Below, piece after piece: positions 1 through 64,000 of a stretch of 64,000 nucleotides of DNA. This stretch comes from Chloroflexota bacterium (GTDB lineage: Bacteria; Chloroflexota; Dehalococcoidia; E44-bin15), in the NCBI GenBank assembly GCA_034189695.1, contig JAXHUA010000141.1:3341-67340 (forward strand), given 5' to 3'. The position numbers and the translations under genes are program-made. Positions within the stretch are counted from its first letter, which is position 1; each line of letters starts with the position of its first letter. The notes beneath the pieces were generated by a model. That model did no database searches. It worked only from the letters and a program-made list of their open reading frames with translations, and was not told where the DNA came from.

Positions 1-2179
<2,179 letters not shown>

Positions 2180-2219
2180 CTTCCCCAGCCGTTTCCTTTA
2201 GCGTTGCACCCACACCACG

Positions 2220-2888
2220 ATGGAGAACGGCGAGAACGAGACAGTCGTTGAGGGTGGAGAGGCGGAGGCCAGTGTCCCCTCGAACCAGCAGGCAAACGTT
2301 GTTGCCACGGGTGAAGAGACTGCCCAGGTGCCGAGAAAGAGGCGCTGGACGAAGCAGCACTGGGTCAGTCTCTTCATCGTGTTGGGCATCGCCGTTGTCT
2401 TCATCATCGTGTACATCCTCAGCAAGGCCCTCGACGACGCCTGGCTCTACGGCTACTTCGGCGTGTTCGTCGTCAGCCTCATGGCCAGCGCCACGCTCAT
2501 CATACCCATCCCCGGCTTCGCGGTGGTATTCGTCATGGGCGCGGTGCTCAACCCGTGGCTGGTGGGGCTGATGGTCGGCCTGGCCGAGCCGTTCGGCGAG
2601 TTGACCGGCTACATGGCGGGCTACAGCGGCAAGGTGGCGCTCCAGAACCGGCGGTTCTACCCCCGGCTGGAACGCTGGATGAAGCGGCGCGGTCCAGTCG
2701 TCCTGTTCGGCTTCTCGGCCCTGCCCAACCCCTTCACTGACGTCGCCGGGGTGGCCGCCGGCGCCATCCGCTACCCCATATGGAAATTCCTCCTGGTCAT
2801 GTTCATCGGCAAGACCGTCAAGGGGTGGATAGTGGCCTTTGCCGGCTACTGGACCCTTCGGCTGGTCGTGCAGATGCTGGTGGGATAG
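2220..2888 (+). CDS. DedA/YqaA-family (VTT domain) integral membrane protein
   Basis: About 60-aa hydrophilic N-terminus followed by four or five TM helices; the motif GYSGKVALQ...FGFSALPNPFTDVAGVAAGA is typical of SNARE-associated/DedA proteins. Confidence 0.6.
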   Translation: MENGENETVVEGGEAEASVPSNQQANVVATGEETAQVPRKRRWTKQHWVSLFIVLGIAVVFIIVYILSKALDDAWLYGYFGVFVVSLMASATLIIPIPGFAVVFVMGAVLNPWLVGLMVGLAEPFGELTGYMAGYSGKVALQNRRFYPRLERWMKRRGPVVLFGFSALPNPFTDVAGVAAGAIRYPIWKFLLVMFIGKTVKGWIVAFAGYWTLRLVVQMLVG

Positions 2889-3065
2889 TCAGCCGCCTGC
2901 TTCTCGGGCCTCAACACAGCTTCTTCCCCGCTATCGCCGTATGCCACGTTCAATGACCCTCCAGGCAAGTAGCAGGTCAAGTTCAATCCTGGTGAGCGCC
3001 GAAGTTGGCTCCTCTTTTCCAACGAGTTTCAACCACAACTTGGCTAATCCCGAGAGCGCGGTCAT

Positions 3066-3094
3066 TTGACACCCCAATCGGGGTGGCGTATAAT
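3066..3094 (+). promoter_or_regulatory. consensus sigma-70 promoter (TTGACA-17-TATAAT) whose predicted TSS coincides with the rpmH ATG, giving a leaderless mRNA
   Basis: TTGACA at 3066-3071, a 17-nt spacer, TATAAT at 3089-3094, and the ATG at 3101 only 6 nt downstream with no SD. Confidence 0.6.
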
Positions 3095-3100
3095 TCAGCA

Positions 3101-3238
3101 ATGCCCAAGCGGACATATCAACCCAAGAGAATACCAAGGAAGCGCAAACACGGCTTCCTGAAGCGAATGAGCACCCGTGGCGGTAGAGCAGTGCTGAAGA
3201 GGAGGAGGCTAAGGGGTCGGGTACGGCTCGCTGTGTAG
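3101..3238 (+). CDS. rpmH: 50S ribosomal protein L34
   Basis: [40 protein letters not shown] is the canonical L34 sequence; the ORF tool starts earlier at 3005, but the conserved N-terminus begins at 3101. Confidence 0.9.
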
Positions 3239-3239
3239 A

Positions 3240-3605
3240 ATGAGGAGAGAACAGCGACTTGCCAGTAAGAAGGACTTCGAGGCTGTATATAAGAGAGGGA
3301 GAACACGCTCCAACAGGCTGCTTGTACTGAGGGTTGTGCCCAACGAGCTTGGGCGGAACCGCTACGGCTTCGCGGTGGGCAAGCGGCTCGGCGGGGCGGT
3401 GGTGAGGAACCGCGTCAAGAGACGGCTACGAGAAGGGGCAAGGCTCGCACCGACCGAACAGGGCTGGGACATAGTGCTCATTGCGCGTCACGATGCCGTC
3501 GACGCCGACTATCAGACTTTGAAGAGGGCAATGGAGGAATTGCTGGACCGGGCGCACCTACTGTGCAACGGGGGGAAGAGGGGCTTTGACGACTCTGGCC
3601 CGTGA
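3240..3605 (+). CDS. rnpA: RNase P protein component
   Basis: 121 aa, basic, with an RnpA-like N-terminus ([11 protein letters not shown]...[22 protein letters not shown]); located immediately after rpmH as in the conserved operon. Confidence 0.85.
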
Positions 3606-3837
3606 GCGTTGCAGTTTCGCGGAAGTCCCGATGCGGGTTGCTTTGGGGCTGATTCGCTTCTATCAGATGACCGTATCGCAGGTAATGCCGCATTCGTGCC
3701 GCTTCGTCCCCTCCTGCTCTCAGTACACTTTTGAGGCGATTGCTAAACACGGCCTGTTAAGGGGCATTTGGCTGGGGTCGAAACGGCTTGCCCGTTGTCA
3801 TCCCTTCAATCCAGGGGGATACGACCCCGTCCCCTGA
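3586..3837 (+). CDS. yidD: membrane protein insertion efficiency factor YidD
   Basis: LIRFYQ...SPxxxxSCRFxPSCSQY...HG...G..LGxKRLxRCHPF is the YidD signature; the true start may be the internal Met at 3631. Confidence 0.85.
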
Positions 3838-3870
3838 TGTCCCTTCTCCTGCCGCTCATATGATGCCTTC

Positions 3871-5007
3871 ATGAAAACGAAGCTGTCGATCGTATTCGCT
3901 TTGCTGCTTGCAGGCTGCTTGTTGCTCACAGGATGCTTTCCTGGCGCCGGAGGCAGTCTGTTCTCCTGCGGCGGCGCTGCCCCAGCAGGATGGTCGGGAC
4001 CGGTCCTTGGCAACGACACCCTGTACGTGGGGACAATGACCGGCCAGGTCATCGCCCTTGAGAACGTGGGCGAGCCTATCGTAAAGTTCAAGTGGATGTA
4101 CCCCCCCGGAGGCGAGACAGCGCTGGCCAGCGTCTACGGCAACCCCGCCATCGGAGAGGACTCCATCTTCGTTGGGACGTACGACGGGAAGGTTTACGCT
4201 TTCTACACCGAGAACGGATTGCCCCAGTGGCTCACCTCATACAAGACCGGCGGCGCCATAGTAGGCAGCCCGGCCATCAGCGACGGCACCGTCTACATTG
4301 GCACGTCCCAAGGGGGACTCCACGCTATCGACGCCGCGACAGGCACGGCTAAGCTGGGGTTCGCCATGTTCCAGACGGAGGGACACGACGAGATCTGGGC
4401 TACGCCGGTGGTGCATGACGGCGTGGTCTACGTCGCTGCCTTCGACGGAAGGCTATACGCCCTGGACGCCGCCTCCGGCGACCAGGTATGGGAGCCCTTC
4501 CAGACTGGGGGAGCCATCGCCTGCACCCCGTTGATCCACGACGACGTCATCTATTTCGGCTCTTTTGACCGCAAGTTCTACGCCCTCAACAAAGATGGCA
4601 GCCAGAAGTGGGCCGAGCCTTTCGAGGCCGACGGCTGGTTCTGGGCGAAGGCGGTTGCATACGACGGTACCGTGATTGTGGCCTCTCTCGACGGCCGGGT
4701 GTACGCGTTGAACGCCGACACGGGGGCGTTGGTCTGGCAGTATCCCGAGGACGGCCAGGTCGGCTCCATCCGGGGTGACCCGGCACTCGTGGGAGACCTG
4801 TTCGTCCTTGGCTCCGAGGACGGAAAGGTGTATGCCCTTGACGCGGTGACCGGAGTGGAGAAGTGGCAGCGTGACCTGGAAAGCCCGGTTCGGGCCTCCC
4901 TCTACGGCGGAGACGGCGTAGTCTTCGTCCAGGCTTCGAACCAGAAAGTCTACGCAATCGAGACGGAGGATGCACGCCCGAGGTGGGTCTTCTCCACCAA
5001 GGAGTGA
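3871..5007 (+). CDS. PQQ-repeat beta-propeller lipoprotein (BamB-like fold)
   Basis: Signal peptide plus lipobox LLAGC; repeated PQQ-like blades (DGxVYAxD/ALNADTGALVWQY motifs). Confidence 0.65.
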   Translation: MKTKLSIVFALLLAGCLLLTGCFPGAGGSLFSCGGAAPAGWSGPVLGNDTLYVGTMTGQVIALENVGEPIVKFKWMYPPGGETALASVYGNPAIGEDSIFVGTYDGKVYAFYTENGLPQWLTSYKTGGAIVGSPAISDGTVYIGTSQGGLHAIDAATGTAKLGFAMFQTEGHDEIWATPVVHDGVVYVAAFDGRLYALDAASGDQVWEPFQTGGAIACTPLIHDDVIYFGSFDRKFYALNKDGSQKWAEPFEADGWFWAKAVAYDGTVIVASLDGRVYALNADTGALVWQYPEDGQVGSIRGDPALVGDLFVLGSEDGKVYALDAVTGVEKWQRDLESPVRASLYGGDGVVFVQASNQKVYAIETEDARPRWVFSTKE

Positions 5008-5027
5008 TGTAGCGCAGCGCTGTATCG

Positions 5028-6023
5028 ATGTTTAAGCTGAGCAGAAACACCATCATCGTGATCGCGGTCGCAGTGGCCATCATCGTTGTTCTGGCGGTGT
5101 TCGGGCCGGTTGAGGTATGGAACAACGTCCTCCTGCGGCCGATGATGAACTTCCTCGTCCTGCTGTCTTATGTCTTCTTCGGCAGCTTCGGAGTGGCCAT
5201 CATCGTCCTCACCATAATCGTTCGTTTGCTGACATTCCCGCTGACCCTGAGACAGATGAAGGCCACCAAGTCCATGAGCACCCTGGCCCCCAAGATGCAG
5301 GAGCTTCAGAAGAAGTACGCCAAGGACCAGGAGAAGCTGAGGAAGGAAGTGGCCGCCCTGTACAAGGAGGCGGGGGTTAATCCCATAGGCTGCACGTGGC
5401 CAATGCTGGTGCAGTTCCCCATCTGGATCGCGCTGTACCAGTCTGTAACGCGCACCCTCGCCACGTCGCCCGAGGAACTCATCAGCCTGTCCCAGAATCT
5501 CTATTCCCTCCCGATCATCCAGCAGTCGGTCCCTCTGGAGGCAAGCTTTCTCTGGCTGAACCTGGGCGTTCCTGACACGTACTTCGTTCTTGCCATCCTT
5601 TGCGGTGCATCCATGTGGGTGTTGCAGAAGATGTCCACCGTCCCGGCGGCGGACCCGAAACAGCAGTCCATGACCAAGACGATGGTGTGGATGATGCCGC
5701 TCATATTCGCCATGTTCACCTTGATGGTCCCCAGCGGACTTGGCCTTTTCTGGGTAGTCTCAAACATCATCGGTATCATAATGCAGTACTTCGTGACCGG
5801 TTGGGGGGGACTCTTCTCCCGCGCGCCCGCCGCGGCGCCAGCCGCTGCCACCGAGCAACCAAAGCAACTGGAGACACCGCTGGGGGCTGAGCAAGAGGCG
5901 CAACTGGAGACCGAGAGAACGAAACAGGAGAAGAGGTCGGAGCATGGAAAGTCTCGAGATAAGCGCAAAGACCGAAGAGGAAGCCGTCGCGACCGCTCTC
6001 GAAAAGCTCGGCGCCGCTCGTGA
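5028..6023 (+). CDS. yidC: membrane protein insertase YidC (short Gram-positive/YidC2-like form with basic C-tail)
   Basis: Five TMs; conserved LTxPLxxxQxKSMxxMxxLxPKMQELQKKY region; Lys/Arg-rich C-terminus. Confidence 0.85.
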   Translation: MFKLSRNTIIVIAVAVAIIVVLAVFGPVEVWNNVLLRPMMNFLVLLSYVFFGSFGVAIIVLTIIVRLLTFPLTLRQMKATKSMSTLAPKMQELQKKYAKDQEKLRKEVAALYKEAGVNPIGCTWPMLVQFPIWIALYQSVTRTLATSPEELISLSQNLYSLPIIQQSVPLEASFLWLNLGVPDTYFVLAILCGASMWVLQKMSTVPAADPKQQSMTKTMVWMMPLIFAMFTLMVPSGLGLFWVVSNIIGIIMQYFVTGWGGLFSRAPAAAPAAATEQPKQLETPLGAEQEAQLETERTKQEKRSEHGKSRDKRKDRRGSRRDRSRKARRRS

Positions 6024-6588
6024 TGAGGTCGACATAGAGGTCGTCAAGAAAGGCAAAGCGGGGTTCCTCGGCATCGGTGGGGAAGAGGCGACGGTGAGGG
6101 TATCTCGGCGCCAGCCGGGAGTGCCGACCGAAGAGGCCGTCGATATGGCAGAGGAGGTCCTGGAGAAACTCCTCTCGCTGATGGACATCTCGGGCACCAT
6201 TGAAAGAAGGGTGGCTGAATCTGAGAGCGAAGGTATGGAGGTGCTCGATATTACCGGCCAGAACCTGGGTCTCCTCATCGGCAGAAGGGGTCAGACCCTG
6301 TTCTCCTTGCAGCACCTGATATACCTGATGGTGAGTCACAAGACGAAGGCACGTGTGCCGGTGATTATCGACGTTGAGGGATACCGAGAGCGACGCCGGG
6401 AATCCCTTACCCATCTGGCGCGCCGCATGGCGGAGTCTGTTGAATCCAGCGGCCAGTCGGTCAGCCTCGAACCAATGCCCGCATTCGAACGAAGAATCGT
6501 ACACCTGGCGTTGCAGGACTTCCCAGGAGTTGTCACCGAGAGCGAGGGTGACGGTGAGTCGCGCAAGGTCATCATCAAGAAGCGGTAG
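5944..6588 (+). CDS. jag: Jag/KhpB (EloR) RNA-binding protein with Jag_N, KH and R3H domains
   Basis: GFLGIGGEEA, KH-like GLLIGRRGQTL and R3H EPMPAFERRIVHLAL motifs; a GGAG RBS lies 4 nt upstream; the gene overlaps the yidC 3' end by 80 nt. Confidence 0.8.
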   Translation: MESLEISAKTEEEAVATALEKLGAARDEVDIEVVKKGKAGFLGIGGEEATVRVSRRQPGVPTEEAVDMAEEVLEKLLSLMDISGTIERRVAESESEGMEVLDITGQNLGLLIGRRGQTLFSLQHLIYLMVSHKTKARVPVIIDVEGYRERRRESLTHLARRMAESVESSGQSVSLEPMPAFERRIVHLALQDFPGVVTESEGDGESRKVIIKKR

Positions 6589-6624
6589 CCCTTGACGGCA
6601 CCCTCACCATTTGCTACTTTGCAT

Positions 6625-6890
6625 AGGAAAAGGCGACGACGGAGACGAGTACGGGGGACACGGCGCTCAGCGAGTCTGGTCCGGTGAGAGCAGACGCGAC
6701 CCTCCCTCTGAAAATCCCTCCCGAGCTGCCAACCGAACGCGGCACGTCAGTGCGCCAGTAGACTTGGCCGGCCTCGTCAGCCGTTATCCCGACGGAGGCA
6801 TGAATGTGCCTTCAACGAGTGCCCCGCACGCGGGGAAGTAGGGTGGTACCGCGGGCTATGAGCTCGTCCCTTGAGGACGGGCTTTTCTTA
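6625..6890 (+). ncRNA. T-box riboswitch leader (Ile-tRNA-responsive, inferred) with intrinsic terminator, upstream of ileS
   Basis: The T-box consensus AAGUAGGGUGGUACCGCGG lies at 6836-6854, directly followed by an 8-bp GC hairpin (6862-6882) and a T-tract (6883-6888). The 5' boundary is approximate. Confidence 0.7.
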
Positions 6891-6950
6891 TAGGTGGCTA
6901 CGCCAGGCGCATTCGAATCAAGACTGCACATGCAGAAGCGAGAGAACCGC

Positions 6951-9900
6951 ATGTTTGAACCGGTATCCAGCAAGGCAAGCTTCCCGGAACTCGAGAAGCG
7001 CATCATCGAGCTCTGGAAGGAGAGGCGCATCTTCGAGAGGAGCGTTGAAGAGCGCCGGGCGGGGCCTCTGTTCGTGCTCTACGAAGGGCCGCCCACGGCC
7101 AACGCCAGCCCGGGCGTGCACCACGTATTGTCGCGTGTCTTCAAGGACGCGATACCCCGCTACAAGACCATGAAAGGCTACTGCTGCCCGCGCAAGGCCG
7201 GCTGGGACACGCACGGGCTGCCGGTGGAGCTTGAAATCGAGAGGGAACTGGGCCTGTCGAGCAAGGCCGAGATCGAGGCCTACGGCGTTGCCAGGTTCAA
7301 TGCCAGGTGCCGCGACAGCGTATTCCGCTATGTCAGGGAGTGGGATGACCTGACCGAGCGCATCGCCTTCTGGGTGGATATGGAGCACCCGTACATAACG
7401 CTCCACAACGAGTACATCGAGTCCTGCTGGTGGATTGTGAAACAGCTATGGGACAGCGGCCTCATGTACCAGGGGTATCGCGTGACGCCGCACTGCCCCC
7501 GCTGCGGCACATCGCTCTCATCCCACGAAGTGGCCCTGGGGTACGATGAAGCCGACGACCCGTCGGTGTACATCAAGTTCAGGGTCGACCCGGCGTCAAT
7601 ACCCGACACACCGCTCGATTCGCTTCTCCAAGCTGCCGGCCCGGGCCTCAAGCCGGTCTACCTGCTGGCGTGGACGACGACTCCGTGGACGCTGCCGGGC
7701 AACACCGCCCTGGCAGTCGCCCCGGATGCCGACTACTCCGTGATGGAGGGAGAGAACGACTATCTCATCATGGCTTCGGCGCTCGTCAGCCTGGTGGGGC
7801 TCGAAGACTACCGCGAGGCAGGCAGGGTTGCCGGGGAAGCGATCGCGGGCACGCTGACGTATGAACCGCTGTACAACCCTCATACCTTCGACATAGAGCG
7901 CAAGCGTTTCCGGGACGACCACTTGACGGTGGAGGACCCGGACGACCGGTTGCGGTACAGGGTCATTGACGCCGGCTTCGTCTCGATGGAGGACGGCACC
8001 GGCATCGTCCACGTTGCGCCCTCCTTCGGCGATGTGGACTACGAAGCCGGTCAGGACAGGGGCCTTGACTTCGTGAGGGACTACGTGGACCTCCAGGGCA
8101 TGGTGCGTGGTACCTACCCCTTCGCCGGCAGGTTCGTGAAGGAGGCCGACCCGCTGATCCTGGAAGACCTGAAGTCGCGCGGGCTGCTGTACCGCAGCGA
8201 GACCGTCCGCCACACCTACCCGTTCTGCTGGCGCTGCCGGACGCCGCTGCTCTACTACGCCAAGCCGTCGTGGTACATCCGTACCACGGCCCGGAAGGAC
8301 CGCCTCATCTCGGGCAACGACGAGATCAACTGGTACCCGGAGCACATCAAGCGCGGACGCTTCGGTGACTGGCTGGAGAACAACGTGGACTGGGCGGTCT
8401 CCCGCGAGCGATACTGGGGAACGCCTCTGCCCATCTGGCGCTGCGACGGCTGTGGCAGGGAGGAATGCGTCGGGAGCGTGGCGGAGCTGAAAGCCAAGCC
8501 AGGGTTCCGCGGTCTCGAGGAGCCCCTCGACCTCCACCGGCCCTTCGTGGACGCGGTGTCATTCGAATGCAACGAGTGCCACGGCCGGATGCAGCGATTG
8601 CCCGACGTCCTCGACGCCTGGTTCGATTCTGGAGCGATGCCGGTGTGCCAGTGGCACTATCCCTTCGAGAACGCCGACACGTTCAAACGCTTCTTCCCCG
8701 CCGACTACATCTGCGAGGCAGTCGACCAGACGAGAGGCTGGTTCTACACCCTGCACGCGCTGTCCACCCTCCTCTTCGACCAGCCCTGCTTCAGGAACGT
8801 CATCTGCCTGGGGCACATCCTCGACGCCCAGGGCGAGAAGATGAGCAAGTCGAAGGGCAACGTGGTGGACCCGTGGTCGGTGATAGACAAGCACGGGGCC
8901 GACGCCCTGAGGTGGTATCTGGTGACCTCCTCACCGGCGGGCAGCGTGCGCCGCTTCTCGGCCCAGCTCGTCGGCGAAGGACTGAAGAGGTTCATCCTCA
9001 CCCTGTGGAACGTGTACTCGTTCTTCGTCACCTACGCCAACATCGACAGCTTCGACCCGCGTGCGGCGACCGGTGCCGCGTGCGACGCAGAGCTGGACCG
9101 CTGGATACTGTCCGAGCTGAACCAGGTCGTCGACAGGGTGACGAGGGCGCTCGAAGGGTACGACCCGACCGATGCCGGACGGGCCGTTCAGGACCTCGTA
9201 GAGGACCTGTCGAACTGGTACGTGAGAAGGAGCCGCAGGCGCTTCTGGAAGAGCGAGAACGACGCCGACAAACTGGCGGCGTACGCCACGCTGTACCACT
9301 GCCTGGTGACGGTGGCCAAGCTGCTCGCCCCGCTGACCCCGTTCCTGGCCGAGGAGCTGTACCAGAACCTGGTCCGCTCCGTCTACCCCGATGAACCCGA
9401 GAGCGTGCACCTGGCCACCTTCCCCGAGGCTGACCTCTCCCGGGTCGACGAGCAACTGACCGGGGATACTCACCTGGCGATGAAGGTATCCAGCCTGGGC
9501 AGGTCGGCAAGGAGCAAGGCCGGCATCAAGGTGCGCCAGCCGCTGGCGAGGGTGGTCGTCGGGGCGAGGCCAAAGGGCGAGCGCGAAGGGCTGGCGAGGG
9601 TGAGAGCCCAGGTGCTGGAGGAGCTCAACGTCAAGGAGATGGAGTTCGCCGACTCCCTCGACTCGCCCGACCTGGTAAGTGCCGAGGACGGGGGTTTCGC
9701 TGTCGCCATCGACACGCACCTCACGCCCGAGCTGGCGGACGAGGGGCTGGCCCGCGAGATCGTCCACCGCCTTCAGACGATGCGCAAGCAGGCCGGCTTC
9801 GACATCGCCGACTACATTGTGACCTATTTCGAGGGAGGCGAAGCGCTCCGCCGCGTGGTGAGCGGGTTCGCCGACTATATCAAGCAGGAGACGCTGTCGC

Positions 9901-9998
9901 GCGATCTCGCCCAGAGCATACCCCCGGACGCCTACCGGGAGACGCACCGGCTAGCTGGCGAGGAAATGGTGTTCGGGGTGAAGAAGCTCCCTCTCTAA
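6951..9998 (+). CDS. ileS: isoleucine--tRNA ligase (type 2, HxxH variant HHVL, KMSKS present)
   Basis: PPTANASPGVHHVL class-I motif, KMSKSKGNVVDP, CP1 editing domain and anticodon-binding C-terminus. The ORF opens at 6894, but the conserved N-terminus begins at Met 6951. Confidence 0.9.
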   Translation: MFEPVSSKASFPELEKRIIELWKERRIFERSVEERRAGPLFVLYEGPPTANASPGVHHVLSRVFKDAIPRYKTMKGYCCPRKAGWDTHGLPVELEIERELGLSSKAEIEAYGVARFNARCRDSVFRYVREWDDLTERIAFWVDMEHPYITLHNEYIESCWWIVKQLWDSGLMYQGYRVTPHCPRCGTSLSSHEVALGYDEADDPSVYIKFRVDPASIPDTPLDSLLQAAGPGLKPVYLLAWTTTPWTLPGNTALAVAPDADYSVMEGENDYLIMASALVSLVGLEDYREAGRVAGEAIAGTLTYEPLYNPHTFDIERKRFRDDHLTVEDPDDRLRYRVIDAGFVSMEDGTGIVHVAPSFGDVDYEAGQDRGLDFVRDYVDLQGMVRGTYPFAGRFVKEADPLILEDLKSRGLLYRSETVRHTYPFCWRCRTPLLYYAKPSWYIRTTARKDRLISGNDEINWYPEHIKRGRFGDWLENNVDWAVSRERYWGTPLPIWRCDGCGREECVGSVAELKAKPGFRGLEEPLDLHRPFVDAVSFECNECHGRMQRLPDVLDAWFDSGAMPVCQWHYPFENADTFKRFFPADYICEAVDQTRGWFYTLHALSTLLFDQPCFRNVICLGHILDAQGEKMSKSKGNVVDPWSVIDKHGADALRWYLVTSSPAGSVRRFSAQLVGEGLKRFILTLWNVYSFFVTYANIDSFDPRAATGAACDAELDRWILSELNQVVDRVTRALEGYDPTDAGRAVQDLVEDLSNWYVRRSRRRFWKSENDADKLAAYATLYHCLVTVAKLLAPLTPFLAEELYQNLVRSVYPDEPESVHLATFPEADLSRVDEQLTGDTHLAMKVSSLGRSARSKAGIKVRQPLARVVVGARPKGEREGLARVRAQVLEELNVKEMEFADSLDSPDLVSAEDGGFAVAIDTHLTPELADEGLAREIVHRLQTMRKQAGFDIADYIVTYFEGGEALRRVVSGFADYIKQETLSRDLAQSIPPDAYRETHRLAGEEMVFGVKKLPL

Positions 9999-11068
9999 CC
10001 CTGTGCCCTCTCTACCAGGGTTGCAGTCGTAGTGCGCCGACTGCTGCCGCGATAGTAGGTAATGGATACCCTGTCCCCTATCTCGTGGGCCCGAATGGCC
10101 AGCACCGCGTCATCCGCTGTCGCCACCGCCTCGTCGCCTATGGCCACGATAACATCGCCCACCCTGAGCCCGGAGCGGTCGGCCGGGCTTCCGCTCGCCA
10201 GAGTGCTCACCAGTGCCCCTTCGTCGACCGCCAGACTGTAGTTGCGGGCGATGGTGGGGGTCACCGTGACCATTGAGACGCCGAGGTAGGGGCGCGTGAC
10301 GTAGCCTCTGGCTATCAGTTCCTCGGTCACGCCCCTGGCGGTGTTCGAGCTGACGGCGAAGCCAACGCCGGAGACCTCGACGGCGGCTATCTTGGCGGTA
10401 TTGATGCCCACCACCTCGCCTTTGAGGTTGACCAGCGGTCCGCCGCTGTTCCCGGGATTGATGGCGGCATCGGTCTGCACCAGGTCGTAGAGCGTCACGC
10501 CGGTGCTCTCCTGCAAGATGCGGCCCACGGCGCTCACCACGCCCACGGTAACCGTGGGCCCGCCGGGCAGGCCGAGGGCGTTGCCGATGGCGATTACCCA
10601 CTCGCCAACCCCGAGGCTGGCCGAATCGCCGAAGCTCACCACCGGCAAGTCCTGGCCCTCGATCTTGATCACCGCCAGGTCGCTGAGCGGGTCAGCCCCG
10701 ACGAGAGAGGCGTCGAAGCTGCGCCCATCCGGGAGGGTCACCGATATGGTCTCGGCCCCACGGACGACGTGGTTGTTGGTGACTATGTACCCCGCCTCGT
10801 CGATGATGAACCCGGAGCCAGCCGCCTCCTGGGGAACCGGCTGGAGGAAGATATTGTACCCAACCTTGCCGACAACAACCGAGGCCACTGCCGGCTTCAC
10901 CGCCTCCACAACCTCGGTTATCGAGGGCAACGCTGTGTACGAAGTTGTGGAGGCGGTCAGCGTGGCTGTCGGTGTGGGCGTCGGGGTGCTGGTGGTGGTA
11001 CCGGTGCACCCAGCAAGCAGACCCAGTGCCAGAATCAAGACCGCAAGGATCACCCTCATCCTGGTCAT
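9995..11068 (-). CDS. htrA: HtrA/DegP-family trypsin-like serine protease with PDZ domain, lipoprotein signal
   Basis: Signal peptide/lipobox LLAGCTG; Thr/Pro linker; catalytic triad context TNNHVV...DLAVIK...GNSGGPL; C-terminal PDZ. Confidence 0.85.
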   Translation of the reverse strand: MTRMRVILAVLILALGLLAGCTGTTTSTPTPTPTATLTASTTSYTALPSITEVVEAVKPAVASVVVGKVGYNIFLQPVPQEAAGSGFIIDEAGYIVTNNHVVRGAETISVTLPDGRSFDASLVGADPLSDLAVIKIEGQDLPVVSFGDSASLGVGEWVIAIGNALGLPGGPTVTVGVVSAVGRILQESTGVTLYDLVQTDAAINPGNSGGPLVNLKGEVVGINTAKIAAVEVSGVGFAVSSNTARGVTEELIARGYVTRPYLGVSMVTVTPTIARNYSLAVDEGALVSTLASGSPADRSGLRVGDVIVAIGDEAVATADDAVLAIRAHEIGDRVSITYYRGSSRRTTTATLVERAQG

Positions 11069-11135
11069 GACTTCCTCCGGCCCATAGTATACTATCGGCC
11101 GTAAAGGGTCTGTAAACCCGCCGGTCTACCGTCGC

Positions 11136-12503
11136 CTAGGCACCAGGTACTTTCGGCAACTGTTCGAGCGCTTGCCTGACCTTCTCCTCAGGATAGGCGA
11201 AGTCCACAAGCTTGCCCGACAGGTAAGCATCATAGGCTGCGAGATCCAGATAGCCATGCCCGCTGTGGGCAATCAGGATGGTTTTTGCCTCGCCTGACTC
11301 CTTGCAGCGGAGTGCCTCATCGATACCTGCTCTGATGTTATGGCACGGCTCAGGGGCGCTGATGATGCCCTCGCTTCGGGCGAACTGTATCCCCGCGTCG
11401 AAGGTGCCTACCTGATGCTCGGCGCGCGCCTCGACCAGGCCCAGGTTGTGAAGGTGGCAGATGATGGGCGCCATCCCGTGGTAGCGCAGCCCACCGGCGT
11501 GAATCGGGGACGGAATGAAGGAATGCCCCAGGGTGTACATCTTCAGAAGCGGGGTCAGACCGGCTACGTCGCCGAAGTCATAGGCATAGGGCCCTTTGGT
11601 CAGGCTGGGTGCGGCCGTAGGCTCGACACAGATGATGCGGAGGTCTGGCTTCGCCCCGCTGATCTTGTCTCTAATCCACGGCAGGAATTGCCCGCCGAAG
11701 TTCGACCCGCCGCCGATGTTGCCCACGATGATGTCGGGGTAAGCATCGGCCATCTCCATTTGCTTCCTGGTCTCCTCACCTATAATGGTCTGATGAAGCA
11801 GGACATGGTTGAGGACGCTCCCCAGCGAGTACTTGGTATCCTCGCGGCTGGCGGCATCCTCCACTGCCTCACTGATAGCCATGCCCAGGCTCCCAGTGCA
11901 GTCGGGGTCTTCCTTGAGGATACGGCGGCCAACTTCAGTATCCTCGCTGGGGCTGGCCACACACTTGGCTCCCCAGGCCTCCATCAAGATGCGGCGATAC
12001 GGCTTCTGGTTGAAGCTGATCTTGACCATGTAGACCTTGATCTCAATGCCGAACATGGCGCCAGCCATGCTCAGGGCGCTTCCCCATTGCCCGGCACCGG
12101 TCTCGGTGGAGATCCGCTTGACGCCCTCCTTCTTGTTGTAGTAGCACTGCGCGACAGCGGTGTTGGGCTTGTGACTGCCCGCCTGGCTCGTTCCTTCGTA
12201 CTTGTAGAAGATCTTCGCCGGCGTGTCCAAAGCCTTCTCAAGCCGGTGCGCTCGATGCAGGCCCGTTGGTCTCCAGGTGCGGTAGATCTCCTGCACCTCC
12301 TCAGGGATTTCAATCCAGCGCTCCTGACTCATCTCCTGCTTGATGAGCTCCATGGGAAAAAGCGGCGCCAGGTCATCGGGCCCCAAGGGCTTACCTGTAC
12401 CAGGATGGAGCGGCGGCGGCAGCGGCTCCGGCAGGTCAGGCTGGATGTTGTACCAATGAGTCGGCATGTCCTTCTGGTCTAGAAAGTACATTCCCTTCTC
12501 CAC
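11136..12503 (-). CDS. trpB: TrpB2-type tryptophan synthase beta-like PLP enzyme
   Basis: 455 aa (long TrpB2 form); the PLP lysine region HKPNTA...GAGQWG...GGGSNFGG resembles the TrpB glycine loop; stand-alone, with no trpA adjacent. Confidence 0.8.
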
Positions 12504-12639
12504 TTCTACCTCCTTTTTCTGTTTCTTCGACGATCCCCTGCGGTTCCTCTAAAGGCTGCTCGTTCTCTCATCCCCCCCTTATCTTCCAGACTGGTGGCTG
12601 CGACACACTACAGCCTCCCCTCGGCTCTCCGCCTCTTGG

Positions 12640-12840
12640 GCCGAAAGAAAACCCCGCCCCCATGAAGGGGCGGGGTTCATTTCCGCGGTGCCACCCTTCT
12701 TGACCCTCTCCCATATGCCGGAGGAAGGGAAAAGGCCATCTCATCAATCAGCTACAAAGGCAAAATCCTCTCTTTGCCCAACTATAGCCTGGACTCTGAT
12801 AACGGTGTCCCTCCGTCAAAGCCTACTCCCCCAACAGGGT
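12640..12840 (-). ncRNA. T-box riboswitch leader with terminator upstream of trpB2 (Trp-tRNA specifier inferred)
   Basis: On the minus strand AGGGUGGCACCGCG (plus-strand coordinates 12684-12697) is followed by the hairpin AACCCCGCCCC/GGGGCGGGGUU (12650-12677) and a U-tract (12642-12649). An AGAGA Stem-I element lies at about 12767. The 5' end is approximate. Confidence 0.65.
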
Positions 12841-13105
12841 TTCGGTTCACAGCTCCCAAGCCCATTCACCCTCTGCGCTGGCATCGGCTCACACCTAACC
12901 CGACTCTCTGAGCCTCGCTGAAGGGCTACTACTCCTGTTCATAGCCTTTGGTTATTCCTGTTCACCGCCGCACCTGGGTCCTGCCCCAGCCTGCGCGGCT
13001 ATGTTAATGAGCAAGTCGCTCGGATTCTACCACAGCCCCACAGCCCCGTCAATACCTGTAGTCCGACTGAGCCCTGTGACCCGCGAACGAGAGGCGGACT
13101 GTGTG

Positions 13106-13876
13106 CTACTCGGCGACGGAGTAGGAAGTCAGCTCGAAGACATCCGCCTCGTCCCAGTAGATGTCCTCGACCTTCTTCACCACGCCCTTGACGTCCGCAG
13201 AGAACCACTCCTCCAGTATGACGTCGCCGCCGCTGTAGGAGGTGACGATCTTGACACAACTGAAGGTCCCTGCCGCCACAGTGACGTCCTCCATGCCCTC
13301 AACCATGACCTCTATGTCGCCGCCCGCACTCAGCAGGCCACCGACATCGATATCCAGATTGCCAGTCCACTCGGCACCCTCGGTGAGAGGCCATTTCGCA
13401 GCAGCGTGCTCATACGTGCCTTCCAGCACAACCACGAGGTCCATTCCCATGGCGGTGATCCCGGTCTCCATCCCCACCATGTCCAGGTCGGCATCGACCA
13501 TCCTGGTCTGCGCCCCCTTCCACTCCGCGTCCAGGGCCATGCCGGACAGGCGCTCCTTGCGCATGATGTTGCTGAAGCTCACCTCCGTGGTGAAGCCATC
13601 TGCACTGGCATCCGTCACCGTCTCGGTGAACTCCGTTGTCTCGCCCTTGTAGGTCACGTCATAGACCCATTGATCGCCGACAGTCAGCGTCGGTGCCTCA
13701 CCACCGGCGGCTGGCTCGGTCGGTGTCGCCTCCTCGGTGGGTGTGGCCTCTTCGGTGGCCGTGGGGGTAGGCGTGGGCTCCTCATCCCCAGCCGGACAGC
13801 ACCCGATCGCGCCGCCCACGAGCAGACTGACCACCACTAGGACTACAATCCCCAATAAGAGCTTTCTGCAGGCCAT
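13106..13876 (-). CDS. hypothetical secreted/lipo-protein with Thr-Pro-Glu-rich linker
   Basis: N-terminal TM/signal peptide with Cys at the cleavage site; PTPTPTATEEATPTEEATPTE low-complexity linker; acidic beta-rich C-domain; no recognisable family. Confidence 0.5.
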   Translation of the reverse strand: MACRKLLLGIVVLVVVSLLVGGAIGCCPAGDEEPTPTPTATEEATPTEEATPTEPAAGGEAPTLTVGDQWVYDVTYKGETTEFTETVTDASADGFTTEVSFSNIMRKERLSGMALDAEWKGAQTRMVDADLDMVGMETGITAMGMDLVVVLEGTYEHAAAKWPLTEGAEWTGNLDIDVGGLLSAGGDIEVMVEGMEDVTVAAGTFSCVKIVTSYSGGDVILEEWFSADVKGVVKKVEDIYWDEADVFELTSYSVAE

Positions 13877-13939
13877 TGTCCCCCCTTTCGCTAGTTTTGA
13901 GCCATGTTAACCAAGTTTCTCCTCCTTTGTCAAGGCATT

Positions 13940-16900
13940 TCACCCTTGAGACGAAGGAGATTCGAGCCTCGCGAGGACAGCTTCAAGCGTACTGCGCCAC
14001 GTGGCGCCGAGACGCTTGAGGCTGAGGCGAAGCTGTGTCGTGCCCACCTTGATACCAGCGGTCTCCGGCACGAGTCCCTTCCCGATTCTGCCGCCGTCCG
14101 CCATCCGAACGACGATGTGGCCGTCCTCAGTGCCGACTGACTCGACTCCCGCTGCGGCAGCCAGCGCCTTGATCCTGACCGCATACAGCAGGTTCCTCAC
14201 CTGGGGCGGCAACGGTCCGAACCTGTCCGCAAGCTCGCCGGCCATTTCATCCACCGCAGGAGACACACATTCCACCAGCCTCTGATAGACGGATATGCGC
14301 ACGTCCAGGTCGGATATGTATGCCGCGGGGACATAGGCACGCAGCGGCAGGTCAATCGTCGGCGACAGCGATTCGGCCGGCTTCTTCACGACGCCGGTCT
14401 TCACCTCCTCCACAGCCTCCTGGAGAAGGCGGCCGTAGAGGTCGAAACCCACCGCGCCGATGTGCCCGCTCTGCTCCGCCCCCAGGATGTTGCCCGCCCC
14501 GCGTATCTCCAGATCCCTCATCGCGATGTGGAACCCGGCGCCCAGCTCGGTGGCGAGGAAGATGGTCTCCAGCCGTCTCCTGGCCTGCGGCGTGAGCCGC
14601 TTGCCTCTCTGATACAGGAAGTAGGCATACGCCCTGTTGGCGCTTCTCCCGACCCGCCCCCTCAACTGATAGAGCTGGGCCAGCCCGAGCCTGTCAGCAT
14701 CATTCACCATGAGCGTGTTCACATTCGGTATGTCCAGGCCCGATTCGATGATGGTAGTGGACAACAGAATGTCGACCTTTCCCTGCGAGAACTTGAGCAT
14801 TACTGATTCAAGCTGCTCCTCCGGCATCTGTCCATGGGCAATGGCGATCTCTGCCTCCGGCACGAGCTCGGCGACCTGAGAGGCAACACGGCCAATGCTG
14901 TGCACTCGATTGTGTACGAAGAAGACCTGCCCGCCCCGGTCCAGCTCGCGCAGAATCGCCTCCCTGATCAGGCGTTCGCTGTATTCGGCAACGTACGTCT
15001 TGATCGGCAGGCGCTCCTCCGGCGGGGTCTCCATCGTGCTCAGATCGCGCACGCCCGAAAGAGCCATGTGCAGAGTGCGGGGGATGGGGGTCGCCGTAAG
15101 GGTGAGCACATCCACCTCGGTCCGTATCTGCTTCAGATGCTCCTTGTGGGCCACCCCGAACCTCTGCTCCTCATCGACGATAACGAGCCCCAGGTTCTTG
15201 AAGCCGACGTCCTTTTGCAGCAGGCGGTGCGTGCCGATGACGATATCCGTTGTCCCCCGCTTGAGGCTCTCGATGACCTGGCGTTGCTCCGAATCGGAGC
15301 GGAAACGGCTCAGAACGTCCACGTTCACCGGGAATGCGCTGAGGCGCTCGTTGAAGGTCTGGAAGTGCTGCTGCGCCAGCACTGTGGTCGGCACCAGAAT
15401 GGCCACCTGAACGCCATCCATTACGGCTTTGAATGCCGCCCTCACCGCCAGCTCCGTCTTGCCGTAGCCGACATCGCCGCACACCAGCCTGTCCATCGGC
15501 TTTGGCCTCTCCATATCGCCCTTGATATCCAGTGTGGCCTTGACCTGGTCCGGCGTCTCCACGTGGGGGAATGCCGCCTCGAGCTCCTCCTGCCACGTGG
15601 TGTCCGGCGAGAAGGCGAAGCCCGCAAGTACCTCTCTGGCGGCGTAGAGAGAGAGCAATTCCTTCACCATCTCCCTGGCCGACTGCTTCACGCGCTGCTT
15701 CGCCCTGGCCCACTCCTGAGTGCCCAGCCGGCTGAGGGCCGGCGGCCCGGCGCCCCCTCCCACATAGCGCCTCACGCGGTCCACCTGGTCCGTTGGCACG
15801 TAGAGTCTGTCGCCGGCGGCGTATTCCAGGACCAGGTACTCTCTTTCCGCCTCGCCGGCGGTCCTCGTTCTCACGCCGGCGAACCTGCCGATCCCGTGTT
15901 CGATGTGCACCACGTAGTCTCCCACGGTCAACCCGGACAGGAATCCCGCCTTCTGCACTGCGTGGCGCCTGACGCGGCGCCTTCTCTTCATGAACCCGAA
16001 GAGCTCGGCGTCGGTAAAGAGCGCCGTCGAGTCCAGAACCCACCCCCGGTCCAGAGACCCCTCGACAAGCGAGACCGACCCGGCGGGGGGCAGTCCCTCC
16101 AGCCCGGGCGATGGCGGGGCGATGACGTCTGTCTCCTCCAGTAGCTCAGAGAGCCTCCTCGCCTGACGGGACACGATGATGACGCGTCGCCTTCTCTTGA
16201 GCATGTCATCGATATCATCGAGGAAGGCCCGGAGCTGTCCGCCGTAGGCGGGCGCCGGTCGGAATCCAACCAAGGGCTCGTCAGGCTCTTCCTGCCAGGG
16301 AAGGAGCGAGAGACGCCGTCTCGTCTTCTCGACGAGCTGCCGAAGCTCAGGCCATTCCAGATATGGGACCGGGAAGCCGTCGGGCAGCTCGCCCCGCCGG
16401 ACCTGCTCGCGCCGTATCTCCTCGGCCTGGGCACTCATCTCACCCAGAGCCTGTTCGATCTCGCCCGGCCGGTCGAGGACGACCAGGCTCTCCTCTGGCA
16501 GGTAGTGGAGCACACTGCCGCCGTCGAACAGCGGGACGTAGAACTCGGCCTCCTCCACGTGCTCGCCGTTGAGCAGCGCCTCGATGTCACGCTCAAATCT
16601 CGACCGCGTTTCAGCGCTGCACCCTGACAGGTCAAGACGGTCGAGCACTTCTGCTGCACGCGGGCCGGCGTTGGCGAGGACGAGCTCTCTTGGCGGGACT
16701 ATCACGACCGAGTCCACCAGCATCACCGAACGCTGGCTCGCCGGGTCAAACAGGCGAATGCTCTCAACGTCGTTGCCGAGAAGCTCAATCCGTGACGGCA
16801 ACTCGCTGGCCGGGGGATAGACATCGATGATGCCACCCCGCCGGCTGAAGCTCCCCGGCAGCTCAACCACGCTCTCCCACTCGTAGCCCATGCCGGTCCA

Positions 16901-17371
16901 CCTGGCCAGCAACTCCTCGGGGTCGATCGCCTCGCCTGTCGAGACCCGGTGACAGACCGATTCGAAGGCCGCAGGACTGGGCGTCCTGCGGGCGGCGGCA
17001 TGGGCTGAAACGACGACCAGGGGCGTGGACCCACCAGCCGCCAGAACCGAAAGCGTCCTTATCCGTTGCTGAGTGGTGTAGGGCACGGGCGAGAGACGCT
17101 CATAGGGCAGCGAGTCTGGCTCCGGGAAGAGCAGCACCGACTCCTCGTCCAGCCAGCATTCGAGCTGGTCCTGGAGATGCCTCGCCTCATGGGGATGGGG
17201 GGCTACCACCACCAGCGGCACATGCAGCGCACGATGGAGCGCCGCCAGAAGGAAGGGCCTGGCCGCTTCCGGCACCACCAGGCGGCGCTCCCGCCCCTGC
17301 CGGACCGCGTCGAGGAGGTCATGATAGGCGGTTATGTCGCTCAGTATGGAGAACAGCGGCCCCAGGTCCAC
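13940..17371 (-). CDS. mfd: transcription-repair coupling factor Mfd
   Basis: 1143 aa; UvrB-homology N-terminus, RNAP-interaction domain, and a superfamily-2 helicase with GDVGYGKTE Walker A and DEEQRFGV DExx box; TRG and C-terminal domains. Confidence 0.9.
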   Translation of the reverse strand: MDLGPLFSILSDITAYHDLLDAVRQGRERRLVVPEAARPFLLAALHRALHVPLVVVAPHPHEARHLQDQLECWLDEESVLLFPEPDSLPYERLSPVPYTTQQRIRTLSVLAAGGSTPLVVVSAHAAARRTPSPAAFESVCHRVSTGEAIDPEELLARWTGMGYEWESVVELPGSFSRRGGIIDVYPPASELPSRIELLGNDVESIRLFDPASQRSVMLVDSVVIVPPRELVLANAGPRAAEVLDRLDLSGCSAETRSRFERDIEALLNGEHVEEAEFYVPLFDGGSVLHYLPEESLVVLDRPGEIEQALGEMSAQAEEIRREQVRRGELPDGFPVPYLEWPELRQLVEKTRRRLSLLPWQEEPDEPLVGFRPAPAYGGQLRAFLDDIDDMLKRRRRVIIVSRQARRLSELLEETDVIAPPSPGLEGLPPAGSVSLVEGSLDRGWVLDSTALFTDAELFGFMKRRRRVRRHAVQKAGFLSGLTVGDYVVHIEHGIGRFAGVRTRTAGEAEREYLVLEYAAGDRLYVPTDQVDRVRRYVGGGAGPPALSRLGTQEWARAKQRVKQSAREMVKELLSLYAAREVLAGFAFSPDTTWQEELEAAFPHVETPDQVKATLDIKGDMERPKPMDRLVCGDVGYGKTELAVRAAFKAVMDGVQVAILVPTTVLAQQHFQTFNERLSAFPVNVDVLSRFRSDSEQRQVIESLKRGTTDIVIGTHRLLQKDVGFKNLGLVIVDEEQRFGVAHKEHLKQIRTEVDVLTLTATPIPRTLHMALSGVRDLSTMETPPEERLPIKTYVAEYSERLIREAILRELDRGGQVFFVHNRVHSIGRVASQVAELVPEAEIAIAHGQMPEEQLESVMLKFSQGKVDILLSTTIIESGLDIPNVNTLMVNDADRLGLAQLYQLRGRVGRSANRAYAYFLYQRGKRLTPQARRRLETIFLATELGAGFHIAMRDLEIRGAGNILGAEQSGHIGAVGFDLYGRLLQEAVEEVKTGVVKKPAESLSPTIDLPLRAYVPAAYISDLDVRISVYQRLVECVSPAVDEMAGELADRFGPLPPQVRNLLYAVRIKALAAAAGVESVGTEDGHIVVRMADGGRIGKGLVPETAGIKVGTTQLRLSLKRLGATWRSTLEAVLARLESPSSQG

Positions 17372-17565
17372 ACAAACACCTCCAGGGCTAGCCGCTCCAG
17401 ACTAGCCCCGCCCCGATTCTAGCACTGGGCCCCCCTCCAGGCAATTCGAACGGCCCCCCAACGACCCACACACCTTCACCTTCCCTTCACCCTCACCCCT
17501 TCGCCGCGCGAGACCCGCAAGGGAGTGGGTGATAGAGGCGTCCCCTGCCCCGGGCGCGCGTTTGC

Positions 17566-17594
17566 TTGTTGCGCCCATGCCTAGCTGCTATAAT
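17566..17594 (+). promoter_or_regulatory. sigma-70 promoter for proBA (TTGTTG-17-TATAAT)
   Basis: -35 TTGTTG at 17566-71, a 17-nt spacer, and -10 TATAAT at 17589-94; the RBS GAAGGGGAGG precedes the ATG at 17613. Confidence 0.55.
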
Positions 17595-17612
17595 CTCGGC
17601 GAAGGGGAGGCC

Positions 17613-18722
17613 ATGGGCTACCGCCGCATAATCGCCAAGTTCGGAACCAACCTGCTCACCGCCGGCACCGACCGTCTCGACCTTGAGGTCATGGCCTCGC
17701 TGGTGGGCCAGGTGGCGCGCCTGCACCAGCGTGGGCTGGAGGTCATGATTGTCACCTCGGGCGCCGTCGCCGCGGGGCGGCAGAAGCTGGGCATGCCCAG
17801 GGTTGGCAAGGACGTGCCCACACGCCAGGTCATGGCCGCCGTAGGGCAGAACGCCCTAATACAGTCCTACGAGCAGCTTTTCGCCTGGCACGGCATCCAC
17901 GTCGCCCAGACGCTCCTAACCAAGCACGACCTCGCCGACCGCCTGGGCTATCTCAACGCGCGAAACACCCTGCTCGCCCTTCTCGAGCTCCGCGTCGTGC
18001 CCATCGTCAACGAGAACGATGTCGTCTGGGTCGACGAGCTTGAAGGAGCACACTTCGGGGACAACGACAACCTTTCGGCTATGGTAGCCAACCTGGTGGA
18101 CGCCGACCTGCTGGTGCTGCTCGGCGATGTGGCCGGCCTTTTCACCGCCGACCCGGGCAAAGACGCCGCTGCCAAGCTCATCAGCCGTGTCGACAAGATC
18201 GTGGCGGGGATTGAGCGCATCGCCGGCGGGACTCGTGGCAAGGGGATCGGCGGCATGGTGACCAAGGTCCAGGCCGCCAAGCTGGCCACGGCCTCGGGCA
18301 CCACAGTGGTTATCGCCGAAGGCCGCGACCCGGACGTGCTCCTGCGATTGGTGGACGGCGAAGCGCTGGGCACGCTCTTCGCGCCAGCTACGAGCAGAAT
18401 GGAGAGCAAGAAGCGCTTCCTGCGGGCCGGGCTGGCGGCCAAGGGCAAGCTGGTAGTCGATGACGGAGCGGTCACCGCGCTGGTCGAGCAGAACAAGAGC
18501 CTTCTCCCGGCAGGCGTCAAGGAGGTGGAGGGTTCTTTCAAGCGCGGCGACGCGGTGAACATCGTCACCGCCGAAGGGAAGAACATCGCTCGTGGCATAT
18601 CCAACTACTCCTCGTCCGATGTCGCCAGGATCAGAGGGGCCCGCTCGGACAAGATCGAGCAGCTCCTCGGGTACGGATACGGCGAGGAGGTAGTGCACCG
18701 CAACAACCTGGTTGTGTTGTAG
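17613..18722 (+). CDS. proB: glutamate 5-kinase with PUA domain
   Basis: IIAKFGTNLL...VTSGAV amino-acid-kinase fold plus a C-terminal PUA domain. The ORF tool starts at 17529, but the start with an RBS is 17613. Confidence 0.85.
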   Translation: MGYRRIIAKFGTNLLTAGTDRLDLEVMASLVGQVARLHQRGLEVMIVTSGAVAAGRQKLGMPRVGKDVPTRQVMAAVGQNALIQSYEQLFAWHGIHVAQTLLTKHDLADRLGYLNARNTLLALLELRVVPIVNENDVVWVDELEGAHFGDNDNLSAMVANLVDADLLVLLGDVAGLFTADPGKDAAAKLISRVDKIVAGIERIAGGTRGKGIGGMVTKVQAAKLATASGTTVVIAEGRDPDVLLRLVDGEALGTLFAPATSRMESKKRFLRAGLAAKGKLVVDDGAVTALVEQNKSLLPAGVKEVEGSFKRGDAVNIVTAEGKNIARGISNYSSSDVARIRGARSDKIEQLLGYGYGEEVVHRNNLVVL

Positions 18723-18735
18723 CAGGAGGGACGAC

Positions 18736-20001
18736 ATGACAGCAACCGCAGAGGAGCTTGAGGGCAAGGCGAAGGCAGCCAAGGCCGCGTCGCGCAAGCT
18801 GGCGCACATGGCCTCGGACGTCAAGAACCGGGCGTTGCTCAAGATGGCCGACGCCCTGGTGTCGCGGGAGAAGGAGATACTCGACGCCAATCGCCTCGAC
18901 TGCGAGGCGGCGAGGGCGGCGGGCATGGACGCCGCCATGCTGGACCGGCTGCTCCTCGATGCCGGCCGCCTCGCGGCCATCGCGTCGGACGTGCGCACCG
19001 TGGCCGCTTTGCCTGACCCGATAGGGGAGGCGTTCGATACCAGGACGCTGCCAAACGGGATGCGCATCGAGAGGAGACGGGTACCTCTGGGCGTCATCGG
19101 CGTCATCTACGAGAGCCGGCCCAACGTCACCGTGGACATATCCTCGCTATGCCTCAAGTCGGGCAACGCGGTCATCCTCCGGGGCGGCAAAGAGGCGCTC
19201 CACTCCAACAGCGCCCTCGCCCGCGTGATACGCGAGTCCATCCAGGAGGCAGGTATCCCTCAGGACGCGGTGCAGTTCATCGAGTCGACCGAGCGAGAGC
19301 TGGTGAGCCAGATGCTCAAGATGAACCACGTCATCGACCTGATAATCCCGCGCGGTGGCGAGGGGCTCGTCAGCTTCGTGACTCAGAACGCCACCATGGC
19401 GGTGCTGGCCAGCGGCGTGGGAATCTGCCACACGTATGTGGATGAGTCCGCCGACCTGCGAAAAGCCGTTCCCATCGCCTTCAACGCCAAGGTCCAGCGG
19501 CCCACCGTGTGTAATGCGCTGGACTGCCTGCTGGTGCACAGCGCGGTGGCCGGTGACTACCTGCCAATGATCGCCACGGAGTGGCAGAAGGCAGGCGTCG
19601 AGATGCACTGCGATGAGCGATCGCGGAAGGTGCTGTCCTCCTACAACCCGGTCGCCGCGACCGACGCCGACTGGGGCAAGGAGTTCCTGGCGCTCATTGC
19701 AGCGGTGAAGGTAGTCGATTCCCTCGACGAGGCGCTGGAGCACATCGAGCGCTACAGCTCAGGGCATTCCGAGGCCATAATCACCGAGGACTACACTGCG
19801 GCGATGCGCTTTCTGGAGGAGGTCGACGCTTCGTGCGTGTACGTCAATGCCAGCACGCGCTTCACCGATGGGGGGCAGTTCGGGCTGGGAGCCGAGGTGG
19901 GCATAAGCACCAACAAGTTTCACGCACGCGGCCCGATGGGGTTGAAGGAGCTGACGACCTACAAGTGGGTCATCATGGGGAGCGGCCAGGTCAGACCCTA
20001 G
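18736..20001 (+). CDS. proA: gamma-glutamyl phosphate reductase
   Basis: Aldehyde dehydrogenase-fold ProA signature (VIYESRPNVTVD, catalytic Cys in the VCNALDCLLVH region); operonic with proB. Confidence 0.85.
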   Translation: MTATAEELEGKAKAAKAASRKLAHMASDVKNRALLKMADALVSREKEILDANRLDCEAARAAGMDAAMLDRLLLDAGRLAAIASDVRTVAALPDPIGEAFDTRTLPNGMRIERRRVPLGVIGVIYESRPNVTVDISSLCLKSGNAVILRGGKEALHSNSALARVIRESIQEAGIPQDAVQFIESTERELVSQMLKMNHVIDLIIPRGGEGLVSFVTQNATMAVLASGVGICHTYVDESADLRKAVPIAFNAKVQRPTVCNALDCLLVHSAVAGDYLPMIATEWQKAGVEMHCDERSRKVLSSYNPVAATDADWGKEFLALIAAVKVVDSLDEALEHIERYSSGHSEAIITEDYTAAMRFLEEVDASCVYVNASTRFTDGGQFGLGAEVGISTNKFHARGPMGLKELTTYKWVIMGSGQVRP

Positions 20002-20942
20002 CGCTTCCTCGCCACGAGGGCGCGTACCTCTTTCTGGATCCCCTCCGCCGTGAGGCCATGCTGCTGCAGCAGCTCCTCCGACTTCGCCGACGGCGAGTAT
20101 GAGTTCTGCACCGTGACGAATGACATGGGCACCGGATGGTGCATGGCTACCACCTGGGCCACGGCACTTCCCAGCCCACCACGGAGAAGGTGCTCCTCAG
20201 CGCACAGTATGGCCCCCGTTTCCCTGGCTGCCCTGACGATCGACTCCTCGTCGAGCGGCTTGACCGTCGACACGTTGAGGACGCGCAGGTCGATGCCCTC
20301 CTTCGCCAGGGCGTCAGCGGCGACGAGCGCCCGGTGCACCATGATGCCGCAGGCTGCAACCGTGGCGTCCCATCCACCTCTCATGGCCACTGCTTTTCCC
20401 AGCACGAAGCGGTAGTGACTATCGCAGACGACGGGCGTTTTCGGCCGTGACAGCCTGATGTAGAAGGGCCCGGCTGTGGCGGCGGCGGTGCTCACCACCT
20501 GGACCGTCTCGGCGGCATCCGCCGGGACGACAACGGCGAGGCTGGGAAAGGACGTGTACAGCGCCAGGTCCTCGATGCAGTGATGGGAGAAACCATCTTC
20601 CCCCACGGTTATGCCGCCGTGAGTGGCGACTATCTTGACATTCGACCGGGGCTGCGCGATGCACATGCGCACCTGGTCATAGCAGCGGGCCGAAGCGAAG
20701 ACGGCGAAGGTGCTGGCGAAGACCGTCTTCCCCGACGCGGCAAGGCCGGCGGCGATTCCCATCATGTTCTGCTCGGCTATGCCGCAGTCGAAGAACCGTT
20801 CGGGGAACTGTTTGGCGAAGAGGTGGGTAAAGGTGGACCGGGAGAGGTCGGCATCCAGCACGACGATATTCTCGTTCTCCCGACCCAGCTCGACGAGGGT
20901 CTTGCCATAGGCCTCCCTCGTGGACATGCCGGCGGCCATCAC
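19998..20942 (-). CDS. tktB: transketolase, C-terminal (pyrimidine-binding/C-domain) subunit
   Basis: MSTREAYGKTLVELG...DLSRST...FFDCGIAEQNMMGIAAGLAASG is typical of a split-transketolase B subunit. Confidence 0.85.
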   Translation of the reverse strand: MMAAGMSTREAYGKTLVELGRENENIVVLDADLSRSTFTHLFAKQFPERFFDCGIAEQNMMGIAAGLAASGKTVFASTFAVFASARCYDQVRMCIAQPRSNVKIVATHGGITVGEDGFSHHCIEDLALYTSFPSLAVVVPADAAETVQVVSTAAATAGPFYIRLSRPKTPVVCDSHYRFVLGKAVAMRGGWDATVAACGIMVHRALVAADALAKEGIDLRVLNVSTVKPLDEESIVRAARETGAILCAEEHLLRGGLGSAVAQVVAMHHPVPMSFVTVQNSYSPSAKSEELLQQHGLTAEGIQKEVRALVARKR

Positions 20943-21853
20943 GCCAGCTCCTTGAGGGCACGTTCGGCCTCCTCAGCGGTGGGCGCCTTGCCGTGAAAGT
21001 CCAGGTTGTTCTCCATGAAGCTGACCCCTTTGCCCTTCACGGTACGGGCGACTATGGCCGTCGGCTTCGTCTTCACCGTCCGCGCCTCCTCAAGGGCGGC
21101 CAATACTTGCTTCAGGTCGTGGCCGTCCACCTCCAGCACGTGCCACCCGAAGGAACTCCATTTCTCGGCCAGGGGCTCGGTACTCATAATCTCGTGGGTC
21201 CAGCCATCGATCTGCTGGCCGTTGCGGTCGACAATGGCGACCAGGTTGTCGACCTTGAAGTGGGCCGCGGCCATCGCCGCCTCCCACACCTGGCCCTCCT
21301 CACACTCCCCGTCGCCGAGGACGACGTACACGCGGTAGTCCCGCCGGTCAAGGCGGGCGGCCAGAGCGATGCCAACGGCGAAGGAGAGCCCCTGCCCCAG
21401 CGAGCCAGAGGACATCTCGACTCCCGGGGTAACGCACATGTTCGTGTGGCCATGGAGGCGACTGTTCAGCGACCTGAGGGTCAGCAGTTCCTCCGTGGGG
21501 AAGTAGCCGGCCTCGGCGAGGGCGGCATACAGCAGCGGTGCGGCATGTCCCTTGCTGAGGACGAAGCGGTCCCGGTCAGGCCACCGTGGATTCGACGGGT
21601 CGTAGCGAAGGTGGTTGAAGTAGAGCGCAGTGACAATCTCCACTGAGGACAGTGAGCCACCCGGGTGGCCGCTGCCCGCCTTGGCCGTCATGCGGATGAT
21701 GTGGCGGCGCAGTCTCTTGGCCATGTCCGTCATCTGTTCAACCGACAGGGCCGGCCCCACCCTCTCAGAATGATTAGCCCCGGCTGCGACACGCGAAGCC
21801 GAGGCTGAAATGCGTCCTGTTTCCTTATTCAATCTCTCCTTTGACACAGGCAA
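20939..21853 (-). CDS. tktA: transketolase, N-terminal (TPP-binding) subunit
   Basis: GSGHPGGSLSSVEIVTALYF and GDGECEEGQVWEA motifs. The start is uncertain: TTG at 21853 or ATG at 21733. Confidence 0.8.
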   Translation of the reverse strand: MPVSKERLNKETGRISASASRVAAGANHSERVGPALSVEQMTDMAKRLRRHIIRMTAKAGSGHPGGSLSSVEIVTALYFNHLRYDPSNPRWPDRDRFVLSKGHAAPLLYAALAEAGYFPTEELLTLRSLNSRLHGHTNMCVTPGVEMSSGSLGQGLSFAVGIALAARLDRRDYRVYVVLGDGECEEGQVWEAAMAAAHFKVDNLVAIVDRNGQQIDGWTHEIMSTEPLAEKWSSFGWHVLEVDGHDLKQVLAALEEARTVKTKPTAIVARTVKGKGVSFMENNLDFHGKAPTAEEAERALKELA

Positions 21854-22161
21854 TTCGCCACCCCTTGTGCTCAGGTCTTATTATACGGGAAGCCCCCTCC
21901 ACTGTCCAGAATGGCCCTCGCGTGACATGGTCGTCGATGCTCAGGCAGGAGCCGGTTGACAGCGACGCTCTGGTCCGCCCGTCACCCGAAGCCAAGGCCA
22001 AAAGGTCAGTCCGCTATGCGGTAACGTGTCCCGGTGAGAGGAATGCCGCGTTGCGCCCACGAGTGAAGGGATGGTTGCCCCCGAAGGTACTACATTCCTA
22101 ATATCATAGCCAAAGGGCTCGTGTCAAGAGCCCGACAGTCTACCGGCAAATCTACCGGCCG

Positions 22162-23103
22162 ATGGCCGCCCCCGTCGCCCCATCCCCGCACACGCCCGGC
22201 ATCGCCAACGCGGCCACGGAATGCTGCTTGACCAAGGGCGTCATAGCCCCTAAAATCCGGCTTGTGATTGTCGATTTCCATACGCACATCGTGCCACCGT
22301 GGATCAAGGAGCGCCGACAGGACTATCTCGGTCGTGACGCGCTGTTCGACCACCTGTACGCCAATCCCAAGGCGAAGCTGGCGACTGCCGAGGACCTGGT
22401 GACCAGCATGGACGAGGAGAGCATAGACGTCTCGGTGGCCCTGAACCTGGGCTGGATCAGCCACGAGCTGTGCGTGGAGACCAACGACTACATTATGGAG
22501 GCGATTGCCCGCCATCCCAGGCGCCTGGTGGGGTTCGGCGCGGTCCAGCCGACCGCCGGCGACGCCGCTGTCGCCGAGGTGGAGCGCTGCGCCAGCGGAG
22601 GCCTGAAGGGCATCGGCGAGCTTCGCCCCGATGTCCAGGGGTTTGACCCCGGAGATGAAGCGCTCATGGCTCCGCTCGTCGAGATGGCCGCTCGCCACGA
22701 CATGATCCTGCTCACCCACGCGTCAGAGCCCGTGGGCCATCAGTATGCCGGCAAGGGGGAGGTCACGCCGGACGTGCTGTACAGGTTCATCACCCGCTTT
22801 CCGCAGCTTCCTTTCGTGTGCGCGCACTGGGGTGGGGGCCTGCCCTTCTACGCCCTCATGCCGGAGGTGGCAGCCGCTCTGAAGAATGTCTACTTCGACA
22901 CGGCCGCCACTCCCTTCCTTTACAGACCGGACATTTTCCGATACGTTGCCGACATCGCCGGCGTGGACAAGGTCCTCTTTGGCACCGACTACCCACTGAT
23001 GCGCCAGAGCCGGGTCATGGACCAGGTGCGTTCAGTCGGCATGGGAGAGAAGGCTGAAGGCCTGATTCTCGGGGGCAACGCCAGGCGGCTTCTGGGGGTG
23101 TGA
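22162..23103 (+). CDS. amidohydrolase-2 family (TIM-barrel metal-dependent hydrolase)
   Basis: VIVDFHTHIVPP...HxH/D metal ligands (HASEP, CAHWGGG...D). The true start is probably an internal TTG/GTG near 22231-22267. Confidence 0.65.
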   Translation: MAAPVAPSPHTPGIANAATECCLTKGVIAPKIRLVIVDFHTHIVPPWIKERRQDYLGRDALFDHLYANPKAKLATAEDLVTSMDEESIDVSVALNLGWISHELCVETNDYIMEAIARHPRRLVGFGAVQPTAGDAAVAEVERCASGGLKGIGELRPDVQGFDPGDEALMAPLVEMAARHDMILLTHASEPVGHQYAGKGEVTPDVLYRFITRFPQLPFVCAHWGGGLPFYALMPEVAAALKNVYFDTAATPFLYRPDIFRYVADIAGVDKVLFGTDYPLMRQSRVMDQVRSVGMGEKAEGLILGGNARRLLGV

Positions 23104-23687
23104 TGGAACGGATCCGCGCCTTCATCGCCATCGAGATGCCGGAGACGGTAAGAGCCGCTCTTTCGGCTCTCGAGACCTCATTGCAGCCCGAGCAGCACAC
23201 CTACGTCAAGTGGGTGGCCCCTTCGAGCATACACCTCACGCTCAAGTTCCTGGGCAACATCCCCCAGCGGCAGGTGCCGGAGATAGTCGAAGCAGTGACG
23301 CATGCGTCAACAGGCATTCCCCCGTTCCAGCTCCATCTTGGTGAGCTGGGAGCCTTCCCCAACCTGGGGCGGCCGCGCGTCATATGGGTGGGCCTGACCG
23401 GTGAGGTGGACGCCGTTATGAGGCTCCAGAGGAGCATCGACCAGGCCCTCGTCCCTCTCGGATTCGACATGGAGGCCCGGCCCTTCACCGCCCACCTTAC
23501 CCTGGGGCGCCTGCGGGAGCGGGCGACGCATGAGGAGCGGAGGCGGATCGGGGGCCTTGTCACGGCGACCCAGTTCGAGGCGGCGACTCCCATGAGCGTG
23601 AGGGAGGTGAGCCTGATGAGGAGCCGCCTGACCCCGGCGGGTGCCATCTACAGCCGCCTCGCCAGCGTTGAGCTGAAGGACGCGTAG
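23100..23687 (+). CDS. thpR: RNA 2',3'-cyclic phosphodiesterase (2H phosphoesterase, ThpR/LigT)
   Basis: Two H-x-T-x motifs (IHLTLKFLG and AHLTLGRL) in a 195-aa protein. Confidence 0.8.
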   Translation: MMERIRAFIAIEMPETVRAALSALETSLQPEQHTYVKWVAPSSIHLTLKFLGNIPQRQVPEIVEAVTHASTGIPPFQLHLGELGAFPNLGRPRVIWVGLTGEVDAVMRLQRSIDQALVPLGFDMEARPFTAHLTLGRLRERATHEERRRIGGLVTATQFEAATPMSVREVSLMRSRLTPAGAIYSRLASVELKDA

Positions 23688-23798
23688 GGCGGCACGCGCA
23701 TACGACACCTGGCACGAGAAACCTCGGCACGGACGGGTTGTAAACGCCCACTGCTTTGGTGTATACTTAATTTTTGATTCCAGGCTGGGAGGTGGTTC

Positions 23799-24011
23799 TT
23801 GGAGAACAACTCGCTACCGAAATGCCAGAAGTGCAATGACGGACTCCTTGTTCCGCTCTCCGATTTCGGAGGGCAGGGAGCACCGATACACTATAAGGCA
23901 TGGGTGTGCACCAATCCAGAGTGCGGTTTCAACATCAAGATCCGAAACGGCGACATATATGTGAACGAGCCGATCCTAAGCGGCGTGGGGCATAGCCCCA
24001 GGCAACGCTAG
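23799..24011 (+). CDS. small zinc-ribbon protein (CxxC...CxxxxC), hypothetical
   Basis: 70 aa, KCQKC...CTNPEC; lower GC than its surroundings; TTG start after a GGGAGGTGG RBS; a promoter-like TTGTAA...TATACT lies upstream. Confidence 0.4.
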   Translation: MENNSLPKCQKCNDGLLVPLSDFGGQGAPIHYKAWVCTNPECGFNIKIRNGDIYVNEPILSGVGHSPRQR

Positions 24012-24294
24012 CCAATAGGCTACTTCCCGTACCAAACCATACGGACCTTAAGGTTACAGTCCTATTAGCCCGGCAGTATCGCTAAGGCAGCTGAAAGAGG
24101 CGGCCCTCGATCTCGTATTTCCAGCTACTTGTGTAGGTTGCGGGAGAGGGGGCGCTTTTCTTTGTTCCTCGTGTGTTTCAGCACTGCCACACCTCAGAGT
24201 CCCGCTCTGCGCCAGATGCGGCAAGTCGATATCCTCCGGTCTGCTCTGCTCTGAGTGCCGGGCTCGAACGCCGGACATCGACGGCATACGCTCT

Positions 24295-24786
24295 GTGTAC
24301 CGCTTCGAGGGGGCCCTGCGGCAGGCCATCCTCCAGTTCAAATACAGGAACGTGAAAGCCCTCGCGCCGTCGCTCGGCTCGCTCATGGCGCGGTACCTGA
24401 GGGCTCACCCCCTGCCCGCCGACGTCCTTGTACCGGTGCCGCTTCACCCACGTCGAGTCCGTGAGCGGGGGTACAACCAATCGGCGCTGCTGGCGACCGA
24501 GGTGGGCCGGGCCAGCACATTGCCCGTGGTTGACGGATGCCTCGTCCGGCGCAAAGACACCCCGCCACAGACACGGACGAGGAGCGCCGCGGAGCGCCGC
24601 CGCAATATCGTCGATGCGTTCGCCTGCCACGACTCCCGATTGAAGGGAAGGCGCATTCTGCTCATCGACGATGTCTGCACCTCGGGGGCTACTCTGAATG
24701 CATGTGCCCAGGCCCTTCGGGCTGGCGGCGCGGCCTCCGTCTGGGCTCTGACCCTGGCGAGAGAGACCTGGGGAACCGCGGACTGA
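24295..24786 (+). CDS. comFC: ComF family protein (ComFC-like phosphoribosyltransferase-domain competence protein)
   Basis: PRTase fold with ILLIDDVCTSGATL. The ComFC N-terminal zinc-finger segment (LDLVFPATCVGCG...CARCG...CSEC) lies in-frame upstream at 24052-24294 but has no ATG/GTG/TTG start. Confidence 0.7.
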   Translation: MYRFEGALRQAILQFKYRNVKALAPSLGSLMARYLRAHPLPADVLVPVPLHPRRVRERGYNQSALLATEVGRASTLPVVDGCLVRRKDTPPQTRTRSAAERRRNIVDAFACHDSRLKGRRILLIDDVCTSGATLNACAQALRAGGAASVWALTLARETWGTAD

Positions 24787-24970
24787 CGATTGCGTGCGGC
24801 ATACGTTGGAGTTGTTGACGGGTCAGCCGGCAGTGAAGTAAACTGACCGACAAGCGGGGTCGAGCAGCCATTGAAGCGGGGATGGTGGAGTTGGTAGTCT
24901 ATCAGGGTGCGTCGATCAGTCCCGGAAGCCACGCCCGTACGTCGCGTGGTTTCGTTTTTCGAGGATTACC

Positions 24971-26212
24971 ATGCATGCATTAGAGAAGAGTGACCCCGAG
25001 GTCTATGAGGTGATTCGCGGGGAGCAGGAGCGACAGAGACGTAACATCGAGCTCATCGCCTCAGAGAACCACGCCTCGCGCGCCGTTCTTGAAGCCCAGG
25101 GGTCGGTCCTCACTGACAAGTACGCCGAGGGGTACCCTCAGCACCGCTATTACGGCGGGTGCCAGCAGGTCGACCGGGTCGAGAACCTGGCTCGAGAGCG
25201 GGCGAAGGCGCTCTTCGGTGCGGAACATGCCAATGTGCAGGCCCACAGCGGGACGCAGGCCAACATGGCCGCCTACTTCACGTTACTCGACCATGGCGAC
25301 ACCGTAATGGCCACCAAGTATGAGCACGGCGGGCATCTGACTCACGGAAGCCCGGTGAACTTCTCAGGAAGGCTCTACAGTTTCGTTTTCTATGGCGTCA
25401 GCCAGGAGACAGAGCGGTTCGATTACGACGAGATAGAGCGGCTTGCCACTGAATACAGACCGAAGCTCATCGTGACCGGAACCAGCACCTACCCCCGGAT
25501 CATCGATTTCGAGCGGTTCGGTGCCATCGCCAAGCGCGTCGGGGCGCGTCTCATGGTGGACATGGCGCACACGGCAGGCCTGGTCGCCGCGGGCGTGCAT
25601 CCGACTCCAGTGCCACATGCAGACGTCGTGACCGCCACAACGCACAAGACGCTCAGGGGCCCCAGAGGAGGCTTCATTCTCTGCAAGAGCGAGTTCGCCA
25701 CTCGCATTGACCAATCGGTCTTCCCCGAGATACAGGGGGGGCCAATGATGCACGCCATCGCCGCGAAGGCGGTGGCCTTCGGCGAGGCGATGAGACCCGA
25801 ATTCGTGCGCTATCAACAGGCGGTTGTGGAGAATGCGCAGGTACTTGCGGGGGAACTGGAGAAGGGCGGCCTCCGCATCGTTTCCGGAGGCACGGACACG
25901 CACCTCTTGCTCGTGGACCTGCGCAACCTGGGAATCAGCGGAAGGCGGGCCGAGGAGGCGCTGGACCGCGTTCACATCACGGTGAACAAGAACAACATAC
26001 CGTTCGACACCAACCCACCCCAGGTGACCGGCGGCATCAGGCTGGGTACTCCGGCGGTGACGACGCGCGGGTTTGGCCCGGACCAGATGAGGCAGGTGGC
26101 GCGGATGCTCCTGAAGACGCTCTCCAACCTGGATGACGAGAAGACCTACGAGGAAGTCCGCCAGGAGGTGGAGCGCCTGACCAGCGGCTTTCCCGTGCCA
26201 GGCCGCGAGTAG
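24971..26212 (+). CDS. glyA: serine hydroxymethyltransferase
   Basis: 413 aa; [18 protein letters not shown], the PLP lysine [12 protein letters not shown], and a conserved C-terminus. Confidence 0.92.
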
Positions 26213-26241
26213 TTGTTGCTGGGGTCGTTACGTGCTATAAT
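26213..26241 (+). promoter_or_regulatory. sigma-70 promoter for rpsF-ssb-rpsR (TTGTTG-17-TATAAT)
   Basis: -35 at 26213-18, -10 TATAAT at 26236-41, immediately after the glyA stop. Confidence 0.55.
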
Positions 26242-26294
26242 AGCCGACATCCGTCATGGCCCAAGCAGAGTTAGGTTATCCGGGAGGGAATCGA

Positions 26295-26579
26295 TTGCGA
26301 GACTACGAGATGGTGGTTATCATCAGCCCCGAGTTGACTGATGAGGAGACCGCTGTCATCTTGGACAAGATAAGCCAGTTCATCACCGACCGGGGCGGTA
26401 CTGTTACCGATGTGAACCAATGGGGAAGGAGGAAGCTCGCCTATCCGATACAGCGCCAGATGGAAGGGCAGTATGTGTTGACGCAGTTCAAGATGGAGCC
26501 GCAGATGACAGCCGAGTTCGAGGCCAGTCTCAGGCTGACCGAGGGGATACTGCGTCACCTTCTCGTCAGGATGGAGTGA
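26295..26579 (+). CDS. rpsF: 30S ribosomal protein S6
   Basis: The conserved N-terminus (M)RDYEMVVIISPEL begins at TTG 26295 after a GGGAGGG RBS; the ORF tool calls 26256. Confidence 0.85.
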   Translation: MRDYEMVVIISPELTDEETAVILDKISQFITDRGGTVTDVNQWGRRKLAYPIQRQMEGQYVLTQFKMEPQMTAEFEASLRLTEGILRHLLVRME

Positions 26580-26602
26580 ACGGAGAGAAGGAGCTTTGAG
26601 AG

Positions 26603-26998
26603 ATGGCAAGCCTGAACAAGGTGATGATCATCGGCAATCTCGGCACTGACCCGGAGATGCGTTTCACGGCCGACGGCAACCCGGTGACGACCTTCCGTAT
26701 CGCGGCCTCATTTGGCTACACCAGCCCCGAAGGGGAAAGGAAACAGGAGACGGAATGGTTCACCGTAGTCACCTGGAGGAAGCTCGCGGAGACCTGCAAC
26801 CAGTTCCTGGCTAAGGGCAGGCGGGCCTACGTGGAAGGAAGGATACGTAGCCACACGTGGGAGGGGCAGGACGGCCAGCGACGTTTCCGCAACGAGATAG
26901 TGGCCAACAGGGTAATATTCCTCGACCGCCCCGGCGTGGCTCCGCTGCCGGAGGACGTCGGCGGTGAGGAAGTGGCACCGGACGAATTGCCCTTCTAG
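26603..26998 (+). CDS. ssb: single-stranded DNA-binding protein
   Basis: OB-fold with NKVMIIGNLGTDPEMRFT...WFTVVTWRKLAE and an acidic tail ending DELPF. Confidence 0.9.
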   Translation: MASLNKVMIIGNLGTDPEMRFTADGNPVTTFRIAASFGYTSPEGERKQETEWFTVVTWRKLAETCNQFLAKGRRAYVEGRIRSHTWEGQDGQRRFRNEIVANRVIFLDRPGVAPLPEDVGGEEVAPDELPF

Positions 26999-27038
26999 GG
27001 AAGACGTGACAAGAGTGAGGGAGTAGGTAGCGTATCAC

Positions 27039-27347
27039 ATGGCGAGGAGACCAGCGAAACCAACGAAACAAAGGCACGGCGGCAGGGGCCACCGGCGGTT
27101 TGTACCGAAACGCAAGGTGTGCGCCTTCTGCGTTGAGCGCACTGAGACAATCGATTACAAGAACCCCAATAAGCTCCGCCGCTATATATCGGATCGTGGA
27201 AAAATCGAGCCTCGGCGCAGAACGGGGACCTGCGCCAAGCATCAGCGAGAACTGGCGATGGCGATCAAGCGGGCGCGGCTCCTTGCCCTGCTCCCCTTTA
27301 CCCCAGCCCACATCCGCAAGACCGGCGGTGTCGGCGTCCGGGACTGA
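27039..27347 (+). CDS. rpsR: 30S ribosomal protein S18
   Basis: CAFC...[43 protein letters not shown] matches S18. Confidence 0.9.
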
Positions 27348-27420
27348 CCGCCGTTTCCGCAACCAGTTCCCATATCGATGACCGGCGAGCCTTCACCGCA
27401 TGTGGGTTTAGTATGCTGTA

Positions 27421-28407
27421 ATGGCGAGAAAGGCGAAGACACCTGTATCAGGGCCAGTCACCAGGCGCCGTCTAGCTCGCTGGCAACGCGAGAGACGGCG
27501 GCGGCGGATCACCCTTCTGATTGGCTCCATCGTCATCGTTGTGACCGCCCTGATAATTGCCTACGGGTTCTACAGCTCAAGCTGCGCGCCACAGCGGCAG
27601 TGGATAACCAGAGTCGGAACGAACGAGACCTACACCGTGTTTCGCAGTTCCGACTACGTCCACGCACTGCGCCTCATTGAGCTTGGCTTCTACAGCCCCG
27701 AGACAACGTATGCAGCAGAGGGCCCCCTCGTCGTCCTTGAGAGCAACGAACTGGTCAGACAGGGCGCTGATGAGGCTGGTGTCGGCGCACCCACCGATGC
27801 GGAGATCAAGGAGCGGGTCAAAGAGATGATGTCCTCGGAGGGGGAGGAACTCACCGACGAGGAGTATCGCCAGGCTTTGCAGAACGTCGTGGCAAACACC
27901 GGCCTCTCCGAGAGTGAGTTCCTGAAGATCGTGGAGCAAGACCTCCTGGGGGATAAGCTCGACCAGTACCTGAGGGATAGCGTTCCTGAAGTCGGTGAGA
28001 TTCTGCCGCACGTGCACCTGGAGGCGATCGTGGCGGAGAGTGAAGAGCTGGCCGGTGAGGCTATGGACAGGCTCAACGCCGGCGAGGACTTTACCGACCT
28101 CACGCTGGAGTATGGAGGCGGCGACCTGGGCTGGATGCCGGAGGGCCTCATGAGCGCCGACATACAAGCCCTGGTGTATTCCCTGGAGATTGGCAATGTG
28201 ACCGAGCCCATTCAGACCGAGCTGGGCTTTACCATCATACAGTTGCTCGGCAAGGAGGACCGCGCGCTCGAAGAGGGCGCACGCGCTACACTTCAGGAGA
28301 ATGCGTTCAGCCTGTGGCTCGAGGAGATGGCGGAGGAGAGAGTGCAGCGCAACCCAGGGGTCGACTGGGACGCGAAGTACAGTTGGGCGCTCGCGCAGCT
28401 CAGCTAG
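27421..28407 (+). CDS. membrane-anchored PpiC/parvulin-type peptidyl-prolyl isomerase (PrsA/SurA-like)
   Basis: N-terminal basic segment plus a TM; a C-terminal parvulin domain (HLEAIVAESEELA...GGDLGWMPEG...ELGFTIIQL). Confidence 0.75.
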   Translation: MARKAKTPVSGPVTRRRLARWQRERRRRRITLLIGSIVIVVTALIIAYGFYSSSCAPQRQWITRVGTNETYTVFRSSDYVHALRLIELGFYSPETTYAAEGPLVVLESNELVRQGADEAGVGAPTDAEIKERVKEMMSSEGEELTDEEYRQALQNVVANTGLSESEFLKIVEQDLLGDKLDQYLRDSVPEVGEILPHVHLEAIVAESEELAGEAMDRLNAGEDFTDLTLEYGGGDLGWMPEGLMSADIQALVYSLEIGNVTEPIQTELGFTIIQLLGKEDRALEEGARATLQENAFSLWLEEMAEERVQRNPGVDWDAKYSWALAQLS

Positions 28408-28418
28408 CGAGGCTATCG

Positions 28419-29717
28419 GTGGCAGGGAAAAAGAGCATCGGCATTGGAGTGCTCGGCTTCGGAGTAATCGGCAGTGCAGTGTCCAGAGCACTGATTGAGA
28501 GGGGGCAGTCCCTGGCCACCCAGGTCGGCTGTCCACTCCGTCTCAGGAAGGTGTTGGAGAAGGATGCAGCCAAGACCCGGTCGTCGGGTCTTGACCCCGA
28601 CCTGTTCACCACCGACGCCACAGAGGTTCTCGCCCATCCCGAGATCGACATCGTGGTTGAGGTTCTGGGCGGCGAATACCCGGCCTTCGATTTCATTATG
28701 GAGGCCCTGAGCAGTGGCAAGCACGTGGTCACCTCCAACAAGGAGGTCATGGCAAAGCACGGCCATGAGTTCCTGAACCGGGCCCGGGACACGGGGGTGG
28801 ACATCCACTACGAAGCGAGCGTGGGTGGGGGAATCCCCCTCATCGCCCCGTTCAAACAGGACCTTCTGGCGAATGAGATCATGGCGATCCACGCCATCAT
28901 TAACGGCACGACCAACTACATCCTCACCAGAATGGCGTCGGGGGGGCTTGACTTCGCCACGGCCCTCAAGGAGGCCCAGAGCCTTGGCTACGCCGAAGCC
29001 GACCCGACCAACGATGTCGAGGGCATTGACGCGGCATACAAGCTCACCATACTGGCGACGCTCGCCTTTCATGTGCTCGTCCGCCCCGAGGACGTTTATC
29101 ACGAGGGTATTTCACGCCTTTCGTCCCGCGACTTCCGCTACGCGCGGGAGCTGGGCTACGAGATAAAGCTGCTCGCCATAGCCAAAGAGACGGACGGGTC
29201 CATAGAGGTTCGGGTCCACCCGGTGTTCCTCCCGCAAGACCTGTTGCTGGCAAAGGTGGATGGCGTGTACAACGCAGTGCAGGTGGAGGGCGACCTGGTG
29301 GGAAGGGTGCTGTTCTACGGGCAGGGCGCCGGCCCTTCCGCCACATCGAGCGCAGTTATCGCTGACGTCATCGACTTCGCCCAGCGGCTCAACCTGGGAG
29401 TCAACATCTCGCCTCAACTGAAGCTGAATTCCACCAAGAGGCTCAAACCCATCTCGGATATCGAGACGCGCTACTACCTTCGTATGGCCACCGCCGACCG
29501 CCCCGGGGTGCTCGCCAACATCTCGCGCATACTGGGCGACCTCGGCATCAGCATCTCATCGGTCATTCAGAAGGAGAGCGACGTGTCGGCTGATGCGGCG
29601 GAGATCGTTCTGATGACATACCCCGCCCAGGAGAGCGCGATGCGGAAGGCAATGTCTCAGATCGAGCGCCTCGATGTGGTGCGGGAGATATCGAACTTCG
29701 TCCGTGTCGAAGACTGA
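28419..29717 (+). CDS. hom: homoserine dehydrogenase with C-terminal ACT domain
   Basis: IGIGVLGFGVIGSAV Rossmann motif, a catalytic domain, and a C-terminal ACT (RYYLRMATADRPGVLANISRILGD). The GTG start at 28419 follows the PPIase stop; the ORF tool begins at 28314, inside the upstream gene. Confidence 0.85.
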   Translation: MAGKKSIGIGVLGFGVIGSAVSRALIERGQSLATQVGCPLRLRKVLEKDAAKTRSSGLDPDLFTTDATEVLAHPEIDIVVEVLGGEYPAFDFIMEALSSGKHVVTSNKEVMAKHGHEFLNRARDTGVDIHYEASVGGGIPLIAPFKQDLLANEIMAIHAIINGTTNYILTRMASGGLDFATALKEAQSLGYAEADPTNDVEGIDAAYKLTILATLAFHVLVRPEDVYHEGISRLSSRDFRYARELGYEIKLLAIAKETDGSIEVRVHPVFLPQDLLLAKVDGVYNAVQVEGDLVGRVLFYGQGAGPSATSSAVIADVIDFAQRLNLGVNISPQLKLNSTKRLKPISDIETRYYLRMATADRPGVLANISRILGDLGISISSVIQKESDVSADAAEIVLMTYPAQESAMRKAMSQIERLDVVREISNFVRVED

Positions 29718-29731
29718 TTGGGAGGCACGAG

Positions 29732-30124
29732 GTGGGCTATCTGTCCCCGACCATCGCCGTACGCGATATGAAGAGGGCCATCGAGTTCTACCGGGACGTC
29801 CTCGGCTTCGACCTGGGCGCCGTCTTCCCCAGCGTGGATGATTTGCAGAACGCCGCATACGCCGACCTTTCCAAGGACGGGATGGTCCTGATGCTGATTC
29901 CCGCGGCCAGCACCGGCGTTGGCGCGGACGAAAGGTTGGGCATAGGGGTGAACTTCTACATGGAGATCGACGGCAACCTCGATGACTACTATGCCGAGTT
30001 GAAGCGGCGGGGCGTGGCCGTCGCCGTCGACATAAAGGACGAGCCGTTCGGCATCCGGGACTTCACCGTCAAGGACGCCGACGGCTACCACCTGACATTC
30101 GTGAATCGCTTGCAGGAGCGCTAG
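29732..30124 (+). CDS. glyoxalase/bleomycin-resistance (VOC) family protein
   Basis: 130 aa with paired beta-alpha-beta-beta-beta VOC modules (IAVRDMKRAIEFYRDVLGF...DADGYHLTF). Confidence 0.7.
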   Translation: MGYLSPTIAVRDMKRAIEFYRDVLGFDLGAVFPSVDDLQNAAYADLSKDGMVLMLIPAASTGVGADERLGIGVNFYMEIDGNLDDYYAELKRRGVAVAVDIKDEPFGIRDFTVKDADGYHLTFVNRLQER

Positions 30125-30192
30125 CTGCGCTGGCAGACCAAGAGAAAGGGGGCCCACCCGCAGCCCATCAACCATCCGCAGGGTGAGCTGAG

Positions 30193-31248
30193 ATGAAACA
30201 AGGAGTGCTGGAACGTTATCGTGACTTCCTCCCAATCACGGCGCAGACGCCGATAATTACGCTCGGGGAGGGAGACACGCCCTTGGTGCGCTCACAGCGC
30301 ATCGAACGCGAGTTTGGCTGTGAGCTGTACTTCAAGCTCGAAGGCTGCAATCCCACCGGCTCCTTCAAGGATAGAGGCATGGTGGTCGCTGTGGCCAAGG
30401 CGGTTGAGGAGGGTGCCAGCGCCATCATCTGTGCCTCGACCGGCAATACCAGCGCGTCGGCGGCCGCTTTCGGGGCGCGGTTCGGCCTCAAGACAATCGT
30501 GGTCATCCCTGAGGGCAAGATCGCCCAGGGGAAACTGGCCCAGGCTCTCATTTATGGAGCGCAGATCCTTTCCATCGACGGCAACTTCGACCAGGCTCTT
30601 CAGATTGTCCGCGCCTTGACCGAGAAGTATCCCATCACCCTGGTCAATTCGCTCAACCCGAACCGCATCCAGGGGCAGAAGACTGCGGCGTTTGAGGTCA
30701 TCGACGCCCTGGGAGACGCTCCAGACTACCTCTTCATTCCAGTGGGCAACGCCGGCAACATAACCGCGTACTGGAAGGGCTTCGTGGAGTACCACCAGGC
30801 GGGCCGTTCCACTAGGAGGCCCAGCATGATGGGTTTCCAGGCGGCCGGGGCAGCGCCCATCGTGCGCGGGAAGGTCGTTGAGAACCCGGAGACGGTTGCC
30901 ACAGCGATAAGGATCGGCAATCCGGCCAGTTGGATGGGGGCTGTAGCGGCACGAGATGAGTCGGGCGGCCTCATCGATGCGGTAACCGACGACGAGATCC
31001 TGTCGGCCTTCCGCCTGCTCGCCCAAGAGGAAGGCGTCTTTGGCGAGCCGGCATCTCCTGCATCGGTGGCCGGCCTTCTGAAGGTGGTCCGGGCCGGACG
31101 CGTCGACCTCAATGGCAAGACCGCAGTCTGCATCATAACGGGAACGGGGTTGAAGGACCCTGATACCGCCATCAGCTACGCGCCGCCGCCGCAGATGCTT
31201 CCAGCCGACCTCGCCGCAGTTGAGCGAGCACTCGGTCTGGTCGCGTGA
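30193..31248 (+). CDS. thrC: threonine synthase
   Basis: PLP lysine motif [18 protein letters not shown], 351 aa. Confidence 0.9.
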
Positions 31249-31443
31249 CGTGTCGCGTCGTGGTGACGGTCAACGCCGCCGGTGTGCAGAGGTGCTGTCC
31301 GGACTCAGGCCAGGTCAGCGTTAACGTCGTGTCCGCCGCGCGAGCAGTCTGCCGAAACCGGGTGCGGCGCTTGCACTGGAATAGCGCAGAACCGGGATTT
31401 GATGCTGCGGCACCAGCTGTCGCTCTACTAAAAGGAGGAGGCA

Positions 31444-32022
31444 ATGGCTAGAAGAAGCACAGAGGGAGCAGCGGGCTTCGCCCACCACTACCCCAAGGTG
31501 GCGACAATAGTCACCGCCCATGCCAAGGGAAAGGACAATGGGATGGCGGTGGCGTGGCACTCCGCCATCTCAGCGAATCCACCCTTATACGGCGTGTCCA
31601 TCGCAGCCAGCAGGTTCACCCTAGAGCTGATCCTGGAGGCCCGCGAGTTCGGTATCAACTTCATGCCCATGGAGAAGGCGCACCTCGTCGCCGCTGTCGG
31701 GGGCAGCTCGGGCAGGAAGACGGACAAGTTCGGTACGTTCGGTCTAACGAAGGACAAGTCGCTGAAGACATCGGCGCCGATCCTCAAGGACGCGTATGCG
31801 GCCTATGAGTGCAAGCTTGTGGACTACAGCACCTACGGCGACCACGTGTGGGTGGTCGGCGTGATAATGGCCACTCACTACGAGCAGGACTTCTTCACCG
31901 AACAGGAAGGGCCAAACATGAAGCTGTTCTCGCCGGCCCTCTACCTGGGCACCGAGCGGTATACGACCGTGGCCGGCGACGTACTGAAGCACCTTGACCG
32001 CAAGGAGTATGGGAAAGGCTAA
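31444..32022 (+). CDS. flavin reductase-like FMN-binding domain protein
   Basis: Flavin_Reduct-domain topology ([25 protein letters not shown]...). Confidence 0.6.
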
Positions 32023-32593
32023 AGGGGGGGCGTTGGTCGACAAGCAGAAGATTGAGCAAGCGGTGCTCTCCATCATTGAGGCGATAGGGGAAGACCCACG
32101 AAGAGAGGGTCTGGTAGGTACTCCGCGGCGTATCGCCGAGATGTACGTGGACCTCTTCAGCGGCCTGGACGTCGATCCCAAGAAGGCATTGACGGTCAGC
32201 TTCGATGAGGGTCACCACGAGATGGTCATTCTGAAGGATATCCCGTTCCACTCGATGTGCGAGCACCACTTCCTCCCGTTCGTCGGTGTGGCGCACGTGG
32301 GGTACATCCCGAAGGGACGCGTTGTCGGCGCGTCGAAGCTGGCGCGCGCGGTGGAGACGCTGGCCAGGCGTCCTCAGATACAGGAGCGGCTCACCAGCCA
32401 GATAGCTGAGGCAGTCGTCGACGCGCTGGCTCCAACGGGCGTGGGCGTGGTCATTGAGGCGGAGCACATGTGCATGACCCTCAGGGGAGTGCGTAAGCCT
32501 GGTTCGAAGATAGTGACGTCAGCCATGAGGGGCCTCTTCCGGACGAACGCGGCGACCAGGGCCGAGTTCATGTCGCTGGTGGAAGGTAAGTAG
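32009..32593 (+). CDS. folE: GTP cyclohydrolase I
   Basis: [23 protein letters not shown]...[22 protein letters not shown] is the canonical FolE sequence. The start is ATG 32009 or TTG 32033; the ORF tool opens at 31994. Confidence 0.88.
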
Positions 32594-32594
32594 C

Positions 32595-33392
32595 CTACTC
32601 CTGATTCCGAAAAGACCAGACGGCCAGCGAGGCCATCACGGCGCCGAACACCACCAGCACCGCCACGTCCTCCGCGATGGACATTGTATGCCCGAACACG
32701 GTTATTCCGAGGGCCGGCATCCCCTCGGAGGGCGCGAGCACGGACTGACGCAGCGAGTCCACCCCATAGCTCACCGGATTGAGCCGCACAGGGACTCCCA
32801 ACCACGAAGGGAGCCGGTCAGTCGGGAATAGCGCTGGTGACAGGAAGAACAGCGGGAAGAGTAGCAACTGCATCACCACCTGGAACGATTCCATCGTCTT
32901 GATGCGCGATGCAATCAGGATCCCCAGAGACGTCATGGAAAAAGCGAACACGAACATGAGTGGGATCAGCAGGAACACCTGCGCCACGGATATGCTCACC
33001 CCGACGAAGGGCACGAATACAAGCATCACCGCCCCTTGAACGCATGCAATCGTGGCCCCGCCCAGGGCCTTGCCGATGGCCACGGCCGTGCGGCTAATGG
33101 GTGCTACCAGGACCTCCTTCAGGAAGCCGAACTCACGGTCCCAGACAATCGACACCCCACCCATTATGGCTGTGAAGAATACTACCATGCCGATGATGCC
33201 CGGGAACATGAACTGAATATAGCTGTAGCCGCTCTCGCCGCCGAGGAGCATCATCCCGGCCGACAGACCGGTGCCGATGATAACCAGGAACAGGAATGGC
33301 TGGGCGAAGCTGGCCACGAGCCGCGCTCTGTCTCGCCAGAAGCGCAGAAGGTCGCGATACCATATGATGTATATTGCCCTCAGGTTCCTCAA
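32595..33392 (-). CDS. ABC-2 type transporter permease
   Basis: Six TM helices; ABC-2 family signature positions; translationally coupled to the ATPase upstream. Confidence 0.75.
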   Translation of the reverse strand: MRNLRAIYIIWYRDLLRFWRDRARLVASFAQPFLFLVIIGTGLSAGMMLLGGESGYSYIQFMFPGIIGMVVFFTAIMGGVSIVWDREFGFLKEVLVAPISRTAVAIGKALGGATIACVQGAVMLVFVPFVGVSISVAQVFLLIPLMFVFAFSMTSLGILIASRIKTMESFQVVMQLLLFPLFFLSPALFPTDRLPSWLGVPVRLNPVSYGVDSLRQSVLAPSEGMPALGITVFGHTMSIAEDVAVLVVFGAVMASLAVWSFRNQE

Positions 33393-34384
33393 CGGAATCT
33401 ACCTCCCCTGCCCCCCGCCTGGCGCATCGTCCACTGCCGCTTCATGACCGCCTCTCCACCAGCCTCGTCGCGGATTTCGCGGCCGGTGAGCTTCAGGAAG
33501 ACGTCCTCCAGCGTCGGGCGCCTCATGCTTACGCTGCGGATCTCGGTGCTCAGGGTGCTGACCAGCGACGGTATGAACTGCTCCCCGTCCGCAACCTCGA
33601 AGTAGAACCCCTCCCTGTCCTGCTTCGCATCTATGCCGTGCCTCTGGTGGATCTCCTCCATTGCCCGGTCGTCGTCCAGCGTTCTCAGCGTGATGACGTC
33701 ACCGCCTACCTCTCTCTTGAGCGCGTCGGCGGTGTCCAGGGCCACGATCTTGCCGTAGTCGATAATCGCTATGCGGTCGGCGACCTCGGCCTCGTCCATG
33801 TAGTGCGTAGTCAGAAAGATCGTGATATTCTCACGCTCCCGCAGTTCCAAAATGTAGCTCCAGATGTGGTTCCTCGTCTGAGGGTCCAGTCCGAGGGTGG
33901 GCTCGTCCAGGAAAAGAACCCTGGGGTGATGGAGCAGGCCCCTGGCGATCTCCAAGCGCCGCCTCATACCCCCCGAGTAGACCCGTACCTCCTCATGGCG
34001 CCTGTCCCACAGCTCCACCATGCGCAGGACCTCTTCGATGCGTTGCTTGACCACACTCCGGGGCACGCTGTAAACAAATGCGTGGAACCTCAAGTTCTGA
34101 AGAGCGGTGAGCCGGATATCAAGGCTAGGGTCCTGGAACACCAGGCCCAGCGACTGCCGTACCTGGTTTTGCTGGCGCGTTACATCGAATCCGTTCAGCC
34201 TGGCCGTTCCCGAGGTGGGCTTGGTGAGAGTGCACAGTATGTTTATCGTCGTGGTCTTCCCCGCCCCATTGGGGCCCAGAAAGCCGAAGATCTCCCCTTC
34301 TTGGACTTCAAACGATATGCCGTCTACAGCTACAAGCGGGCCAAACCTCTTGACCAGGTGGTCGACCTCGATGATCTTCTTCAT
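33389..34384 (-). CDS. ABC transporter ATP-binding protein (ABC-2 exporter ATPase with C-terminal extension)
   Basis: Walker A GPNGAGKTT, signature LSGGMRRRLEIA, Walker B VLFLDEPT. Start at ATG 34384 with a GGAAG RBS; the ORF tool extends to 34579. Confidence 0.85.
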   Translation of the reverse strand: MKKIIEVDHLVKRFGPLVAVDGISFEVQEGEIFGFLGPNGAGKTTTINILCTLTKPTSGTARLNGFDVTRQQNQVRQSLGLVFQDPSLDIRLTALQNLRFHAFVYSVPRSVVKQRIEEVLRMVELWDRRHEEVRVYSGGMRRRLEIARGLLHHPRVLFLDEPTLGLDPQTRNHIWSYILELRERENITIFLTTHYMDEAEVADRIAIIDYGKIVALDTADALKREVGGDVITLRTLDDDRAMEEIHQRHGIDAKQDREGFYFEVADGEQFIPSLVSTLSTEIRSVSMRRPTLEDVFLKLTGREIRDEAGGEAVMKRQWTMRQAGGRGGRFR

Positions 34385-34874
34385 TGTGCTTCCGCCGGGC
34401 TTCATCGTCCCCATTGTACCACGCCACTGCCTGCGGCGAACATTCCTCACCCGTCGGCGCTGCCCATGCTCAACTCGGTGCACATACTGTGTGCAATCAC
34501 CCCCTTTGCCCTGTGCCATCCGTTGGCCCCCGACCTGCGACCCCCACAAGCATCTGCCCCCTGACATGCCATGCCCCACTCACTGGCCCAGCCCCTCCGG
34601 AACGCTTCCCCATTATGCACGCCGTTGCACCGTGTAATGCAGCATGTTGCGCACCACACCACTCTACTGCCCCTCCACACCATCTGCACCCACCGCGCCA
34701 CAGCCAATGCACTGATTCGCCCTCGACATCACGCGTCGCCAAGTTTTATTCCACCCGAACCCTTATTACTATCGTTACACTTATCTATATACCCTCTGTT
34801 GTATAATGACAGTACAATGACTCTCGAGACTGTGCAGTGACTTTTCTACCGCGATTGGATATGAGGATTGGCTG

Positions 34875-36134
34875 GTGATAGACAGGGCTGAGATTCACGT
34901 CAAGGCAGGCGATGGTGGGAACGGAGCAGTGAGCTTCCGGCGGGAGAAATACGTTCCGTTCGGTGGGCCCGACGGCGGTGATGGCGGCAACGGGGGGAGT
35001 GTGTACCTTGTGGCGAATAGCCAGTTGTCGAGTCTCCACACGCTGTCGAGGAGAAGGCACTGGAAGGCCGAGCGGGGTGGCGACGGTGGTGGCAGGAAGA
35101 TGCATGGGAGGAAGGGAGCGGACCTGATGATTGAGGTGCCAGCCGGTACAGTGGTGTACCGTAGCCAGGATGACGGCACGGAGGAGTTGGCTGACCTGTC
35201 GGAGGATGGCAGGGCGAAGGTGGTAGCTCATGGTGGCCGGGGCGGGCGGGGGAATGCGCGGTTCGCGACTGCCACCAATCAGGCGCCGCGCATAGCGGAG
35301 AAGGGGGACGTGGGAGAGGAAGTACATCTGCTTCTGGATCTGAAGCTCATTGCAGACGTTGGCATAGTCGGCTATCCCAGCGTGGGCAAGTCCACGCTTC
35401 TGGCAGCAGCATCGGCGGCGAGACCGAAAATAGCGGAGTATCCATTCACTACAACTGAGCCGGCACTCGGGGTTGTGGAGGTGGGGCGTGACACGTTTGT
35501 GCTCGCCGAGATACCCGGTCTCATTGAGGGAGCGCACACGGGAGTGGGATTGGGGGACGAGTTCCTACGACATGCAGAGCGGACAAGGGTGTTGATTCAT
35601 CTGGTCGACGGCACGACGACCAGTGTGGTACATGACATCGCCGCGGTCAACCAGGAACTGCAGCTATACAACGAAGCGCTCGGACGCAGGCCGCAGATAC
35701 TTGCTGTGAACAAAATCGACCTGCCTGAGGTTGAAGGGCGCATGCGCGAACTCAGGGAGACTCTTTCGCGCGAAGGGCAGAAGGTGATGTTCGTGTCGGC
35801 GGCAACCGGGAGGGGTGTCGCGGAGCTGATGGCGAAGGCAGCCGAGATGCTGCAGCGGGTGGCGGGCGAATCCACCGCAGCGCCGGCAAAGGTGGTATTG
35901 CAGCCACCAAGCGTGAGGCCGGCCGTTTCGGTTCGGGAAGAGGGGGGTGTGTTTGTGGTATCGTGCGAGGACGCGGAGCGGCTGGTCGCTCGAATGGACC
36001 TGGCCAGCACTGAAGCCCGCTCCTATGTGAGGCGGCAACTGGGGCGACTGGGAGTGGCACAAGCATTGCGGCGGGCTGGTGCGAAGCCCGGGGATCGCAT
36101 CCGTGTGGCCGACACTGAATTGGAGTGGCAGTAG
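34875..36134 (+). CDS. obg: GTPase Obg
   Basis: Glycine-rich Obg fold (GDGGNGAVSFRREK...GGDGGNGG), G-domain GYPSVGKSTLL, and a C-terminal OCT domain; GTG start. Confidence 0.9.
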   Translation: MIDRAEIHVKAGDGGNGAVSFRREKYVPFGGPDGGDGGNGGSVYLVANSQLSSLHTLSRRRHWKAERGGDGGGRKMHGRKGADLMIEVPAGTVVYRSQDDGTEELADLSEDGRAKVVAHGGRGGRGNARFATATNQAPRIAEKGDVGEEVHLLLDLKLIADVGIVGYPSVGKSTLLAAASAARPKIAEYPFTTTEPALGVVEVGRDTFVLAEIPGLIEGAHTGVGLGDEFLRHAERTRVLIHLVDGTTTSVVHDIAAVNQELQLYNEALGRRPQILAVNKIDLPEVEGRMRELRETLSREGQKVMFVSAATGRGVAELMAKAAEMLQRVAGESTAAPAKVVLQPPSVRPAVSVREEGGVFVVSCEDAERLVARMDLASTEARSYVRRQLGRLGVAQALRRAGAKPGDRIRVADTELEWQ

Positions 36135-36739
36135 TGCGCGTTGGAGTGCTTGGGGGAACCTTCGACCCGATTCACAATGGGCACGTGAAGGTCGCCGAGG
36201 AAGCCAGCGAGAAGCTGAGCCTCGCTCGCGTGCTGTTCGTGCCGGCTGGCGAACCGTGGCTCAAGGGCCACAGGATGCTGACAGGCGCCAGCCATCGGCT
36301 GCAAATGGTGAAGCTTGCGGTCGCGCTCGACAAGCGCTTCGAGGTATCGACCGTGGATCTTGACCGAGCCGGGCCGTCATACACCGAGGACACGCTCTCT
36401 GCACTGCAACGCCGGCTTGGAGCAGACGCCGAGCTGTATTTCATCCTGGGCGCTGATGCGCTCAAGGAGTTCGACAAATGGAGGAACCCGCATCGCATTG
36501 TAGCGATGTGCCACCTCGTGGCACTGAAGAGGCCTCGCTGCCCCTTGCCAGACCTGGCGGGTCTGGAGAGCGCAGTGCCGGGCATCTCAGAGCGCACCAT
36601 CGTCCTCGATAATCAGCCCATCGACATAACATCGAGCGATATCCGGAATCGCGTTCAGCAGGGCCTTCCTATAGCTGACCTGGTGCCGCAGCCTGTGGAG
36701 CGATACATTCGGGAATACTGTCTCTACGGGAATACGTAG
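36134..36739 (+). CDS. nadD: nicotinate-nucleotide adenylyltransferase
   Basis: GGTFDPIHNGH (H/T-x-G-H) and the ISSTxIR-like SSDIRNRV motif; the start overlaps the obg stop (TAGTG). Confidence 0.88.
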   Translation: MRVGVLGGTFDPIHNGHVKVAEEASEKLSLARVLFVPAGEPWLKGHRMLTGASHRLQMVKLAVALDKRFEVSTVDLDRAGPSYTEDTLSALQRRLGADAELYFILGADALKEFDKWRNPHRIVAMCHLVALKRPRCPLPDLAGLESAVPGISERTIVLDNQPIDITSSDIRNRVQQGLPIADLVPQPVERYIREYCLYGNT

Positions 36740-36783
36740 ATGGCCGGAGGTGGCCGCGAGGCACCTTGAGCGGCCCGCATGGC

Positions 36784-37194
36784 CTACGTGTCCGGGGGAG
36801 ACGACACTCCGGAGACCGTTGCTGCGAAGCGCAGATAAAGGAGGTACCGCGCCAGTTCCTCTGTCTCCCGGGGGGATGCACTCCGGAGAAGCTCTTCGCT
36901 GCTCAGCGGCGCTGGCGCAGCCAGGGAGGCGTACCAGTCGAACTCTGGAGTGCAGCCAGCCAGTTGCTGAAGTTGTTGCACGGGCACGGCCAGAATCTTC
37001 GAAAGCTCAAGCATGTCACGCTGGCTAGGGCGCCTCGTCCCGCTCTCGAAGCGGGAGACGAGACTTGATGACCTGCGAAGAGACTCGGCCAACTGCAACT
37101 GCGTCATGCCCTGATCATGCCTTCGCCGTCTAATCAACTCTCCACATTGACTCCACTGATTGGTCATGATGAAGTACCTTCCTTGATGCGCCAA
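36784..37194 (-). CDS. XRE-family helix-turn-helix transcriptional regulator
   Basis: HTH_XRE (IRRRRHDQGMTQLQLAESLRRSSSLVSRFESGTRRPS); transcribed divergently from pyrE. Confidence 0.75.
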   Translation of the reverse strand: MAHQGRYFIMTNQWSQCGELIRRRRHDQGMTQLQLAESLRRSSSLVSRFESGTRRPSQRDMLELSKILAVPVQQLQQLAGCTPEFDWYASLAAPAPLSSEELLRSASPRETEELARYLLYLRFAATVSGVSSPPDT

Positions 37195-37214
37195 CTAGCT
37201 ATTCTACAGAGGCA

Positions 37215-37257
37215 TGACAATTTGTCAATGCTTTTACTGTAAGGACTTGACAATCCA
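37215..37257. promoter_or_regulatory. operator-like palindrome TGACAA-T-TTGTCA plus a TTGACAAT half-site in the divergent XRE/pyrE intergenic region
   Basis: A perfect 13-bp palindrome at 37215-37227 and a repeat of TTGACAAT at 37247-37254, within an AT-rich 80-bp region between divergent genes. Confidence 0.5.
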
Positions 37258-37317
37258 TCATCAAACACCGTAGAATTGGCGAGACAGGTTTGCGGGGCAC
37301 AGGTTCGGAGGTGTATA

Positions 37318-37956
37318 ATGGTTGTATCTTCCTTGAGGTGCAACGTGGGCCATGACCGCAGGCGGCTGATCCAAGAGGTGGTGACGGAGCACGCGCTGCT
37401 GCGCGGCGACTTCACTCTGTCATCCGGCGAGCAGTCGGACTACTACTTCGATGGTAAGATGGCGACGACGTTGCCCCAAGCCGCCTACCTCATTGCGCAG
37501 GAGGTATTTGAACTCATCAGGGGACAGGGCATTTCGGCCGTGGGAGGGTTGGCCATCGGGGCGGATCTCATTGTGGCGGCGGTTGCCATCGTCAGCTACC
37601 TGGAAGGCGAACCCATGCCCGCCTTCGTCATAAGGCACCAGGCAAAAGGGCACGGAACCGGGAAGCTGATCGAAGGCCAGTTCCCCAAGGTCAAGGGCGC
37701 GAGGGTAGCAGTAGTTGATGACGTCATGACGAAGGGCGGCTCGGTATTGAAGGGCATAAGGGCTGTGGAAGAGGAAGGCGCGCAAGTCGCGAAGGTCGTC
37801 GTGCTGCTCGACCGGCGCCAAGGGGGAACGGAGAGGCTCCTTGCCGAAGGCTATGATGTGGTGGCGATCCTTCATGGAAGCGAACACGGGGACGTAAGAG
37901 CCAATGAGTGTATGGAAGTTGCGCGACAAGCTACAGGAGGGTCTGCACCAAGATAA
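37318..37956 (+). CDS. pyrE: orotate phosphoribosyltransferase
   Basis: GDFTLSSGEQSDYYFDG, the PRPP-binding VAVVDDVMTKGGS, and conservation relative to E. coli PyrE. The ATG at 37318 follows a GGAGGTG RBS; the ORF tool opens at 37276. Confidence 0.8.
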   Translation: MVVSSLRCNVGHDRRRLIQEVVTEHALLRGDFTLSSGEQSDYYFDGKMATTLPQAAYLIAQEVFELIRGQGISAVGGLAIGADLIVAAVAIVSYLEGEPMPAFVIRHQAKGHGTGKLIEGQFPKVKGARVAVVDDVMTKGGSVLKGIRAVEEEGAQVAKVVVLLDRRQGGTERLLAEGYDVVAILHGSEHGDVRANECMEVARQATGGSAPR

Positions 37957-38236
37957 TCTTTGGAAGCTTGGTTCGCTTGCCCGCGAATTGGCAATGGATG
38001 ATCCGCATCCATTGCCATTCTTTGTCCTTAGCGAGGTGTTCCTCGAGATTGCCCAGCAGTGGGATGAGGTGCCTGTAGTTGCTGAAGTCGCCAGCCAAGT
38101 GAGGTCGTCTGTCCAGGCGCCGCTTGCAGAGGTTCTTGACGGACTGGAGAACGGTATCCCTCAAGACGACCTGTTCGATTGTCTGGAGAGACTTGTATCG
38201 GCATTGCTGTCGGTCCTTCGCGTATCGAACACCTAG
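37904..38236 (+). CDS. hypothetical small acidic protein (lower-GC); start uncertain
   Basis: 110-aa ORF overlapping the pyrE 3' end; an alternative ATG is at 37994; no recognisable domain; local GC is lower than in flanking genes. Confidence 0.3.
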   Translation: MSVWKLRDKLQEGLHQDNLWKLGSLARELAMDDPHPLPFFVLSEVFLEIAQQWDEVPVVAEVASQVRSSVQAPLAEVLDGLENGIPQDDLFDCLERLVSALLSVLRVSNT

Positions 38237-38408
38237 GTTCGTGCCGGGCATCTCAGAGCGCACTATCGTCCTCGACAATCAGCCCATCGACATAACATCG
38301 AGCGGTATCCGCAATCGCGTTGAGCAGGGCCTTCCTATAGCTGACCTGGTGCCGCCAGCTGTGAATGACTACATCGCCAAGCACAGCCTGTACACGCGCT
38401 CACCCTAG
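38237..38408 (+). pseudogene. duplicated 3'-terminal fragment of nadD (about 96% nt identity to 36575-36695)
   Basis: The DNA at 38241-38361 nearly duplicates the nadD 3' end; the translated fragment VPGISERTIVLDNQPIDITSSGIRNRVEQGLPIADLVP matches NadD residues 150-190; there is no N-terminal catalytic part. Confidence 0.8.
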
Positions 38409-38536
38409 CGAGCCCGGCGGGGAGAAGCGCCAGCGGACCCCGTCGTTCCCCATACTCACCCCAGAGAGCCACAATACACACTCCCTATTCCTGTAGTCCC
38501 ATAGCGACCAGTGTGTGCTTTTCAGGTCTCTACCTA

Positions 38537-38565
38537 TTGACAACGAAAGTTAAATATGCTATATC
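38537..38565 (+). promoter_or_regulatory. sigma-70 promoter (TTGACA-17-TATATC) with an approximately 225-nt leader upstream of the giant PAS-GGDEF gene
   Basis: TTGACA at 38537-42, a 17-nt spacer, and TATATC at 38560-65, in an AT-rich stretch; a short uORF (MEYQVPQFG) lies in the leader. Confidence 0.5.
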
Positions 38566-38793
38566 TTATCTGATACTACTTGTTGTTATCATGGAATACC
38601 AGGTGCCTCAATTCGGATGAAGGAGGCAGCGCGAATAAGGGGGAGAGGGAGGTGTTACAGGTATAGCGAGCGGGCGGGAGCTAATGGCCAAGGATGAAGC
38701 TGGCGAGGGGCATGCTGCGGCGTTGGCCGTTGTGTCATCTGGCTGGACAGGCCACACCGCACGGCGGGGCAATGTCCGTTGGAGGGGTCGCGG

Positions 38794-41700
38794 ATGCAGC
38801 ATGACGGCACGAAAAACCGAATAGCGCCTGATCAAAACGGCAAAGACGACAGCCACAGTGCCGACGAGGTGCTGATGCTGTCGCGATGCGCCATGGACCT
38901 GGTGGAGCTGTCGCCAGATGATGACGTTTTCCACTTCATTGGTGAGCGGCTTCTTGAACTGGCCGGGGACTGCTACATTGTCGTGAACTCTTTTGATGAG
39001 GCGACAGGACAATTCTGCCTTCGACACGTGCTCGGTGCGAGGCAGCCAGTGCAGGCGATAGCGAGGGTAATGGGCCGACACCCCGTCGGCCTGTCAGTCC
39101 CCATCCGCAGCGAGGGGCGCCGGGGACTGACAACCGGCAGGCTGGAGCTGGTGCCGGGAGGACTGTATGAGATTGGCGCCGGCAGTATGCCCCGGCGTGT
39201 GTGCAGAGGTATCGAGATGGCACTGGGCGTGGCCCATTGGCATGCCATCGGTTTCGCGTGGCGAGGGCAGCTCTTCGGCAGCGCCATTGTGGCAACGCGC
39301 AAGCCGCCGCCGCCGAGGACAGTCAGGCTTATCGAGGCTTTCATCAAGGAGGCCTCAGTGGCATTGCAGCGCTGGCTGGCCGAAGAGGCCCTGAGGAAGG
39401 CGCATGCAGATTTGGAGCAGCGCGTTGAGGAGCGCACCAGGGAGCTATCCGATGCCGTGTCGCGACTGGAGGCGGAGATCGCGGAGCGCGCCAAGGCGGA
39501 GGAGCAGTTGAAGCGGGAGCGCACCGCCCGTGACGCCATAGTCAGTTTGAACCCCTACGCTATATCGATGTACGACTCTGAGGGGCACTTCACCAGCGGG
39601 AATCAGGCGTTCCAGGAGCTGTTCGGGTCAACGCCGCCCAGTGACTACTCCCTTTTCACCGACCCGATCCTCCTGGCCAACGGCTATCTGGAAGAACTCC
39701 TGAAGCTGAAGAAGGGCGAAGCGGTTCCCCTTCCCGCTGTGTGGTACAACCCGCACTTGGTCAGGGCCGACGTGCCCGATGCCCCGCGCTACGTGCGCGG
39801 CGTGGCATTCCCCATCAAGGGCGGCGGCGACGAGATCCGCGGCATAGTCGCTATGCATGAGGACGTCAGCGAGAGCACGCGTCGCGACGAGGAGTTGCAC
39901 CTGAAAGACTGCGCGCTCGCGGCGTCAATCAATGCCATCGCCCTGGCCGACTCAGATGGAAGGCTGACCTACGTCAATGCGGCGTTCCTGAAGCTGTGGG
40001 GGTACGATGACGACAAGCAGGTCATCGGGCGCCCCTCCAGGGAGTTCTGGCAGGCGAGCAGGAACCTCGCCGGGCATGCCGGGGCGAAGCCCGGCGGATG
40101 GCGCGGCGAGGCGATTGGAGTGAACAGGGAAGGCGCTGCCTTCGTTGTCGAGCTTTCGGCAAGCGTCGTGACTGACGGCGACGGCCAACCCGGCTTCACG
40201 ATGGCCTCGTTCATCGATGTGACGGAACGGAGGCGGCTGGAGGACGTCCTTCGGGAGTCGGAGGAGCTCTCAAGGGGGATGCTCAGCGCAGCCCGCGCCG
40301 CTGTATACATCGTGCAGGACGGCTGTTTCCTGTATGTCAATCCTCAGTTTGAGCAGATAACGGGTCGCGCCATGGCCGAGCTGTCTGGAGCGCATTGTCT
40401 CGAACATGTCCACCCCGACGACAGGAAGGCGGTGAGGCAGAAGGCCGTAGAGCAGCTCAAGGGTCAGAGCACCCCCCCATACGAGTTCAGGTACATGTGC
40501 AAGGACGGCAGGACGCTGCATCTCATGGAGAAGGTGGCGTCCATCATGTACAAGGGGAAGCCCACCACCGTTGGAAGCTTCATGGATGTCACCGACCTGA
40601 AGCGTGCCCAGGACGAACTGTCGCGGAGCGAGGAACGGTATCGCAGCCTCATCGAAACGGCGGGAGCGGGGGTGGCTACGGTGGACCATGAGGGGAGACT
40701 GGCGTTCGTCAACGGCGCTCTCTGCGCCATGGTGGGCCGAGCCGAAGACGAGCTTCTTGGAGAACCCGTGACCGACCTGGTGCATGCTGACGACCGGCCC
40801 AAGATCGCCGGTCTGCTCGGCAAGGTGTCCGGGACACTTCTATCGGGCAGGGTGGTTGAGTTCAGGGCGATTCACCGGGACGGGCATGTAGTATGGTGCC
40901 ACACGTGTCCCACCATGGTCCGGCGGGAGGACGGGACGGCTGGCTTCAACGCCATCATCCATGACGTCACCGAACGGAAGCTGCTTGAGGACCGCTTCAG
41001 GTCGCTCATTGAGCACGCGTTCGACGTGATCGAGATCCTGGACGAGAGTGGCATTATCCAGTACGCGAGCCCGGCGGTGGAGAGCGGGCTGGGGTACAAG
41101 CCCGAGGAGGTGCTGGGGCAGAACGCCCGCGCCTTTCTGCACCCAGATGACGCGGGGAGACTGGGAAGCCTCCTGGCGGAGCTGGTTGAAGACCCTGGGG
41201 GCACCAGCCGCACTCAGTTCAGGTGCCGCCACAAGGACGGGTCGTGGCGCCACCTCGCCGTCGTGGGGCAGAACCATCTTGACGACCCGGCAGTAGCCGG
41301 CATCGTCGTGAACGCCCGGGATATCACGGAAAGCAAGCTGGCTGATGAGGCGGTCAGGCGGAGCCAGAGGGAACTGCTGCAGATTGTCGATGGAAGTTCC
41401 ATTCCCATGTTTGTCGTCAACAGTGAGCATGTTGTCACGCACTGGAACAGGGCGTGCGAGAACCTCACCGGCATGCTCGCGGCGGATGTAGTAGGCACCA
41501 GCGAGCACTGGGCCCCGTTCTACCCTGAGTCACGGCCCCTGATGGCCGATCTGGTAGCCGACAACGTGCCACAGGGCGAGATGGCCGAGCACTACAACGG
41601 CCGGTTCGCTCGCTCCACCCTGGTAGAGGGCGCGTTCGAAGCGGAGGGCTTCTTCCCGAAACTTGGGGAGCAGGGCAAGTGGCTGTACTTCACCGCAGCG

Positions 41701-44700
41701 CCGTTGCGAGACGACGACGGCCACACTGTCGGCGCCATAGAGACGCTGCACGACACCACGGACCGAAGGCGAGCAGAGGAAGACCTCTTCGAGAGCGAGG
41801 AGAAGTACCGGCACCTGTTTGGCAATGCCCAGGCAGCGCTCTACCGGACCAGCGTATCCGACGGCAGGGTCCTTGAGTGCAATGAGGTTTACGCGCGGCT
41901 CCTCGGCTATGACAGCCGCGAGCAGTGCCTCGCCGAGCGCGTCGCATCGCACCACTACTTGGACCACGGCACCCGTGACCGCCTGTTGCGACAACTCCGA
42001 GAACAGGGCGAGATCAGGGACGCCGAGGTCGAGGTCACTCGCCGTGACGGTACACCAGTCTGGTTGAGCTACTCGGCGCGGCTCTACGCCGAGAGAGACT
42101 GCATCGAAGGGGCCGTCATAGACATTACGGAAAGCAAGAAGGCGCAGGAAGCCCTTCGTCTCTCCGAAGAGCGATACCGGCTGCTCATCGAGAATGCCAA
42201 CGAGGCCATCATAGTGGCCCAGGACGGGGCATTCAAGTACGCCAACGCCAAAGCCGGAGAGATGACGGGCCTCTCGCTGGAGGAACTGGCGGCAACACCC
42301 TTCATGGATGTTATCCACCCGGACGACCGCCAGCTGGTGGCCGAGCGTCACATGCGCCGTCTCCAGGGCGAAGAGTTCGAACACGTCTACTCCTTCCGGA
42401 TGGTGGACCGGGAGGGGAACATCAAGTGGGTGCAGATAAACGCAGTGCTGATGGAATGGCAAGGCAGGCCGGCCACTCTGAATCTCCTCACCGACGTCAC
42501 GGAGAAGAAGGAGGCGGAGAACCAGCTGCGCGAGAGCGAAAGCCGCTACCGCCTTCTCGCTGAGAACGTGACCGATGTCATCTGGACGCTGGATGACAAG
42601 CTCAAGTACACGTATCTGAGTCCTTCTGTCGAACGTCTGCTGGGCTTCACCGTTGAGGAGGCCTGTGCCAAGACCCTTGAAGACAGGCTGACGCCGGACT
42701 CGCTGGGAGTGGTGAGGAAGGCGATGGAGGAGGAGTTGCTCAAGGCGGGCCCGCCGTATCGGACGACGTCGACCATGGAACTGGAGCAGTACCGAAAGGA
42801 CGGCTCGACAGTGTGGACTGAGGCCAGCATGACTCTTCTCCGCGACGCGAATGACGAAGTGCAGGGAATGCTGGGCATCACGCGTGACATCAGCGAGCGC
42901 AAGCAGGCCGAGGAGGCGGTGCGTGAGAGCGAGGCGCGCTTCCGGCGGTTTGTAGGGAACGCCCCCGACATCACCTTTCGCTGGTCGGTGGAGGAGGGCC
43001 TCGAGTACGTAAGTGCCAGTGCACTCCGTGTGACAGGCTACACGCCTGAGGAGCTGCTCACCGACCCGGAGCTGGCGGCGGGGATATCCAGGGCCCGCGA
43101 CCTCGACATGGGGCTTGACTACCGCCAGGCAGCCGCGGAGGGACATGCGCTGCCGCCACGGGAGTTTGCCTTCGCGCGGCGCGGTGGCGGCGAGGCGTAT
43201 CTGGAGATACGGGCCGTGCCTCTGGTTGACGGCAGCGGGGAACTTACCGCCTTCGAAGGCATCCTGCGGGACATCACCGAGCGCAAACAGGTCGAGGAAG
43301 CGCTGCGGCGCAGCGAGGAATTCAGTTCAAGCCTGCTGGCGAACGCGCCGAGCGCCATTCTGGTGGTCAATCCGGATAGCTCCATACGCTACGTCAATCC
43401 GGCGTTGGAGGAACTCACTGGCTTCTCCGCAGGTGAACTCATGGGCAGCGGGCCTCCCTACCCCTGGTGGACCGTAGACGCCCTCGAGCGAACGGGGCGA
43501 GACCTGATGGATGCCATCCCGAGGGGCGCTCGAGGGCTCGAGCAGTTGTACCGGAAGAAGAACGGGGAGGACTTCTGGGTCGAGCTCACCGCCGTTCCCA
43601 TCATCGAGACCGACGGAGAGCTGAAGTATCATCTGGTCACCTGGGTCGATATCACCGAGCGCAAGCAGGGAGAGGAAGCGCTGCGGCACTCCGAGTACAA
43701 GTATCGCACCGCCATCGAGTCGGCCAGAGACGGGGTGCTTATCCTCAACCGCGATTGGGTCATCGTTGATGCCAACAGGATGTCCGTCAGCAGCGTGGGC
43801 TACGACTACAAAGAGCAGCTAGTTGGGAGGAGTATCGCCGATGTCGTGGACGACGATACTGCAGGTGGGCTGGGCGAGACGCTGCGGGGGACCCTGGAGA
43901 AACACGGCTACCTGGCGAACCTTGAGGTGACGGCGCGCACCAGGGACGCGAGAAGCTTGCCGGTGCAGGTGAACATCTCACAGGTTCTTGACCGCTGGGG
44001 TGAGCCGACCAGCTACATGGTTGTGGTGAGGGACGTCAGCGAGCGCAAGCGGGCCGAAGAGGCGGCCCAGCGGTACACCAGAAACCTCGAGGCGCTGCAC
44101 GCTATCAGTATTGCTGTGAGCCAGACTTTGGACCTGGACGAGATGCTGGAGAGCGCGCTGGACAAGGTGCTCAAGGTGACCGGGACGGACGCCGGCTACA
44201 TACATCTCTTCGATGCCGAACGCCGGGAGTTGGTGCTTAAGGCGCATCGTGGGTTGTCCGAGCGCTACGTGGCCGCCATTGAGACCATGGGCGTGAGCGA
44301 GGAAGCCATGAAGCGCTGGCACGACGCCTATCCGGAGCCGGCCTTCAGGATGCGGCGCATTCTGAGCGAGCCGTCTTTCGCAGCTGCGAACTCTGCTGGG
44401 CGGGAGGAGAGCATTCACACCAGCGTGGCGGTCCCGCTCTGGTCCAAGTCAGTGATGCACGGGGGACTGACCCTTGTTTCGCATGCGCGTCGTCGGTTCA
44501 AGCCCGAGGAGCTGGAGCTTCTCGAGGCCATCGGCAACGAGATAGCGGTGGGGATTGAGAATGCCAAGCTGTTGGAGAGGACGAAGGAGCTTTCCGCTAC
44601 CGACGAGTTGACCGGCCTGTACAACCGCCGCCAGTTCTTCGAGCTACTGGAAGGCGAGTTGAACCGGATGCACCGCTACGGCGGCTCGTTCACTCTGGCC

Positions 44701-45714
44701 ATGGTGGACCTGGACGAGTTCAAGGAGTACAACGACAGGTTCGGGCACAGCAACGGCGATGCCCTGCTCAGGTCCGTGGCGCAGGCGCTGAGGTCCGAAC
44801 TCAGGAAGCCCGACATGGCGTTTCGCTACGGGGGCGACGAGTTCACCATCATCCTGCCGGAGACAGACGCGGAGAAGGCCAAGGGCATCATCGACCGCCT
44901 GAGGTTGGCCCGGATGGAAGTGCTCCAGACAGACGGCTACACTTCACGCCTTTTCCTCAACTTCAGTGCCGGGATCGCCGAGTTCCCGCAGAATGCCGAG
45001 ACAGCCGATGGCCTGGTGTTCCTGGCTGACACCGCGCTCTATCATTCGAAGAGGGCCGGGGGCAACCGGTCGACGCTGGTGTCGGATTTGGGTGAGCTGG
45101 CGGCAGACGTCGTCGACAGTGCCACTATGGACCAGGTATACGCCCTGGCCGCAACGGTCGACGCGAGAGATCCCCACACCTACGGTCACTCGAAGCGGGT
45201 GGCGACAGTATCCGAGATGATCGGCACGGCGATCGGGCTTCGGCCGAAGCAGATAAGTGACCTGCGGGCCGGGGCGCTTCTTCATGATATCGGCAAGGTG
45301 GGCGTGCCCGACTCGATCCTGACCAAGCCCGATAGGCCTTCGGAGCCTGAGTGGATGATTATTCGCAAGCACCCGGTCGAAGGCGCGAAGATCGTGGGAT
45401 ACGTGAAGGAGCTGGAGGGGCTGGTGCCTCTGATACGGCATCACCACGAGTGGTACGATGGCAGCGGCTACCCCGACGGACTCAGGGGAGAGAAAATACC
45501 TTTGGGTGCTCGAATCATCAGTGTTGCCGACGCGTACGACACAATGACCACGCCGCGCCCTTACCGGCAGGTCGTATCGTCGGACGAGGCCTGTAGGGAG
45601 CTGGAGCGCTGCTCAGGCACTCAGTTCGATCCGCGCCTGGTTAAGGCATTCCAGGCGGCGTTGAAGGAAAAAGCGCAGGTTGAAGCGCGTCAGGCAGAGC
45701 ACTTCCCCCTGTAG
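38794..45714 (+). CDS. giant multi-PAS (about 13 PAS/PAC) - GAF - GGDEF - HD-GYP signalling protein (bifunctional c-di-GMP cyclase/phosphodiesterase candidate)
   Basis: About 2306 aa. Repeated PAS/PAC blocks (SEERYRxL..., ITERKxAEEAL linkers); GAF (LEALHAISIAVSQTLDLDEML); GGDEF with an intact RKPD I-site and a GGDEF motif (FRYGGDEFTII); HD-GYP (HDIGKVGVPD...HHEWYDGSGYPDGL). The ATG at 38794 follows a GGAGGGG RBS; the ORF tool opens at TTG 38779. Confidence 0.85.
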   Translation: MQHDGTKNRIAPDQNGKDDSHSADEVLMLSRCAMDLVELSPDDDVFHFIGERLLELAGDCYIVVNSFDEATGQFCLRHVLGARQPVQAIARVMGRHPVGLSVPIRSEGRRGLTTGRLELVPGGLYEIGAGSMPRRVCRGIEMALGVAHWHAIGFAWRGQLFGSAIVATRKPPPPRTVRLIEAFIKEASVALQRWLAEEALRKAHADLEQRVEERTRELSDAVSRLEAEIAERAKAEEQLKRERTARDAIVSLNPYAISMYDSEGHFTSGNQAFQELFGSTPPSDYSLFTDPILLANGYLEELLKLKKGEAVPLPAVWYNPHLVRADVPDAPRYVRGVAFPIKGGGDEIRGIVAMHEDVSESTRRDEELHLKDCALAASINAIALADSDGRLTYVNAAFLKLWGYDDDKQVIGRPSREFWQASRNLAGHAGAKPGGWRGEAIGVNREGAAFVVELSASVVTDGDGQPGFTMASFIDVTERRRLEDVLRESEELSRGMLSAARAAVYIVQDGCFLYVNPQFEQITGRAMAELSGAHCLEHVHPDDRKAVRQKAVEQLKGQSTPPYEFRYMCKDGRTLHLMEKVASIMYKGKPTTVGSFMDVTDLKRAQDELSRSEERYRSLIETAGAGVATVDHEGRLAFVNGALCAMVGRAEDELLGEPVTDLVHADDRPKIAGLLGKVSGTLLSGRVVEFRAIHRDGHVVWCHTCPTMVRREDGTAGFNAIIHDVTERKLLEDRFRSLIEHAFDVIEILDESGIIQYASPAVESGLGYKPEEVLGQNARAFLHPDDAGRLGSLLAELVEDPGGTSRTQFRCRHKDGSWRHLAVVGQNHLDDPAVAGIVVNARDITESKLADEAVRRSQRELLQIVDGSSIPMFVVNSEHVVTHWNRACENLTGMLAADVVGTSEHWAPFYPESRPLMADLVADNVPQGEMAEHYNGRFARSTLVEGAFEAEGFFPKLGEQGKWLYFTAAPLRDDDGHTVGAIETLHDTTDRRRAEEDLFESEEKYRHLFGNAQAALYRTSVSDGRVLECNEVYARLLGYDSREQCLAERVASHHYLDHGTRDRLLRQLREQGEIRDAEVEVTRRDGTPVWLSYSARLYAERDCIEGAVIDITESKKAQEALRLSEERYRLLIENANEAIIVAQDGAFKYANAKAGEMTGLSLEELAATPFMDVIHPDDRQLVAERHMRRLQGEEFEHVYSFRMVDREGNIKWVQINAVLMEWQGRPATLNLLTDVTEKKEAENQLRESESRYRLLAENVTDVIWTLDDKLKYTYLSPSVERLLGFTVEEACAKTLEDRLTPDSLGVVRKAMEEELLKAGPPYRTTSTMELEQYRKDGSTVWTEASMTLLRDANDEVQGMLGITRDISERKQAEEAVRESEARFRRFVGNAPDITFRWSVEEGLEYVSASALRVTGYTPEELLTDPELAAGISRARDLDMGLDYRQAAAEGHALPPREFAFARRGGGEAYLEIRAVPLVDGSGELTAFEGILRDITERKQVEEALRRSEEFSSSLLANAPSAILVVNPDSSIRYVNPALEELTGFSAGELMGSGPPYPWWTVDALERTGRDLMDAIPRGARGLEQLYRKKNGEDFWVELTAVPIIETDGELKYHLVTWVDITERKQGEEALRHSEYKYRTAIESARDGVLILNRDWVIVDANRMSVSSVGYDYKEQLVGRSIADVVDDDTAGGLGETLRGTLEKHGYLANLEVTARTRDARSLPVQVNISQVLDRWGEPTSYMVVVRDVSERKRAEEAAQRYTRNLEALHAISIAVSQTLDLDEMLESALDKVLKVTGTDAGYIHLFDAERRELVLKAHRGLSERYVAAIETMGVSEEAMKRWHDAYPEPAFRMRRILSEPSFAAANSAGREESIHTSVAVPLWSKSVMHGGLTLVSHARRRFKPEELELLEAIGNEIAVGIENAKLLERTKELSATDELTGLYNRRQFFELLEGELNRMHRYGGSFTLAMVDLDEFKEYNDRFGHSNGDALLRSVAQALRSELRKPDMAFRYGGDEFTIILPETDAEKAKGIIDRLRLARMEVLQTDGYTSRLFLNFSAGIAEFPQNAETADGLVFLADTALYHSKRAGGNRSTLVSDLGELAADVVDSATMDQVYALAATVDARDPHTYGHSKRVATVSEMIGTAIGLRPKQISDLRAGALLHDIGKVGVPDSILTKPDRPSEPEWMIIRKHPVEGAKIVGYVKELEGLVPLIRHHHEWYDGSGYPDGLRGEKIPLGARIISVADAYDTMTTPRPYRQVVSSDEACRELERCSGTQFDPRLVKAFQAALKEKAQVEARQAEHFPL

Positions 45715-45828
45715 GGCGAATCCGTGAAAGCCAGTCATCCGCCAGACAAGCGAACTGAGAGTCACGACGGCTCCGCACACGGGCGGGGGCGGCAGGTGTA
45801 CGGAGCAAAGAGGACTGAGGGACAACCG

Positions 45829-48800
45829 ATGGACGAACTGACGAACACAGGACAGCGAGCTGCCGCATCGGCGGAAACGCATTCCGCTGGGTCGGTGACG
45901 CCGGACGATGGGCTGTACCGCTCTTTTGCCGAGTACGCCTCCGATTTCATCTGGACCATGGACATGAGCCTGCGCTACACCTACGTCAGTCCATCCGTGA
46001 CAAGCCTCCTGGGCTACACTGTCGAGGAGGCGAAGGACCTGAGGCTGGAAGACTTGATGGACCAACAGTACATTGACCTGGCTGCCAGCGTGCTGGCTGA
46101 GGAGTTGTCGGTCCAGCAGACACCTGACCTGGGGAAGTCGCGAACCTTGGAGTCCGAGCTGAAGCGCAAGGATGGTTCGACCGTGTGGGTCGAGTCAAGG
46201 ATGAAGTTCGTGCGAGATGCGAACGGGGAGCGAGTAGGCATCTCGGGGATCTCGCGTGACATAACGGAGCGGAAGCAGGCTCAGCAGAAGATAGAGCACC
46301 TCACACGGTTGTTGCGTGCCATCCGCAATGTCAATCGGCTCATTACGAAAGAGAGGGACCGCGACGCGCTGCTGGAGGCGGCGTGTCGCAATCTCGTTGA
46401 CACCCCGGGCTATGACAGCGCGTGGGTCTGTGTGTTTGGCGAACGTGGACGGCCGGTGTCCGTTGCTCAGGCCGGTCTGGGGGCGTGTTTCGTGCCGATG
46501 GAGGAGTGGCTGGTCGGGGGCAACCTGTCGAGCTGTGGTGAGAAGGCTTCGAAGGGGCCTGGTGTGGTAGTAACCAGGGCCTCGACTCGCGCCTGCGGCG
46601 ATTGCCCGTTGCTCTCCTGTTGTGCCAGCAGCTTGGCTGTGACGACTCGACTGGAGTGCGACGGGAAAGTCTACGGCGTGCTGTCGATCGTAGCCCCCTT
46701 GTGGCTCAAACCAGACACGGAGGAGCGGATGCTGCTCCAGGAGGTGGCGATGGACATCGCCTTCGCTCTCCAGACCATGGAATCGGAGGAGGAGCGCCGG
46801 GGTGCGGAGGAGGCGCTGAAGGAGTCAGAGGAACTCTCCCGGGGCCTGCTGGAGGCGGTGACGGTCGGGACGTACATTGTCCAGGACGGCAAGTTCCAGT
46901 ACGTGAACCCGCGGTTCCAGGAGATAACAGGTTACACCGGGCACGAGCTCCTCGGTACCCAGTCTCTGGACTACGTGCATACCGAGGACAGGGAGACGGT
47001 CCGTGGGAAGGCGATAGACTGTCTCAAGGGCAGGAGCAGTTCGGCCTACGAGTACCGGTACCTGCGCAAGGACGGCGACGTACTGTGGATTCTGGAGAGG
47101 GTGGCATCCATCGTGCATCGGGGGCGCCTGGCTACGGTGGGCAGCTTCATGGACATCACCGAGCGCAAACGCGCAGAGCACGCGCTGCGCGATAGCGAGG
47201 AGAAATACCGCAACCTGGTCGAACGAGCCAACGACGGTATCCTGATCATCCAGGGGGGCATCATCAAGTACGCCAACCAACGGTTGGCCGAGATGGGCGG
47301 GTATACGCTGAGCGACCTGATCGGGGTCCCATTCATCAGCTTCGTCCACCCTGACGAAGTCCGCAATGCGGCCAATCGCTACAAGCGACGGATGGCGGGA
47401 GAGACCCTTGAATCCGTGTACGAGACTGTTCTCAGGCGCAAGGACCGGTCCGACCTCCACGCCGAGATCAATGCCGGGGTGGTCACATACGATGACAGTG
47501 CCGCCGACCTGGTCTTCGTCCGCGACACCACAGAGCGCAGGATGGCTGAGGAGAACGCGCGGCAGTCCGAGATCAAGTATCACACCGCTCTCGAATCGGC
47601 GCGGGACGGTATCATCATAATCGACTCGGACGGCATCGTCGTTGATGTCAATCAAACGTGCCTGGGTGCGTTGGGATGCAACTCCAAAGACGAGGTGGTG
47701 GGGTCCCATGTTGTCGGCCTGCTGGCGCCGGAAACCCAGCGGCAAATGGAGCGGGGACTGCGGGGGAGTCTTGAAAAGACGCTGGTCGAGGGCAAGGGGT
47801 ACGTCACCAATCTCGAACTGGTGGCGCGCTCCGCAGACGGAAGGCAGTTCCCCATTGAGGTGAACGTTTCGCGCCTGAGCGATGAAAGGGGTCAGGGGAG
47901 AGGGAGCGTGATCGTGATTAGAGACATCACGGAGCGCAAGCGCGTGGAGAAGCAGCTCCTCGACCACACGATGCGCCTCGAGGCCCTTCATGCCATAAGC
48001 GCCGCGGTGATCCAGTCGCTCGATCTGGACACCATGCTGAAGAGCGCGCTCGACAAGGTGGTCGAGGTCATCGGAGCGAACGCTGGGTACATACACCTGT
48101 TCGACACTGAAAGCAGGGAACTGGTCCTGAAGGCGCAGCGCGGCCTCTCACAGCGGTACATTGAAGCGATAGGCAGACTCAGCGTGCGTGAGGAGGCGAT
48201 GCAGCGCTGGGCGACATACCCGGAGCCATCGTTCCGACCGGACGGCATCGTCGACCAGTTGGGCGACCGGTCGGTGGGCGCTGCCGACGGGTCCGACATG
48301 CTGCGGATTCTGGTGTCCATACCGCTGTGGTCGAAATCAGGAATGCAGGGGGGCCTTACGCTTGTTGGGAACACGTCGCGCCACTTCCCCCCCGAGGAAC
48401 TCGACCTCCTCAAGGCCATCGGCAACGAGATAGCGGTAGGAATAGAGAACGCCAGATTGCTTGGAAAGACCAAGCAGCTCTCCATAACGGATGAGCTGAC
48501 GGCGCTGCACAATCGCCGCCACTTCTATGAGGTGCTGGAGAACGAGATGAACCGCACCCAGCGCTACGGTCACTCCTTCTCACTGGTGATGGTCGACCTC
48601 GATGGTTTCAAGGAGTACAACGACAAGTACGGCCACACCAACGGTGATACCGTGCTGAGGTCGCTTGCCCAGATGCTCAAATCGTTGCTGAGGAAGAGCG
48701 ACACCGCGTTCCGCTACGGTGGAGATGAGTTCACCATCATTCTCCCTGGTACCGAGGTAGAGAAGGCGAAGAAGATAGTCGACCGGATACGGGACAGATG

Positions 48801-49611
48801 GCCGGAGATACCGAAGGCGGAATCGGCGGCACTGGATAACCCGCTGGGGTTCAGCGCCGGCATCGGCCAGTACCCCGACGATGCCGAAACCGCCGATGGA
48901 CTGATATTCCTCGCCGACACCGCCCTGTATCACTCCAAGAGGACCGGCGGGTACAGGTCAACCGTTGTGTCCGACCTGCCGAGCCTGGCGTTGAAGCATC
49001 ACGACAGAGCCACGCTGGACCACGTGTACGCCCTCTCGGCGACGGTGGACGCCAGGGACCCGTTCACTTACGGCCACTCCGAACGAGTCGCCACGATAGC
49101 GGAGATGATTGGGAGGGCGGCGGGTCTGCCCCCGGAAGAACTCGCCGACCTGGAGTTTGGCGCTCTGCTGCATGACATTGGCAAGGTTGGCGTTCCCGAC
49201 TCGATTCTCACCAAACCCGACAAACTCACTGAAAAGGAGTGGAGGGTGATGCGTAAGCATCCGGGTGAGGGAGCGAAGATAATCGGGCATGTCAAGGAGC
49301 TGGCTTCCGTGGTTCCCATGGTGCGGCACCATCACGAGTGGTACGATGGCAGCGGGTATCCGGACGGGATCAAGGGTGAAGAGATTCCCATCTGCGCTCG
49401 AATCATCAGCATAGCGGACGCCTATGACACCATGACCACGCTGCGTCCCTATCGGGTGCCAATGTCGCAGAGGGCGGCGTTGGAGGAACTGCGGCGCTGC
49501 TCCGGCACTCAGTTTGACCCGGAGCTGGTCGAGCACTTCGCCAGCGTTCTGAGTGAGGCGGATGCCCATGACGCAACGGGGGCGAAGTCGGTGTTCCCAG
49601 CGCGAAAATAG
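45829..49611 (+). CDS. paralogous multi-PAS - Cys-rich GAF-like - PAS - GAF - GGDEF - HD-GYP signalling protein
   Basis: About 1260 aa (1295 aa if the GTG at 45724 is used). The C-terminal 600 aa are highly similar to the upstream gene (LEALHAISAAVIQSLDLDTML, RKSD I-site, FRYGGDEFTIILPG, HDIGKVGVPD...HHEWYDGSGYPDGI). There is a Cys-rich insert (CGDCPLLSCC...LECDG) at about 46380-46700. Confidence 0.85.
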   Translation: MDELTNTGQRAAASAETHSAGSVTPDDGLYRSFAEYASDFIWTMDMSLRYTYVSPSVTSLLGYTVEEAKDLRLEDLMDQQYIDLAASVLAEELSVQQTPDLGKSRTLESELKRKDGSTVWVESRMKFVRDANGERVGISGISRDITERKQAQQKIEHLTRLLRAIRNVNRLITKERDRDALLEAACRNLVDTPGYDSAWVCVFGERGRPVSVAQAGLGACFVPMEEWLVGGNLSSCGEKASKGPGVVVTRASTRACGDCPLLSCCASSLAVTTRLECDGKVYGVLSIVAPLWLKPDTEERMLLQEVAMDIAFALQTMESEEERRGAEEALKESEELSRGLLEAVTVGTYIVQDGKFQYVNPRFQEITGYTGHELLGTQSLDYVHTEDRETVRGKAIDCLKGRSSSAYEYRYLRKDGDVLWILERVASIVHRGRLATVGSFMDITERKRAEHALRDSEEKYRNLVERANDGILIIQGGIIKYANQRLAEMGGYTLSDLIGVPFISFVHPDEVRNAANRYKRRMAGETLESVYETVLRRKDRSDLHAEINAGVVTYDDSAADLVFVRDTTERRMAEENARQSEIKYHTALESARDGIIIIDSDGIVVDVNQTCLGALGCNSKDEVVGSHVVGLLAPETQRQMERGLRGSLEKTLVEGKGYVTNLELVARSADGRQFPIEVNVSRLSDERGQGRGSVIVIRDITERKRVEKQLLDHTMRLEALHAISAAVIQSLDLDTMLKSALDKVVEVIGANAGYIHLFDTESRELVLKAQRGLSQRYIEAIGRLSVREEAMQRWATYPEPSFRPDGIVDQLGDRSVGAADGSDMLRILVSIPLWSKSGMQGGLTLVGNTSRHFPPEELDLLKAIGNEIAVGIENARLLGKTKQLSITDELTALHNRRHFYEVLENEMNRTQRYGHSFSLVMVDLDGFKEYNDKYGHTNGDTVLRSLAQMLKSLLRKSDTAFRYGGDEFTIILPGTEVEKAKKIVDRIRDRWPEIPKAESAALDNPLGFSAGIGQYPDDAETADGLIFLADTALYHSKRTGGYRSTVVSDLPSLALKHHDRATLDHVYALSATVDARDPFTYGHSERVATIAEMIGRAAGLPPEELADLEFGALLHDIGKVGVPDSILTKPDKLTEKEWRVMRKHPGEGAKIIGHVKELASVVPMVRHHHEWYDGSGYPDGIKGEEIPICARIISIADAYDTMTTLRPYRVPMSQRAALEELRRCSGTQFDPELVEHFASVLSEADAHDATGAKSVFPARK

Positions 49612-49649
49612 CGATGGCTGGTGGGGCGTGCTGCCGGGCGGCGTGACGG

Positions 49650-51560
<1,911 letters not shown>

Positions 51561-51644
51561 TCAGGCTCCGCCGATGCCATAGAACGGCTAGAGCGAAGCG
51601 TGCGGGAAATACTGAAGAACGGTCAAAAAGGGTTCCTCCCATAA

Positions 51645-52082
51645 TTATAGCACAGAGCCCCGTTCATTGGAAGTTGCCGCCTCTTGACTTAGCTTCCACC
51701 GGACGTAGCTCAGGTAGGGCAAAAGCTCCACCTTCTCTTGCTCGCTCAACTGTGAGAAGGGATCAACCGCACTGGGGATTTCGTCCTTAAGCGAAGCCAC
51801 CAGGTCCATGGGTATGCGGTTGAGGGCTTTGCACAGCTCGACGTAGCGCACCCCATACACACTGGCCCACATAGCCAGCGCTCCGTCCTTGGGCTTCTTC
51901 CACCCCCCTTCTACTTGGTACACGAAACCGGGCGAGACGCTGAGCTTCGTGGCTATGTCCGCCACGCGCGGAATACGTCCACTGACGTCTTCACGCAAGC
52001 GGCTTCTGGCGTCCCGTAACCGGTTGCCAAGCACCGCGTAGGGGCGTCGCTTCCTGGAGCCCGTGTCCAACACGTGGGACAT
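51645..52082 (-). CDS. XRE-family HTH transcriptional regulator (phage-repressor-like) with leaderless start
   Basis: HTH_XRE (LGNRLRDARSRLREDVSGRIPRVADIATKLSVSPGFVYQVEGG). The ATG at 52082 lies immediately downstream of a -10 TAATAAT; the ORF tool extends to TTG 52109. Confidence 0.7.
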   Translation of the reverse strand: MSHVLDTGSRKRRPYAVLGNRLRDARSRLREDVSGRIPRVADIATKLSVSPGFVYQVEGGWKKPKDGALAMWASVYGVRYVELCKALNRIPMDLVASLKDEIPSAVDPFSQLSEQEKVELLPYLSYVRWKLSQEAATSNERGSVL

Positions 52083-52083
52083 T

Positions 52084-52148
52084 ATTACACCAAATTGTGC
52101 AAAAGTCAAGCTTATGTATTGACATTTTCAACCATTTGGTGTAGTATG
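52084..52148. promoter_or_regulatory. divergent promoter/operator region: inverted repeat ACACCAAAT...ATTTGGTGT flanking face-to-face promoters
   Basis: 9-bp arms at 52087-95 and 52134-42. Minus-strand -35 TTGACT/-10 TAATAAT serves the XRE gene. Plus-strand -35 TTGACA (52119-24), 17 nt, TAGTAT (52143-48) points rightward. Confidence 0.5.
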
Positions 52149-52260
52149 TATCCGCAATCCCCATCAGAGTTGTTGTTCTGGGGACACCCCCAGACCCCCG
52201 CCAGAGGGGAGCCTCCTCCAGGCTCCCCTCCGTGATTTGACCGGCGGTTGGGTCTCCGCT

Positions 52261-52977
52261 TCACTTCCTCACCCCGTCCAGGATGAACATGGAGCCGGCG
52301 TATATCTGGCCGATGACAGGCGTGACGGTGATCCTGGATATCCTCGAGGTGGTGTTGTTCCACCTGCCGGTAATGTGGCGTAGAGAGGAGCTTCCCAGGC
52401 CGGCAAAGCTGAGCCACTCCTTTTGCACTGTGGCGTCGCGGTTCTGGATGTAGATGAAGGCAACTCCGTAGTGGAGGTCGTCGAACATACCGAGCACGCC
52501 GAAGGTGTTCGCCTCTACCAGCGTGGTGCGTACACCGCTCGAGTCGGCGAGAAGGTCGCGGAAATCGTAGTTCTGTCCGTCGTCGTCGTTGAAGCGAAGG
52601 CCGGTGGACATGGGGCCGCCGTACGTTGACCTTCTGATGAGGGCGAGAAGCCTGAAGGCGGCGTGGTCCGCGGAGAGTCCCTCGAAGTCCACCGCCGTGG
52701 CGTTCTCGTCGAGGACTCTTGTCTCGATGTGTTCCCAGGGCCAGCCGCGCTGGCTGTGGCCCGAGGTGGAGAAGACGGCGGTCACCACGGCATCGTGCGG
52801 GTTGGACTCGTCCAGGAAGATGACGGCGCAGGGCAGGCCGGGGACCATCGTCGCCGGGGGTATGGCGCGTGACACGGGCACCCCTTCGAGCCACACCGAA
52901 AGACTGCCGGCAACCTGTACTGTGGCGGTGTAGGACTGGGGATCGAAGCCCTGTATGATTCCCTTTCTGATCATCAT
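52261..52977 (-). CDS. phage-like structural protein with N-terminal gpV/gp5-type OB-fold (baseplate spike-like), tentative
   Basis: The N-terminus GIIQGFDPQSYTATVQVAGSLSVWLEGVPV...GLPCAVIFLDESNPHDAVV resembles the Phage_base_V/VgrG OB-fold pattern; 238 aa. Confidence 0.35.
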   Translation of the reverse strand: MMIRKGIIQGFDPQSYTATVQVAGSLSVWLEGVPVSRAIPPATMVPGLPCAVIFLDESNPHDAVVTAVFSTSGHSQRGWPWEHIETRVLDENATAVDFEGLSADHAAFRLLALIRRSTYGGPMSTGLRFNDDDGQNYDFRDLLADSSGVRTTLVEANTFGVLGMFDDLHYGVAFIYIQNRDATVQKEWLSFAGLGSSSLRHITGRWNNTTSRISRITVTPVIGQIYAGSMFILDGVRK

Positions 52978-53019
52978 GGCGCTCCCTTCGTGTTGCTCGG
53001 GGCAAGCCCTTCACATTCC

Positions 53020-54969
53020 TCAGGGCAGGCCCAAGGCCATTCTCAGCGTGTAGTCGGCGGTGGCTGGGCCCCATCCATGCGCGAGGGCCAGGACGCGGCG
53101 TCTTGCGCCGCACAGGCCCGCCTGAGGGGACGTCACGTCGATGACGTCGAACAGGTCCTGGCCGCAGTTCATCGGGGCCAGGAGTTCGCCCCCGAGCCTC
53201 TCCATCTCGGCGTCTCTGATGACTGCAACGCCCCGCTGATGCGCCTTGTCGGTCGTGTCGAGGTTGATGTCCTGTACCTGCACGAGCCGGTCGCAGACAT
53301 CTTCGATGTCGTTCCAGCTCCACTCCTCGGTCATCAGGGCATCGCCGAATACCTGGGCTCGGTTGGCGGAAGCGATCTCCTCCCGGTAGCGCCCGCGAAG
53401 GATGGCATGGTCCGTGCCGTAGCTGTACGTGCTCTCGTCGCTTGCCTGCGGGTTCGTCAGGTAGGCCTTCTGGGCGATGAACAGTATGACGTCGGGGACC
53501 ATGTCGAGCAGGCGCTGCACGGCGGTGAGGGCGCTCTGGCCGGGATGAATGGTGAAGGCGGGCGTCTGGATTATGGCGCTGGAGGGCGAGTACGAGGTGA
53601 GTTCGAGACCGGCCCGGGCGAAGAGGAAGGAGAGAAGCTGGAAGATGTTGCGTGCGCCTGCCTGCCAGGTGAACTGCCTCCTGGCGCGCCAGCGTTCCAG
53701 CAGTGACCACCCATCGCGGGCATGCAGGACGAAGGTGCTGTGCCCGGGCGCGGTGACGTGCTCCCACGCTTCCAGCCAGAAGGCGGGCGCGGTTGCGGAC
53801 TTGGGGCCTTCGGAGGTGTGGTAGCCCAGGCGGAGGACGGCCTCGCTGCCCGGAGTGATTGGGGACTGGGGGTCGTTGTAGCGGCCGTCGTCGTTGCGCA
53901 GGGTGAGTTGAAGGCGCCCCGAGAAAGGCCGGATGGCGGTTGTCAGGGCGATGACGTCGTCGGAGAGCTCTACGGACTGGGGGAGTATTCGGGCGCGCCA
54001 CACGGCGTACGGGGCGCAGAGCCAGGCGTGGGAGGCGTCGTGGGTCAGGACGACGCCGTAGGCGCTGTCGAGGTTGAAGGGCACCGGCTCGCGCCACAGG
54101 CTGGAGATGAAATCGGCGCTGGGGAGTGAATGGCTCCAGTGGGGGCGCGAGTATGGCTCGTCGCCGGCGTAGCGTTCGACGAAGAAGAGCCGGCAGACGT
54201 CGGGGATGTCCAGCGAGGGTGCGAGGTACTCGGTGTACGAGTCGGCGCTGGCGGCGATGACCTCCTGCAGCTCGGACCACGAGTCGGGGGCCATGGTGTA
54301 GCCGTCGCCCAGGACGCACGTCCACAGCCCTGGCCCGCCGGCGGCGTCAACGCCGCTCACCGCCGCGTTCCAGTCTCCAAAATGGACCACGGCGATGCCG
54401 GTCACGGCGGTGAGCGTGCTAGTCCAGGGTGCCGGCTGCTCCCAGACGCCTCCGATGCGGCGGCGCCGGTAGACTGTCGCCCCGTCGGAATACAGGACCA
54501 GCGCATCGCCGTTCGCCTTGAAGCAGGCGGCCACGCGGTAGTCGGCGCAGTCGCCGCCGATGTAGGTCATGTCGATGGGGTCGCCCCAGGTGTCGCCGCA
54601 GGTTGTGCTCTCCCTGCGCCGCAGCCAGCCGGTGCTCTGCACCCAGAAGGCGAGGACCTCATTGCCCCGCGAGCATACGGCCACGTCGGAGCCGGTGTAG
54701 CCCCAGTAGTACCAGTGTGAGAAGTCGCTCTCCGGCCCGGGGTCGGGGACGCGCTGGCGATAGATGCCGCCTCCGCCCCTGAGCCGTACCAGGCTGCCGT
54801 CGCCGGGCATGGTGGCGTCCGTGTGGCAGTCGGGCTCCTCGCCGCTGTACAGCCGCTCCCATCGCAGGCGGGTGGCTGCCCCGAGCTTCTCGACCAGTTC
54901 TACCCTGAGGTACGGCCTGGCCGTGGCGCTCCTCTGGGCGGCCAGCAAAGCGCTCGGCAGTGCTCTCAT
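53020..54969 (-). CDS. large phage-like structural protein (649 aa), beta-rich, possible tail/host-interaction or glycosidase-like protein
   Basis: No Walker motifs; Trp/Tyr/Gly-rich repeats (WYYWGYTGSD, YSDGATVYRRR) suggest a beta-propeller/BNR-like fold; positioned after the head genes. Confidence 0.35.
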   Translation of the reverse strand: MRALPSALLAAQRSATARPYLRVELVEKLGAATRLRWERLYSGEEPDCHTDATMPGDGSLVRLRGGGGIYRQRVPDPGPESDFSHWYYWGYTGSDVAVCSRGNEVLAFWVQSTGWLRRRESTTCGDTWGDPIDMTYIGGDCADYRVAACFKANGDALVLYSDGATVYRRRRIGGVWEQPAPWTSTLTAVTGIAVVHFGDWNAAVSGVDAAGGPGLWTCVLGDGYTMAPDSWSELQEVIAASADSYTEYLAPSLDIPDVCRLFFVERYAGDEPYSRPHWSHSLPSADFISSLWREPVPFNLDSAYGVVLTHDASHAWLCAPYAVWRARILPQSVELSDDVIALTTAIRPFSGRLQLTLRNDDGRYNDPQSPITPGSEAVLRLGYHTSEGPKSATAPAFWLEAWEHVTAPGHSTFVLHARDGWSLLERWRARRQFTWQAGARNIFQLLSFLFARAGLELTSYSPSSAIIQTPAFTIHPGQSALTAVQRLLDMVPDVILFIAQKAYLTNPQASDESTYSYGTDHAILRGRYREEIASANRAQVFGDALMTEEWSWNDIEDVCDRLVQVQDINLDTTDKAHQRGVAVIRDAEMERLGGELLAPMNCGQDLFDVIDVTSPQAGLCGARRRVLALAHGWGPATADYTLRMALGLP

Positions 54970-54978
54970 GTCGCCGCC

Positions 54979-55254
54979 TCAGCGGGAGGCGAGATCTCGA
55001 GCGGCGGCTATCGCCTCGCTGAACTCGCGGCCCACGTTCTCGAACGCCTGCGTTATCTCACGGCGTTGCTCCGGAGTCGTGGTCGGCTCCTCGAGGGCGT
55101 GGTGCATGCTCAGGCCGCACACGCCGAGGGCCACCACGGCCTCGGAGGTCTCCTTGAGCAGCGTCAGGCCCTTGCGCCATTTTGCCCCCAGGAGCCCCGA
55201 CACGATGCCCAGCAGGGGCACGATGATGGTGGCTGCGATCTCCCATGCGCTCAT
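54979..55254 (-). CDS. small membrane protein (holin-like), 91 aa
   Basis: The N-terminal TM (IAATIIVPLLGIVSGLLGA) is followed by a charged C-terminus; a perfect AAGGAGG RBS lies 6 nt upstream of the ATG at 55254. The listed 251-aa ORF is an Arg/Pro-rich artefact upstream. Confidence 0.55.
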   Translation of the reverse strand: MSAWEIAATIIVPLLGIVSGLLGAKWRKGLTLLKETSEAVVALGVCGLSMHHALEEPTTTPEQRREITQAFENVGREFSEAIAAARDLASR

Positions 55255-55335
55255 GTTCTGTTCCTCCTTTCGTTTGGTGCTGGTTGTCGGTTTACGGCCT
55301 TTCGATGGGGCGGTGGGTGATTGAGGTGGGGGCCT

Positions 55336-55423
55336 GGGGCCGTTCATGCCCCTCACTTCGCTCGGGACAAGGTTCGACAGGCCTGCCCTGAGCTTGTCGA
55401 AGGGCTCACCACGAACGGCTGGG
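55336..55423. repeat. 88-bp repeat unit (MITE/REP-like), a perfect inverted copy of 58135-58222
   Basis: GGGGCCGTTCATGCCCCTCACTTCGCTCGGGACAAGGTTCGACAGGCCTGCCCTGAGCTTGTCGAAGGGCTCACCACGAACGGCTGGG. It contains an internal hairpin TTCGACA...TGTCGAA and imperfect terminal inverted repeats CCGTTC/GAACGG. Confidence 0.9.
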
Positions 55424-55493
55424 GTGTGGCCACTGGGCGACGTGGGCCGTTGATGCCTCTGAGTTCGTCCACTGCTGCCTCGCCGTTCATGGG

Positions 55494-55832
55494 TCACACC
55501 AGGGCGAGCAGGGTGTCGGGCACCGGGCGCGCGGCGTGGCGGTAGTGACCTGCCAGGTGCCTGGCCGCGCTGAGTATCCGCTCGGGCGCTGCGCTGACTC
55601 TCTCGCCTCGGTGGCCGCCGGGGGACAGCGCCGCCACCGCGGCCGGCATGCGGTCCCAGTCGACGGTCTTCTCGACGTCGAGCTTCCCCTTGAGGGCGCG
55701 GAAGATGGCCCGGGTGTGGTGTGGCAGCTTCCACGTGTCGGGGTCGTCCGGGTCGCCCACGATGGCGAACGCGTCGCTGGGAAGGCCGTCCTTGGTCGGC
55801 GGGAGACCTTCTTTCACTCTGGCGTTGGACAT
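55494..55832 (-). CDS. hypothetical phage-module protein (112 aa)
   Basis: Conserved position between the connector-like gene and the small membrane protein; no recognisable motif. Confidence 0.35.
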   Translation of the reverse strand: MSNARVKEGLPPTKDGLPSDAFAIVGDPDDPDTWKLPHHTRAIFRALKGKLDVEKTVDWDRMPAAVAALSPGGHRGERVSAAPERILSAARHLAGHYRHAARPVPDTLLALV

Positions 55833-55885
55833 CGCTACCTCCTTTCCAGGCCGGGGCGGAGCTGATGCTCCTCCCTAACCGGATG

Positions 55886-56518
55886 CTATGGCCCTGGGTC
55901 TGTGGAGAGGCCCCTGATGGGTGCCGCCGGAGTGTAGAGGCGGGTGCCCCTCACCTTGCCGCGTCGCCCGAGCCTCCTCAGTTCCTCCCTGAAGTGGGAC
56001 AGCCTTTGCCGTCCCTCGACGGCAAAGCGGTCGGGCGTGTCGATGCCGCCAAGGTTGACCTGGTTGATGGCGAAGGCGGCCCACTCCACCAGGGCATACC
56101 CTTCGGCGCCGTTGGCTATCAGGTCCTCAAAAGGTGGTGGGATGGTCGAGGTGTCGCCGTCGAGGGTGTGGAGCTTGCCGTAGGCGACGCGGCAGTCGGA
56201 GCCGTCGGGCACTTCGTCGCCGAGCACCGTGAGCGTGTCTTTCCAGATGGCGAAGCGCTGGTAGCACGGCGGGAAGCGGCCCACGGGGTACTCGGCCGCC
56301 TGGACGAGGACGCGGTCGGACAGGGTCGAGATGTCGATCTCACGCGAGCCCTCGGTGGTGGGCAGGAGCGCCGTTTGCTCCTGCGGCACCGCCAGCGAGA
56401 ACTCCCGCACCGCGTGGGCGATGTGGCGGTCGAGTTCGTCGTCGCTCCAGCGTCGGTTCTCCGGGTCCTCGTCGTGCAGGTCCCGTCTGACTGTGCAGCG
56501 CATCTCGCTCAGGTCCAT
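55886..56518 (-). CDS. putative head-tail connector/adaptor protein (gp6-like), tentative
   Basis: 210 aa, acidic, helical N-terminus (MDLSEMRCTVRRDLHDEDPENRRWSDDELDRHIAHAVREF), directly downstream of the capsid gene as in HK97-type head modules. Confidence 0.4.
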   Translation of the reverse strand: MDLSEMRCTVRRDLHDEDPENRRWSDDELDRHIAHAVREFSLAVPQEQTALLPTTEGSREIDISTLSDRVLVQAAEYPVGRFPPCYQRFAIWKDTLTVLGDEVPDGSDCRVAYGKLHTLDGDTSTIPPPFEDLIANGAEGYALVEWAAFAINQVNLGGIDTPDRFAVEGRQRLSHFREELRRLGRRGKVRGTRLYTPAAPIRGLSTDPGP

Positions 56519-56529
56519 CTACGCTCTCC

Positions 56530-56660
56530 TTCTGTCTTCACTCCCCCCTCCCTCCCGCTTCCTCCCTCCCGCGAGGGGAGGGAGGAACCGCTCCACACTC
56601 CCTTGAGGGAGAGGGCAAGGCCTGCCCTGAGCTTGTCGAAGGGGTGAGGGTGAAACGCCC
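56530..56660. repeat. composite intergenic repeat: GA/CT palindromes (TTCCTCCCTCCC-GCGA-GGGGAGGGAGGAA; CTCCCTTGAGGGAGAGGG) plus a CCTGCCCTGAGCTTGTCGAAGGGG unit
   Basis: Shares the CTTCGACAAGCTCAGGGC core with copies at 55379, 58083, 58153, 61697, 61789 and a diverged copy at about 17490-17515. Confidence 0.8.
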
Positions 56661-56674
56661 GCATGGGCGAGTCG

Positions 56675-57577
56675 CTACGAGCCAACCGGCCTCACGCCGA
56701 TGAGGCGCGCCAGCTTCACGGTGCTGAAGAGCGCCAGGCCGACGTACCACTTGATGCGCGTCCGCGTGGCGTCCTTGGCCTCGAGCTGGCCGACGCGCTC
56801 CACCTGTATCCCGCCGGGCGCGGTCAACCCGCACAGCGCCCCCTCGCCCATCTGGAAGGCGTAGATGGTGGAACAGTCGGAGCTGGTGCCGACGACCTTG
56901 TTGTCGCCTACCCAGTCGCTGATGGCCACCGGGATGCCGTTGTACAGCTCGATGAACGCGCCCCAGTCGTCGCGCTCCACCTGGAGGTACGAGCCGGCGG
57001 CGCGGGAGAGCTGGTTGAGGCTTCGGCGGGTGCGTCGGCTCATGAGCAGCAGCTCCGGCTTGCCCCCTTTGACCATGTCTACCAGCTCATCGAGCTTGTC
57101 GAGCGTGAGTGCTCCGCCGTTGTCGCCCATGGAGAGCGTCTGGCCGGTGGTCTGGCATATCTTGTCGACGCCCTCGAAGTCCTTGGATGCCCCGGTGCCC
57201 AGCCCGTTGATGAAGGTGTCCTCGAACTCGTGGCGCACCGCCTTGGCGTTCAGCTCGACCACCGCCGCCTCGACGTCCTGGAGATTGGAGCGGGTCGCCT
57301 TGATGAAGTTGTCCACGTCGGCGTTGGCCCCGACGATCTCCAGCCCGGCGGTCACCTGCTCGAGGGTGGGCGCCGTCTCCGCGCTCCACTCCTCGTTCTC
57401 GTCGTACCACGCCACGGTGGGCAGGGTGCTCTCACGGTTGTACGTCAGGCCGTTGCCCACGATCTCAATGAAGGGCAGCTTCTGAAGGACGGGGGAGTCC
57501 TTGATGATGGTCTCGATGACGCCCAGAAGCAGGACGTCGTTCGACAGTTTGGATGCTTCGGCGAGTGTGATAGCCAT
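56675..57577 (-). CDS. putative major capsid protein (HK97-fold-like)
   Basis: 300 aa; translationally coupled (3-nt gap) to an upstream coiled-coil scaffold-like protein; C-terminal region alpha/beta-rich, like MCPs. The family assignment rests on context and composition only. Confidence 0.5.
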   Translation of the reverse strand: MAITLAEASKLSNDVLLLGVIETIIKDSPVLQKLPFIEIVGNGLTYNRESTLPTVAWYDENEEWSAETAPTLEQVTAGLEIVGANADVDNFIKATRSNLQDVEAAVVELNAKAVRHEFEDTFINGLGTGASKDFEGVDKICQTTGQTLSMGDNGGALTLDKLDELVDMVKGGKPELLLMSRRTRRSLNQLSRAAGSYLQVERDDWGAFIELYNGIPVAISDWVGDNKVVGTSSDCSTIYAFQMGEGALCGLTAPGGIQVERVGQLEAKDATRTRIKWYVGLALFSTVKLARLIGVRPVGS

Positions 57578-57580
57578 CGG

Positions 57581-58051
57581 CTATGCCTCCTTTCCCAGTG
57601 CGTAGTGGATCTTCTCCCTGGGGGACATGGCGGACAGATCGGGGACGGCGCGCTCCGGGGCGCCGGCCGGCACGTGCGTCGCCTTGAGGTCTTCCTCCAG
57701 TGTTTGCCGCACCCGCCCCGCCATATCCCGTGCCCGGTCGAGTGACGCGTCGATGTCGGCGATGGTCGCGCCGGCGACCATCTCCTCCGGGATCTGCGGG
57801 TTGGCGGCGACGAGCGCCGCGCGGTAGCTGGCCACCGCCTCATGCAGCGTTTCGGTCGCCGCCGCCAGCTCGGCGTCCCTCTCATCGAGCGCCGCCTTCA
57901 TCGAGGTCAGCTCCTGCTGGCCGGCGTCGTTCGCCGCCAGCGCCTCGGCAAGCTGCGCCTGGAGTTCGCCGAGCCTGGCGTCTCTCTCCCCAAGCTGCGC
58001 TTTCAAGCCCTCCAGTTCCGTCTGTACCATTGCAGTCTCTTCCTCGTTCAT
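57581..58051 (-). CDS. putative scaffolding protein (coiled-coil)
   Basis: 156 aa, strongly helical Ala/Glu/Leu-rich (LEGLKAQLGERDARLGELQAQLAEALAAND...), immediately upstream of the capsid gene. Confidence 0.5.
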   Translation of the reverse strand: MNEEETAMVQTELEGLKAQLGERDARLGELQAQLAEALAANDAGQQELTSMKAALDERDAELAAATETLHEAVASYRAALVAANPQIPEEMVAGATIADIDASLDRARDMAGRVRQTLEEDLKATHVPAGAPERAVPDLSAMSPREKIHYALGKEA

Positions 58052-58059
58052 TCCTGGCC

Positions 58060-58340
58060 TCCTTGAAAGTCTTCGCTTTCACCCCTTCGACAAGCTCAGG
58101 GCGAACCGTTGGCAAGGTCGTGGTGAGCCGCCGGCCCAGCCGTTCGTGGTGAGCCCTTCGACAAGCTCAGGGCAGGCCTGTCGAACCTTGTCCCGAGCGA
58201 AGTGAGGGGCATGAACGGCCCCGGGCGAACGCTTGGCACTCACCCTAGCCCTCTCCCGTCAAGGGAGAGGGAATGTGCTGCCGCGAGCCGCGGGAGGTGC
58301 AACTGTCCTCCCTCCCCCAGAAGGAGGGGGATGCCTCCTT
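58060..58340. repeat. repeat-dense intergenic region (two CCCTTCGACAAGCTCAGGGC units, a CCCTCTCCC-GTCAA-GGGAGAGGG hairpin, and a CCTCCCTCCCCC/GGAGGGGG hairpin)
   Basis: Direct inspection. The units recur at 61683-61860 and 56530-56660. Confidence 0.8.
58135..58222. repeat. 88-bp repeat unit, reverse-complement copy of 55336-55423 (100% identity)
   Basis: Exact reverse complement over 88 bp. Together the two copies bracket 55424-58134 (scaffold, capsid and two small head genes). Confidence 0.9.
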
Positions 58341-58395
58341 CACTCGCCAGCGTGCCACGCACTCTCACGCTCCCCGCTGGCGACTGCACCGAGGA

Positions 58396-58411
58396 TAGAA
58401 CACATGTTCTA
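58396..58411. promoter_or_regulatory. operator-like palindrome TAGAAC-ACAT-GTTCTA, 26 nt upstream of the -35 of the R-M gene promoter
   Basis: 6-bp perfect arms. The same TAGAAC-N4-GTTCTA motif occurs at 63497-63512 and nowhere else in the window. The downstream promoter is TTGACA (58438-43)-17-TACCAT (58461-66), followed by an AGGAGG RBS. Confidence 0.55.
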
Positions 58412-58492
58412 CGCGCGTCAAGCCAGAAATGTCACGGTTGACATGCTTGAGAGCGGCCACTACCATTGTGGTGCTCGCATAGGAGGCGTTGG

Positions 58493-61400
58493 ATGGCAGC
58501 GGACCTCAAGCCGCTCCGGGAGTACGCACGCGCGGTGGCGCGGGAACTGGGGGTGGGCAACACCACGGAGCACAGCCACCGGCCGGCGCTGAAGGGCCTG
58601 CTCGAGGCGCTCGACGGCAGGGTCGTGGCGACCAATGAGCCGAAGCGCATAGCCTGTGGTGCCCCAGACTTCGTGGTCACACGTGGTGCCTCGGTGGTGG
58701 GCTACATCGAGGGCAAGGACGTCGGCAGCAGCCTCGACGACGCCGAGCGTTCGGAGCAGATGGAGCGCTACCTCCCATCGCTGAGCAACCTGGTGCTCAC
58801 CGACTACCTCAGCTTCCGCTGGTACGTCGACGGCCACCTGAGGCTATCCGCCCGCCTGGGCCGGGCGTCACTGTCGGGCAAGGTGCTCGTGGACAGGGAC
58901 GGCCTCAACGCCGTGGCCGATCTGCTCGCCTCCTTCCTGTGCCACACCGCCGAGGGCGTCGGCACACCGAGGGAGCTGGCCGAGCGCCTGGCGCGCCTGG
59001 CCCGCCTGGCCCGCGGCCTTATCGCCAACGCGATTGCCAGCGAGGCCGAGGCCGGCCCCCTCCACGGCCAACTGGCCGCGTTCCGTGACAACCTCATTCC
59101 CGACCTGAGCCCGGAGCGGTTCGCCGACATGTATGCCCAGACCATGGCCTACGGCCTGTTCGCCGCGCGCTGCGCCGCGGACGGCGGCTGCTTCACTCGC
59201 CAGAACGCCGGGTACCTCCTGCCCCGGACCAACCCCTTCCTGCGCAACCTCTTCGGCGACATCGCCGGCCCGAACCTCGACGACCGAGTCGCCTGGCTCG
59301 CCGACGACCTGGCGCAGGTGCTGGCGCAGGCCGACATGGACGCCGTGCTGCGCGATTTCGGGCGGAGGACGGCCACCGAGGACCCGGTGGTGCATTTCTA
59401 TGAGACCTTCCTGGGCCGGTACGACCCGAGGGAGCGCCAGGTACGCGGGGTGTACTACACCCCCGAGCCGGTGGTGTCCTACATCGTGCGCTCGGTCGAC
59501 CACCTGCTCAGGACGCGCTTCAACAGCCCCGAGGGCCTGGCCGACCCCCGCGTCCTCATCCTCGACCCCGCTGTGGGCACCGGCACCTTCCTCTACAGCA
59601 TAGTCCGGAAGATCCACGAGGCCTTCGTGCGCCAGGGGCAGGGTGGCCTCTGGAACGACTACGTGGCCGACCGTCTCCTGCGGCGCCTGTTCGGCTTCGA
59701 GCTGCTGATGGCCCCCTACGCCGTGGCCCACCTCAAGCTGGGGCTGCTGCTCCGCGAGACCGGCTACCGGTTCCAGGCCGACCAGCGCCTTGGCGTATAC
59801 CTGACCAACACCCTGGAGGAGGCCTTCACCCGCTCCCAGCTCCTCGCCGGGTTCAACCGCTACATCGTTGACGAGGCCAACGCCGCCGCGCGCATCAAGA
59901 AGGAGAAGCCCATCATGGTGGTGCTGGGCAATCCACCCTACGCGGGCTTCTCCGCCAACGCGAGCACGCGCATGGTGAAGGAGGGCAGGAGCAAGCGGAT
60001 GAAGCGTGACTTGACCTGGATTGGCCGCCTCATCCAGGACTACAAGCAGGTCGATGGCGGGCCGCTGGGAGAGAGGAACCCCAAGTGGTTGCAGGACGAC
60101 TACGTCAAGTTCATCCGCTTCGGCCAGTGGCGCATCGAGCAGACCGGCCACGGCATCCTCGCGTTCATCACTAACCACGGCTACCTGGACAACCCGACCT
60201 TCCGCGGCATGCGCCAGTCGCTGATGAATACGTTCAGTGACATCTACGTCCTGGATCTCCACGGCAACGTGAAGAAGCGCGAGAGCGCGCCCGACGGCGG
60301 CCCCGACCAGAACGTGTTCGATATCCAGCAGGGGGTCGCCATCGGCATCTTCGTCAGGGAGCCTGGCCGGGAGAGGCCCGGGCGGGTGCAGCATGCCGAC
60401 CTTTGGGGGGCGCGTGGTGACTGGCCCGATCCCGAAGAGGGGACGAAGTACCGCGCGCTCGCGGAGACGGACGTCTCAACGACCTCTTGGGAGCCCTTGG
60501 CCCCCGCGACACCGGCCTATTTCTTCGTGCCCCGGGACGAGGTGCTGGCTGCCGAGTACCATCAGGGGTGGAAGGTAACGGACATCTTTCCGCTCCACAG
60601 CGCGGGCATCGTCACCGCGCGCGACAGCCTCGCGGTGGCATGGAGCGCGCAGGAAATGTGGCACACACTTGCGGACTTCGCTTCGCTGGAACCCGAGGCC
60701 GCGCGAGAGAAGTACAGGCTCGGTGCCGACGCCCGGGACTGGAGCGTGTCAATGGCCCAGGCGGACGTCACGGCCAGCGGTCCCACCCCCGACCGCGTGG
60801 TACCCCTGCTGTATCGGCCCTTCGACGTCAGGTTCACCTACTACACCGGGCGCTCCCGTGGCTTCCAGTGCATGCCGCGCCCAGACGTCATGCGCCACAT
60901 GCTGGGCGGCGCCAATGTTGCGCTCATCACTGTTCGCAAGGTGCCCCGCGGCCAGGCGGCGGGCTACTTCTCTGCTGCGCGCTTTCCGGCGAGCAATGGG
61001 GCGATACGCTCCGACAACCAGAGTATCGACTACGTTATCCCGCTGTACGCTTGGGCCGCACAAGGCGAGATGCAGTTTCAGGGAGAGCCGCGCCGGGCCA
61101 ATTTGAACCCGGCCTTCAGCAACGCCGTTTCGGACGCGCTAGCGCTGCGCTTCGTGGCCCACGGCAGCGGTGACCTGGAGCAGTCTTTCGGCCCGGAGGA
61201 CGTGTTCCACTACATCTACGCAGTGCTCCACTCGCCGGCGTACCGCAGCCGCTACGCGGACTTCCTCAAGACCGACTTCCCGCGCGTTCCCCTGACCTCG
61301 GAAAGGGGGCTCTTCGCGGCGCTCGCCGCCAAGGGCGCCCAGCTGGTCGCGCTGCACCTCATGGAGTCGCCCCTCCCGGCCACCCTCATCACCGGCTATC

Positions 61401-61681
61401 CGGTGGCGGGCACCGACATAGTGGAAAGGGTGAGCTACGACGCCGCGACCGGCCGCGTCCACATCAACAAGACGCAGTACTTCGATGGCGTGCCCCGCGA
61501 CGTCTGGGAGTTCCACGTAGGCGGCTACCAGGTGTGCCATAAATGGCTCAAGGACCGCAAGGGACGCAAGCTGGCCTACGATGACAAGACCCACTACCAG
61601 CGGGTTGTGGTGGCGCTGAACGAAACCGTACGCCTGATGGCTGAGATCGACGCCCTCATCCCGTCGTGGCCCATCGACTAG
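58493..61681 (+). CDS. Type IIG (MmeI-like) restriction-modification fusion enzyme: N-terminal PD-ExK nuclease, N6-adenine methyltransferase and C-terminal specificity domain
   Basis: The N-terminus has PDFVV...GYIEGKD (a D...ExK nuclease motif like MmeI). MTase motif I is LDPAVGTGTFL; motif IV is VLGNPPYAGFS (NPPY). The C-terminal HVGGYQVCHKWLKDRKGRKL...ETVRLMAEIDALI block is the TRD/coupler seen in MmeI/Type ISP C-termini. There is no helicase. ATG 58493 follows an AGGAGG RBS; the ORF tool opens at TTG 58466. Confidence 0.75.
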   Translation: MAADLKPLREYARAVARELGVGNTTEHSHRPALKGLLEALDGRVVATNEPKRIACGAPDFVVTRGASVVGYIEGKDVGSSLDDAERSEQMERYLPSLSNLVLTDYLSFRWYVDGHLRLSARLGRASLSGKVLVDRDGLNAVADLLASFLCHTAEGVGTPRELAERLARLARLARGLIANAIASEAEAGPLHGQLAAFRDNLIPDLSPERFADMYAQTMAYGLFAARCAADGGCFTRQNAGYLLPRTNPFLRNLFGDIAGPNLDDRVAWLADDLAQVLAQADMDAVLRDFGRRTATEDPVVHFYETFLGRYDPRERQVRGVYYTPEPVVSYIVRSVDHLLRTRFNSPEGLADPRVLILDPAVGTGTFLYSIVRKIHEAFVRQGQGGLWNDYVADRLLRRLFGFELLMAPYAVAHLKLGLLLRETGYRFQADQRLGVYLTNTLEEAFTRSQLLAGFNRYIVDEANAAARIKKEKPIMVVLGNPPYAGFSANASTRMVKEGRSKRMKRDLTWIGRLIQDYKQVDGGPLGERNPKWLQDDYVKFIRFGQWRIEQTGHGILAFITNHGYLDNPTFRGMRQSLMNTFSDIYVLDLHGNVKKRESAPDGGPDQNVFDIQQGVAIGIFVREPGRERPGRVQHADLWGARGDWPDPEEGTKYRALAETDVSTTSWEPLAPATPAYFFVPRDEVLAAEYHQGWKVTDIFPLHSAGIVTARDSLAVAWSAQEMWHTLADFASLEPEAAREKYRLGADARDWSVSMAQADVTASGPTPDRVVPLLYRPFDVRFTYYTGRSRGFQCMPRPDVMRHMLGGANVALITVRKVPRGQAAGYFSAARFPASNGAIRSDNQSIDYVIPLYAWAAQGEMQFQGEPRRANLNPAFSNAVSDALALRFVAHGSGDLEQSFGPEDVFHYIYAVLHSPAYRSRYADFLKTDFPRVPLTSERGLFAALAAKGAQLVALHLMESPLPATLITGYPVAGTDIVERVSYDAATGRVHINKTQYFDGVPRDVWEFHVGGYQVCHKWLKDRKGRKLAYDDKTHYQRVVVALNETVRLMAEIDALIPSWPID

Positions 61682-61682
61682 G

Positions 61683-61870
61683 CGGCCTCACCCTCACCCC
61701 TTCGACAAGCTCAGGGCTGGCCTTGCCCTCTCCTCGCCACGGTCGAGTCTTCGACCCTCGAGGGAGAGGGGATGTGCCCCCGCACCGTTCACCCTTCGAC
61801 AGGCTCAGGGCGAACGGTGATGGCCGCCGTTCGCGGTGAGGCCTTCGCCCCGGCTGAGGGCAGGCCCTCA
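61683..61870. repeat. repeat-dense intergenic region between the R-M gene and the portal gene (units CTCACCCTCACCCCTTCGACAAGCTCAGGGC, CCCTCTCC...GGGAGAGGG, CACCCTTCGACAGGCTCAGGGCGAACGG)
   Basis: Same repeat family as at 55.3, 56.6 and 58.1 kb. Confidence 0.8.
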
Positions 61871-63238
61871 TCCACCCTCTGCCCCGCTCTGGCGGGCGTT
61901 GAGGTCGCGGTTCATCTGGAGGATGCGCTTTCGCTCCTCCAGCCAGGCGTCGAACTCGAGTCCGGGGCTGTCCACCCCGAGGTACTCCATGGCGCGGCGG
62001 CGCGAGTGGACGCCGCTCTGGATGAGCGCCACCTCGGTGGCCGCCTCCCGCTCGCGGTCGCGGGGCAGCACCGGTCCCCACACGATGCGGTGCGACAGGC
62101 GGCCGAAGCGCTCGCCGGTGAAGCGCTCAATGAGCGCCAGCACCATCTCGTTGCGCCGGCGGTAGGCCGCAGTGCGCACCAGGCGCTTGCGGGCCACCTT
62201 CTGGAGCAGCGGCTGCATCTCGATCTCCAGCGCCACCCCTGACAGGTCGCGGCCGGCGGTGCCGAAGGCGGCGCGGGGGGACTCGGAGATGTCGTGCAGC
62301 GTGCGGTACAGTAGGTCGATGTAGTCGATGTGGAGCCGCACCCCACCTCCCTGGAGCAGGTCGAGCAGGTACGCCCGCGCCTCCTCGGGAATGTTCCACA
62401 CCGCCCCGGGCTGCACCGCGATGTCCTGCGACGACTCCACGTTCTCCAGCACGGCGATGGGGTTGCCCGAAAGCTCCAAGATGCGTGAGAGCTGCGACAG
62501 CGCCCGGTTCAGCTCGCGCTGCGCCTCCATCAGCACTGGAATGTCCGACACGCCCCAGAAACGCTTCGGCTGGCACAGGTTGGGGAATATGACGAACGGG
62601 ATGAAGCCATATGGGTTGGGCGCCGTCGTGATGCACTCGTCGTCGAGCCACAGCTCGAAGGCCCTGTCGGTCCACACCTCCGCCACCCACGCCGTCCTTC
62701 CTGACGGCCTGCTGCCGTGGAGCAACTCCACCTCGTCGGCGCTGAGCTGGTAGCGAGAGGCGACCCGGTACACCGTGCCGACATCGTCTGGCAGCCACCA
62801 GGCGTAGAGCCCCTGCACGTCGGGCGCGGTCACCCGGACGCGCCCGTCGGCCACGTCCCAGGTCACCTTGTATGCTGCGTCGCCGAGGACAGCGCAGTCG
62901 GTCTCGGTGTCGAAGTCGAGGGCTTCCAGGTTGTTGTCGCGGTACACCTGGTGCAGCGCCGCCTCCGCCGCCACGGCGCGCTGCCGCGCGTCGTCACCGT
63001 CCTCGACGGGATCGACGGTGAAGCCCATGCCGGACATGAGGTACGAGGTCGTCTTGTCGACGATGGCCTTGGCGTAGTTGAAGGTGAGGTGCTTCTCGCC
63101 CCTGGTGGCCCGCGCCGGCCACTGCGCGCCGTTGTAGAAGGCCAGGCTCCCGGCATAGCGCTTCATCCGGTCGCGGTCCGTGCGCGCGAGCTGCTGCGGC
63201 AGGGCTGGACCGTTCATCCTCCACCCCCCGCGGCGCAC
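61868..63238 (-). CDS. phage portal protein (SPP1/HK97-like portal family)
   Basis: 456 aa; N-terminal FNYAKAIVDKTTSYLMG-type portal motif, central GFIPFVIFPN, and an acidic C-terminus. The start is GTG 63238 or ATG 63217, overlapping the upstream HTH gene stop. Confidence 0.6.
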   Translation of the reverse strand: MRRGGWRMNGPALPQQLARTDRDRMKRYAGSLAFYNGAQWPARATRGEKHLTFNYAKAIVDKTTSYLMSGMGFTVDPVEDGDDARQRAVAAEAALHQVYRDNNLEALDFDTETDCAVLGDAAYKVTWDVADGRVRVTAPDVQGLYAWWLPDDVGTVYRVASRYQLSADEVELLHGSRPSGRTAWVAEVWTDRAFELWLDDECITTAPNPYGFIPFVIFPNLCQPKRFWGVSDIPVLMEAQRELNRALSQLSRILELSGNPIAVLENVESSQDIAVQPGAVWNIPEEARAYLLDLLQGGGVRLHIDYIDLLYRTLHDISESPRAAFGTAGRDLSGVALEIEMQPLLQKVARKRLVRTAAYRRRNEMVLALIERFTGERFGRLSHRIVWGPVLPRDREREAATEVALIQSGVHSRRRAMEYLGVDSPGLEFDAWLEERKRILQMNRDLNARQSGAEGG

Positions 63239-63486
63239 GCCTGCGGTCTGCGTCCGGCGATGACGCGATAGACGGTGCGCCGGCTCACGCCGAAGCGCCG
63301 CGCCAGCTCGTGCACCGCCACGCCATCACCATAAAGCCGCACCATCCGCTCGTTCCTCAGCTCCTTGGCGGTCTGCTTGCCCGGTCGGTCGTAGCGGCAG
63401 GTCGCCAGGGGGCAGTTGAGGCAGGAGGGGAAGAGGTCGCACCCCTCGTCGCGGTAGGCGCAATGCTCGGGCACGAAGTCGTCCAT
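63214..63486 (-). CDS. small Cys-rich (CX6CX5CX2CX4C) HTH DNA-binding protein; candidate controller or terminase-small-subunit-like protein
   Basis: 90 aa; five Cys near the N-terminus in HCAYRDEGCDLFPSCLNCPLATC; a C-terminal HTH ELARRFGVSRRTVYRVI. It is the first gene of the portal operon, and its mRNA appears leaderless. Confidence 0.55.
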   Translation of the reverse strand: MDDFVPEHCAYRDEGCDLFPSCLNCPLATCRYDRPGKQTAKELRNERMVRLYGDGVAVHELARRFGVSRRTVYRVIAGRRPQACAAGGGG

Positions 63487-63492
63487 GCCCCG

Positions 63493-63521
63493 ATGATAGA
63501 ACTAATGTTCTATACTGTCAA
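63493..63521 (-). promoter_or_regulatory. minus-strand promoter TTGACA-17-TATCAT for the HTH-portal operon, with the TAGAAC-TAAT-GTTCTA palindrome inside the spacer
   Basis: The -35 is the reverse complement of 63516-21 and the -10 the reverse complement of 63493-98. The palindrome at 63497-63512 overlaps the -10 and spacer. The ATG at 63486 is 6 nt downstream of the -10, which implies a leaderless transcript. Confidence 0.55.
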
Positions 63522-63635
63522 TGGTATTCTGTCACTGACGCGCTCCACCCCGGGCTTTCCTCTGCTGTTGCGAGCGGAGCCGCAGGCTTCGCGAAGCGAT
63601 CTCAGCGGCGGGCGGCAGGGAGCAGTGCACGGTGG

Positions 63636-63766
63636 TTGACGCGGCGGGCGTCCTGTGGTATTCTTACTGCTCCAGCAAGCGGGGGCGAAGAAGCGGGGCC
63701 TTCATTTGGGCGCTTGGGCTCCGTGGAGTCAGTAGCGAAACCGACCGCAGGGTCGGTTTCTTTTTT
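63636..63766 (+). ncRNA. candidate small RNA or attenuator leader: an extended -10 promoter, an approximately 95-nt transcript, and a strong intrinsic terminator
   Basis: TTGACG (63636-41), 17 nt, a TG-n-TATTCT extended -10 (63656-64); then the hairpin GAAACCGACC-GCAG-GGTCGGTTTC (63737-60) plus a TTTTTT tract (63761-66). There is no ORF of 30 aa or more in between. Confidence 0.35.
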
Positions 63767-63772
63767 ACTCAA

Positions 63773-64000
63773 GTGACCGCAGGCATCAGGCGACGTTTAG
63801 GCTATCTCGGGCCGGCGGCAGTGGTGATGGCGCTGGTCATGTCGCTCGTGCTGCTCACCGTGGTGCGAGCGGCTTCCGGCGTATGGCCGGACTGCAACTT
63901 CCAGTGCACCGCCAACGATGTCACCGTGACCCGGGCGTGGCTGGGCAATGCGACCGGCGGTGACCTGGAGCAGTGCGTGCCCGGGCAGCCCAACGGCTCG
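63773..64000 (+). CDS. 5' part of a gene encoding a secreted/membrane protein (signal-peptide-like N-terminus), running off the window
   Basis: In-frame from GTG 63773 or ATG 63826 with no stop before the window end: RRRLGYLGPAAVVMALVMSLVLLTVVRAASG, then a Cys-containing mature region. Confidence 0.3.
   Translation, partial: MTAGIRRRLGYLGPAAVVMALVMSLVLLTVVRAASGVWPDCNFQCTANDVTVTRAWLGNATGGDLEQCVPGQPNGS

Follow-up and report, generated by a model that had tools for sequence, protein, structure and literature searches.

At T6SS and Rhs loci, displacement of the type produced by homology-facilitated illegitimate recombination (HFIR) has been proposed to leave orphan 3′ gene ends behind (PMC5361080). 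In these loci, the conserved upstream part of a gene anchors the incoming DNA and a new 3′ end enters together with linked genes; at the other end the joint is illegitimate, and the former 3′ end is moved downstream (PMC5361080, citing Jackson et al. 2009 for rhs). In E. coli conjugation experiments, single crossovers with truncated homology led to duplications of 109-950 bp (PMC3240628). At e14/icd in E. coli, the insert supplies a replacement 3′ end and the displaced pseudogene icdC is found at its far side, while deletion between the two copies restores a functional chimeric gene (PMC13626634). CIMEs, with sizes of 1.2-13 kb, keep their att sites and have no recombination genes (PMC7563491).

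The locus described here lies in a 64-kb stretch of a MAG contig (JAXHUA010000141.1), called the window below. The 3′ end of nadD is found twice, on both sides of a three-gene block of ~1.55 kb which encodes a regulator, pyrE and a small helical protein (Table 1). The repeat unit measures 1,666 bp, and it is an insertion/deletion polymorphism at the nadD 3′ end. We consider it fairly probable that the locus is a recombination scar, in which the 3′ (C-terminal) end of nadD was displaced, and not the footprint of a self-mobile element. The scar is ordinary in kind and cleanly resolved; the recombination route behind it is what we infer.

Table 1 Features of the nadD locus, with window positions and strand.
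Feature	Position	Strand	Details
obg (GTPase ObgE/CgtA)	34875..36134	+	Pfam GTP1_OBG, MMR_HSR1, DUF1967
Intact nadD	36134..36739	+	201 aa from GTG 36134, MDY6918006.1; last 16 codons are the replacement tailA
Repeat copy 1 (R1)	36575..36690	+	nadD codons for VPGISERTIVLDNQPIDITSSDIRNRVQQGLPIADLVP
Haplotype block with insertion	36657..38664	.	~2 kb; alignable parts ~7-8% off the empty haplotype
tailA	36691..36739	+	nadD end (..QPVERYIREYCLYGNT, then stop) travelling with the three-gene block
XRE-family HTH regulator	36784..37167	-	127 aa; best start ATG 37167, with SD; Pfam HTH_31, HTH_3
Divergent promoter/operator region	37201..37276	.	
pyrE-type orotate phosphoribosyltransferase	37318..37956	+	212 aa, MDY6918008.1
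ORF110	37904..38236	+	110 aa, acidic (pI 4.4), all-helical, no assigned function
Putative illegitimate joint (GTTC), block end / repeat copy 2	38237..38240	.	abrupt homology start at 38241
Repeat copy 2 (R2), start of displaced nadD 3′ fragment	38241..38356	+	
tailB	38357..38408	+	displaced nadD end
Intergenic region, also in empty allele	38409..38778	.	upstream of the PAS-GGDEF-HD-GYP gene
PAS/GGDEF/HD-GYP signalling protein	38779..45714	+	2311 aa; from translation

The duplication of the nadD 3′ end, given as 120 nt in the initial annotation, is real, with a corrected length of 116 nt. R1 and R2 differ by five mismatches, at copy 1 positions 36598, 36610, 36639, 36646 and 36656. A 27-mer of the repeat occurred exactly twice in the window, against an expectation of 0 from 100 shuffles. 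The displaced in-frame C-terminal fragment reported at the same time was found as described: copy 2 stays open for 55 codons, up to TAG at 38406-38408, and was scored as a nadD C-terminus (NF000840, E 2e-9). Beyond the 116 nt the copies are ~50% identical in DNA, and both still encode NadD tails (PQPVERYIREYCLYGNT and PPAVNDYIAKHSLYTRSP, each followed by a stop), here called tailA and tailB. One junction is in homologous register, with tailA continuing the nadD frame where tailB does. The other is abrupt and non-homologous; copy 2 begins sharply, 4 nt past the ORF110 stop. This joint, ..AGGTTC / GTGCC.., has 0 nt in common with the nadD sequence preceding the repeat (..GCGCA), as compared for one parent side.

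These junctions bear on whether the arrangement was created by assembly, as a collapsed or chimeric repeat, for example by stitching an empty chromosome and a separate molecule at a shared 33-mer. In favour of this, the sequence is that of a MAG contig, related samples contain filled-type and empty-type sequences together, and a break in the Logan unitig at the shared 33-nt block means that the k=31 graph cannot tell the integrated from the excised form. However, the ORF110/R2 junction has no shared k-mer to cause a false join, and it was recovered independently in the Logan contig L001 (k=31, SRR24907504), which is identical to window 36660-38352. The junction is also present in L168, from a lineage 86% identical, which indicates an inherited or transferred scar and not a recent strain event. 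Furthermore, the sites distinguishing R1 from R2 are at most 33 nt apart, so contigs with k > ~35 would have to rest on real R1-left/tailA and R2-left/tailB k-mers. An artefact is thus very unlikely. The duplication had earlier been regarded as open to doubt if all relatives carried it or if it stemmed from assembly; relatives without it were found, and the junction was seen in an independent assembly.

The empty site predicted earlier, with the nadD 3′ end joined directly to the downstream sequence, was found in five contigs (L169-L173) from at least four other metagenomes. Their gene order is obg, then nadD passing directly into a tail of the downstream type, followed by the shared intergenic region and the PAS gene, with XRE, pyrE and ORF110 all absent. 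Compared with a window emptied in silico, they were 96.5-98.6% identical overall. In L169, positions 1-3290 correspond to window 33408-36697 at 98.1%, and positions 3168-3879 to window 38241-38947. The tailB type is the working nadD end in the empty allele, where the proteins P0127, P0248 and P0249 end in PRAVNDYIAKHSLYTRSP. In the window, this end, functional in insert-free genomes, is kept downstream in the same orientation, and the proposal of a replacement 3′ end on nadD with a displaced original-type copy downstream was borne out. A local tandem duplication of 36575-38240, with most of the second copy lost and a nadD 3′ remnant left, would also give direct repeats at a spacing equal to the unit length (1666 nt). 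We find it hardly credible: a single duplication followed by drift cannot yield copies that agree at 96% over 116 nt and at ~50% in the tails, and tailB is the only, working nadD end in the empty allele.

The intact nadD aligned over its full length to NF000840 (210 bits, cut-off 150), and its product (P0247) is identical to the NCBI protein. Its tailA is of the family-typical 'VERYIxE' type and matches the L162 tail at 10/16 residues. Among the 114 closest NadD homologues with a scorable tail, 92 were nearer to tailA and 5 nearer to tailB. As for the flanking genes, obg immediately precedes nadD in 88 of the 160 fetched nadD loci, including nearly all of those from Chloroflexota/Dehalococcoidia. 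The PAS/GGDEF/HD-GYP gene is the right-hand neighbour in filled and empty alleles alike, and in L082 and L165 homologues of it follow nadD or the cassette. An Rfam search of the intergenic region before it gave no match.

Comparison with the empty alleles revealed that R1 is a recombinant. Its part 36575-36656 is like the empty-allele haplotype, with which it agrees at all five repeat mismatches, and 36657-36689 is identical to copy 2. This 33-nt right end has 3 sites at which it departs from every empty allele. For R2, the differences from all five empty-allele contigs comprise the five R1/R2 sites and 3 further ones. Read from these alignments, the five R1/R2 mismatches are the difference between filled and empty haplotypes. 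Against the empty haplotype, 8 mismatches were counted in 34608-36656, followed by 3 in 36667-36680. R2, tailB and ~300 nt of the intergenic region are uniformly ~7-8% diverged from it, and then the divergence falls to ~0% (31 fixed differences plus indels in 38241-38664, 0-3 in 38665-39300, relative to the empty alleles). The flanks, obg-nadD and PAS, are at least 99.5% identical to the empty haplotype, and a block diverged by ~7-8% inside such flanks suggests that the filled allele was spread by flanking homologous recombination. The right-hand mosaic switch near 38664 could be a strain-chimeric assembly, not recombination.

The gene content of the block was as initially described: a divergent XRE regulator, pyrE and a small acidic ORF. 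Its description as 'lower-GC' held up poorly, since the GC3 of XRE (0.68) and pyrE (0.70) is like that of obg (0.69) and nadD (0.74); the GC dip is limited to ORF110 (GC3 0.60) and the promoter regions. The XRE gene is convergent with nadD and divergent from pyrE, and its orthologues in L162, L165 and L166 are 52-54% identical. Its near-consensus promoter on the minus strand reads TTGACA-16-TAGAAT (37228 to 37201, 11/12 match), and the plus-strand promoter TTGACA-18-TAGAAT (37247-37276, 11/12 match). The inverted repeat TGACAA-T-TTGTCA (TGACAATTTGTCA), at 37215-37227, overlaps the XRE -35 hexamer. The palindrome is kept in the orthologous intergenic regions of L162 (TTGACATTTTGTCAA, TTGACAAAATGTCAA) and L165 (TGACAATTTGTCA), and this conservation confirms the candidate operator noted earlier between the divergent genes. 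The XRE protein may be a repressor; its binding site would be an operator, TTGACA-N3-TGTCAA, overlapping the -35 hexamers of the divergent promoters.

The pyrE product scored above the NCBIfam cut-off (TIGR00336, 129.6 bits vs 106.8), and the predicted PRPP-binding and flexible-loop motifs could be read off its translation (FTLSSGEQSDYYFDG, KGHGTGKLIEG, VAVVDDVMTKGGS). It has short N- and C-terminal extensions compared with the usual 184-187-aa PyrE of Dehalococcoidia. A Shine-Dalgarno sequence (GGAGGTG) is located 5 nt upstream of the gene. The first 53 nt of ORF110 lie within the pyrE 3′ end, in a different frame. Only 6 homologues were found among 5.8 billion proteins. Homologues 47-56% identical have the same overlap with the 3′ end of the phosphoribosyltransferase (PRTase) gene in L162 and L166, and in L165 the homologue is fused in frame to the PRTase. 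From this pattern, ORF110 can be taken as a real, conserved gene. Searches of Pfam and NCBIfam with ORF110 gave nothing; its AF2 model (pLDDT 80) has five helices, and a fold comparison against the PDB returned no match. PADLOC placed none of the non-regulator components in a known anti-phage defence or toxin-antitoxin system: ORF110 had no match, and the PRTase had a marginal ShosT match only (E 0.0046, 40 residues of the PRPP motif). Functionally, the three-gene block is a self-contained operon pair, in which pyrE and ORF110 are probably co-transcribed and act together.

The order obg-nadD-XRE(-)-PRT-ORF107, in which nadD is directly followed by the block genes, was found in L162/L163, L165 and L166/L167, with no repeat and no downstream nadD fragment. 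The proteins of these repeat-free relatives are only 47-62% identical. Against L162 and L165, the block proteins (39-59%) and obg and nadD (58-63%) have diverged to the same order. Adjacency of obg, nadD and pyrE was found in at least 15 further Dehalococcoidia loci, and nadD...pyrE-gyrB(-) is a conserved backbone, with pyrE/ORF107-gyrB(-) in L166, L093 and L096. pyrE is therefore not oddly placed, and its location, initially called odd, is the usual one. The window shares with the canonical obg-nadD-pyrE order a pyrE-type gene downstream of nadD. It differs from that order in the divergent XRE before pyrE, the overlapping ORF110 after it and the terminal extensions of PyrE, and close relatives (L082, L169-L173) can do without the block. 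Within two separate genera, some members have the block at the nadD end and others lack it, as seen from the window vs L169 and from L165 vs L082. In the second pair, the indel starts 4 nt past the nadD stop, without duplication.

In the window, gyrB is on the minus strand at 49650-51557, and ~11.4 kb, comprising the nadD fragment and two PAS/GGDEF genes, separate it from ORF110. The right-hand side could be the incoming part. In this case, a foreign R′-tailB-intergenic-PAS fragment that began inside the donor nadD would have been inserted between ORF110 and gyrB of a nadD-XRE-pyrE-ORF110-gyrB chromosome, the resident nadD would later have homogenised the first 116 nt by gene conversion, and the empty alleles would have arisen by deletion between the repeats. 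The ancestral nadD...pyrE(-ORF107)-gyrB(-) order in L166, L093 and L096, the family-typical tailA beside an outlier tailB and the match of block GC3 to obg and nadD speak for it. We nevertheless judge it improbable. The conversion tract would have to run exactly to the 5′ edge of the fragment, between sequences initially far apart, and in L165 the intergenic region and the PAS gene come after the cassette with no nadD fragment. The empty alleles are, moreover, 7-8% diverged from the R2-tailB-intergenic sequence of the window, and so are not recent deletion products of its allele.

A decayed integrative element of the kind found at tRNA/tmRNA-type att sites was one initial reading of the locus. 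In such a case of site-specific integration, the unit would be non-autonomous (a decayed island or CIME-like), attL/attR would be provided by the 116-nt nadD segment, and the nadD 3′ end would be part of attP, as for e14/phage 21 at icd, with an integrase acting in trans or since lost. Several observations fit: the unit lies between direct repeats, the target gene is whole again, close relatives (L169-L173) have an empty site, and the unit size is within the classical CIME range (PMC7563491). As in CIMEs, putative att sites are kept while recombination and conjugation genes are absent. Preservation of the ORF110/repeat junction in L168 (86%) would be expected of a permanent attP part, the unit is variably present at the nadD end in two genera, and a phage portal gene and unannotated ORFs at 52-63 kb make a recombinase in trans conceivable.

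Other observations speak against it. Pfam and NCBIfam revealed no recombinase in the unit, neither tyrosine nor serine type beside the putative att: its ORFs are the HTH_31/HTH_3 regulator, pyrE and a protein without Pfam match, and no further ORF of at least 40 aa in a plausible frame was present within 36740-38240. Among the scanned window ORFs of at least 200 aa there was no integrase or transposase, several at 52-58 kb being without a Pfam match. No tRNA was found in the window, and neither the 64-kb window nor the related loci examined showed an ICE, IME, integrase or relaxase. The cargo is a syntenic chromosomal block, found repeat-free next to nadD in L162, L165 and L166, and was not found as foreign cargo at the same att in unrelated contexts. 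Between nadD and gyrB, pyrE keeps its ancestral place, a search of IMG/VR gave no relatives for XRE and ORF110, and the codon composition is not foreign. The L165/L082 indel without duplication shows that no common att was used, and host haplotypes, rather than divergence between element and host, account for the five repeat mismatches. This initial reading is therefore not supported, and a site-specific element of any non-autonomous kind is, in our view, unlikely.

e14 and phage 21 at icd also insert in a housekeeping gene 3′ end, in a way that corresponds to the filled and empty alleles; e14, however, is a prophage of 15 kb that encodes its own site-specific integrase and is excised on SOS induction, whereas the block has 1.55 kb, no recombinase and a cargo of genes that are native nadD neighbours in relatives. 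CIMEs of streptococci (at 3′ ends of rpsI, rpmG, fda, rplL and tRNA) likewise are small cargo units with direct repeats, but they derive from ICEs/IMEs with which they share att sites, and here no cognate was seen. A stronger version, in which the nadD 3′ end is a dedicated attachment site for a tiny non-autonomous module (XRE-pyrE-ORF110 with its own nadD tail) served by a recombinase in trans, appears quite doubtful to us. If it were true, presence and absence in two genera would reflect repeated targeted gain and loss rather than vertical inheritance followed by loss, and the module would be a portable, repressor-controlled one for pyrimidine salvage or PRPP consumption.

Displacement of the nadD 3′ end, which we favour, would explain the window as two arrangements joined head to tail, which occur as alternatives downstream of nadD in these uncultured Chloroflexota. 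The first (F), nadD(tailA)-XRE(-)-pyrE-ORF110, is that of several distant relatives, and the second (E), nadD(tailB)-intergenic-PAS/GGDEF, that of the five contigs ~98% identical to the window. An F-only allele, with the block and without the nadD fragment, was not found in the same species, so the merger of two haplotypes is deduced from the more distant relatives. Junction 1 would be an in-register homologous exchange within nadD, at the end of the 116-nt repeat, which would leave nadD intact with tailA. Junction 2 would be an illegitimate joint to codon 148 of the E-type nadD, 4 nt past the ORF110 stop, so that the E-type 3′ end survives as a displaced in-frame fragment.

Some features speak against displacement. 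The near-identical 116 nt beside tails of ~50% identity needs an earlier exchange at the same point of nadD, an extra step, and the presence or absence of the block in two genera could be targeted mobility instead. The atypical tailB would, judged by its sequence, fit an E allele of foreign origin better than a block inserted into a native tailB gene.

Two routes could have led to the proposed scar. In one, linear DNA from a relative would have entered by homology-facilitated illegitimate recombination. As in the C-terminal displacement of Rhs loci and T6SS effector-immunity arrays, the old 3′ end would be orphaned downstream; unlike there, the target is a metabolic housekeeping gene and not a polymorphic toxin, and a single displacement is seen, with no array and no sign of diversifying selection. 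The other is a Campbell-type single crossover with a circularised fragment carrying a truncated nadD end. Here too a direct duplication would flank the insert (116 nt plus tail), but the Campbell-type case is an experimental plasmid system, and the circular intermediate is hypothetical for this locus. By either route, the filled allele may later have moved between lineages by ordinary flanking homologous recombination. RecA-type recombination between the 116-nt repeats could, in turn, delete the block and regenerate an intact nadD of the tailB type.

The 3' end of nadD is present twice in the window, as the initial annotation had stated with a length of 120 nt (Table). We measured a direct repeat of 116 nt, with five mismatches (36598, 36610, 36639, 36646 and 36656) and identical runs of 33, 28 and 23 nt. 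A 27-mer derived from it occurs exactly twice in the 64 kb, and not once in 100 shuffles. Copy 1 lies inside an intact nadD, whose database protein starts three codons downstream of the start of the 204-aa ORF. Copy 2 has a sharp onset 4 nt past the stop of a 110-aa ORF (ORF110) and reads on in the nadD frame through 55 codons to a stop; by profile score it is a NadD C-terminus, in keeping with the displaced in-frame fragment described before. Past the 116 nt, DNA identity between the copies drops to ~50%, with both encoding NadD tails: tailA (PQPVERYIREYCLYGNT, then stop) in the intact gene and tailB (PPAVNDYIAKHSLYTRSP, then stop) in the fragment. In tail typing, 92 of 114 NadD homologues were nearer to tailA, making tailA family-typical and tailB atypical, on a signal of only ~10 variable residues, which is too few to tell which way the event went. 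Over 36660-38352 the window is matched without difference by an independent Logan assembly (L001, SRR24907504); since this covers the junction between ORF110 and copy 2, an assembly artefact was dropped as an explanation.

Table Features of the nadD locus and the sequence downstream of it, in window coordinates
Feature	Position	Strand	Details
nadD, intact, including copy 1	36134-36739		NF000840, 210 bits (cut-off 150), full-length alignment
Repeat copy 1	36575-36690		116 nt
XRE HTH gene	36784-37167	-	between the repeat copies
Palindrome	37215-37227		TGACAATTTGTCA
pyrE-type phosphoribosyltransferase gene	37318-37956		212 aa; TIGR00336, 129.6 bits (curated cut-off 106.8)
ORF110	37904-38236		110 aa; pI 4.4
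Repeat copy 2	38241-38356		116 nt
Stop of displaced nadD fragment	38406-38408		TAG
First giant protein	38779-45714		2311 aa; PAS/GGDEF/HD-GYP
Second giant protein	45724-49611		1295 aa; PAS-GAF-GGDEF-HD
gyrB	49650-51557	-	
Type ISP restriction-modification-like protein	58466-61681		N6_Mtase + Type_ISP_C
SPP1-type phage portal gene	61868-63238	-	

A NadD protein search retrieved P0127, a 95% identical protein whose C-terminus (...SSDIRNRVQQGLPIADLVPRAVNDYIAKHSLYTRSP) runs from the copy-1 repeat straight into a tailB-type end. On contig L169 (ENA ERZ23498358), an ABC transporter gene (minus strand) is followed by obg, nadD with tailB, an intergenic region and the start of a PAS gene, without XRE, pyrE or ORF110. 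Positions 1-3290 of this contig align to window 33408-36697 at 98.1%, and positions 3168-3879 to window 38241-38947 at 94.3%. The same arrangement recurs in four contigs of other runs or assemblies, L170 (SRR10072858), L171 (ERZ23498365), L172 (SRR11241199) and L173 (SRR10072859). These contigs provide the empty site that had been predicted, with nadD joined directly to the downstream sequence. At the 3' end of nadD, the 1,666-bp unit segregates as an insertion/deletion, and the filled alleles, which carry the XRE-pyrE-ORF110 block, and the empty alleles both come from metagenomes. The displaced fragment is of the type that forms the working nadD end where the insert is missing. A tandem duplication was rejected, because the 116 nt are near-identical yet adjoin such different tails, and because the empty alleles end in tailB.

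A second, independent presence/absence pair was found in another genus, between contigs L165 (with the block) and L082 (without it). Comparison of L082 4469-4485 with L165 3540-5141 gave a clean ~1.6-kb indel from 4 nt past the nadD stop, between flanks with 84% (left) and 93% (right) DNA identity. The empty allele has a 14-nt filler at the indel, and neither a duplication nor repeats were found there.

Copy 1, copy 2 and the five empty alleles were compared in a three-way manner. At the five mismatch sites of the repeat, copy 1 has the base of all five empty alleles, unlike copy 2. At 36667, 36670 and 36680, the two copies agree and differ from all empty alleles. Compared with the empty haplotype, there are 8 mismatches in the 2,049 nt of 34608-36656 (~0.4%), and divergence jumps at 36667. 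From copy 2 through tailB to 38664 in the intergenic region there are 31 fixed differences plus small indels (~7-8%), followed by 0-3 differences over 38665-39300. These steps make the window a mosaic, in which a ~2-kb block-bearing segment (36657-38664) sits between flanks essentially identical to the empty-allele haplotype. By this pattern, the segment, insertion included, is assigned to a haplotype ~7-8% away from the empty-allele one. Copy 1 itself is a recombinant, empty-type in its left part and block-type in its right part, and the five mismatches are most simply read as differences between host haplotypes, not between an element and its host. No two neighbouring distinguishing sites in copy 1 are more than 29 nt apart, so that their linkage must exist in real k-mers, and an assembler switch is not likely; this inference holds for copy 1 and does not extend to the right-hand switch. 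The ABC transporter ATPase gene (33408-34579, minus strand) differs from L169 by ~4%, mostly at third codon positions, compared with ~0.4% over obg/nadD, which indicates a further putative haplotype switch near 34600 and frequent homologous recombination in the population.

The window proteins MDY6918006, MDY6918008 and MDY6918009 come from a MAG that NCBI lists as Chloroflexota bacterium (72,138-bp contig). The nearest NadD proteins in GTDB species-representative genomes and JGI metagenomes were 54-59% identical, from Dehalococcoidia-type MAGs; these relatives were used for synteny only, the empty site having been found via the protein database and contig look-up. The location of pyrE, which had been considered odd for a housekeeping gene, is ordinary: obg, nadD and pyrE are adjacent in at least 15 related loci, among them L002, L003, L008-L010, L014, L016, L027, L086, L088, L089, L097 and L098. 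L093 and L096 have a flavodoxin-like gene between nadD and pyrE, and gyrB (minus strand) after pyrE. The whole block lies beside nadD in three distant carriers. Protein identities to the window for Obg, NadD, XRE, phosphoribosyltransferase (PRTase) and ORF110 are 58, 59, 52, 59 and 47% in L162/L163 and 63, 61, 54, 52 and 39% in L165; in L166/L167 Obg is not covered, and the other four reach 55% (partial NadD), 54, 58 and 56%. None of these carriers has a downstream nadD fragment, and a repeat search for a hidden one in L162 and L163 gave only chance-level matches of 13-19 nt. Third-position GC (GC3) was 0.68 for XRE and 0.70 for pyrE, equal to that of obg (0.69) and nadD (0.74), so the description of a lower-GC cassette applies to ORF110 (0.60) and the promoter regions, not to the other two genes. 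As the block resembles obg and nadD, GC and GC3 are uninformative as a test of foreignness.

One junction of the unit is in homologous register inside nadD, and the other is abrupt and non-homologous. The structure is the anatomy of a 3'-end displacement. Four features of the displacement/single-crossover class are present, and the integrase-mediated class fails on two, a recombinase and foreign cargo. The same footprint is left by e14 and phage 21 at icd, which are, however, integrase-driven prophages. The initial annotation had suggested a decayed integrative element. A non-autonomous element comparable to CIMEs (PMC7563491), which are of similar size and also without integrase, although no parent element was seen here, would account for the recurrent presence/absence at nadD and for the ORF110/repeat junction being common to a further contig, L168. 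We consider it unlikely, because neither the unit nor the long ORFs scanned include a recombinase, ARAGORN detected no tRNA or tmRNA across the window, and IMG/VR scans with XRE and ORF110 found no relatives; moreover, the cargo is not foreign, and the L165/L082 indel did not use a common att site. We regard as improbable a reading in which a tiny, repressor-controlled pyrE module is moved in trans and uses the 3' end of nadD as its attachment site. PADLOC gave no defence-system assignment for the block, and Rfam no match in 36000-39000.

Because relatives have the block genes as native neighbours of nadD, the simplest account of the replacement 3' end is a co-carried piece of donor nadD that supplied homology, as opposed to a mobile-element adaptation. 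Two documented routes lead to a structure of this kind. For orphan 3' ends at T6SS/Rhs loci, homology-facilitated illegitimate recombination of linear DNA has been put forward (PMC5361080); C-terminal displacement there shares the recombination logic but not the biology. The other route is Campbell-type single crossover, in which a circular molecule carries a truncated homologous fragment; it gave 109-950-bp duplications in E. coli (PMC3240628), and single-crossover duplications in conjugation experiments are among the closest known cases. The 116 near-identical nucleotides beside such divergent tails imply that an exchange had taken place there in nadD before. Such an exchange, at the conserved DLVP codons, would have created two haplotypes with a common nadD up to there, and the window would be their merger. 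The filled allele may have been born in a sister lineage, where its two repeats were perhaps identical, and then imported by ordinary double-crossover homologous recombination. RecA-dependent deletion between the 116-nt repeats could restore an intact tailB-type nadD, analogous to e14 excision, which regenerates a chimeric icd (PMC13626634). The duplication geometry is compatible with either direction of the event. The family-typical tailA and the GC3 of the block, like that of obg and nadD, favour the block as the older resident, with a putative outside origin of tailB and the PAS region. The junction in L168 (540-nt ENA contig; 86% identity to window 38025-38255, CCTAGCTTCGCGCTTGGCATCTCA vs CCTAGGTTCGTGCCGGGCATCTCA) indicates that the scar predates a single strain.

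The locus is a clean natural example, in uncultured Chloroflexota, of a housekeeping-gene 3' end acting as the homology anchor for gain and loss of a neighbouring block, and the mosaic flanks show that the filled allele has moved by homologous recombination. It also calls for caution in annotation, as a direct repeat, a duplicated gene end and a regulator can look like an integrative element without being one. Current understanding is not overturned; events of this kind are known, and this new instance, in a little-studied phylum, is to a specialist more tidy than surprising.

The gene content read between the copies (XRE, pyrE and an acidic ORF) was borne out. So was the AT-rich operator between the divergent genes: the palindrome overlaps the -35 hexamer of a near-consensus XRE promoter, a second TTGACA hexamer serves as the -35 of the likewise near-consensus pyrE promoter, and the operator is kept in L162 (TTGACATTTTGTCAA and TTGACAAAATGTCAA) and L165 (TGACAATTTGTCA). 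The XRE protein probably represses both promoters via this TTGACA-N3-TGTCAA operator, which overlaps their -35 hexamers. The window PRTase retains the PyrE motifs, as read from its translation, and resembles ordinary Dehalococcoidia PyrE (184-187 aa; 52-58% identity) as much as other XRE-linked PRTases (59-61%); it very probably acts as an orotate phosphoribosyltransferase. The pyrE/ORF110 overlap of 53 nt and the fusion of both homologues in L165 into a single 311-aa protein (4112-5047) argue for co-expression and physical partnership. The ORF110 family is very small (6 matches among 5.8 billion proteins). ORF110 itself is confidently predicted to fold as a five-helix bundle (pLDDT 80), for which Foldseek gave no informative PDB match (best E 0.7). 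No second pyrE was found within the window. The block is missing from close relatives in two genera, so this pyrE-type gene, with its XRE repressor and lineage-restricted partner, is dispensable there unless a second pyrE exists elsewhere. Dispensability raises the modest question of what purpose a second layer of orotate phosphoribosyltransferase control serves.

In the fused L165 protein, the fastest-diverging PRTase (52% identity to that of the window), the PRPP-binding acidic pair reads VHDTITTG vs V(D)DV.T.G, and its catalytic function may have changed or been lost. The L168 contig (1-540; ENA ERZ23498365) encodes a 137-aa ORF, P0123, with an ECF sigma-70 region-2-like N-terminus joined, in the same frame, to the last 75 aa of an ORF110 homologue. 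The two parts meet at 24 nt that are identical in the window (CAGCGAGGTGTTCCTCGAGATTGC) and encode LSEVFLEIA, which resembles the sigma region 2 'QEvFL' motif. P0123 may be a genuine fusion gene, or else a chimera of metagenome assembly.

To the right of the block, each lineage examined has a different neighbour: a putative IS-like gene, gyrB or a PAS gene. In L162, a gene start at the contig end (7285-7365, MAGIARKIEISDEDRETLLKWKRSPTT), past the ORF110 homologue ORF107, presumably resembles the N-terminus of an IS630-type transposase. ORF107 is directly followed by gyrB (minus strand) in L166/L167, and a PAS/GGDEF gene lies downstream in L165. The window has two giant PAS/GAF-GGDEF-HD proteins in tandem between the nadD locus and gyrB, and with gyrB on the minus strand beyond them the nadD-pyrE-gyrB backbone is still recognisable. 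Because gyrB directly follows pyrE/ORF107 in L166, L093 and L096, this ~11-kb region looks like an insertion, specific to the lineage, in an otherwise conserved backbone. Towards the window end, where a restriction-modification-like protein and a phage portal gene were found, several long ORFs at 52-58 kb had no Pfam match and no integrase was present among the ORFs scanned in 52000-64000; this region may be a prophage or defence island.

Follow-up and report, generated by a model that had tools for sequence, protein, structure and literature searches.

[quoted passage not shown] The explanation considered here as reasonably probable in its entirety is that their products, P1 and P2, are paralogues of long standing that would act in the cytoplasm as soluble multi-sensor enzymes of c-di-GMP turnover in a Dehalococcoidales-like Chloroflexota bacterium, as judged from sequence comparison and predicted folds. 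The genes are intact ORFs lying next to each other on the plus strand, in agreement with the pair of giant genes at 38794-49611 described in an earlier sequence-only reading of the window:

38794..45714 (+), P1 gene, ATG 38794 to stop 45714; 2306 aa; MDY6918011.1
45829..49611 (+), P2 gene, ATG 45829 to stop 49611; 1260 aa; MDY6918012.1

Both starts are preceded by RBS-like sites (GGAGGGG 7 nt before ATG 38794 and GAGGGA 6 nt before the P2 ATG), and NCBI holds both exact sequences, named 'PAS domain S-box protein', from a 72,138-nt Chloroflexota MAG contig. The gene order is obg-nadD-P1-P2-gyrB, and in at least four lineages of Dehalococcoidales the pair lies between nadD and gyrB. Chimeric assembly easily affects repeat-rich multi-PAS genes that come from metagenome bins, and the source here is a MAG; an assembly error, which the earlier reading had named as a possible refutation, would mean that a repeat-rich gene had been collapsed or made chimeric, or that an error had split one long gene. 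The chance of this is negligible. The Logan assembly of SRR24907504, made by an independent assembler, is 100% identical across 38326-50220 (11,895 nt, covering both genes). The PAS units of P1 are at most 33% identical to one another at the protein level and therefore leave no long DNA repeats open to collapse. Three further lineages (L002, L003/L004, L033/L034) likewise have two genes with a spacer between them, the same genes on either side and PAS units that are collinear orthologues.

The sensor region of P1 is, by domain prediction, a GAF-like domain and a coiled coil followed by 12 PAS units (11 firm and 1 divergent) and a GAF domain, which leads into the GGDEF and HD-GYP domains:

38836..39459 (+), P1 N-terminal GAF-like domain and start of a long coiled-coil helix, aa 15-222, by fold match
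39526..44049 (+), P1 PAS array (12 units), aa 245-1752; every unit ends in D[IV][ST]E[RS]K and a helical linker
44050..44568 (+), P1 output-proximal GAF, aa 1753-1925; GAF_2 3e-16; 59% identity to its P2 counterpart

Pfam reports PAS eleven times in P1, together with GAF, GGDEF and HD_5/HD, and the E-values in both proteins range from 1e-16 to 1e-126, with 5e-9 for a cysteine-bearing GAF domain of P2, so that the matches are far beyond chance. The long array was thus rightly recognised at first, with a count of about 13 that is here lowered to 12, as eleven units pass the Pfam thresholds and PAS1 (aa 245-362) is divergent, scoring 22.6 bits against a PAS_9 cutoff of 27 yet covering the whole profile. 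P0127 contains collinear orthologues of PAS1-5 and PAS8-12, and neither P0127 nor P0128 has an orthologue of PAS6 (41338-41769) or PAS7 (41770-42138). The N-terminal domain gives no match in Pfam; its AlphaFold model (pLDDT 89.4) retrieves phytochrome and other GAF domains in Foldseek (probability 1.0, TM 0.5-0.66), and hhalign relates it to the profile of the P2 cysteine-bearing GAF (70% probability, E = 4e-5). This module recurs within other giant sensor proteins.

P2 is shorter, and its predicted architecture is PAS, 4-Cys GAF, three PAS, GAF, GGDEF and HD-GYP:

45916..46275 (+), P2 PAS1, aa 30-149; nearest P1 unit PAS9 (49%)
46282..46830 (+), P2 4-Cys GAF, aa 152-334; Cys 186, 236, 256 and 259 (C-x49-C-x19-C-x2-C-P); Pfam GAF 5e-9
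46816..47940 (+), P2 PAS2-PAS4, aa 330-704; nearest P1 units PAS3 (55%), PAS8 (38%) and PAS12 (39%)
47941..48456 (+), P2 output-proximal GAF, aa 705-876; GAF_2 4e-16

The Pfam matches are four PAS (all above cutoffs), two GAF, GGDEF and HD_5/HD. Hence the Cys-rich module reported earlier is real and is a GAF domain, and the PAS domains accompanying it number four instead of about five. The AlphaFold model of this 4-Cys GAF (pLDDT 92.1) is assigned to the GAF fold by Foldseek with no close solved structure, and an exhaustive HMMER search returned 7447 representatives at E≤1e-3, of which 726 reach ≤1e-30. The four cysteines are 99-100% conserved in 150 homologues, and the input of P2 is probably a redox or metal cue perceived through them. 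There are precedents for cysteine-based redox chemistry on the GAF fold, such as the [3Fe-4S] GAF of CSK/Hik2 (PMC6949291) and free Met-R-sulfoxide reductase (fRMsr; PDB 3ksf, 3mmh), the latter being among the Foldseek matches. However, neither has a sequence relationship to the 4-Cys GAF beyond the fold, and the C-x49-C-x19-C-x2-C-P pattern is specific to this family. Neither P1 nor P2 matched the LOV NC(R/K)FL or the c-type heme CxxCH motif, none of their PAS and GAF domains received a ligand assignment, and no transmembrane segments are predicted in either.

Both sensor regions end at the same output unit, the first part of which is the GGDEF domain:

44569..45087 (+), P1 GGDEF, aa 1926-2098; Pfam 3.8e-43
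48457..48975 (+), P2 GGDEF, aa 877-1049; RKSD I-site and GGDEF; Pfam 3.7e-44

GGDEF (PF00990) scores 147.5 bits in P1 and 150.8 bits in P2 against a cutoff of 23.8, and the P1 domain matches diguanylate cyclases of the PDB at 1e-24 to 1e-33. Its active site comprises the DxD pair D1972/D1974, N1980, D1989, R2011, GGDEF 2013-2017 and K2086/R2087, and P2 has the same residues. Across 128 homologues the metal-binding DxD, guanine-binding N/D, R-GGDEF, phosphate-binding K/R and RxxD are 97-100% conserved. The RxxD I-site lies five residues before GGDEF, as RKPD in P1 (2004-2007) and RKSD in P2, with R in 128/128 and D in 127/128. Similar A-site, RxxD I-site and guanine/phosphate contacts are present in PleD, WspR and the GAF/PAS-GGDEF cyclases of the PDB (1w25, 3bre, 3ign), which differ from P1 and P2 in their REC inputs and in having no phosphodiesterase domain. 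In the cGAMP-producing Hypr GGDEF domains, Ser or Thr replaces Asp at the guanine-specificity position. That position is Asp (D1989 in P1) in 128/128 family members, which sets these domains apart from the Hypr subclass and makes c-di-GMP rather than cGAMP the predicted product. The GGDEF domains of P1 and P2 would accordingly be c-di-GMP synthases with a product-inhibition I-site.

The second part of the unit is the HD-GYP domain:

45088..45714 (+), P1 HD-GYP, aa 2099-2306; HD_5 6e-36, HD 1.5e-24
48976..49611 (+), P2 HD-GYP, aa 1050-1260; HD_5 7.6e-42

HD_5 scores 124.1 (P1) and 143.4 (P2) bits against a cutoff of 27.2, with 165 of the 170 profile positions covered. The core ligands of P1 are H2132, H2164-D2165, H2193, H2217-H2218 and D2249, with GYP at 2225-2227 (HHHEWYDGSGYP). 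The seven core metal ligands and HHExxDGxGYP are conserved in 124-128 of the 128 homologues, and the residues that contact the substrate, K and RPY(R/K), are present and 97-100% conserved. The closest solved structures are V-cGAP3 of Vibrio cholerae (5z7c, 3.4e-41) and PmGH of Persephonella marina (GAF-HD-GYP; 4mcw, 1.9e-33), both aligned over about 185 residues. These are full HD-GYP domains that share with P1 and P2 the core metal ligands, HHExxDGxGYP and the residues in contact with the substrate, but they have no fused cyclase. The division into binuclear and trinuclear classes and the HHExh(D/N)GxGYP motif follow Galperin and Chou (bioRxiv 10.1101/2021.11.05.467447). PmGH carries an acidic ligand, E185, for the third metal; P1 has His (H2128) and P2 Phe at this position, and the commonest residues among the 128 homologues are Y (71), F (21) and H (19), with neither D nor E among these three. 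The domains therefore do not fit the trinuclear PmGH type and are expected to fall in the binuclear class, and they are predicted to be binuclear-metal phosphodiesterases converting c-di-GMP to pGpG/GMP.

The substrate deserves a separate comment. Some HD-GYPs hydrolyse cGAMP, and since the best solved match (5z7c) is itself cGAMP-specific, sequence does not separate a preference for c-di-GMP from one for cGAMP. If the domain acted on 3'3'-cGAMP or pGpG instead of c-di-GMP, each protein would link two messenger pools. This appears quite improbable, as the Asp of the fused cyclase is the canonical, guanine-specific one, the PmGH residues that contact c-di-GMP (K, the GYP Tyr and the R/K of RPYK) are kept, and the advantage of 5z7c over PmGH in score is small and is no test of specificity. 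Moreover, the genome carries a c-di-GMP-II riboswitch (63672-63755 of the window) and riboswitches of the c-di-GMP-I type precede the orthologues in relatives.

With c-di-GMP as the favoured substrate, there remains the question of whether both centres work. The synthase and hydrolase motifs were reported from the sequence as intact, and they are: P1 and P2 both carry RxxD, GGDEF, HD, HHExxDGxGYP and the remaining metal ligands, and the check for substitutions at catalytic residues, which might have reduced one domain to a regulatory role, found none. A literature search found no enzymology for any GGDEF-HD-GYP fusion. According to PMC6205966, a GGDEF-EAL hybrid typically has one domain that is inactive or plays a regulatory part. 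The motifs in those cases are usually degenerate, however. By this analogy only one domain of P1 and P2 would be enzymatic in vivo, with GGDEF serving as a GTP or c-di-GMP (I-site) sensor for HD-GYP, or HD-GYP controlling the cyclase through binding of c-di-GMP. Inactive HD-GYPs that work through protein-protein contacts are known, and the conserved I-site could give allosteric control of the adjoining domain. Such an arrangement is conceivable but rather unlikely, because regulatory-only domains show degenerate motifs (HD to SE/HT; HHE to QLE/ANE). Among the 128 homologues, whose overall identity is only 46-75%, the catalytic and I-site residues of both domains remain 97-100% conserved, a signature of selection on both catalyses. 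The alignment thus points to strong purifying selection on the catalytic centres and the I-site, and opposing activities gated by many inputs, as proposed earlier, are a reasonable inference.

With two active centres, the likely mechanism would be as follows. Parallel dimers would form along the linker helices, and changes of ligand or redox state in single sensor domains would travel down the helical spine. The signal would then set the balance between conversion of GTP to c-di-GMP, which requires two facing GGDEF domains, and breakdown of c-di-GMP to pGpG/GMP by HD-GYP. Each protein could therefore behave as a signal-set source or sink of c-di-GMP, and P1 and P2 would answer different inputs.

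The shared output unit also reveals the history of the pair. P1 and P2 are 51% identical over 927 aa by BLASTP, with 59% in GAF, 65% in GGDEF and 67% in HD-GYP; the unit is indeed common to both, though not 'nearly identical' as first described. The P1-type and P2-type sequences of the window and related loci fall into two sister clades when an NJ tree is built from the GAF-GGDEF-HD-GYP unit. The PAS units of P2 correspond to PAS9, PAS3, PAS8 and PAS12 of P1 in a partly different order, and orthologues differ in having or lacking whole units. These observations support the earlier proposal of duplication followed by reshuffling of the sensor region. The duplication was in tandem and is old, not recent, as the P1 output is closer to its orthologues (73% identity) than to P2 of the same genome (63%) and the pair is kept at nadD-gyrB in several lineages; whole PAS/GAF units have been gained, lost and reordered.

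The combination of GGDEF with HD-GYP was initially regarded as uncommon. This holds only for the well-studied Proteobacteria; for example, co-occurrence of the two was not seen in five alphaproteobacterial orders (PMC9756655). At least 7448 proteins are related to the output unit at E≤1e-20, GGDEF and HD-GYP occur together in 120/120 of the best 120 of these, and other PAS-array versions of 1450-2560 aa exist. By this homology the unit is abundant in the lineage, with thousands of relatives in Chloroflexota metagenomes. [quoted passage not shown] That text describes none of them as enzymatically characterised. Like P1 and P2, these have GGDEF and a full HD-GYP behind PAS/GAF-type sensors and a predicted role in c-di-GMP turnover; the P1/P2 family differs in that GAF-GGDEF-HD-GYP is always C-terminal and in its far longer sensor region (12 PAS units in P1). 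The closest functional analogy lies in GGDEF-EAL enzymes such as BphG1 (Tarutina et al., 2006, via PMC6205966), which hold opposing activities in one sensor-controlled chain. The hydrolase of P1 and P2 is HD-GYP, which is unrelated to EAL and unlike it in fold and metal chemistry, and Pfam found no EAL (PF00563) match in either protein; they therefore stand outside the GGDEF-EAL family. Likewise, the giant multi-PAS sensors of Dehalococcoidia and methanogens (1500-4000 aa), which include histidine kinases, HD-GYP-only and GGDEF-EAL versions, share with P1 and P2 the PAS units, helical DITERK-type linkers, GAF-like N-terminal module and 4-Cys GAF. Their outputs differ, with GGDEF and HD-GYP together only in the subset P0127, P0128, P0129, P0131, P0135, P0137, P0138, P0141-P0143 and P0203.

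The expression of the pair may be approached through the DNA before and between the genes:

38535..38565 (+), promoter-like block: TTGACA 38537-38542, a 17-nt spacer ending in TG 38557-38558, and -10-like TATATC 38560-38565
38566..38793 (+), P1 leader of about 225 nt, with a 9-codon uORF (38591-38620) and the start of an out-of-frame 46-codon ORF (38684-38824)
45715..45828 (+), P1-P2 spacer of 114 nt, with no promoter-like or terminator-like site and no Rfam match

The pattern TATTGACAA-N14-TGnTA(A/T)TAT upstream of the P1 orthologue is invariant in five lineages (window, L002, L003, L031, L033), and in the window copy the -10 element has lost 1 nt. A generic promoter scan missed the block owing to the C at the end of its -10 element. 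The conserved block, some 225 nt ahead of P1, is most likely a sigma-70-type promoter. The uORF and the overlapping ORF (46 codons; 45 in the earlier count) exist as described. The translational control ascribed to them finds no support, as neither is kept in the four orthologous leaders compared, the leader folds no better than shuffles (z = -1.13) and no Rfam family matched it even at E≤10. Similarly, no c-di-GMP-I/-II aptamer was matched within 38380-38850 or 45550-45900 even at E≤10. P1 and P2 most likely form one transcription unit, as judged from the absence of predicted signals in the spacer. In the relatives L002 and L033/L034 the spacer is longer and contains a c-di-GMP-I-GGC riboswitch, and it is in these relatives only (L002, L033, L034) that a c-di-GMP riboswitch accompanies the orthologous genes.

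Two long open reading frames, as a sequence-only reading had proposed, lie next to each other on the forward strand, and their starts agree with those annotated by NCBI:

38794-45714, + strand: P1, 2306 aa (MDY6918011.1)
45829-49611, + strand: P2, 1260 aa (MDY6918012.1)

Both had already been deposited: identical entries, each named 'PAS domain S-box protein', come from a Chloroflexota MAG contig of 72,138 nt, and the nearest relatives in genome collections are Dehalococcoidales MAGs. Assembly error, which the earlier reading had itself raised, would make the pair an artefact. However, 11,895 nt of the locus are reproduced at 100% identity in the Logan assembly of run SRR24907504, and therefore the genes are no artefact of a single assembler; with the related loci of like layout from other lineages, this rules out mis-assembly. 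A hydrophobic segment is absent from both proteins, which rules out membrane anchoring, and hence both should be cytoplasmic.

P1 and P2 are intact paralogues that join sensor domains to a GGDEF and an HD-GYP domain with intact, conserved catalytic residues. The GGDEF domains of both keep the DxD metal site, the guanine-binding Asn and Asp, the Arg-GGDEF motif and the phosphate-binding Lys/Arg, and the RxxD I-site lies exactly five residues upstream of the GGDEF motif. An Asp at the guanine-specificity position speaks against a cGAMP-making 'Hypr' GGDEF, and this candidate was ruled out on that residue. The HD-GYP domains keep the H, HD, H, HH and D residues and the HHExxDGxGYP motif, with roles as given by Galperin & Chou. 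Alignments to the PDB sequences show that both also retain the Lys and RPY(R/K) residues which contact c-di-GMP in PmGH, the GAF-HD-GYP protein of Persephonella marina; these contacts speak against the rival explanation that the HD-GYP domain acts on another substrate. In an alignment of 128 homologues of the GGDEF and HD-GYP unit (46-75% identical to P1), each of these catalytic, I-site and contact positions is 97-100% conserved, and therefore both active sites are under purifying selection across the whole family. The earlier claim that the catalytic motifs and the I-site are intact thus holds, and degenerate catalytic sites are ruled out as all the residues are present and conserved. [quoted passage not shown] Although GGDEF-HD-GYP fusions have been on record for 25 years, a literature search for characterised enzymes turned up no enzymology on them. 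The interest of the pair is modest and lies in this retention of both active sites throughout a fusion lacking published assays in that search, in the conserved locus with its PAS arrays of differing length, and in the 4-Cys GAF of P2. More than 100 diverged members keep both sites unchanged, which makes the family a clean test case of whether one chain can carry an active cyclase together with an active HD-GYP hydrolase.

At the position of Glu185, the third-metal ligand of PmGH, P1 has His and P2 has Phe. In the family this position is most often Tyr (71), followed by Phe (21) and His (19); none of these three is acidic, and hence the family would belong to the binuclear HD-GYP class, which is thought to end at pGpG (Galperin & Chou). 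By every sequence criterion tested, P1 and P2 would combine a GGDEF cyclase with a binuclear-subclass HD-GYP phosphodiesterase, and they are neither GGDEF-EAL proteins nor Hypr cyclases.

The combination had been regarded as uncommon, which is not so in this lineage. A search with the 537-aa output unit returned at least 7448 proteins at E<=1e-20. The best 120 of these all carry GGDEF and HD_5/HD, preceded by REC, PAS, GAF or HDOD inputs, and many are labelled Dehalococcoidia. Long PAS-array versions exist too, since full-length P1 as query found further such GGDEF-HD-GYP proteins of 1450-2560 aa; its matches also include many PAS-array kinases of 2000-4000 aa. The 1999 description of HD-GYP already recorded GGDEF and HD-GYP fusions, and so did later reviews. 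In five alphaproteobacterial orders, no such fusion was observed (PMC9756655). The pairing is rare in model Proteobacteria, which is probably what lay behind the impression of uncommonness. P1 and P2 belong to a known and locally abundant kind. A literature search for c-di-GMP signalling in Dehalococcoidia found nothing specific; the pair leaves current understanding unchanged and extends known c-di-GMP biology to the poorly studied Chloroflexota.

Pfam places 11 PAS stretches, one GAF, GGDEF and HD_5/HD in P1, and four PAS, two GAF, GGDEF and HD_5/HD in P2. When PAS units were bounded by the recurrent D[IV][ST]E[RS]K motif and the helical linker that follows it, 12 boundaries were counted in P1 and four in P2. 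Unit 1 of P1 (aa 245-362) is divergent; it covers the whole PAS_9 profile but, at 22.6 bits, stays below the cutoff of 27. Residues 15-222 of P1 have no Pfam match, and they are modelled by AlphaFold with a pLDDT of 89, adopt a GAF-like fold by Foldseek and show remote kinship to GAF in profile-profile comparison. The 'Cys-rich module' noticed earlier in P2 does exist, and its identity is that of a GAF domain.

38836-39459, + strand: N-terminal GAF-like module of P1, aa 15-222 (model, Foldseek, profile comparison)
46282-46830, + strand: 4-Cys GAF of P2, aa 152-334 (Pfam GAF 5e-9, AlphaFold pLDDT 92, Foldseek)

Hence P1 reads GAF-like, coiled coil, 12 PAS, GAF, GGDEF, HD-GYP, and P2 reads PAS, 4-Cys GAF, three PAS, GAF, GGDEF, HD-GYP. 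A motif search of both proteins for LOV or c-type heme PAS domains found neither. The GAF-like module of P1 recurs internally in many PAS-array proteins of 2000-4000 aa (for example, P0167, P0158, P0146 and, in two copies, P0212).

In an exhaustive HMMER search the 4-Cys GAF had 7447 matches among representative proteins at E<=1e-3, of which 726 reached E<=1e-30; many align over all 180 residues at about 45-50% identity. A word-indexed search gave a misleading two matches. Cys 186, 236, 256 and 259 of P2, in the pattern C-x49-C-x19-C-x2-C-P, are 99-100% conserved in the 150 best matches; five additional Cys in the domain are not conserved. The subfamily has no dedicated Pfam family, and a PDB sequence search with its profile gave weak generic GAF matches with no close solved structure. 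It is very widespread and occurs in many multi-sensor proteins (P0248-P0397 among the homologues). Some known GAF domains use Cys or Fe-S for redox sensing or catalysis, such as CSK/Hik2 (PMC6949291) and fRMsr, the latter being among the Foldseek matches of the P2 domain. In view of these precedents and the four conserved Cys, the best guess for its input is redox or metal. With some 7,400 homologues, it is a cheap target in the search for a new redox or metal sensor.

The C-terminal units of P1 and P2 had been described as nearly identical. They are clearly homologous, yet the identity is 59% in GAF, 65% in GGDEF and 67% in HD-GYP. The output unit of P1 is 73% identical to the P1-type of other organisms as against 63% to P2 of its own genome, and a neighbour-joining tree of the unit resolves P1-type and P2-type as two sister clades. 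The tree and the identity matrix rule out a recent tandem duplication. The gene order is similar in other assemblies:

Window: upstream thrC-like, flavin reductase, folE, ABC, obg, nadD; downstream gyrB
L003/L004 (Dehalococcoidales MAG): obg-nadD-[2561 aa]-[1230 aa]-gyrB(-)
L033 (related locus): nadD-[2321 aa]-[840 aa]-gyrB(-)
L002 (related locus): [2065 aa]-[840 aa]
L031 (related locus): one 1314-aa P1-type gene in the same position

By this layout, the tree and the identities, the duplication is older than the split of these lineages, with the tandem retained. The lone 1314-aa gene of L031/L032 (8001-11945) lies between nadD and gyrB, and either the second gene was lost or the lineage branched before the duplication became fixed. 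In the window, the 3' end of nadD is repeated at 36575-36697 and 38241-38363 (93.5% over 123 nt). The repeats flank an insert of about 1.66 kb, absent from L003, L031 and L033, with small ORFs, one of which has a phosphoribosyltransferase domain (37276-37956). It looks like a segment inserted into the end of nadD, with the 3' end of the gene regenerated in the process.

No two PAS units of P1 share more than 33% identity, which rules out recent internal amplification, and hence the array is old. In the homologous protein P0127, collinear orthologues exist for units 1-5 and 8-12 (45-69% identity). Units 6 and 7 lack a counterpart both there and in a second homologue, P0128, and both homologues have additional PAS units of their own. 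The PAS domains of P2 are, in order, closest to P1 units 9, 3, 8 and 12 (49, 55, 38 and 39% identity). The smallest P2-type protein (840 aa) retains only the unit-3-like and unit-12-like PAS, and P2 of the window has gained the N-terminal PAS and the 4-Cys GAF. This pattern of orthology thus supports the proposal of duplication followed by sensor reshuffling, in the form of gain, loss and reordering of whole units. The nadD-[P1][P2]-gyrB locus, which has one gene or a pair (840 to 2561 aa) and may or may not include a riboswitch, offers a natural series for such growth and shrinkage of PAS arrays.

Five lineages share the block TATTGACAA-N14-TGnTA(A/T)TAT without variation ahead of the P1-type gene, and it is compatible with a sigma-70 promoter of the extended -10 kind. 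The 5' region of P1 in the window holds the following:

38537-38542: TTGACA of the promoter-like block
38557-38558: TG of the block
38560-38565: TATATC of the block
38591-38620: uORF of 9 codons
38684-38824: overlapping out-of-frame ORF of 46 codons

The predicted promoter would give a 5' UTR of about 225 nt, the length estimated before. Translational control by the uORF or the overlapping ORF, also suggested earlier, was dropped as unsupported, as neither is conserved in any of four orthologous leaders. A riboswitch or structured RNA was likewise rejected, since Rfam gave nothing relevant for the leader of P1 or for the spacer between the genes at the gathering threshold or at E<=10, and the predicted fold of the leader is not more stable than that of shuffled sequences (z = -1.13). 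P1 and P2 are thus not riboswitch-controlled in this genome. No promoter, terminator or RNA family is predicted in the 114-nt spacer, and co-transcription would be the simplest reading.

In relatives, a c-di-GMP-I-GGC variant riboswitch precedes the 840-aa P2 orthologue (64.5-72.8 bits, gathering 59); it is absent from the window and from L003.

L002, 7498-7590: c-di-GMP-I-GGC aptamer
L033, 7848-7940: c-di-GMP-I-GGC aptamer
L034 (related locus), 2144-2236: c-di-GMP-I-GGC aptamer

A predicted c-di-GMP enzyme behind a c-di-GMP-type riboswitch implies feedback in these relatives. A c-di-GMP-I match in the leader of the L002 P1 orthologue (880-956) was set aside, being borderline (37 vs 35 bits) and missing from L033, the closest relative of L002. 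The window has a c-di-GMP-II aptamer at 63672-63755 on the + strand (65.4 bits, gathering 53.5), which indicates that c-di-GMP signalling is present in this genome. The aptamer is followed by a terminator-like hairpin and T-run (about 63740-63768) and by an ORF from GTG 63776 that runs past the window end (64000), with a signal-peptide-like N-terminus and Cys in the mature part. This ORF, 14 kb away from P1 and P2, likely encodes a secreted or surface protein under c-di-GMP control.

P1 and P2 probably form parallel dimers along their helical linkers, through which sensor states would pass to the GAF-GGDEF-HD-GYP cassette and shift it between cyclase-competent and hydrolase-competent states. 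The I-site would give feedback on the cyclase, the product of hydrolysis would likely be pGpG, and the two proteins would read different signals. A more ambitious set-point reading, which we consider improbable as a whole, makes the cassette an obligately bifunctional c-di-GMP module typical of Dehalococcoidia. Both sites may then always be active, with the sensors flipping the dimer between the two geometries. P1 and P2 would cooperate, possibly as heterodimers via their homologous cassettes, and integrate two sensor sets; the widespread 4-Cys GAF would represent a new type of redox sensor, working through Fe-S or thiols; and the P2 orthologue of sister lineages would also be under c-di-GMP-I-GGC riboswitch feedback, a control lost in this genome.

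Elsewhere in the window, two T-box leaders precede what are presumably aminoacyl-tRNA synthetase genes. One (6627-6874, + strand, 94 bits vs gathering 93) lies ahead of a 1034-aa ORF at 6894-9998, and the other (12663-12951, - strand, 93.5 bits vs gathering 93) lies ahead of a 455-aa ORF at 11136-12503 on the minus strand. The G+C content rises from about 0.61 to 0.67-0.69 across about 52000-64000. This region may be a prophage or genomic island adjoining the core locus. Several of its long ORFs have no Pfam match (52112-57745); one gene resembles those of Type ISP restriction-modification (58466-61681), and another, on the minus strand, is for an SPP1-type phage portal (61868-63238).

Follow-up and report, generated by a model that had tools for sequence, protein, structure and literature searches.

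A cluster of phage-type particle genes occupies 52.2–63.5 kb on the minus strand of the 64-kb stretch of DNA analyzed here (the window), adjoining gyrB. This island is probably a chromosomally fixed, vertically inherited, gene transfer agent (GTA)-like derivative of temperate tailed Dehalococcoidia phages of ~14 kb, with a terminase that would be encoded elsewhere. A domesticated GTA-like module was among the options offered by an earlier sequence-only reading, and it became the best-supported one, based on a block that is syntenic among relatives, selection on its genes, and co-divergence with host genes in a sister lineage. More tentatively, we propose that Dehalococcoidia carry an undescribed GTA family, derived from ~13.8 kb tube-less hub-spike phages that rank among the smallest temperate tailed phages, fixed at several sites, sometimes with separate terminase and particle loci, and used as a landing pad for defense genes; the gyrB island would then be a particle locus served by a terminase in trans. 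Literature searches turned up no account of this kind of element from Dehalococcoidia or from Chloroflexota.

Gene content of the island

Gene calling on the window placed all eleven genes of the sequence-only reading where that reading had put them. The cluster encodes a 4-Cys HTH protein, portal, scaffold, HK97-type capsid protein, SU10-type adaptor, two small proteins, and 649-aa and 238-aa proteins. These and two further genes are as follows:

63214..63486, minus strand: 90-aa HTH protein, first gene of the cluster, 4-Cys N-terminal domain and HTH
61868..63238, minus strand: portal protein, 456 aa from GTG (SPP1_portal 1.7e-16, phrog_64 8.8e-32)
58466..61681, plus strand: Type IIG restriction-modification (R-M) enzyme, between portal and scaffold on the opposite strand; cargo
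57581..58051, minus strand: scaffolding protein, 156 aa, coiled coil (weak Phage_scaffold and phrog_194 matches)
56675..57577, minus strand: major capsid protein, HK97 type, 300 aa (phrog_212 3.4e-66, Phage_capsid 9.3e-12, SU10_MCP 8e-7)
55886..56518, minus strand: head-to-tail adaptor, 210 aa (Pfam SU10_adaptor 1.7e-6, 29 bits; cut-off, 27), conserved in relatives
55494..55832, minus strand: conserved 112-aa protein (p112), invariant WKLPHH and HLAxHY motifs
54979..55254, minus strand: 91-aa small membrane protein, one N-terminal hydrophobic helix in the translation
53020..54969, minus strand: tail hub, 649 aa, sialidase-like six-bladed beta-propeller fused to a Mu gp44 / T4 gp27-type hub domain
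52261..52977, minus strand: central spike / receptor-binding protein, 238 aa, OB-fold N-domain and variable beta-sandwich C-domain
51645..52109, minus strand: 154-aa putative HTH protein, between the spike gene and gyrB (HTH_31 at E 0.007 only)

The 90-aa protein is a putative regulator, with matches to HTH_7 (9.4e-10) and to Mor-like or late-activator PHROGs. Cys16, 22, 25, and 30 (C-X5-C-X2-C-X4-C) are retained without exception by 58 distinct homologs, and its gene stands before the portal gene in most relatives; here, its stop codon and an ATG of the portal gene (63217) overlap as ATGA. Portal and capsid assignments made from the sequence held in profile searches (Pfam, PHROGs). Homologs of the portal are 58%–79% identical in 32 GTDB species, and the capsid protein (dN/dS 0.06) is 92% identical to that of the nearest species and 42% identical to its best match in a cultured phage. 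The scaffold profile scored 19 bits (cut-off, 35), and the call is backed by the position before the capsid gene and by the C-terminal 70 residues, both conserved in relatives. Only 3 nt separate the scaffold stop from the capsid start, and the 210-aa protein described as connector-like matched SU10_adaptor above cut-off.

The remaining small proteins are less readily classified. For p112, mean column identity is 70% across 17 relatives, and searches against Pfam, PHROGs, and PDB gave no match. The 91-aa membrane protein, for which the holin-like label of the sequence-only reading is at most putative, is conserved solely within the gyrB lineage, and a different 89-aa protein with two transmembrane segments takes its position in other lineages. 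Whether the 154-aa protein belongs to the cluster is uncertain: it is conserved only in the gyrB lineage (59%–63% identity), its G+C content (0.576) is below that of island and host genes, and its proposed identity as an XRE repressor is a weak prediction.

Tail components

The sequence-only reading described a head module without a tail. No recognized tube or tape-measure gene is present, as that reading had it, but the 649-aa hub and 238-aa spike are tail-tip parts encoded within the island, and hence it is not a head module only. The guess of a gpV-like OB fold in the 238-aa protein proved apt for its N-domain, which corresponds to the Mu gp45 / P2 gpV-type OB-fold spike. The hub profile matched nothing among PDB sequences, and the hub matched nothing in 50,697 deposited phage genomes. 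Unlike the hubs and spikes of Mu (gp44/gp45) and P2 (gpD/gpV), those of the island have no neighboring sheath, tube, wedge, or tape-measure genes; the hub bears a sialidase-like propeller, and the spike ends in a lectin-like beta-sandwich rather than a beta-helical needle. Integrase-bearing relatives of ~13.8 kb share this virion gene set, likewise with no recognized tube or tape-measure gene, and these mini-phages suggest that adaptor, hub, and spike may suffice for a working tailed virion.

Missing functions and host flanks

As the sequence-only reading had stated in describing an incomplete prophage, terminase, integrase, and replication genes are missing. Searches with 17+ family members (tblastn) found no TerS/TerL homolog in the 64 kb, and a 1.9-kb extension provided by an identical public contig (L113) shows no terminase; the window has no integrase homolog. 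An exact 58-mer from the window end matched nothing in JGI metagenomes, and the capsid protein had no exact match in a look-up. Integration at a tRNA was rejected, as the window has no tRNA, and no att site or flanking direct repeats were found around the island. In contrast to three integrase-bearing relatives (L034, L119, and L183), in which integrase, Xis or HNH, and TerS/TerL genes are contiguous with the virion genes, all of these are absent from the window and from the population closest to it (L115/L116, to which L001 also belongs).

A prophage with a terminase just past the window end was rejected. The L113 sequence encodes a 610-aa PKD/HYR surface protein in the 1.9 kb beyond that end. 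The upstream flank, a PKD adhesin gene with a c-di-GMP-II riboswitch, is orthologous to the upstream flank in L115/L116, where the HTH-portal pair comes after acyl-CoA dehydrogenase, thiolase, and ChsH2-like genes and neither terminase nor integrase is found; gyrB on the downstream side is likewise orthologous. As the same host genes stand on both sides as in the nearest related population, the island does not continue beyond the window. The riboswitch is part of the neighboring adhesin gene and lies outside the particle cluster.

In many relatives, a TerS-TerL pair is located upstream of HTH-portal, in some with an opposite-strand Ig-domain gene between. Two candidate links to this arrangement were discarded: the window PKD protein has no similarity to the Ig/TIG protein of other lineages, and a 154-aa ORF upstream of the HTH gene in L115, considered as a TerS remnant, is a spurious ORF across repeat elements.

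Fixed sites, split sets, and integrase-bearing relatives

Hundreds of Dehalococcoidia populations carry related clusters, which lack an integrase and occupy fixed sites flanked by housekeeping genes. The spike end lies beside gyrB in four populations (the window, L001/L115, L104/L106, and L107; gyrB 81%–87% identical). In L107, a 427-aa gene replaces the spike and xre genes, and the capsid belongs to a different clade, so that gyrB could have been targeted by integration repeatedly instead of marking one ancestral insertion. A second arrangement, in which the genes from TerS to the spike gene are flanked by rnhA and a Zn-ribbon gene upstream and by rpsU-yqeY downstream, is represented by 7 GTDB species for the downstream flank and, for the upstream flank, by at least 25 metagenome contigs, of which two exceed 600 kb. 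Further fixed sites without integrase adjoin moaC-moaA and ruvB.

Some sister-lineage genomes, each known here from one piece per genome, show a split organization, as read from their gene content. A TerS-TerL pair stands alone between rnhA and hom in L147 and L151; the complete chromosome L020 carries TerS through scaffold without capsid or hub genes; and L108 carries scaffold through hub without portal or terminase.

Integrase-bearing versions also exist (L034, L183, L119, L055/56, L072, and L077), of which L119 is a circularly permuted 13.8-kb contig. The order of portal, scaffold, capsid, and adaptor genes in L034, L119, and L183 is identical to that in the window. The hub is present in L119 and L183, the two contigs long enough to include it (L034 stops before it), the spike in L119, and p112 was detected among the three in L034 only. 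Their additional genes encode a tyrosine integrase, TerS/TerL, Zn-finger early proteins, and an Xis-like HTH_17 or HNH protein. Both neighbor-joining trees place L034 and L119 with the window's clade, and in the portal tree they are its sister group. The capsid protein of L034 is 90% identical to that of the window, whereas the portal is 72% identical and G+C content differs by 20 points.

Co-divergence and selection

In the rnhA/rpsU lineage, which is the best sampled, protein distances of module and flank are correlated (r = 0.93) with a slope of 0.99. For L008-L010, dS was 0.48–0.92 for module genes versus 0.38–0.75 for the flanking pheS, pheT, and yqeY, and module dN/dS in this lineage was 0.03–0.23. 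In the window's lineage, dS is saturated (gyrB 1.45–1.49), and equal divergence time is therefore rigorously shown for the rnhA/rpsU lineage only. Vertical inheritance is thus indicated by the similar dS of module and flank in the rnhA/rpsU lineage, and by conserved flanks only in the window's lineage. Between the window and L001, dN/dS was 0.06–0.30 with every ORF intact.

These data bear on an explanation we consider improbable, which is that the island is an inert, slowly decaying prophage remnant that lost its integrase-terminase arm and has no present function. The missing terminase and integrase, repeats accumulated in spacers, inserted foreign genes, and the presence of mere pieces in some relatives are all compatible with decay. 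Nonetheless, none of the nine ORFs is disrupted in populations with gyrB differences of 13%–19% (protein), the 2-kb hub ORF is uninterrupted in at least 697 sequence clusters, and conservation is higher for the capsid protein than for PheS; the dN/dS values of both lineages likewise argue against a remnant.

A base-composition difference counts against the domesticated GTA-like reading: the island G+C content is 0.67, 5 points over the remaining window (0.62), with GC3 near the host-gene value. The G+C content of GTA genes is reportedly slightly above that of their flanks (Kogay et al. 2020).

Cargo and repeats

The sequence-only reading recognized an embedded Type IIG R-M gene, and this assignment is borne out by an end-to-end match to a PADLOC model (REase_MTase_IIG PDLC03610, E 5.3e-285) and by motifs readable in the translation: PD..ExK ("APDF...EGK"), "DPAVGTGTF", and NPPY ("GNPPYAG"). 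The protein also matched Type_ISP_C (1.5e-89) and N6_Mtase, and is a relative of the solved DrdV structure (7lo5, 8e-48). Hence, a PD-(D/E)xK nuclease, a gamma-class N6-adenine methyltransferase, and a target-recognition domain are combined in a single polypeptide, with predicted Type IIG activity.

The R-M gene is an independent cargo acquired by the island. It is missing at 199 of 199 related loci tested, and the closest relative (L001) has no cargo at all, with a 140-nt spacer instead. Elsewhere, the portal-scaffold junction holds an HD dGTPase-like gene (L105, weak match), a Cas4-like nuclease gene (L110), a TSP3-repeat protein gene (L201), or a 227-aa gene (L200). Judging from these gene contents, the junction is a recurrent cargo-gene site across lineages, and the occurrence of alternatives to the R-M gene there speaks for a cargo hotspot more than for functional coupling, as in the capsid-coupled defense island that the sequence-only reading had also considered. 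Defense hotspots in P2-like prophages and P4-like satellites are said to have been described by Rousset et al. in 2022. The island is comparable in that one fixed junction carries differing, often defense-type genes per genome, but its carrier is non-mobile and vertically inherited, and some cargos are not recognizable as defense genes.

The island spacers also hold repeats:

55332..55423, unstranded: REP/MITE-like hairpin repeat, with an inverted copy at 58135-58226 (92-nt pair, 99% complementary)
56608-56653, 58072-58102, 61687-61733, and 61781-61811: shorter repeat copies

All six core copies in the window lie in these spacers, and the hairpin has a folding energy of -47.6 kcal/mol. The sequence-only reading took them as shared operator motifs marking a regulated unit; this was rejected, as they are generic, REP/MITE-like dispersed hairpins, the core of which also occurs in the host flanks of relatives.

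Proposed function and rival explanations

As we interpret it, the island keeps an apparently full particle set (regulator, portal, scaffold, capsid, adaptor, p112, membrane protein, propeller-hub, and lectin-like-tipped spike), and would have lost the integrase, excisionase, and early genes and, in the window's lineage, the adjacent TerS/TerL pair as well. Under control of the host or of the HTH protein, the cell would make small capsids with a tube-less hub-spike tail, which a terminase from another locus would load with DNA. Because the element cannot excise, we infer that this would be mostly host DNA, which would amount to the mode of action of a gene transfer agent.

An unlikely alternative, though better placed than a decaying remnant, is a helper-dependent interference or defense module: a non-mobile, satellite-like locus whose genes are kept to act on infecting ~14-kb integrase-bearing mini-phages, either by poisoning virion assembly or by capturing the phage terminase to package host DNA, with R-M as a second barrier. 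Loss of the terminase at a locus where all other particle genes are under purifying selection agrees with such a role, but integrase-less lineages with adjacent TerS/TerL are equally conserved, and so dependence on a helper terminase is not general. The high capsid identity to L034, despite the lower portal identity and the G+C gap, fits selection for continued interaction. Some junction cargos are of defense type (Type IIG R-M, the weak dGTPase-like match, and the Cas4-like nuclease), whereas the TSP3-repeat protein and cargos of unknown function are no defense genes. To our knowledge, no defense system is made of a full virion gene set, which also counts against this role.

A mobile capsid-forming satellite (cf-PICI-like), another option of the sequence-only reading, or an ordinary prophage with its other genes outside the window, might be suggested by the ~12 kb size, the head genes with no terminase in view, and the known integrase-bearing relatives, yet both are very improbable and already contradicted by the host orthologs on both sides here and in L115/L116, the absence of integrase, att repeats, and tRNA, the encoded hub and spike (cf-PICIs by definition lack tail genes), and a block that is syntenic at gyrB in related species, an outcome that the sequence-only reading had itself named as refuting.

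Comparison with known systems

GTAs and other viriforms are described in passages of two sources as chromosomal, phage-derived structural genes that form no autonomous element (PMC9662315, PMC10883770). Comparably, the island consists of caudovirus-derived head, portal, and tail genes in a host chromosome, without an integrase or an excision, replication, or lysogeny module. It resembles known GTAs (RcGTA of Rhodobacter capsulatus, BaGTA, Dd1, VSH-1, and VTA) in its phage-derived structural cluster without integrase or replication genes, chromosomal fixation, co-divergence with the host, purifying selection, gene set spread over several loci in some genomes, and G+C content slightly above that of its flanks. 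Unlike these, it resides in the phylum Chloroflexota (Dehalococcoidia), is of unrelated ancestry (SU10-type adaptor and capsid families, and a hub-spike tail with no recognized tube, tape measure, or Dit), has close integrase-bearing phage relatives that persist, and is known from genes alone. Its locus also differs in lacking a terminase, which is absent from the window and the adjoining 1.9 kb and is found beside the cluster or alone in sister lineages.

GTAs characteristically package random host DNA, in amounts less than their encoding genes need, and are produced under host control in a subpopulation of cells. Of such control, the conserved 4-Cys HTH gene is the one candidate sign in the island. 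The head capacity of the island may not be below its cluster size: the 13.8-kb relatives suggest a ~14 kb head that could hold a 10–12.5 kb cluster, and the classical expectation of a head unable to accommodate the genes that encode it may therefore fail here.

The cf-PICIs reportedly have an integrase, att sites, replication and regulation modules, and TerS/TerL, and no tail genes (Alqurainy et al. 2023). The island shares their size range (10–15 kb), own portal, capsid, and connector genes, and accessory or defense cargo, but it has neither integrase or att site nor its own TerS/TerL, is not tail-less, as it encodes hub and spike, and is vertically inherited.

Implications for Dehalococcoidia

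Organohalide-respiring bacteria employed for bioremediation belong to the Dehalococcoidia, as do many lineages abundant in sediments; genomes in the class are small and gene exchange is poorly understood. We know of no genetic tools for these bacteria. A selected particle gene set in hundreds of populations would be a concrete candidate route for DNA exchange in this class. If the GTA-like interpretation is true, the island would represent a new, independent GTA origin and a rare case with living integrase-bearing relatives, through which the steps of domestication (integrase loss, terminase separation, and cargo gain) would be traceable. Separately, virus-detection pipelines class these host loci as viral contigs; 71 IMG/VR entries matched.

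Gene content of the island

The minus-strand ORFs of the phage-derived island and the adjoining xre ORF run from 63486 to 51645, with gyrB next at 49650-51557, and a single plus-strand gene lies among them.

Predicted ORFs, in order from 63486 (window coordinates where given)
63214-63486, minus: HTH protein, 90 aa, first minus-strand ORF of the island
minus: portal, 456 aa (profile searches: SPP1_portal, 1.7e-16; phrog_64, 9e-32)
plus, between portal and scaffold: Type IIG restriction-modification (R-M) gene, 1071 aa (PADLOC Type IIG model)
minus: scaffold, 156 aa (weak profile matches and gene position)
minus: capsid protein, 300 aa (profile searches: phrog_212, 3e-66; Phage_capsid, 9e-12)
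minus: adaptor, 210 aa (SU10_adaptor, 29 bits)
55494-55832, minus: p112, 112 aa (searches of Pfam, PHROGs and PDB found nothing)
minus: membrane protein, 91 aa, between p112 and the 649-aa protein
minus: hub, 649 aa, between the 91-aa and 238-aa proteins
minus: spike, 238 aa (OB-fold N-terminal part in the predicted structure)
to 51645, minus: xre, 154 aa (weak HTH call, E = 0.007)

These matches bear out the portal, capsid, connector and Type IIG calls of a sequence-only reading of this DNA. Its scaffold call agrees with gene position, although profile matches are weak, and its XRE repressor retains an HTH match, albeit a weak one. Four cysteines of the 90-aa HTH protein (C-X5-C-X2-C-X4-C) are invariant across 58 distinct homologues, which suggests a metal or iron-sulfur site; if present, such a site could link expression to redox state. 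Among the family's small proteins, p112 is the best conserved, with invariant WKLPHH and HLAxHY motifs.

The same reading had described a head module only, but adaptor, hub and spike are encoded, and the island is therefore not head-only. No tube, sheath or tape-measure genes were recognised in it. The gpV-like OB-fold proposed for the 238-aa protein reappeared in a moderate structural model (pLDDT 68.9), where the N-terminal domain best matched the Mu gp45 puncturing device, followed by the phi92, pyocin R2 and P2 gpV spikes. Among homologues, the first 70 residues are conserved and the C-terminal beta-sandwich is swapped, a pattern of fixed and exchanged ends that is typical of receptor-binding proteins. 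The domain order of the hub was inferred from secondary structure.

Island boundaries and missing functions

Homologues of the family's terminase subunits (TerS and TerL) and of integrases were absent from the whole 64-kb window, and no tRNA was found there; the earlier reading had noted the lack of large terminase and integrase for the island's roughly 12 kb. The DNA to the right, flagged earlier as a place where a terminase might lie, is partly covered by public contig L113, which is identical to window 62441-64000 and adds 1938 nt. The contig encodes a secreted PKD/HYR protein of 610 aa, anchored in the membrane by its C-terminus, and continues into non-coding DNA rich in repeats; the added stretch shows no terminase. 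The PKD/CLIPPER/HYR surface protein gene starts at 63826, extends beyond the window end, and is directly preceded by a c-di-GMP-II riboswitch (RF01786; 63672-63755, plus strand; 65.4 bits). The pair, which resembles a c-di-GMP-controlled adhesin, is kept in L115.

L115/L116 (identical to L001/L033) represent the nearest related population, with capsid and gyrB 92% and 87% identical to those of the window. Their gene order is the PKD/CLIPPER/HYR gene with the same riboswitch, thiolase, ChsH2-like gene, repeat-rich spacer, HTH, portal-to-spike, xre, gyrB and a PAS/GGDEF gene. The PKD protein there is an orthologue of the window's (61% identity across the compared stretch). Given orthologous PKD and gyrB flanks in both, the island is complete, ends at ~52.2 and 63.5 kb, and is bracketed by host genes. 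The absence of an adjacent terminase is therefore real and not a window-edge artefact. Junctions in this lineage are supported by four independent assemblies (L115-L118). The xre homologue looks frameshifted in the GTDB MAG (L001 8929-9368), probably through assembly error, since L115-L118 carry intact copies from the same population.

Further regulatory RNAs were observed. A c-di-GMP-I-GGC riboswitch lies between two large PAS/GGDEF-type genes 3' of gyrB in L115/L116 (18937-19029, minus) and L104 (8506-8598, minus), with no match reported at the equivalent place in the window. Two T-box leaders precede large ORFs at window 6627-6874 (plus) and 12663-12951 (minus), scoring 94 and 93.5 bits against a gathering score of 93.

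Family, chromosomal sites and split gene sets

Searches recovered the portal in 32 GTDB species, almost all Dehalococcoidia, the capsid protein in 71 IMG/VR contigs, the hub in at least 697 protein clusters and TerL at 461 or more metagenome loci; comparison sequences were mostly MAG or metagenome contigs. The usual order is TerS, TerL, (HTH), portal, scaffold, capsid, adaptor, (p112), small membrane protein, hub, spike. Genomic copies lack an integrase and occupy a few fixed sites between housekeeping genes.

Chromosomal sites of the cluster
rnhA-Zn-ribbon / cluster / rpsU-yqeY-radical SAM: downstream flank in 7 species, upstream flank in 25 or more additional contigs (two >600 kb)
cluster / moaC-moaA-ham1-fbp
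cluster / FG-GAP-ruvB
PKD / cluster / gyrB: the window's lineage

The gene set is divided in several genomes. L147 (7601-9368, 628-kb contig) and L151 (7622-9383) carry intact TerS-TerL between rnhA/Zn-ribbon and hom (homoserine dehydrogenase), directly followed by hom, a Macro-domain gene, tsaD and corC; no other phage genes occur within 8 kb on these long host contigs. The complete chromosome L020 has a TerS-to-scaffold run, then an MFS transporter and transposase. On the 1.35-Mb contig L108, a scaffold-to-hub run directly follows host genes, and L200 has the whole set at the same moaC flank. Reading these pieces across different genomes, the window's portal-to-spike form without terminase appears to be one more split arrangement.

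Between TerL and HTH-portal, the rnhA/rpsU lineage also carries one or two large genes for Ig/TIG-domain proteins, encoded on the opposite strand (L003 6797-9235, minus; equivalents in L004, L008, L010, L011, L016 and many of L120-L199). Their products share position but no sequence similarity with the window's PKD protein. Some lineages have variable extra genes between capsid and adaptor (e.g., L003 13426-14112, plus, and 12953-13417); a 228-aa L003 product, LamG/concanavalin-like by eye, is possibly a decoration protein or a fibre. Many IMG/VR entries filed as viral (L030-L103) are short pieces of these clusters. All IMG/VR contigs with ≥50% capsid identity are ≤20 kb, and the entries may be host loci, not viruses.

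Inheritance and selection

Within the rnhA/rpsU lineage, module genes and their flanks gave closely correlated protein distances (r = 0.93, slope 0.99). Their synonymous divergence was also alike: for L008-L010, dS was 0.75 (pheS) and 0.73 (pheT) in the flank versus 0.70 (TerL), 0.69 (portal) and 0.85 (hub) in the module. Module dN/dS in this lineage was 0.03-0.23 (Nei-Gojobori, without codon-bias correction), and conservation of the capsid protein exceeds that of PheS. Between window and L001, dN/dS by the same method was 0.06-0.30, with dS saturated, likewise for gyrB. Module G+C follows host G+C from 0.47 to 0.67, usually 1-5 points above the flanks. Such co-divergence and selection signatures point to a host-maintained element rather than a resident prophage.

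The best-supported reading, which we favour with some reserve, is a domesticated, GTA-like derivative with its terminase encoded elsewhere. A helper-dependent role in interference is less likely. That the island is an inert remnant is unlikely, as the dN/dS data speak against decay. The findings contradict a mobile satellite, or a prophage that runs on past the window, and make either highly improbable. A literature search found no published description of such an element in Dehalococcoidia or Chloroflexota.

Mobile relatives

On several contigs a tyrosine integrase gene lies immediately 5' of TerS, with an HNH gene there too in L034 and L183; in L183, host genes lie left of the integrase. L119 (Logan SRR12623521 contig, 13,822 nt) encodes hub, spike, small and Zn-finger genes, integrase, Xis-like HTH_17, TerS, TerL, portal, scaffold and capsid, an order that reads as a circular permutation of the whole element. 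At ~13.8 kb, and lacking any recognised gene for a tube or tape measure, L119 is possibly an entire temperate tailed phage, and would then rank among the smallest known. Neighbour-joining (NJ) trees placed the window with L001/L002 and L105 in a clade adjoining L034 and L119, and L107, also at gyrB, elsewhere. If the integrase-bearing relatives are functional phages, the hub-spike set is all the tail needed, and the family spans active mini-phages and fixed derivatives.

Variable cargo and repeats

Gene content at the portal-scaffold junction differs between genomes.

Cargo at the portal-scaffold junction
Window: Type IIG R-M gene, plus strand
L105: HD-domain gene, weak dGTPase match
L110: Cas4-like nuclease and a second gene without assigned role
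L201: TSP3-repeat protein
L200: 227-aa gene
L001: none, 140-nt spacer only

The R-M gene has a full-length match to the PADLOC Type IIG model (E = 5e-285) and a match to Type_ISP_C (1.5e-89), is related to the solved DrdV, and has no homologue among the 199 related loci compared. Two copies of the motif CCCTGAGCTTGTCGAAGGG lie on each side of it; all six copies are in island spacers, none in the window's other 51 kb. The motif, earlier taken as a shared operator, belongs to hairpin-forming REP/MITE-like elements. As these repeats also occur in host flanks of relatives, whose contigs often stop near them, they are not island-specific operators. One repeat pair of 92 nt (55332-55423 and 58135-58226) is 99% complementary and folds as a long hairpin, and further copies lie at 56608-56653 and 61688-61733.
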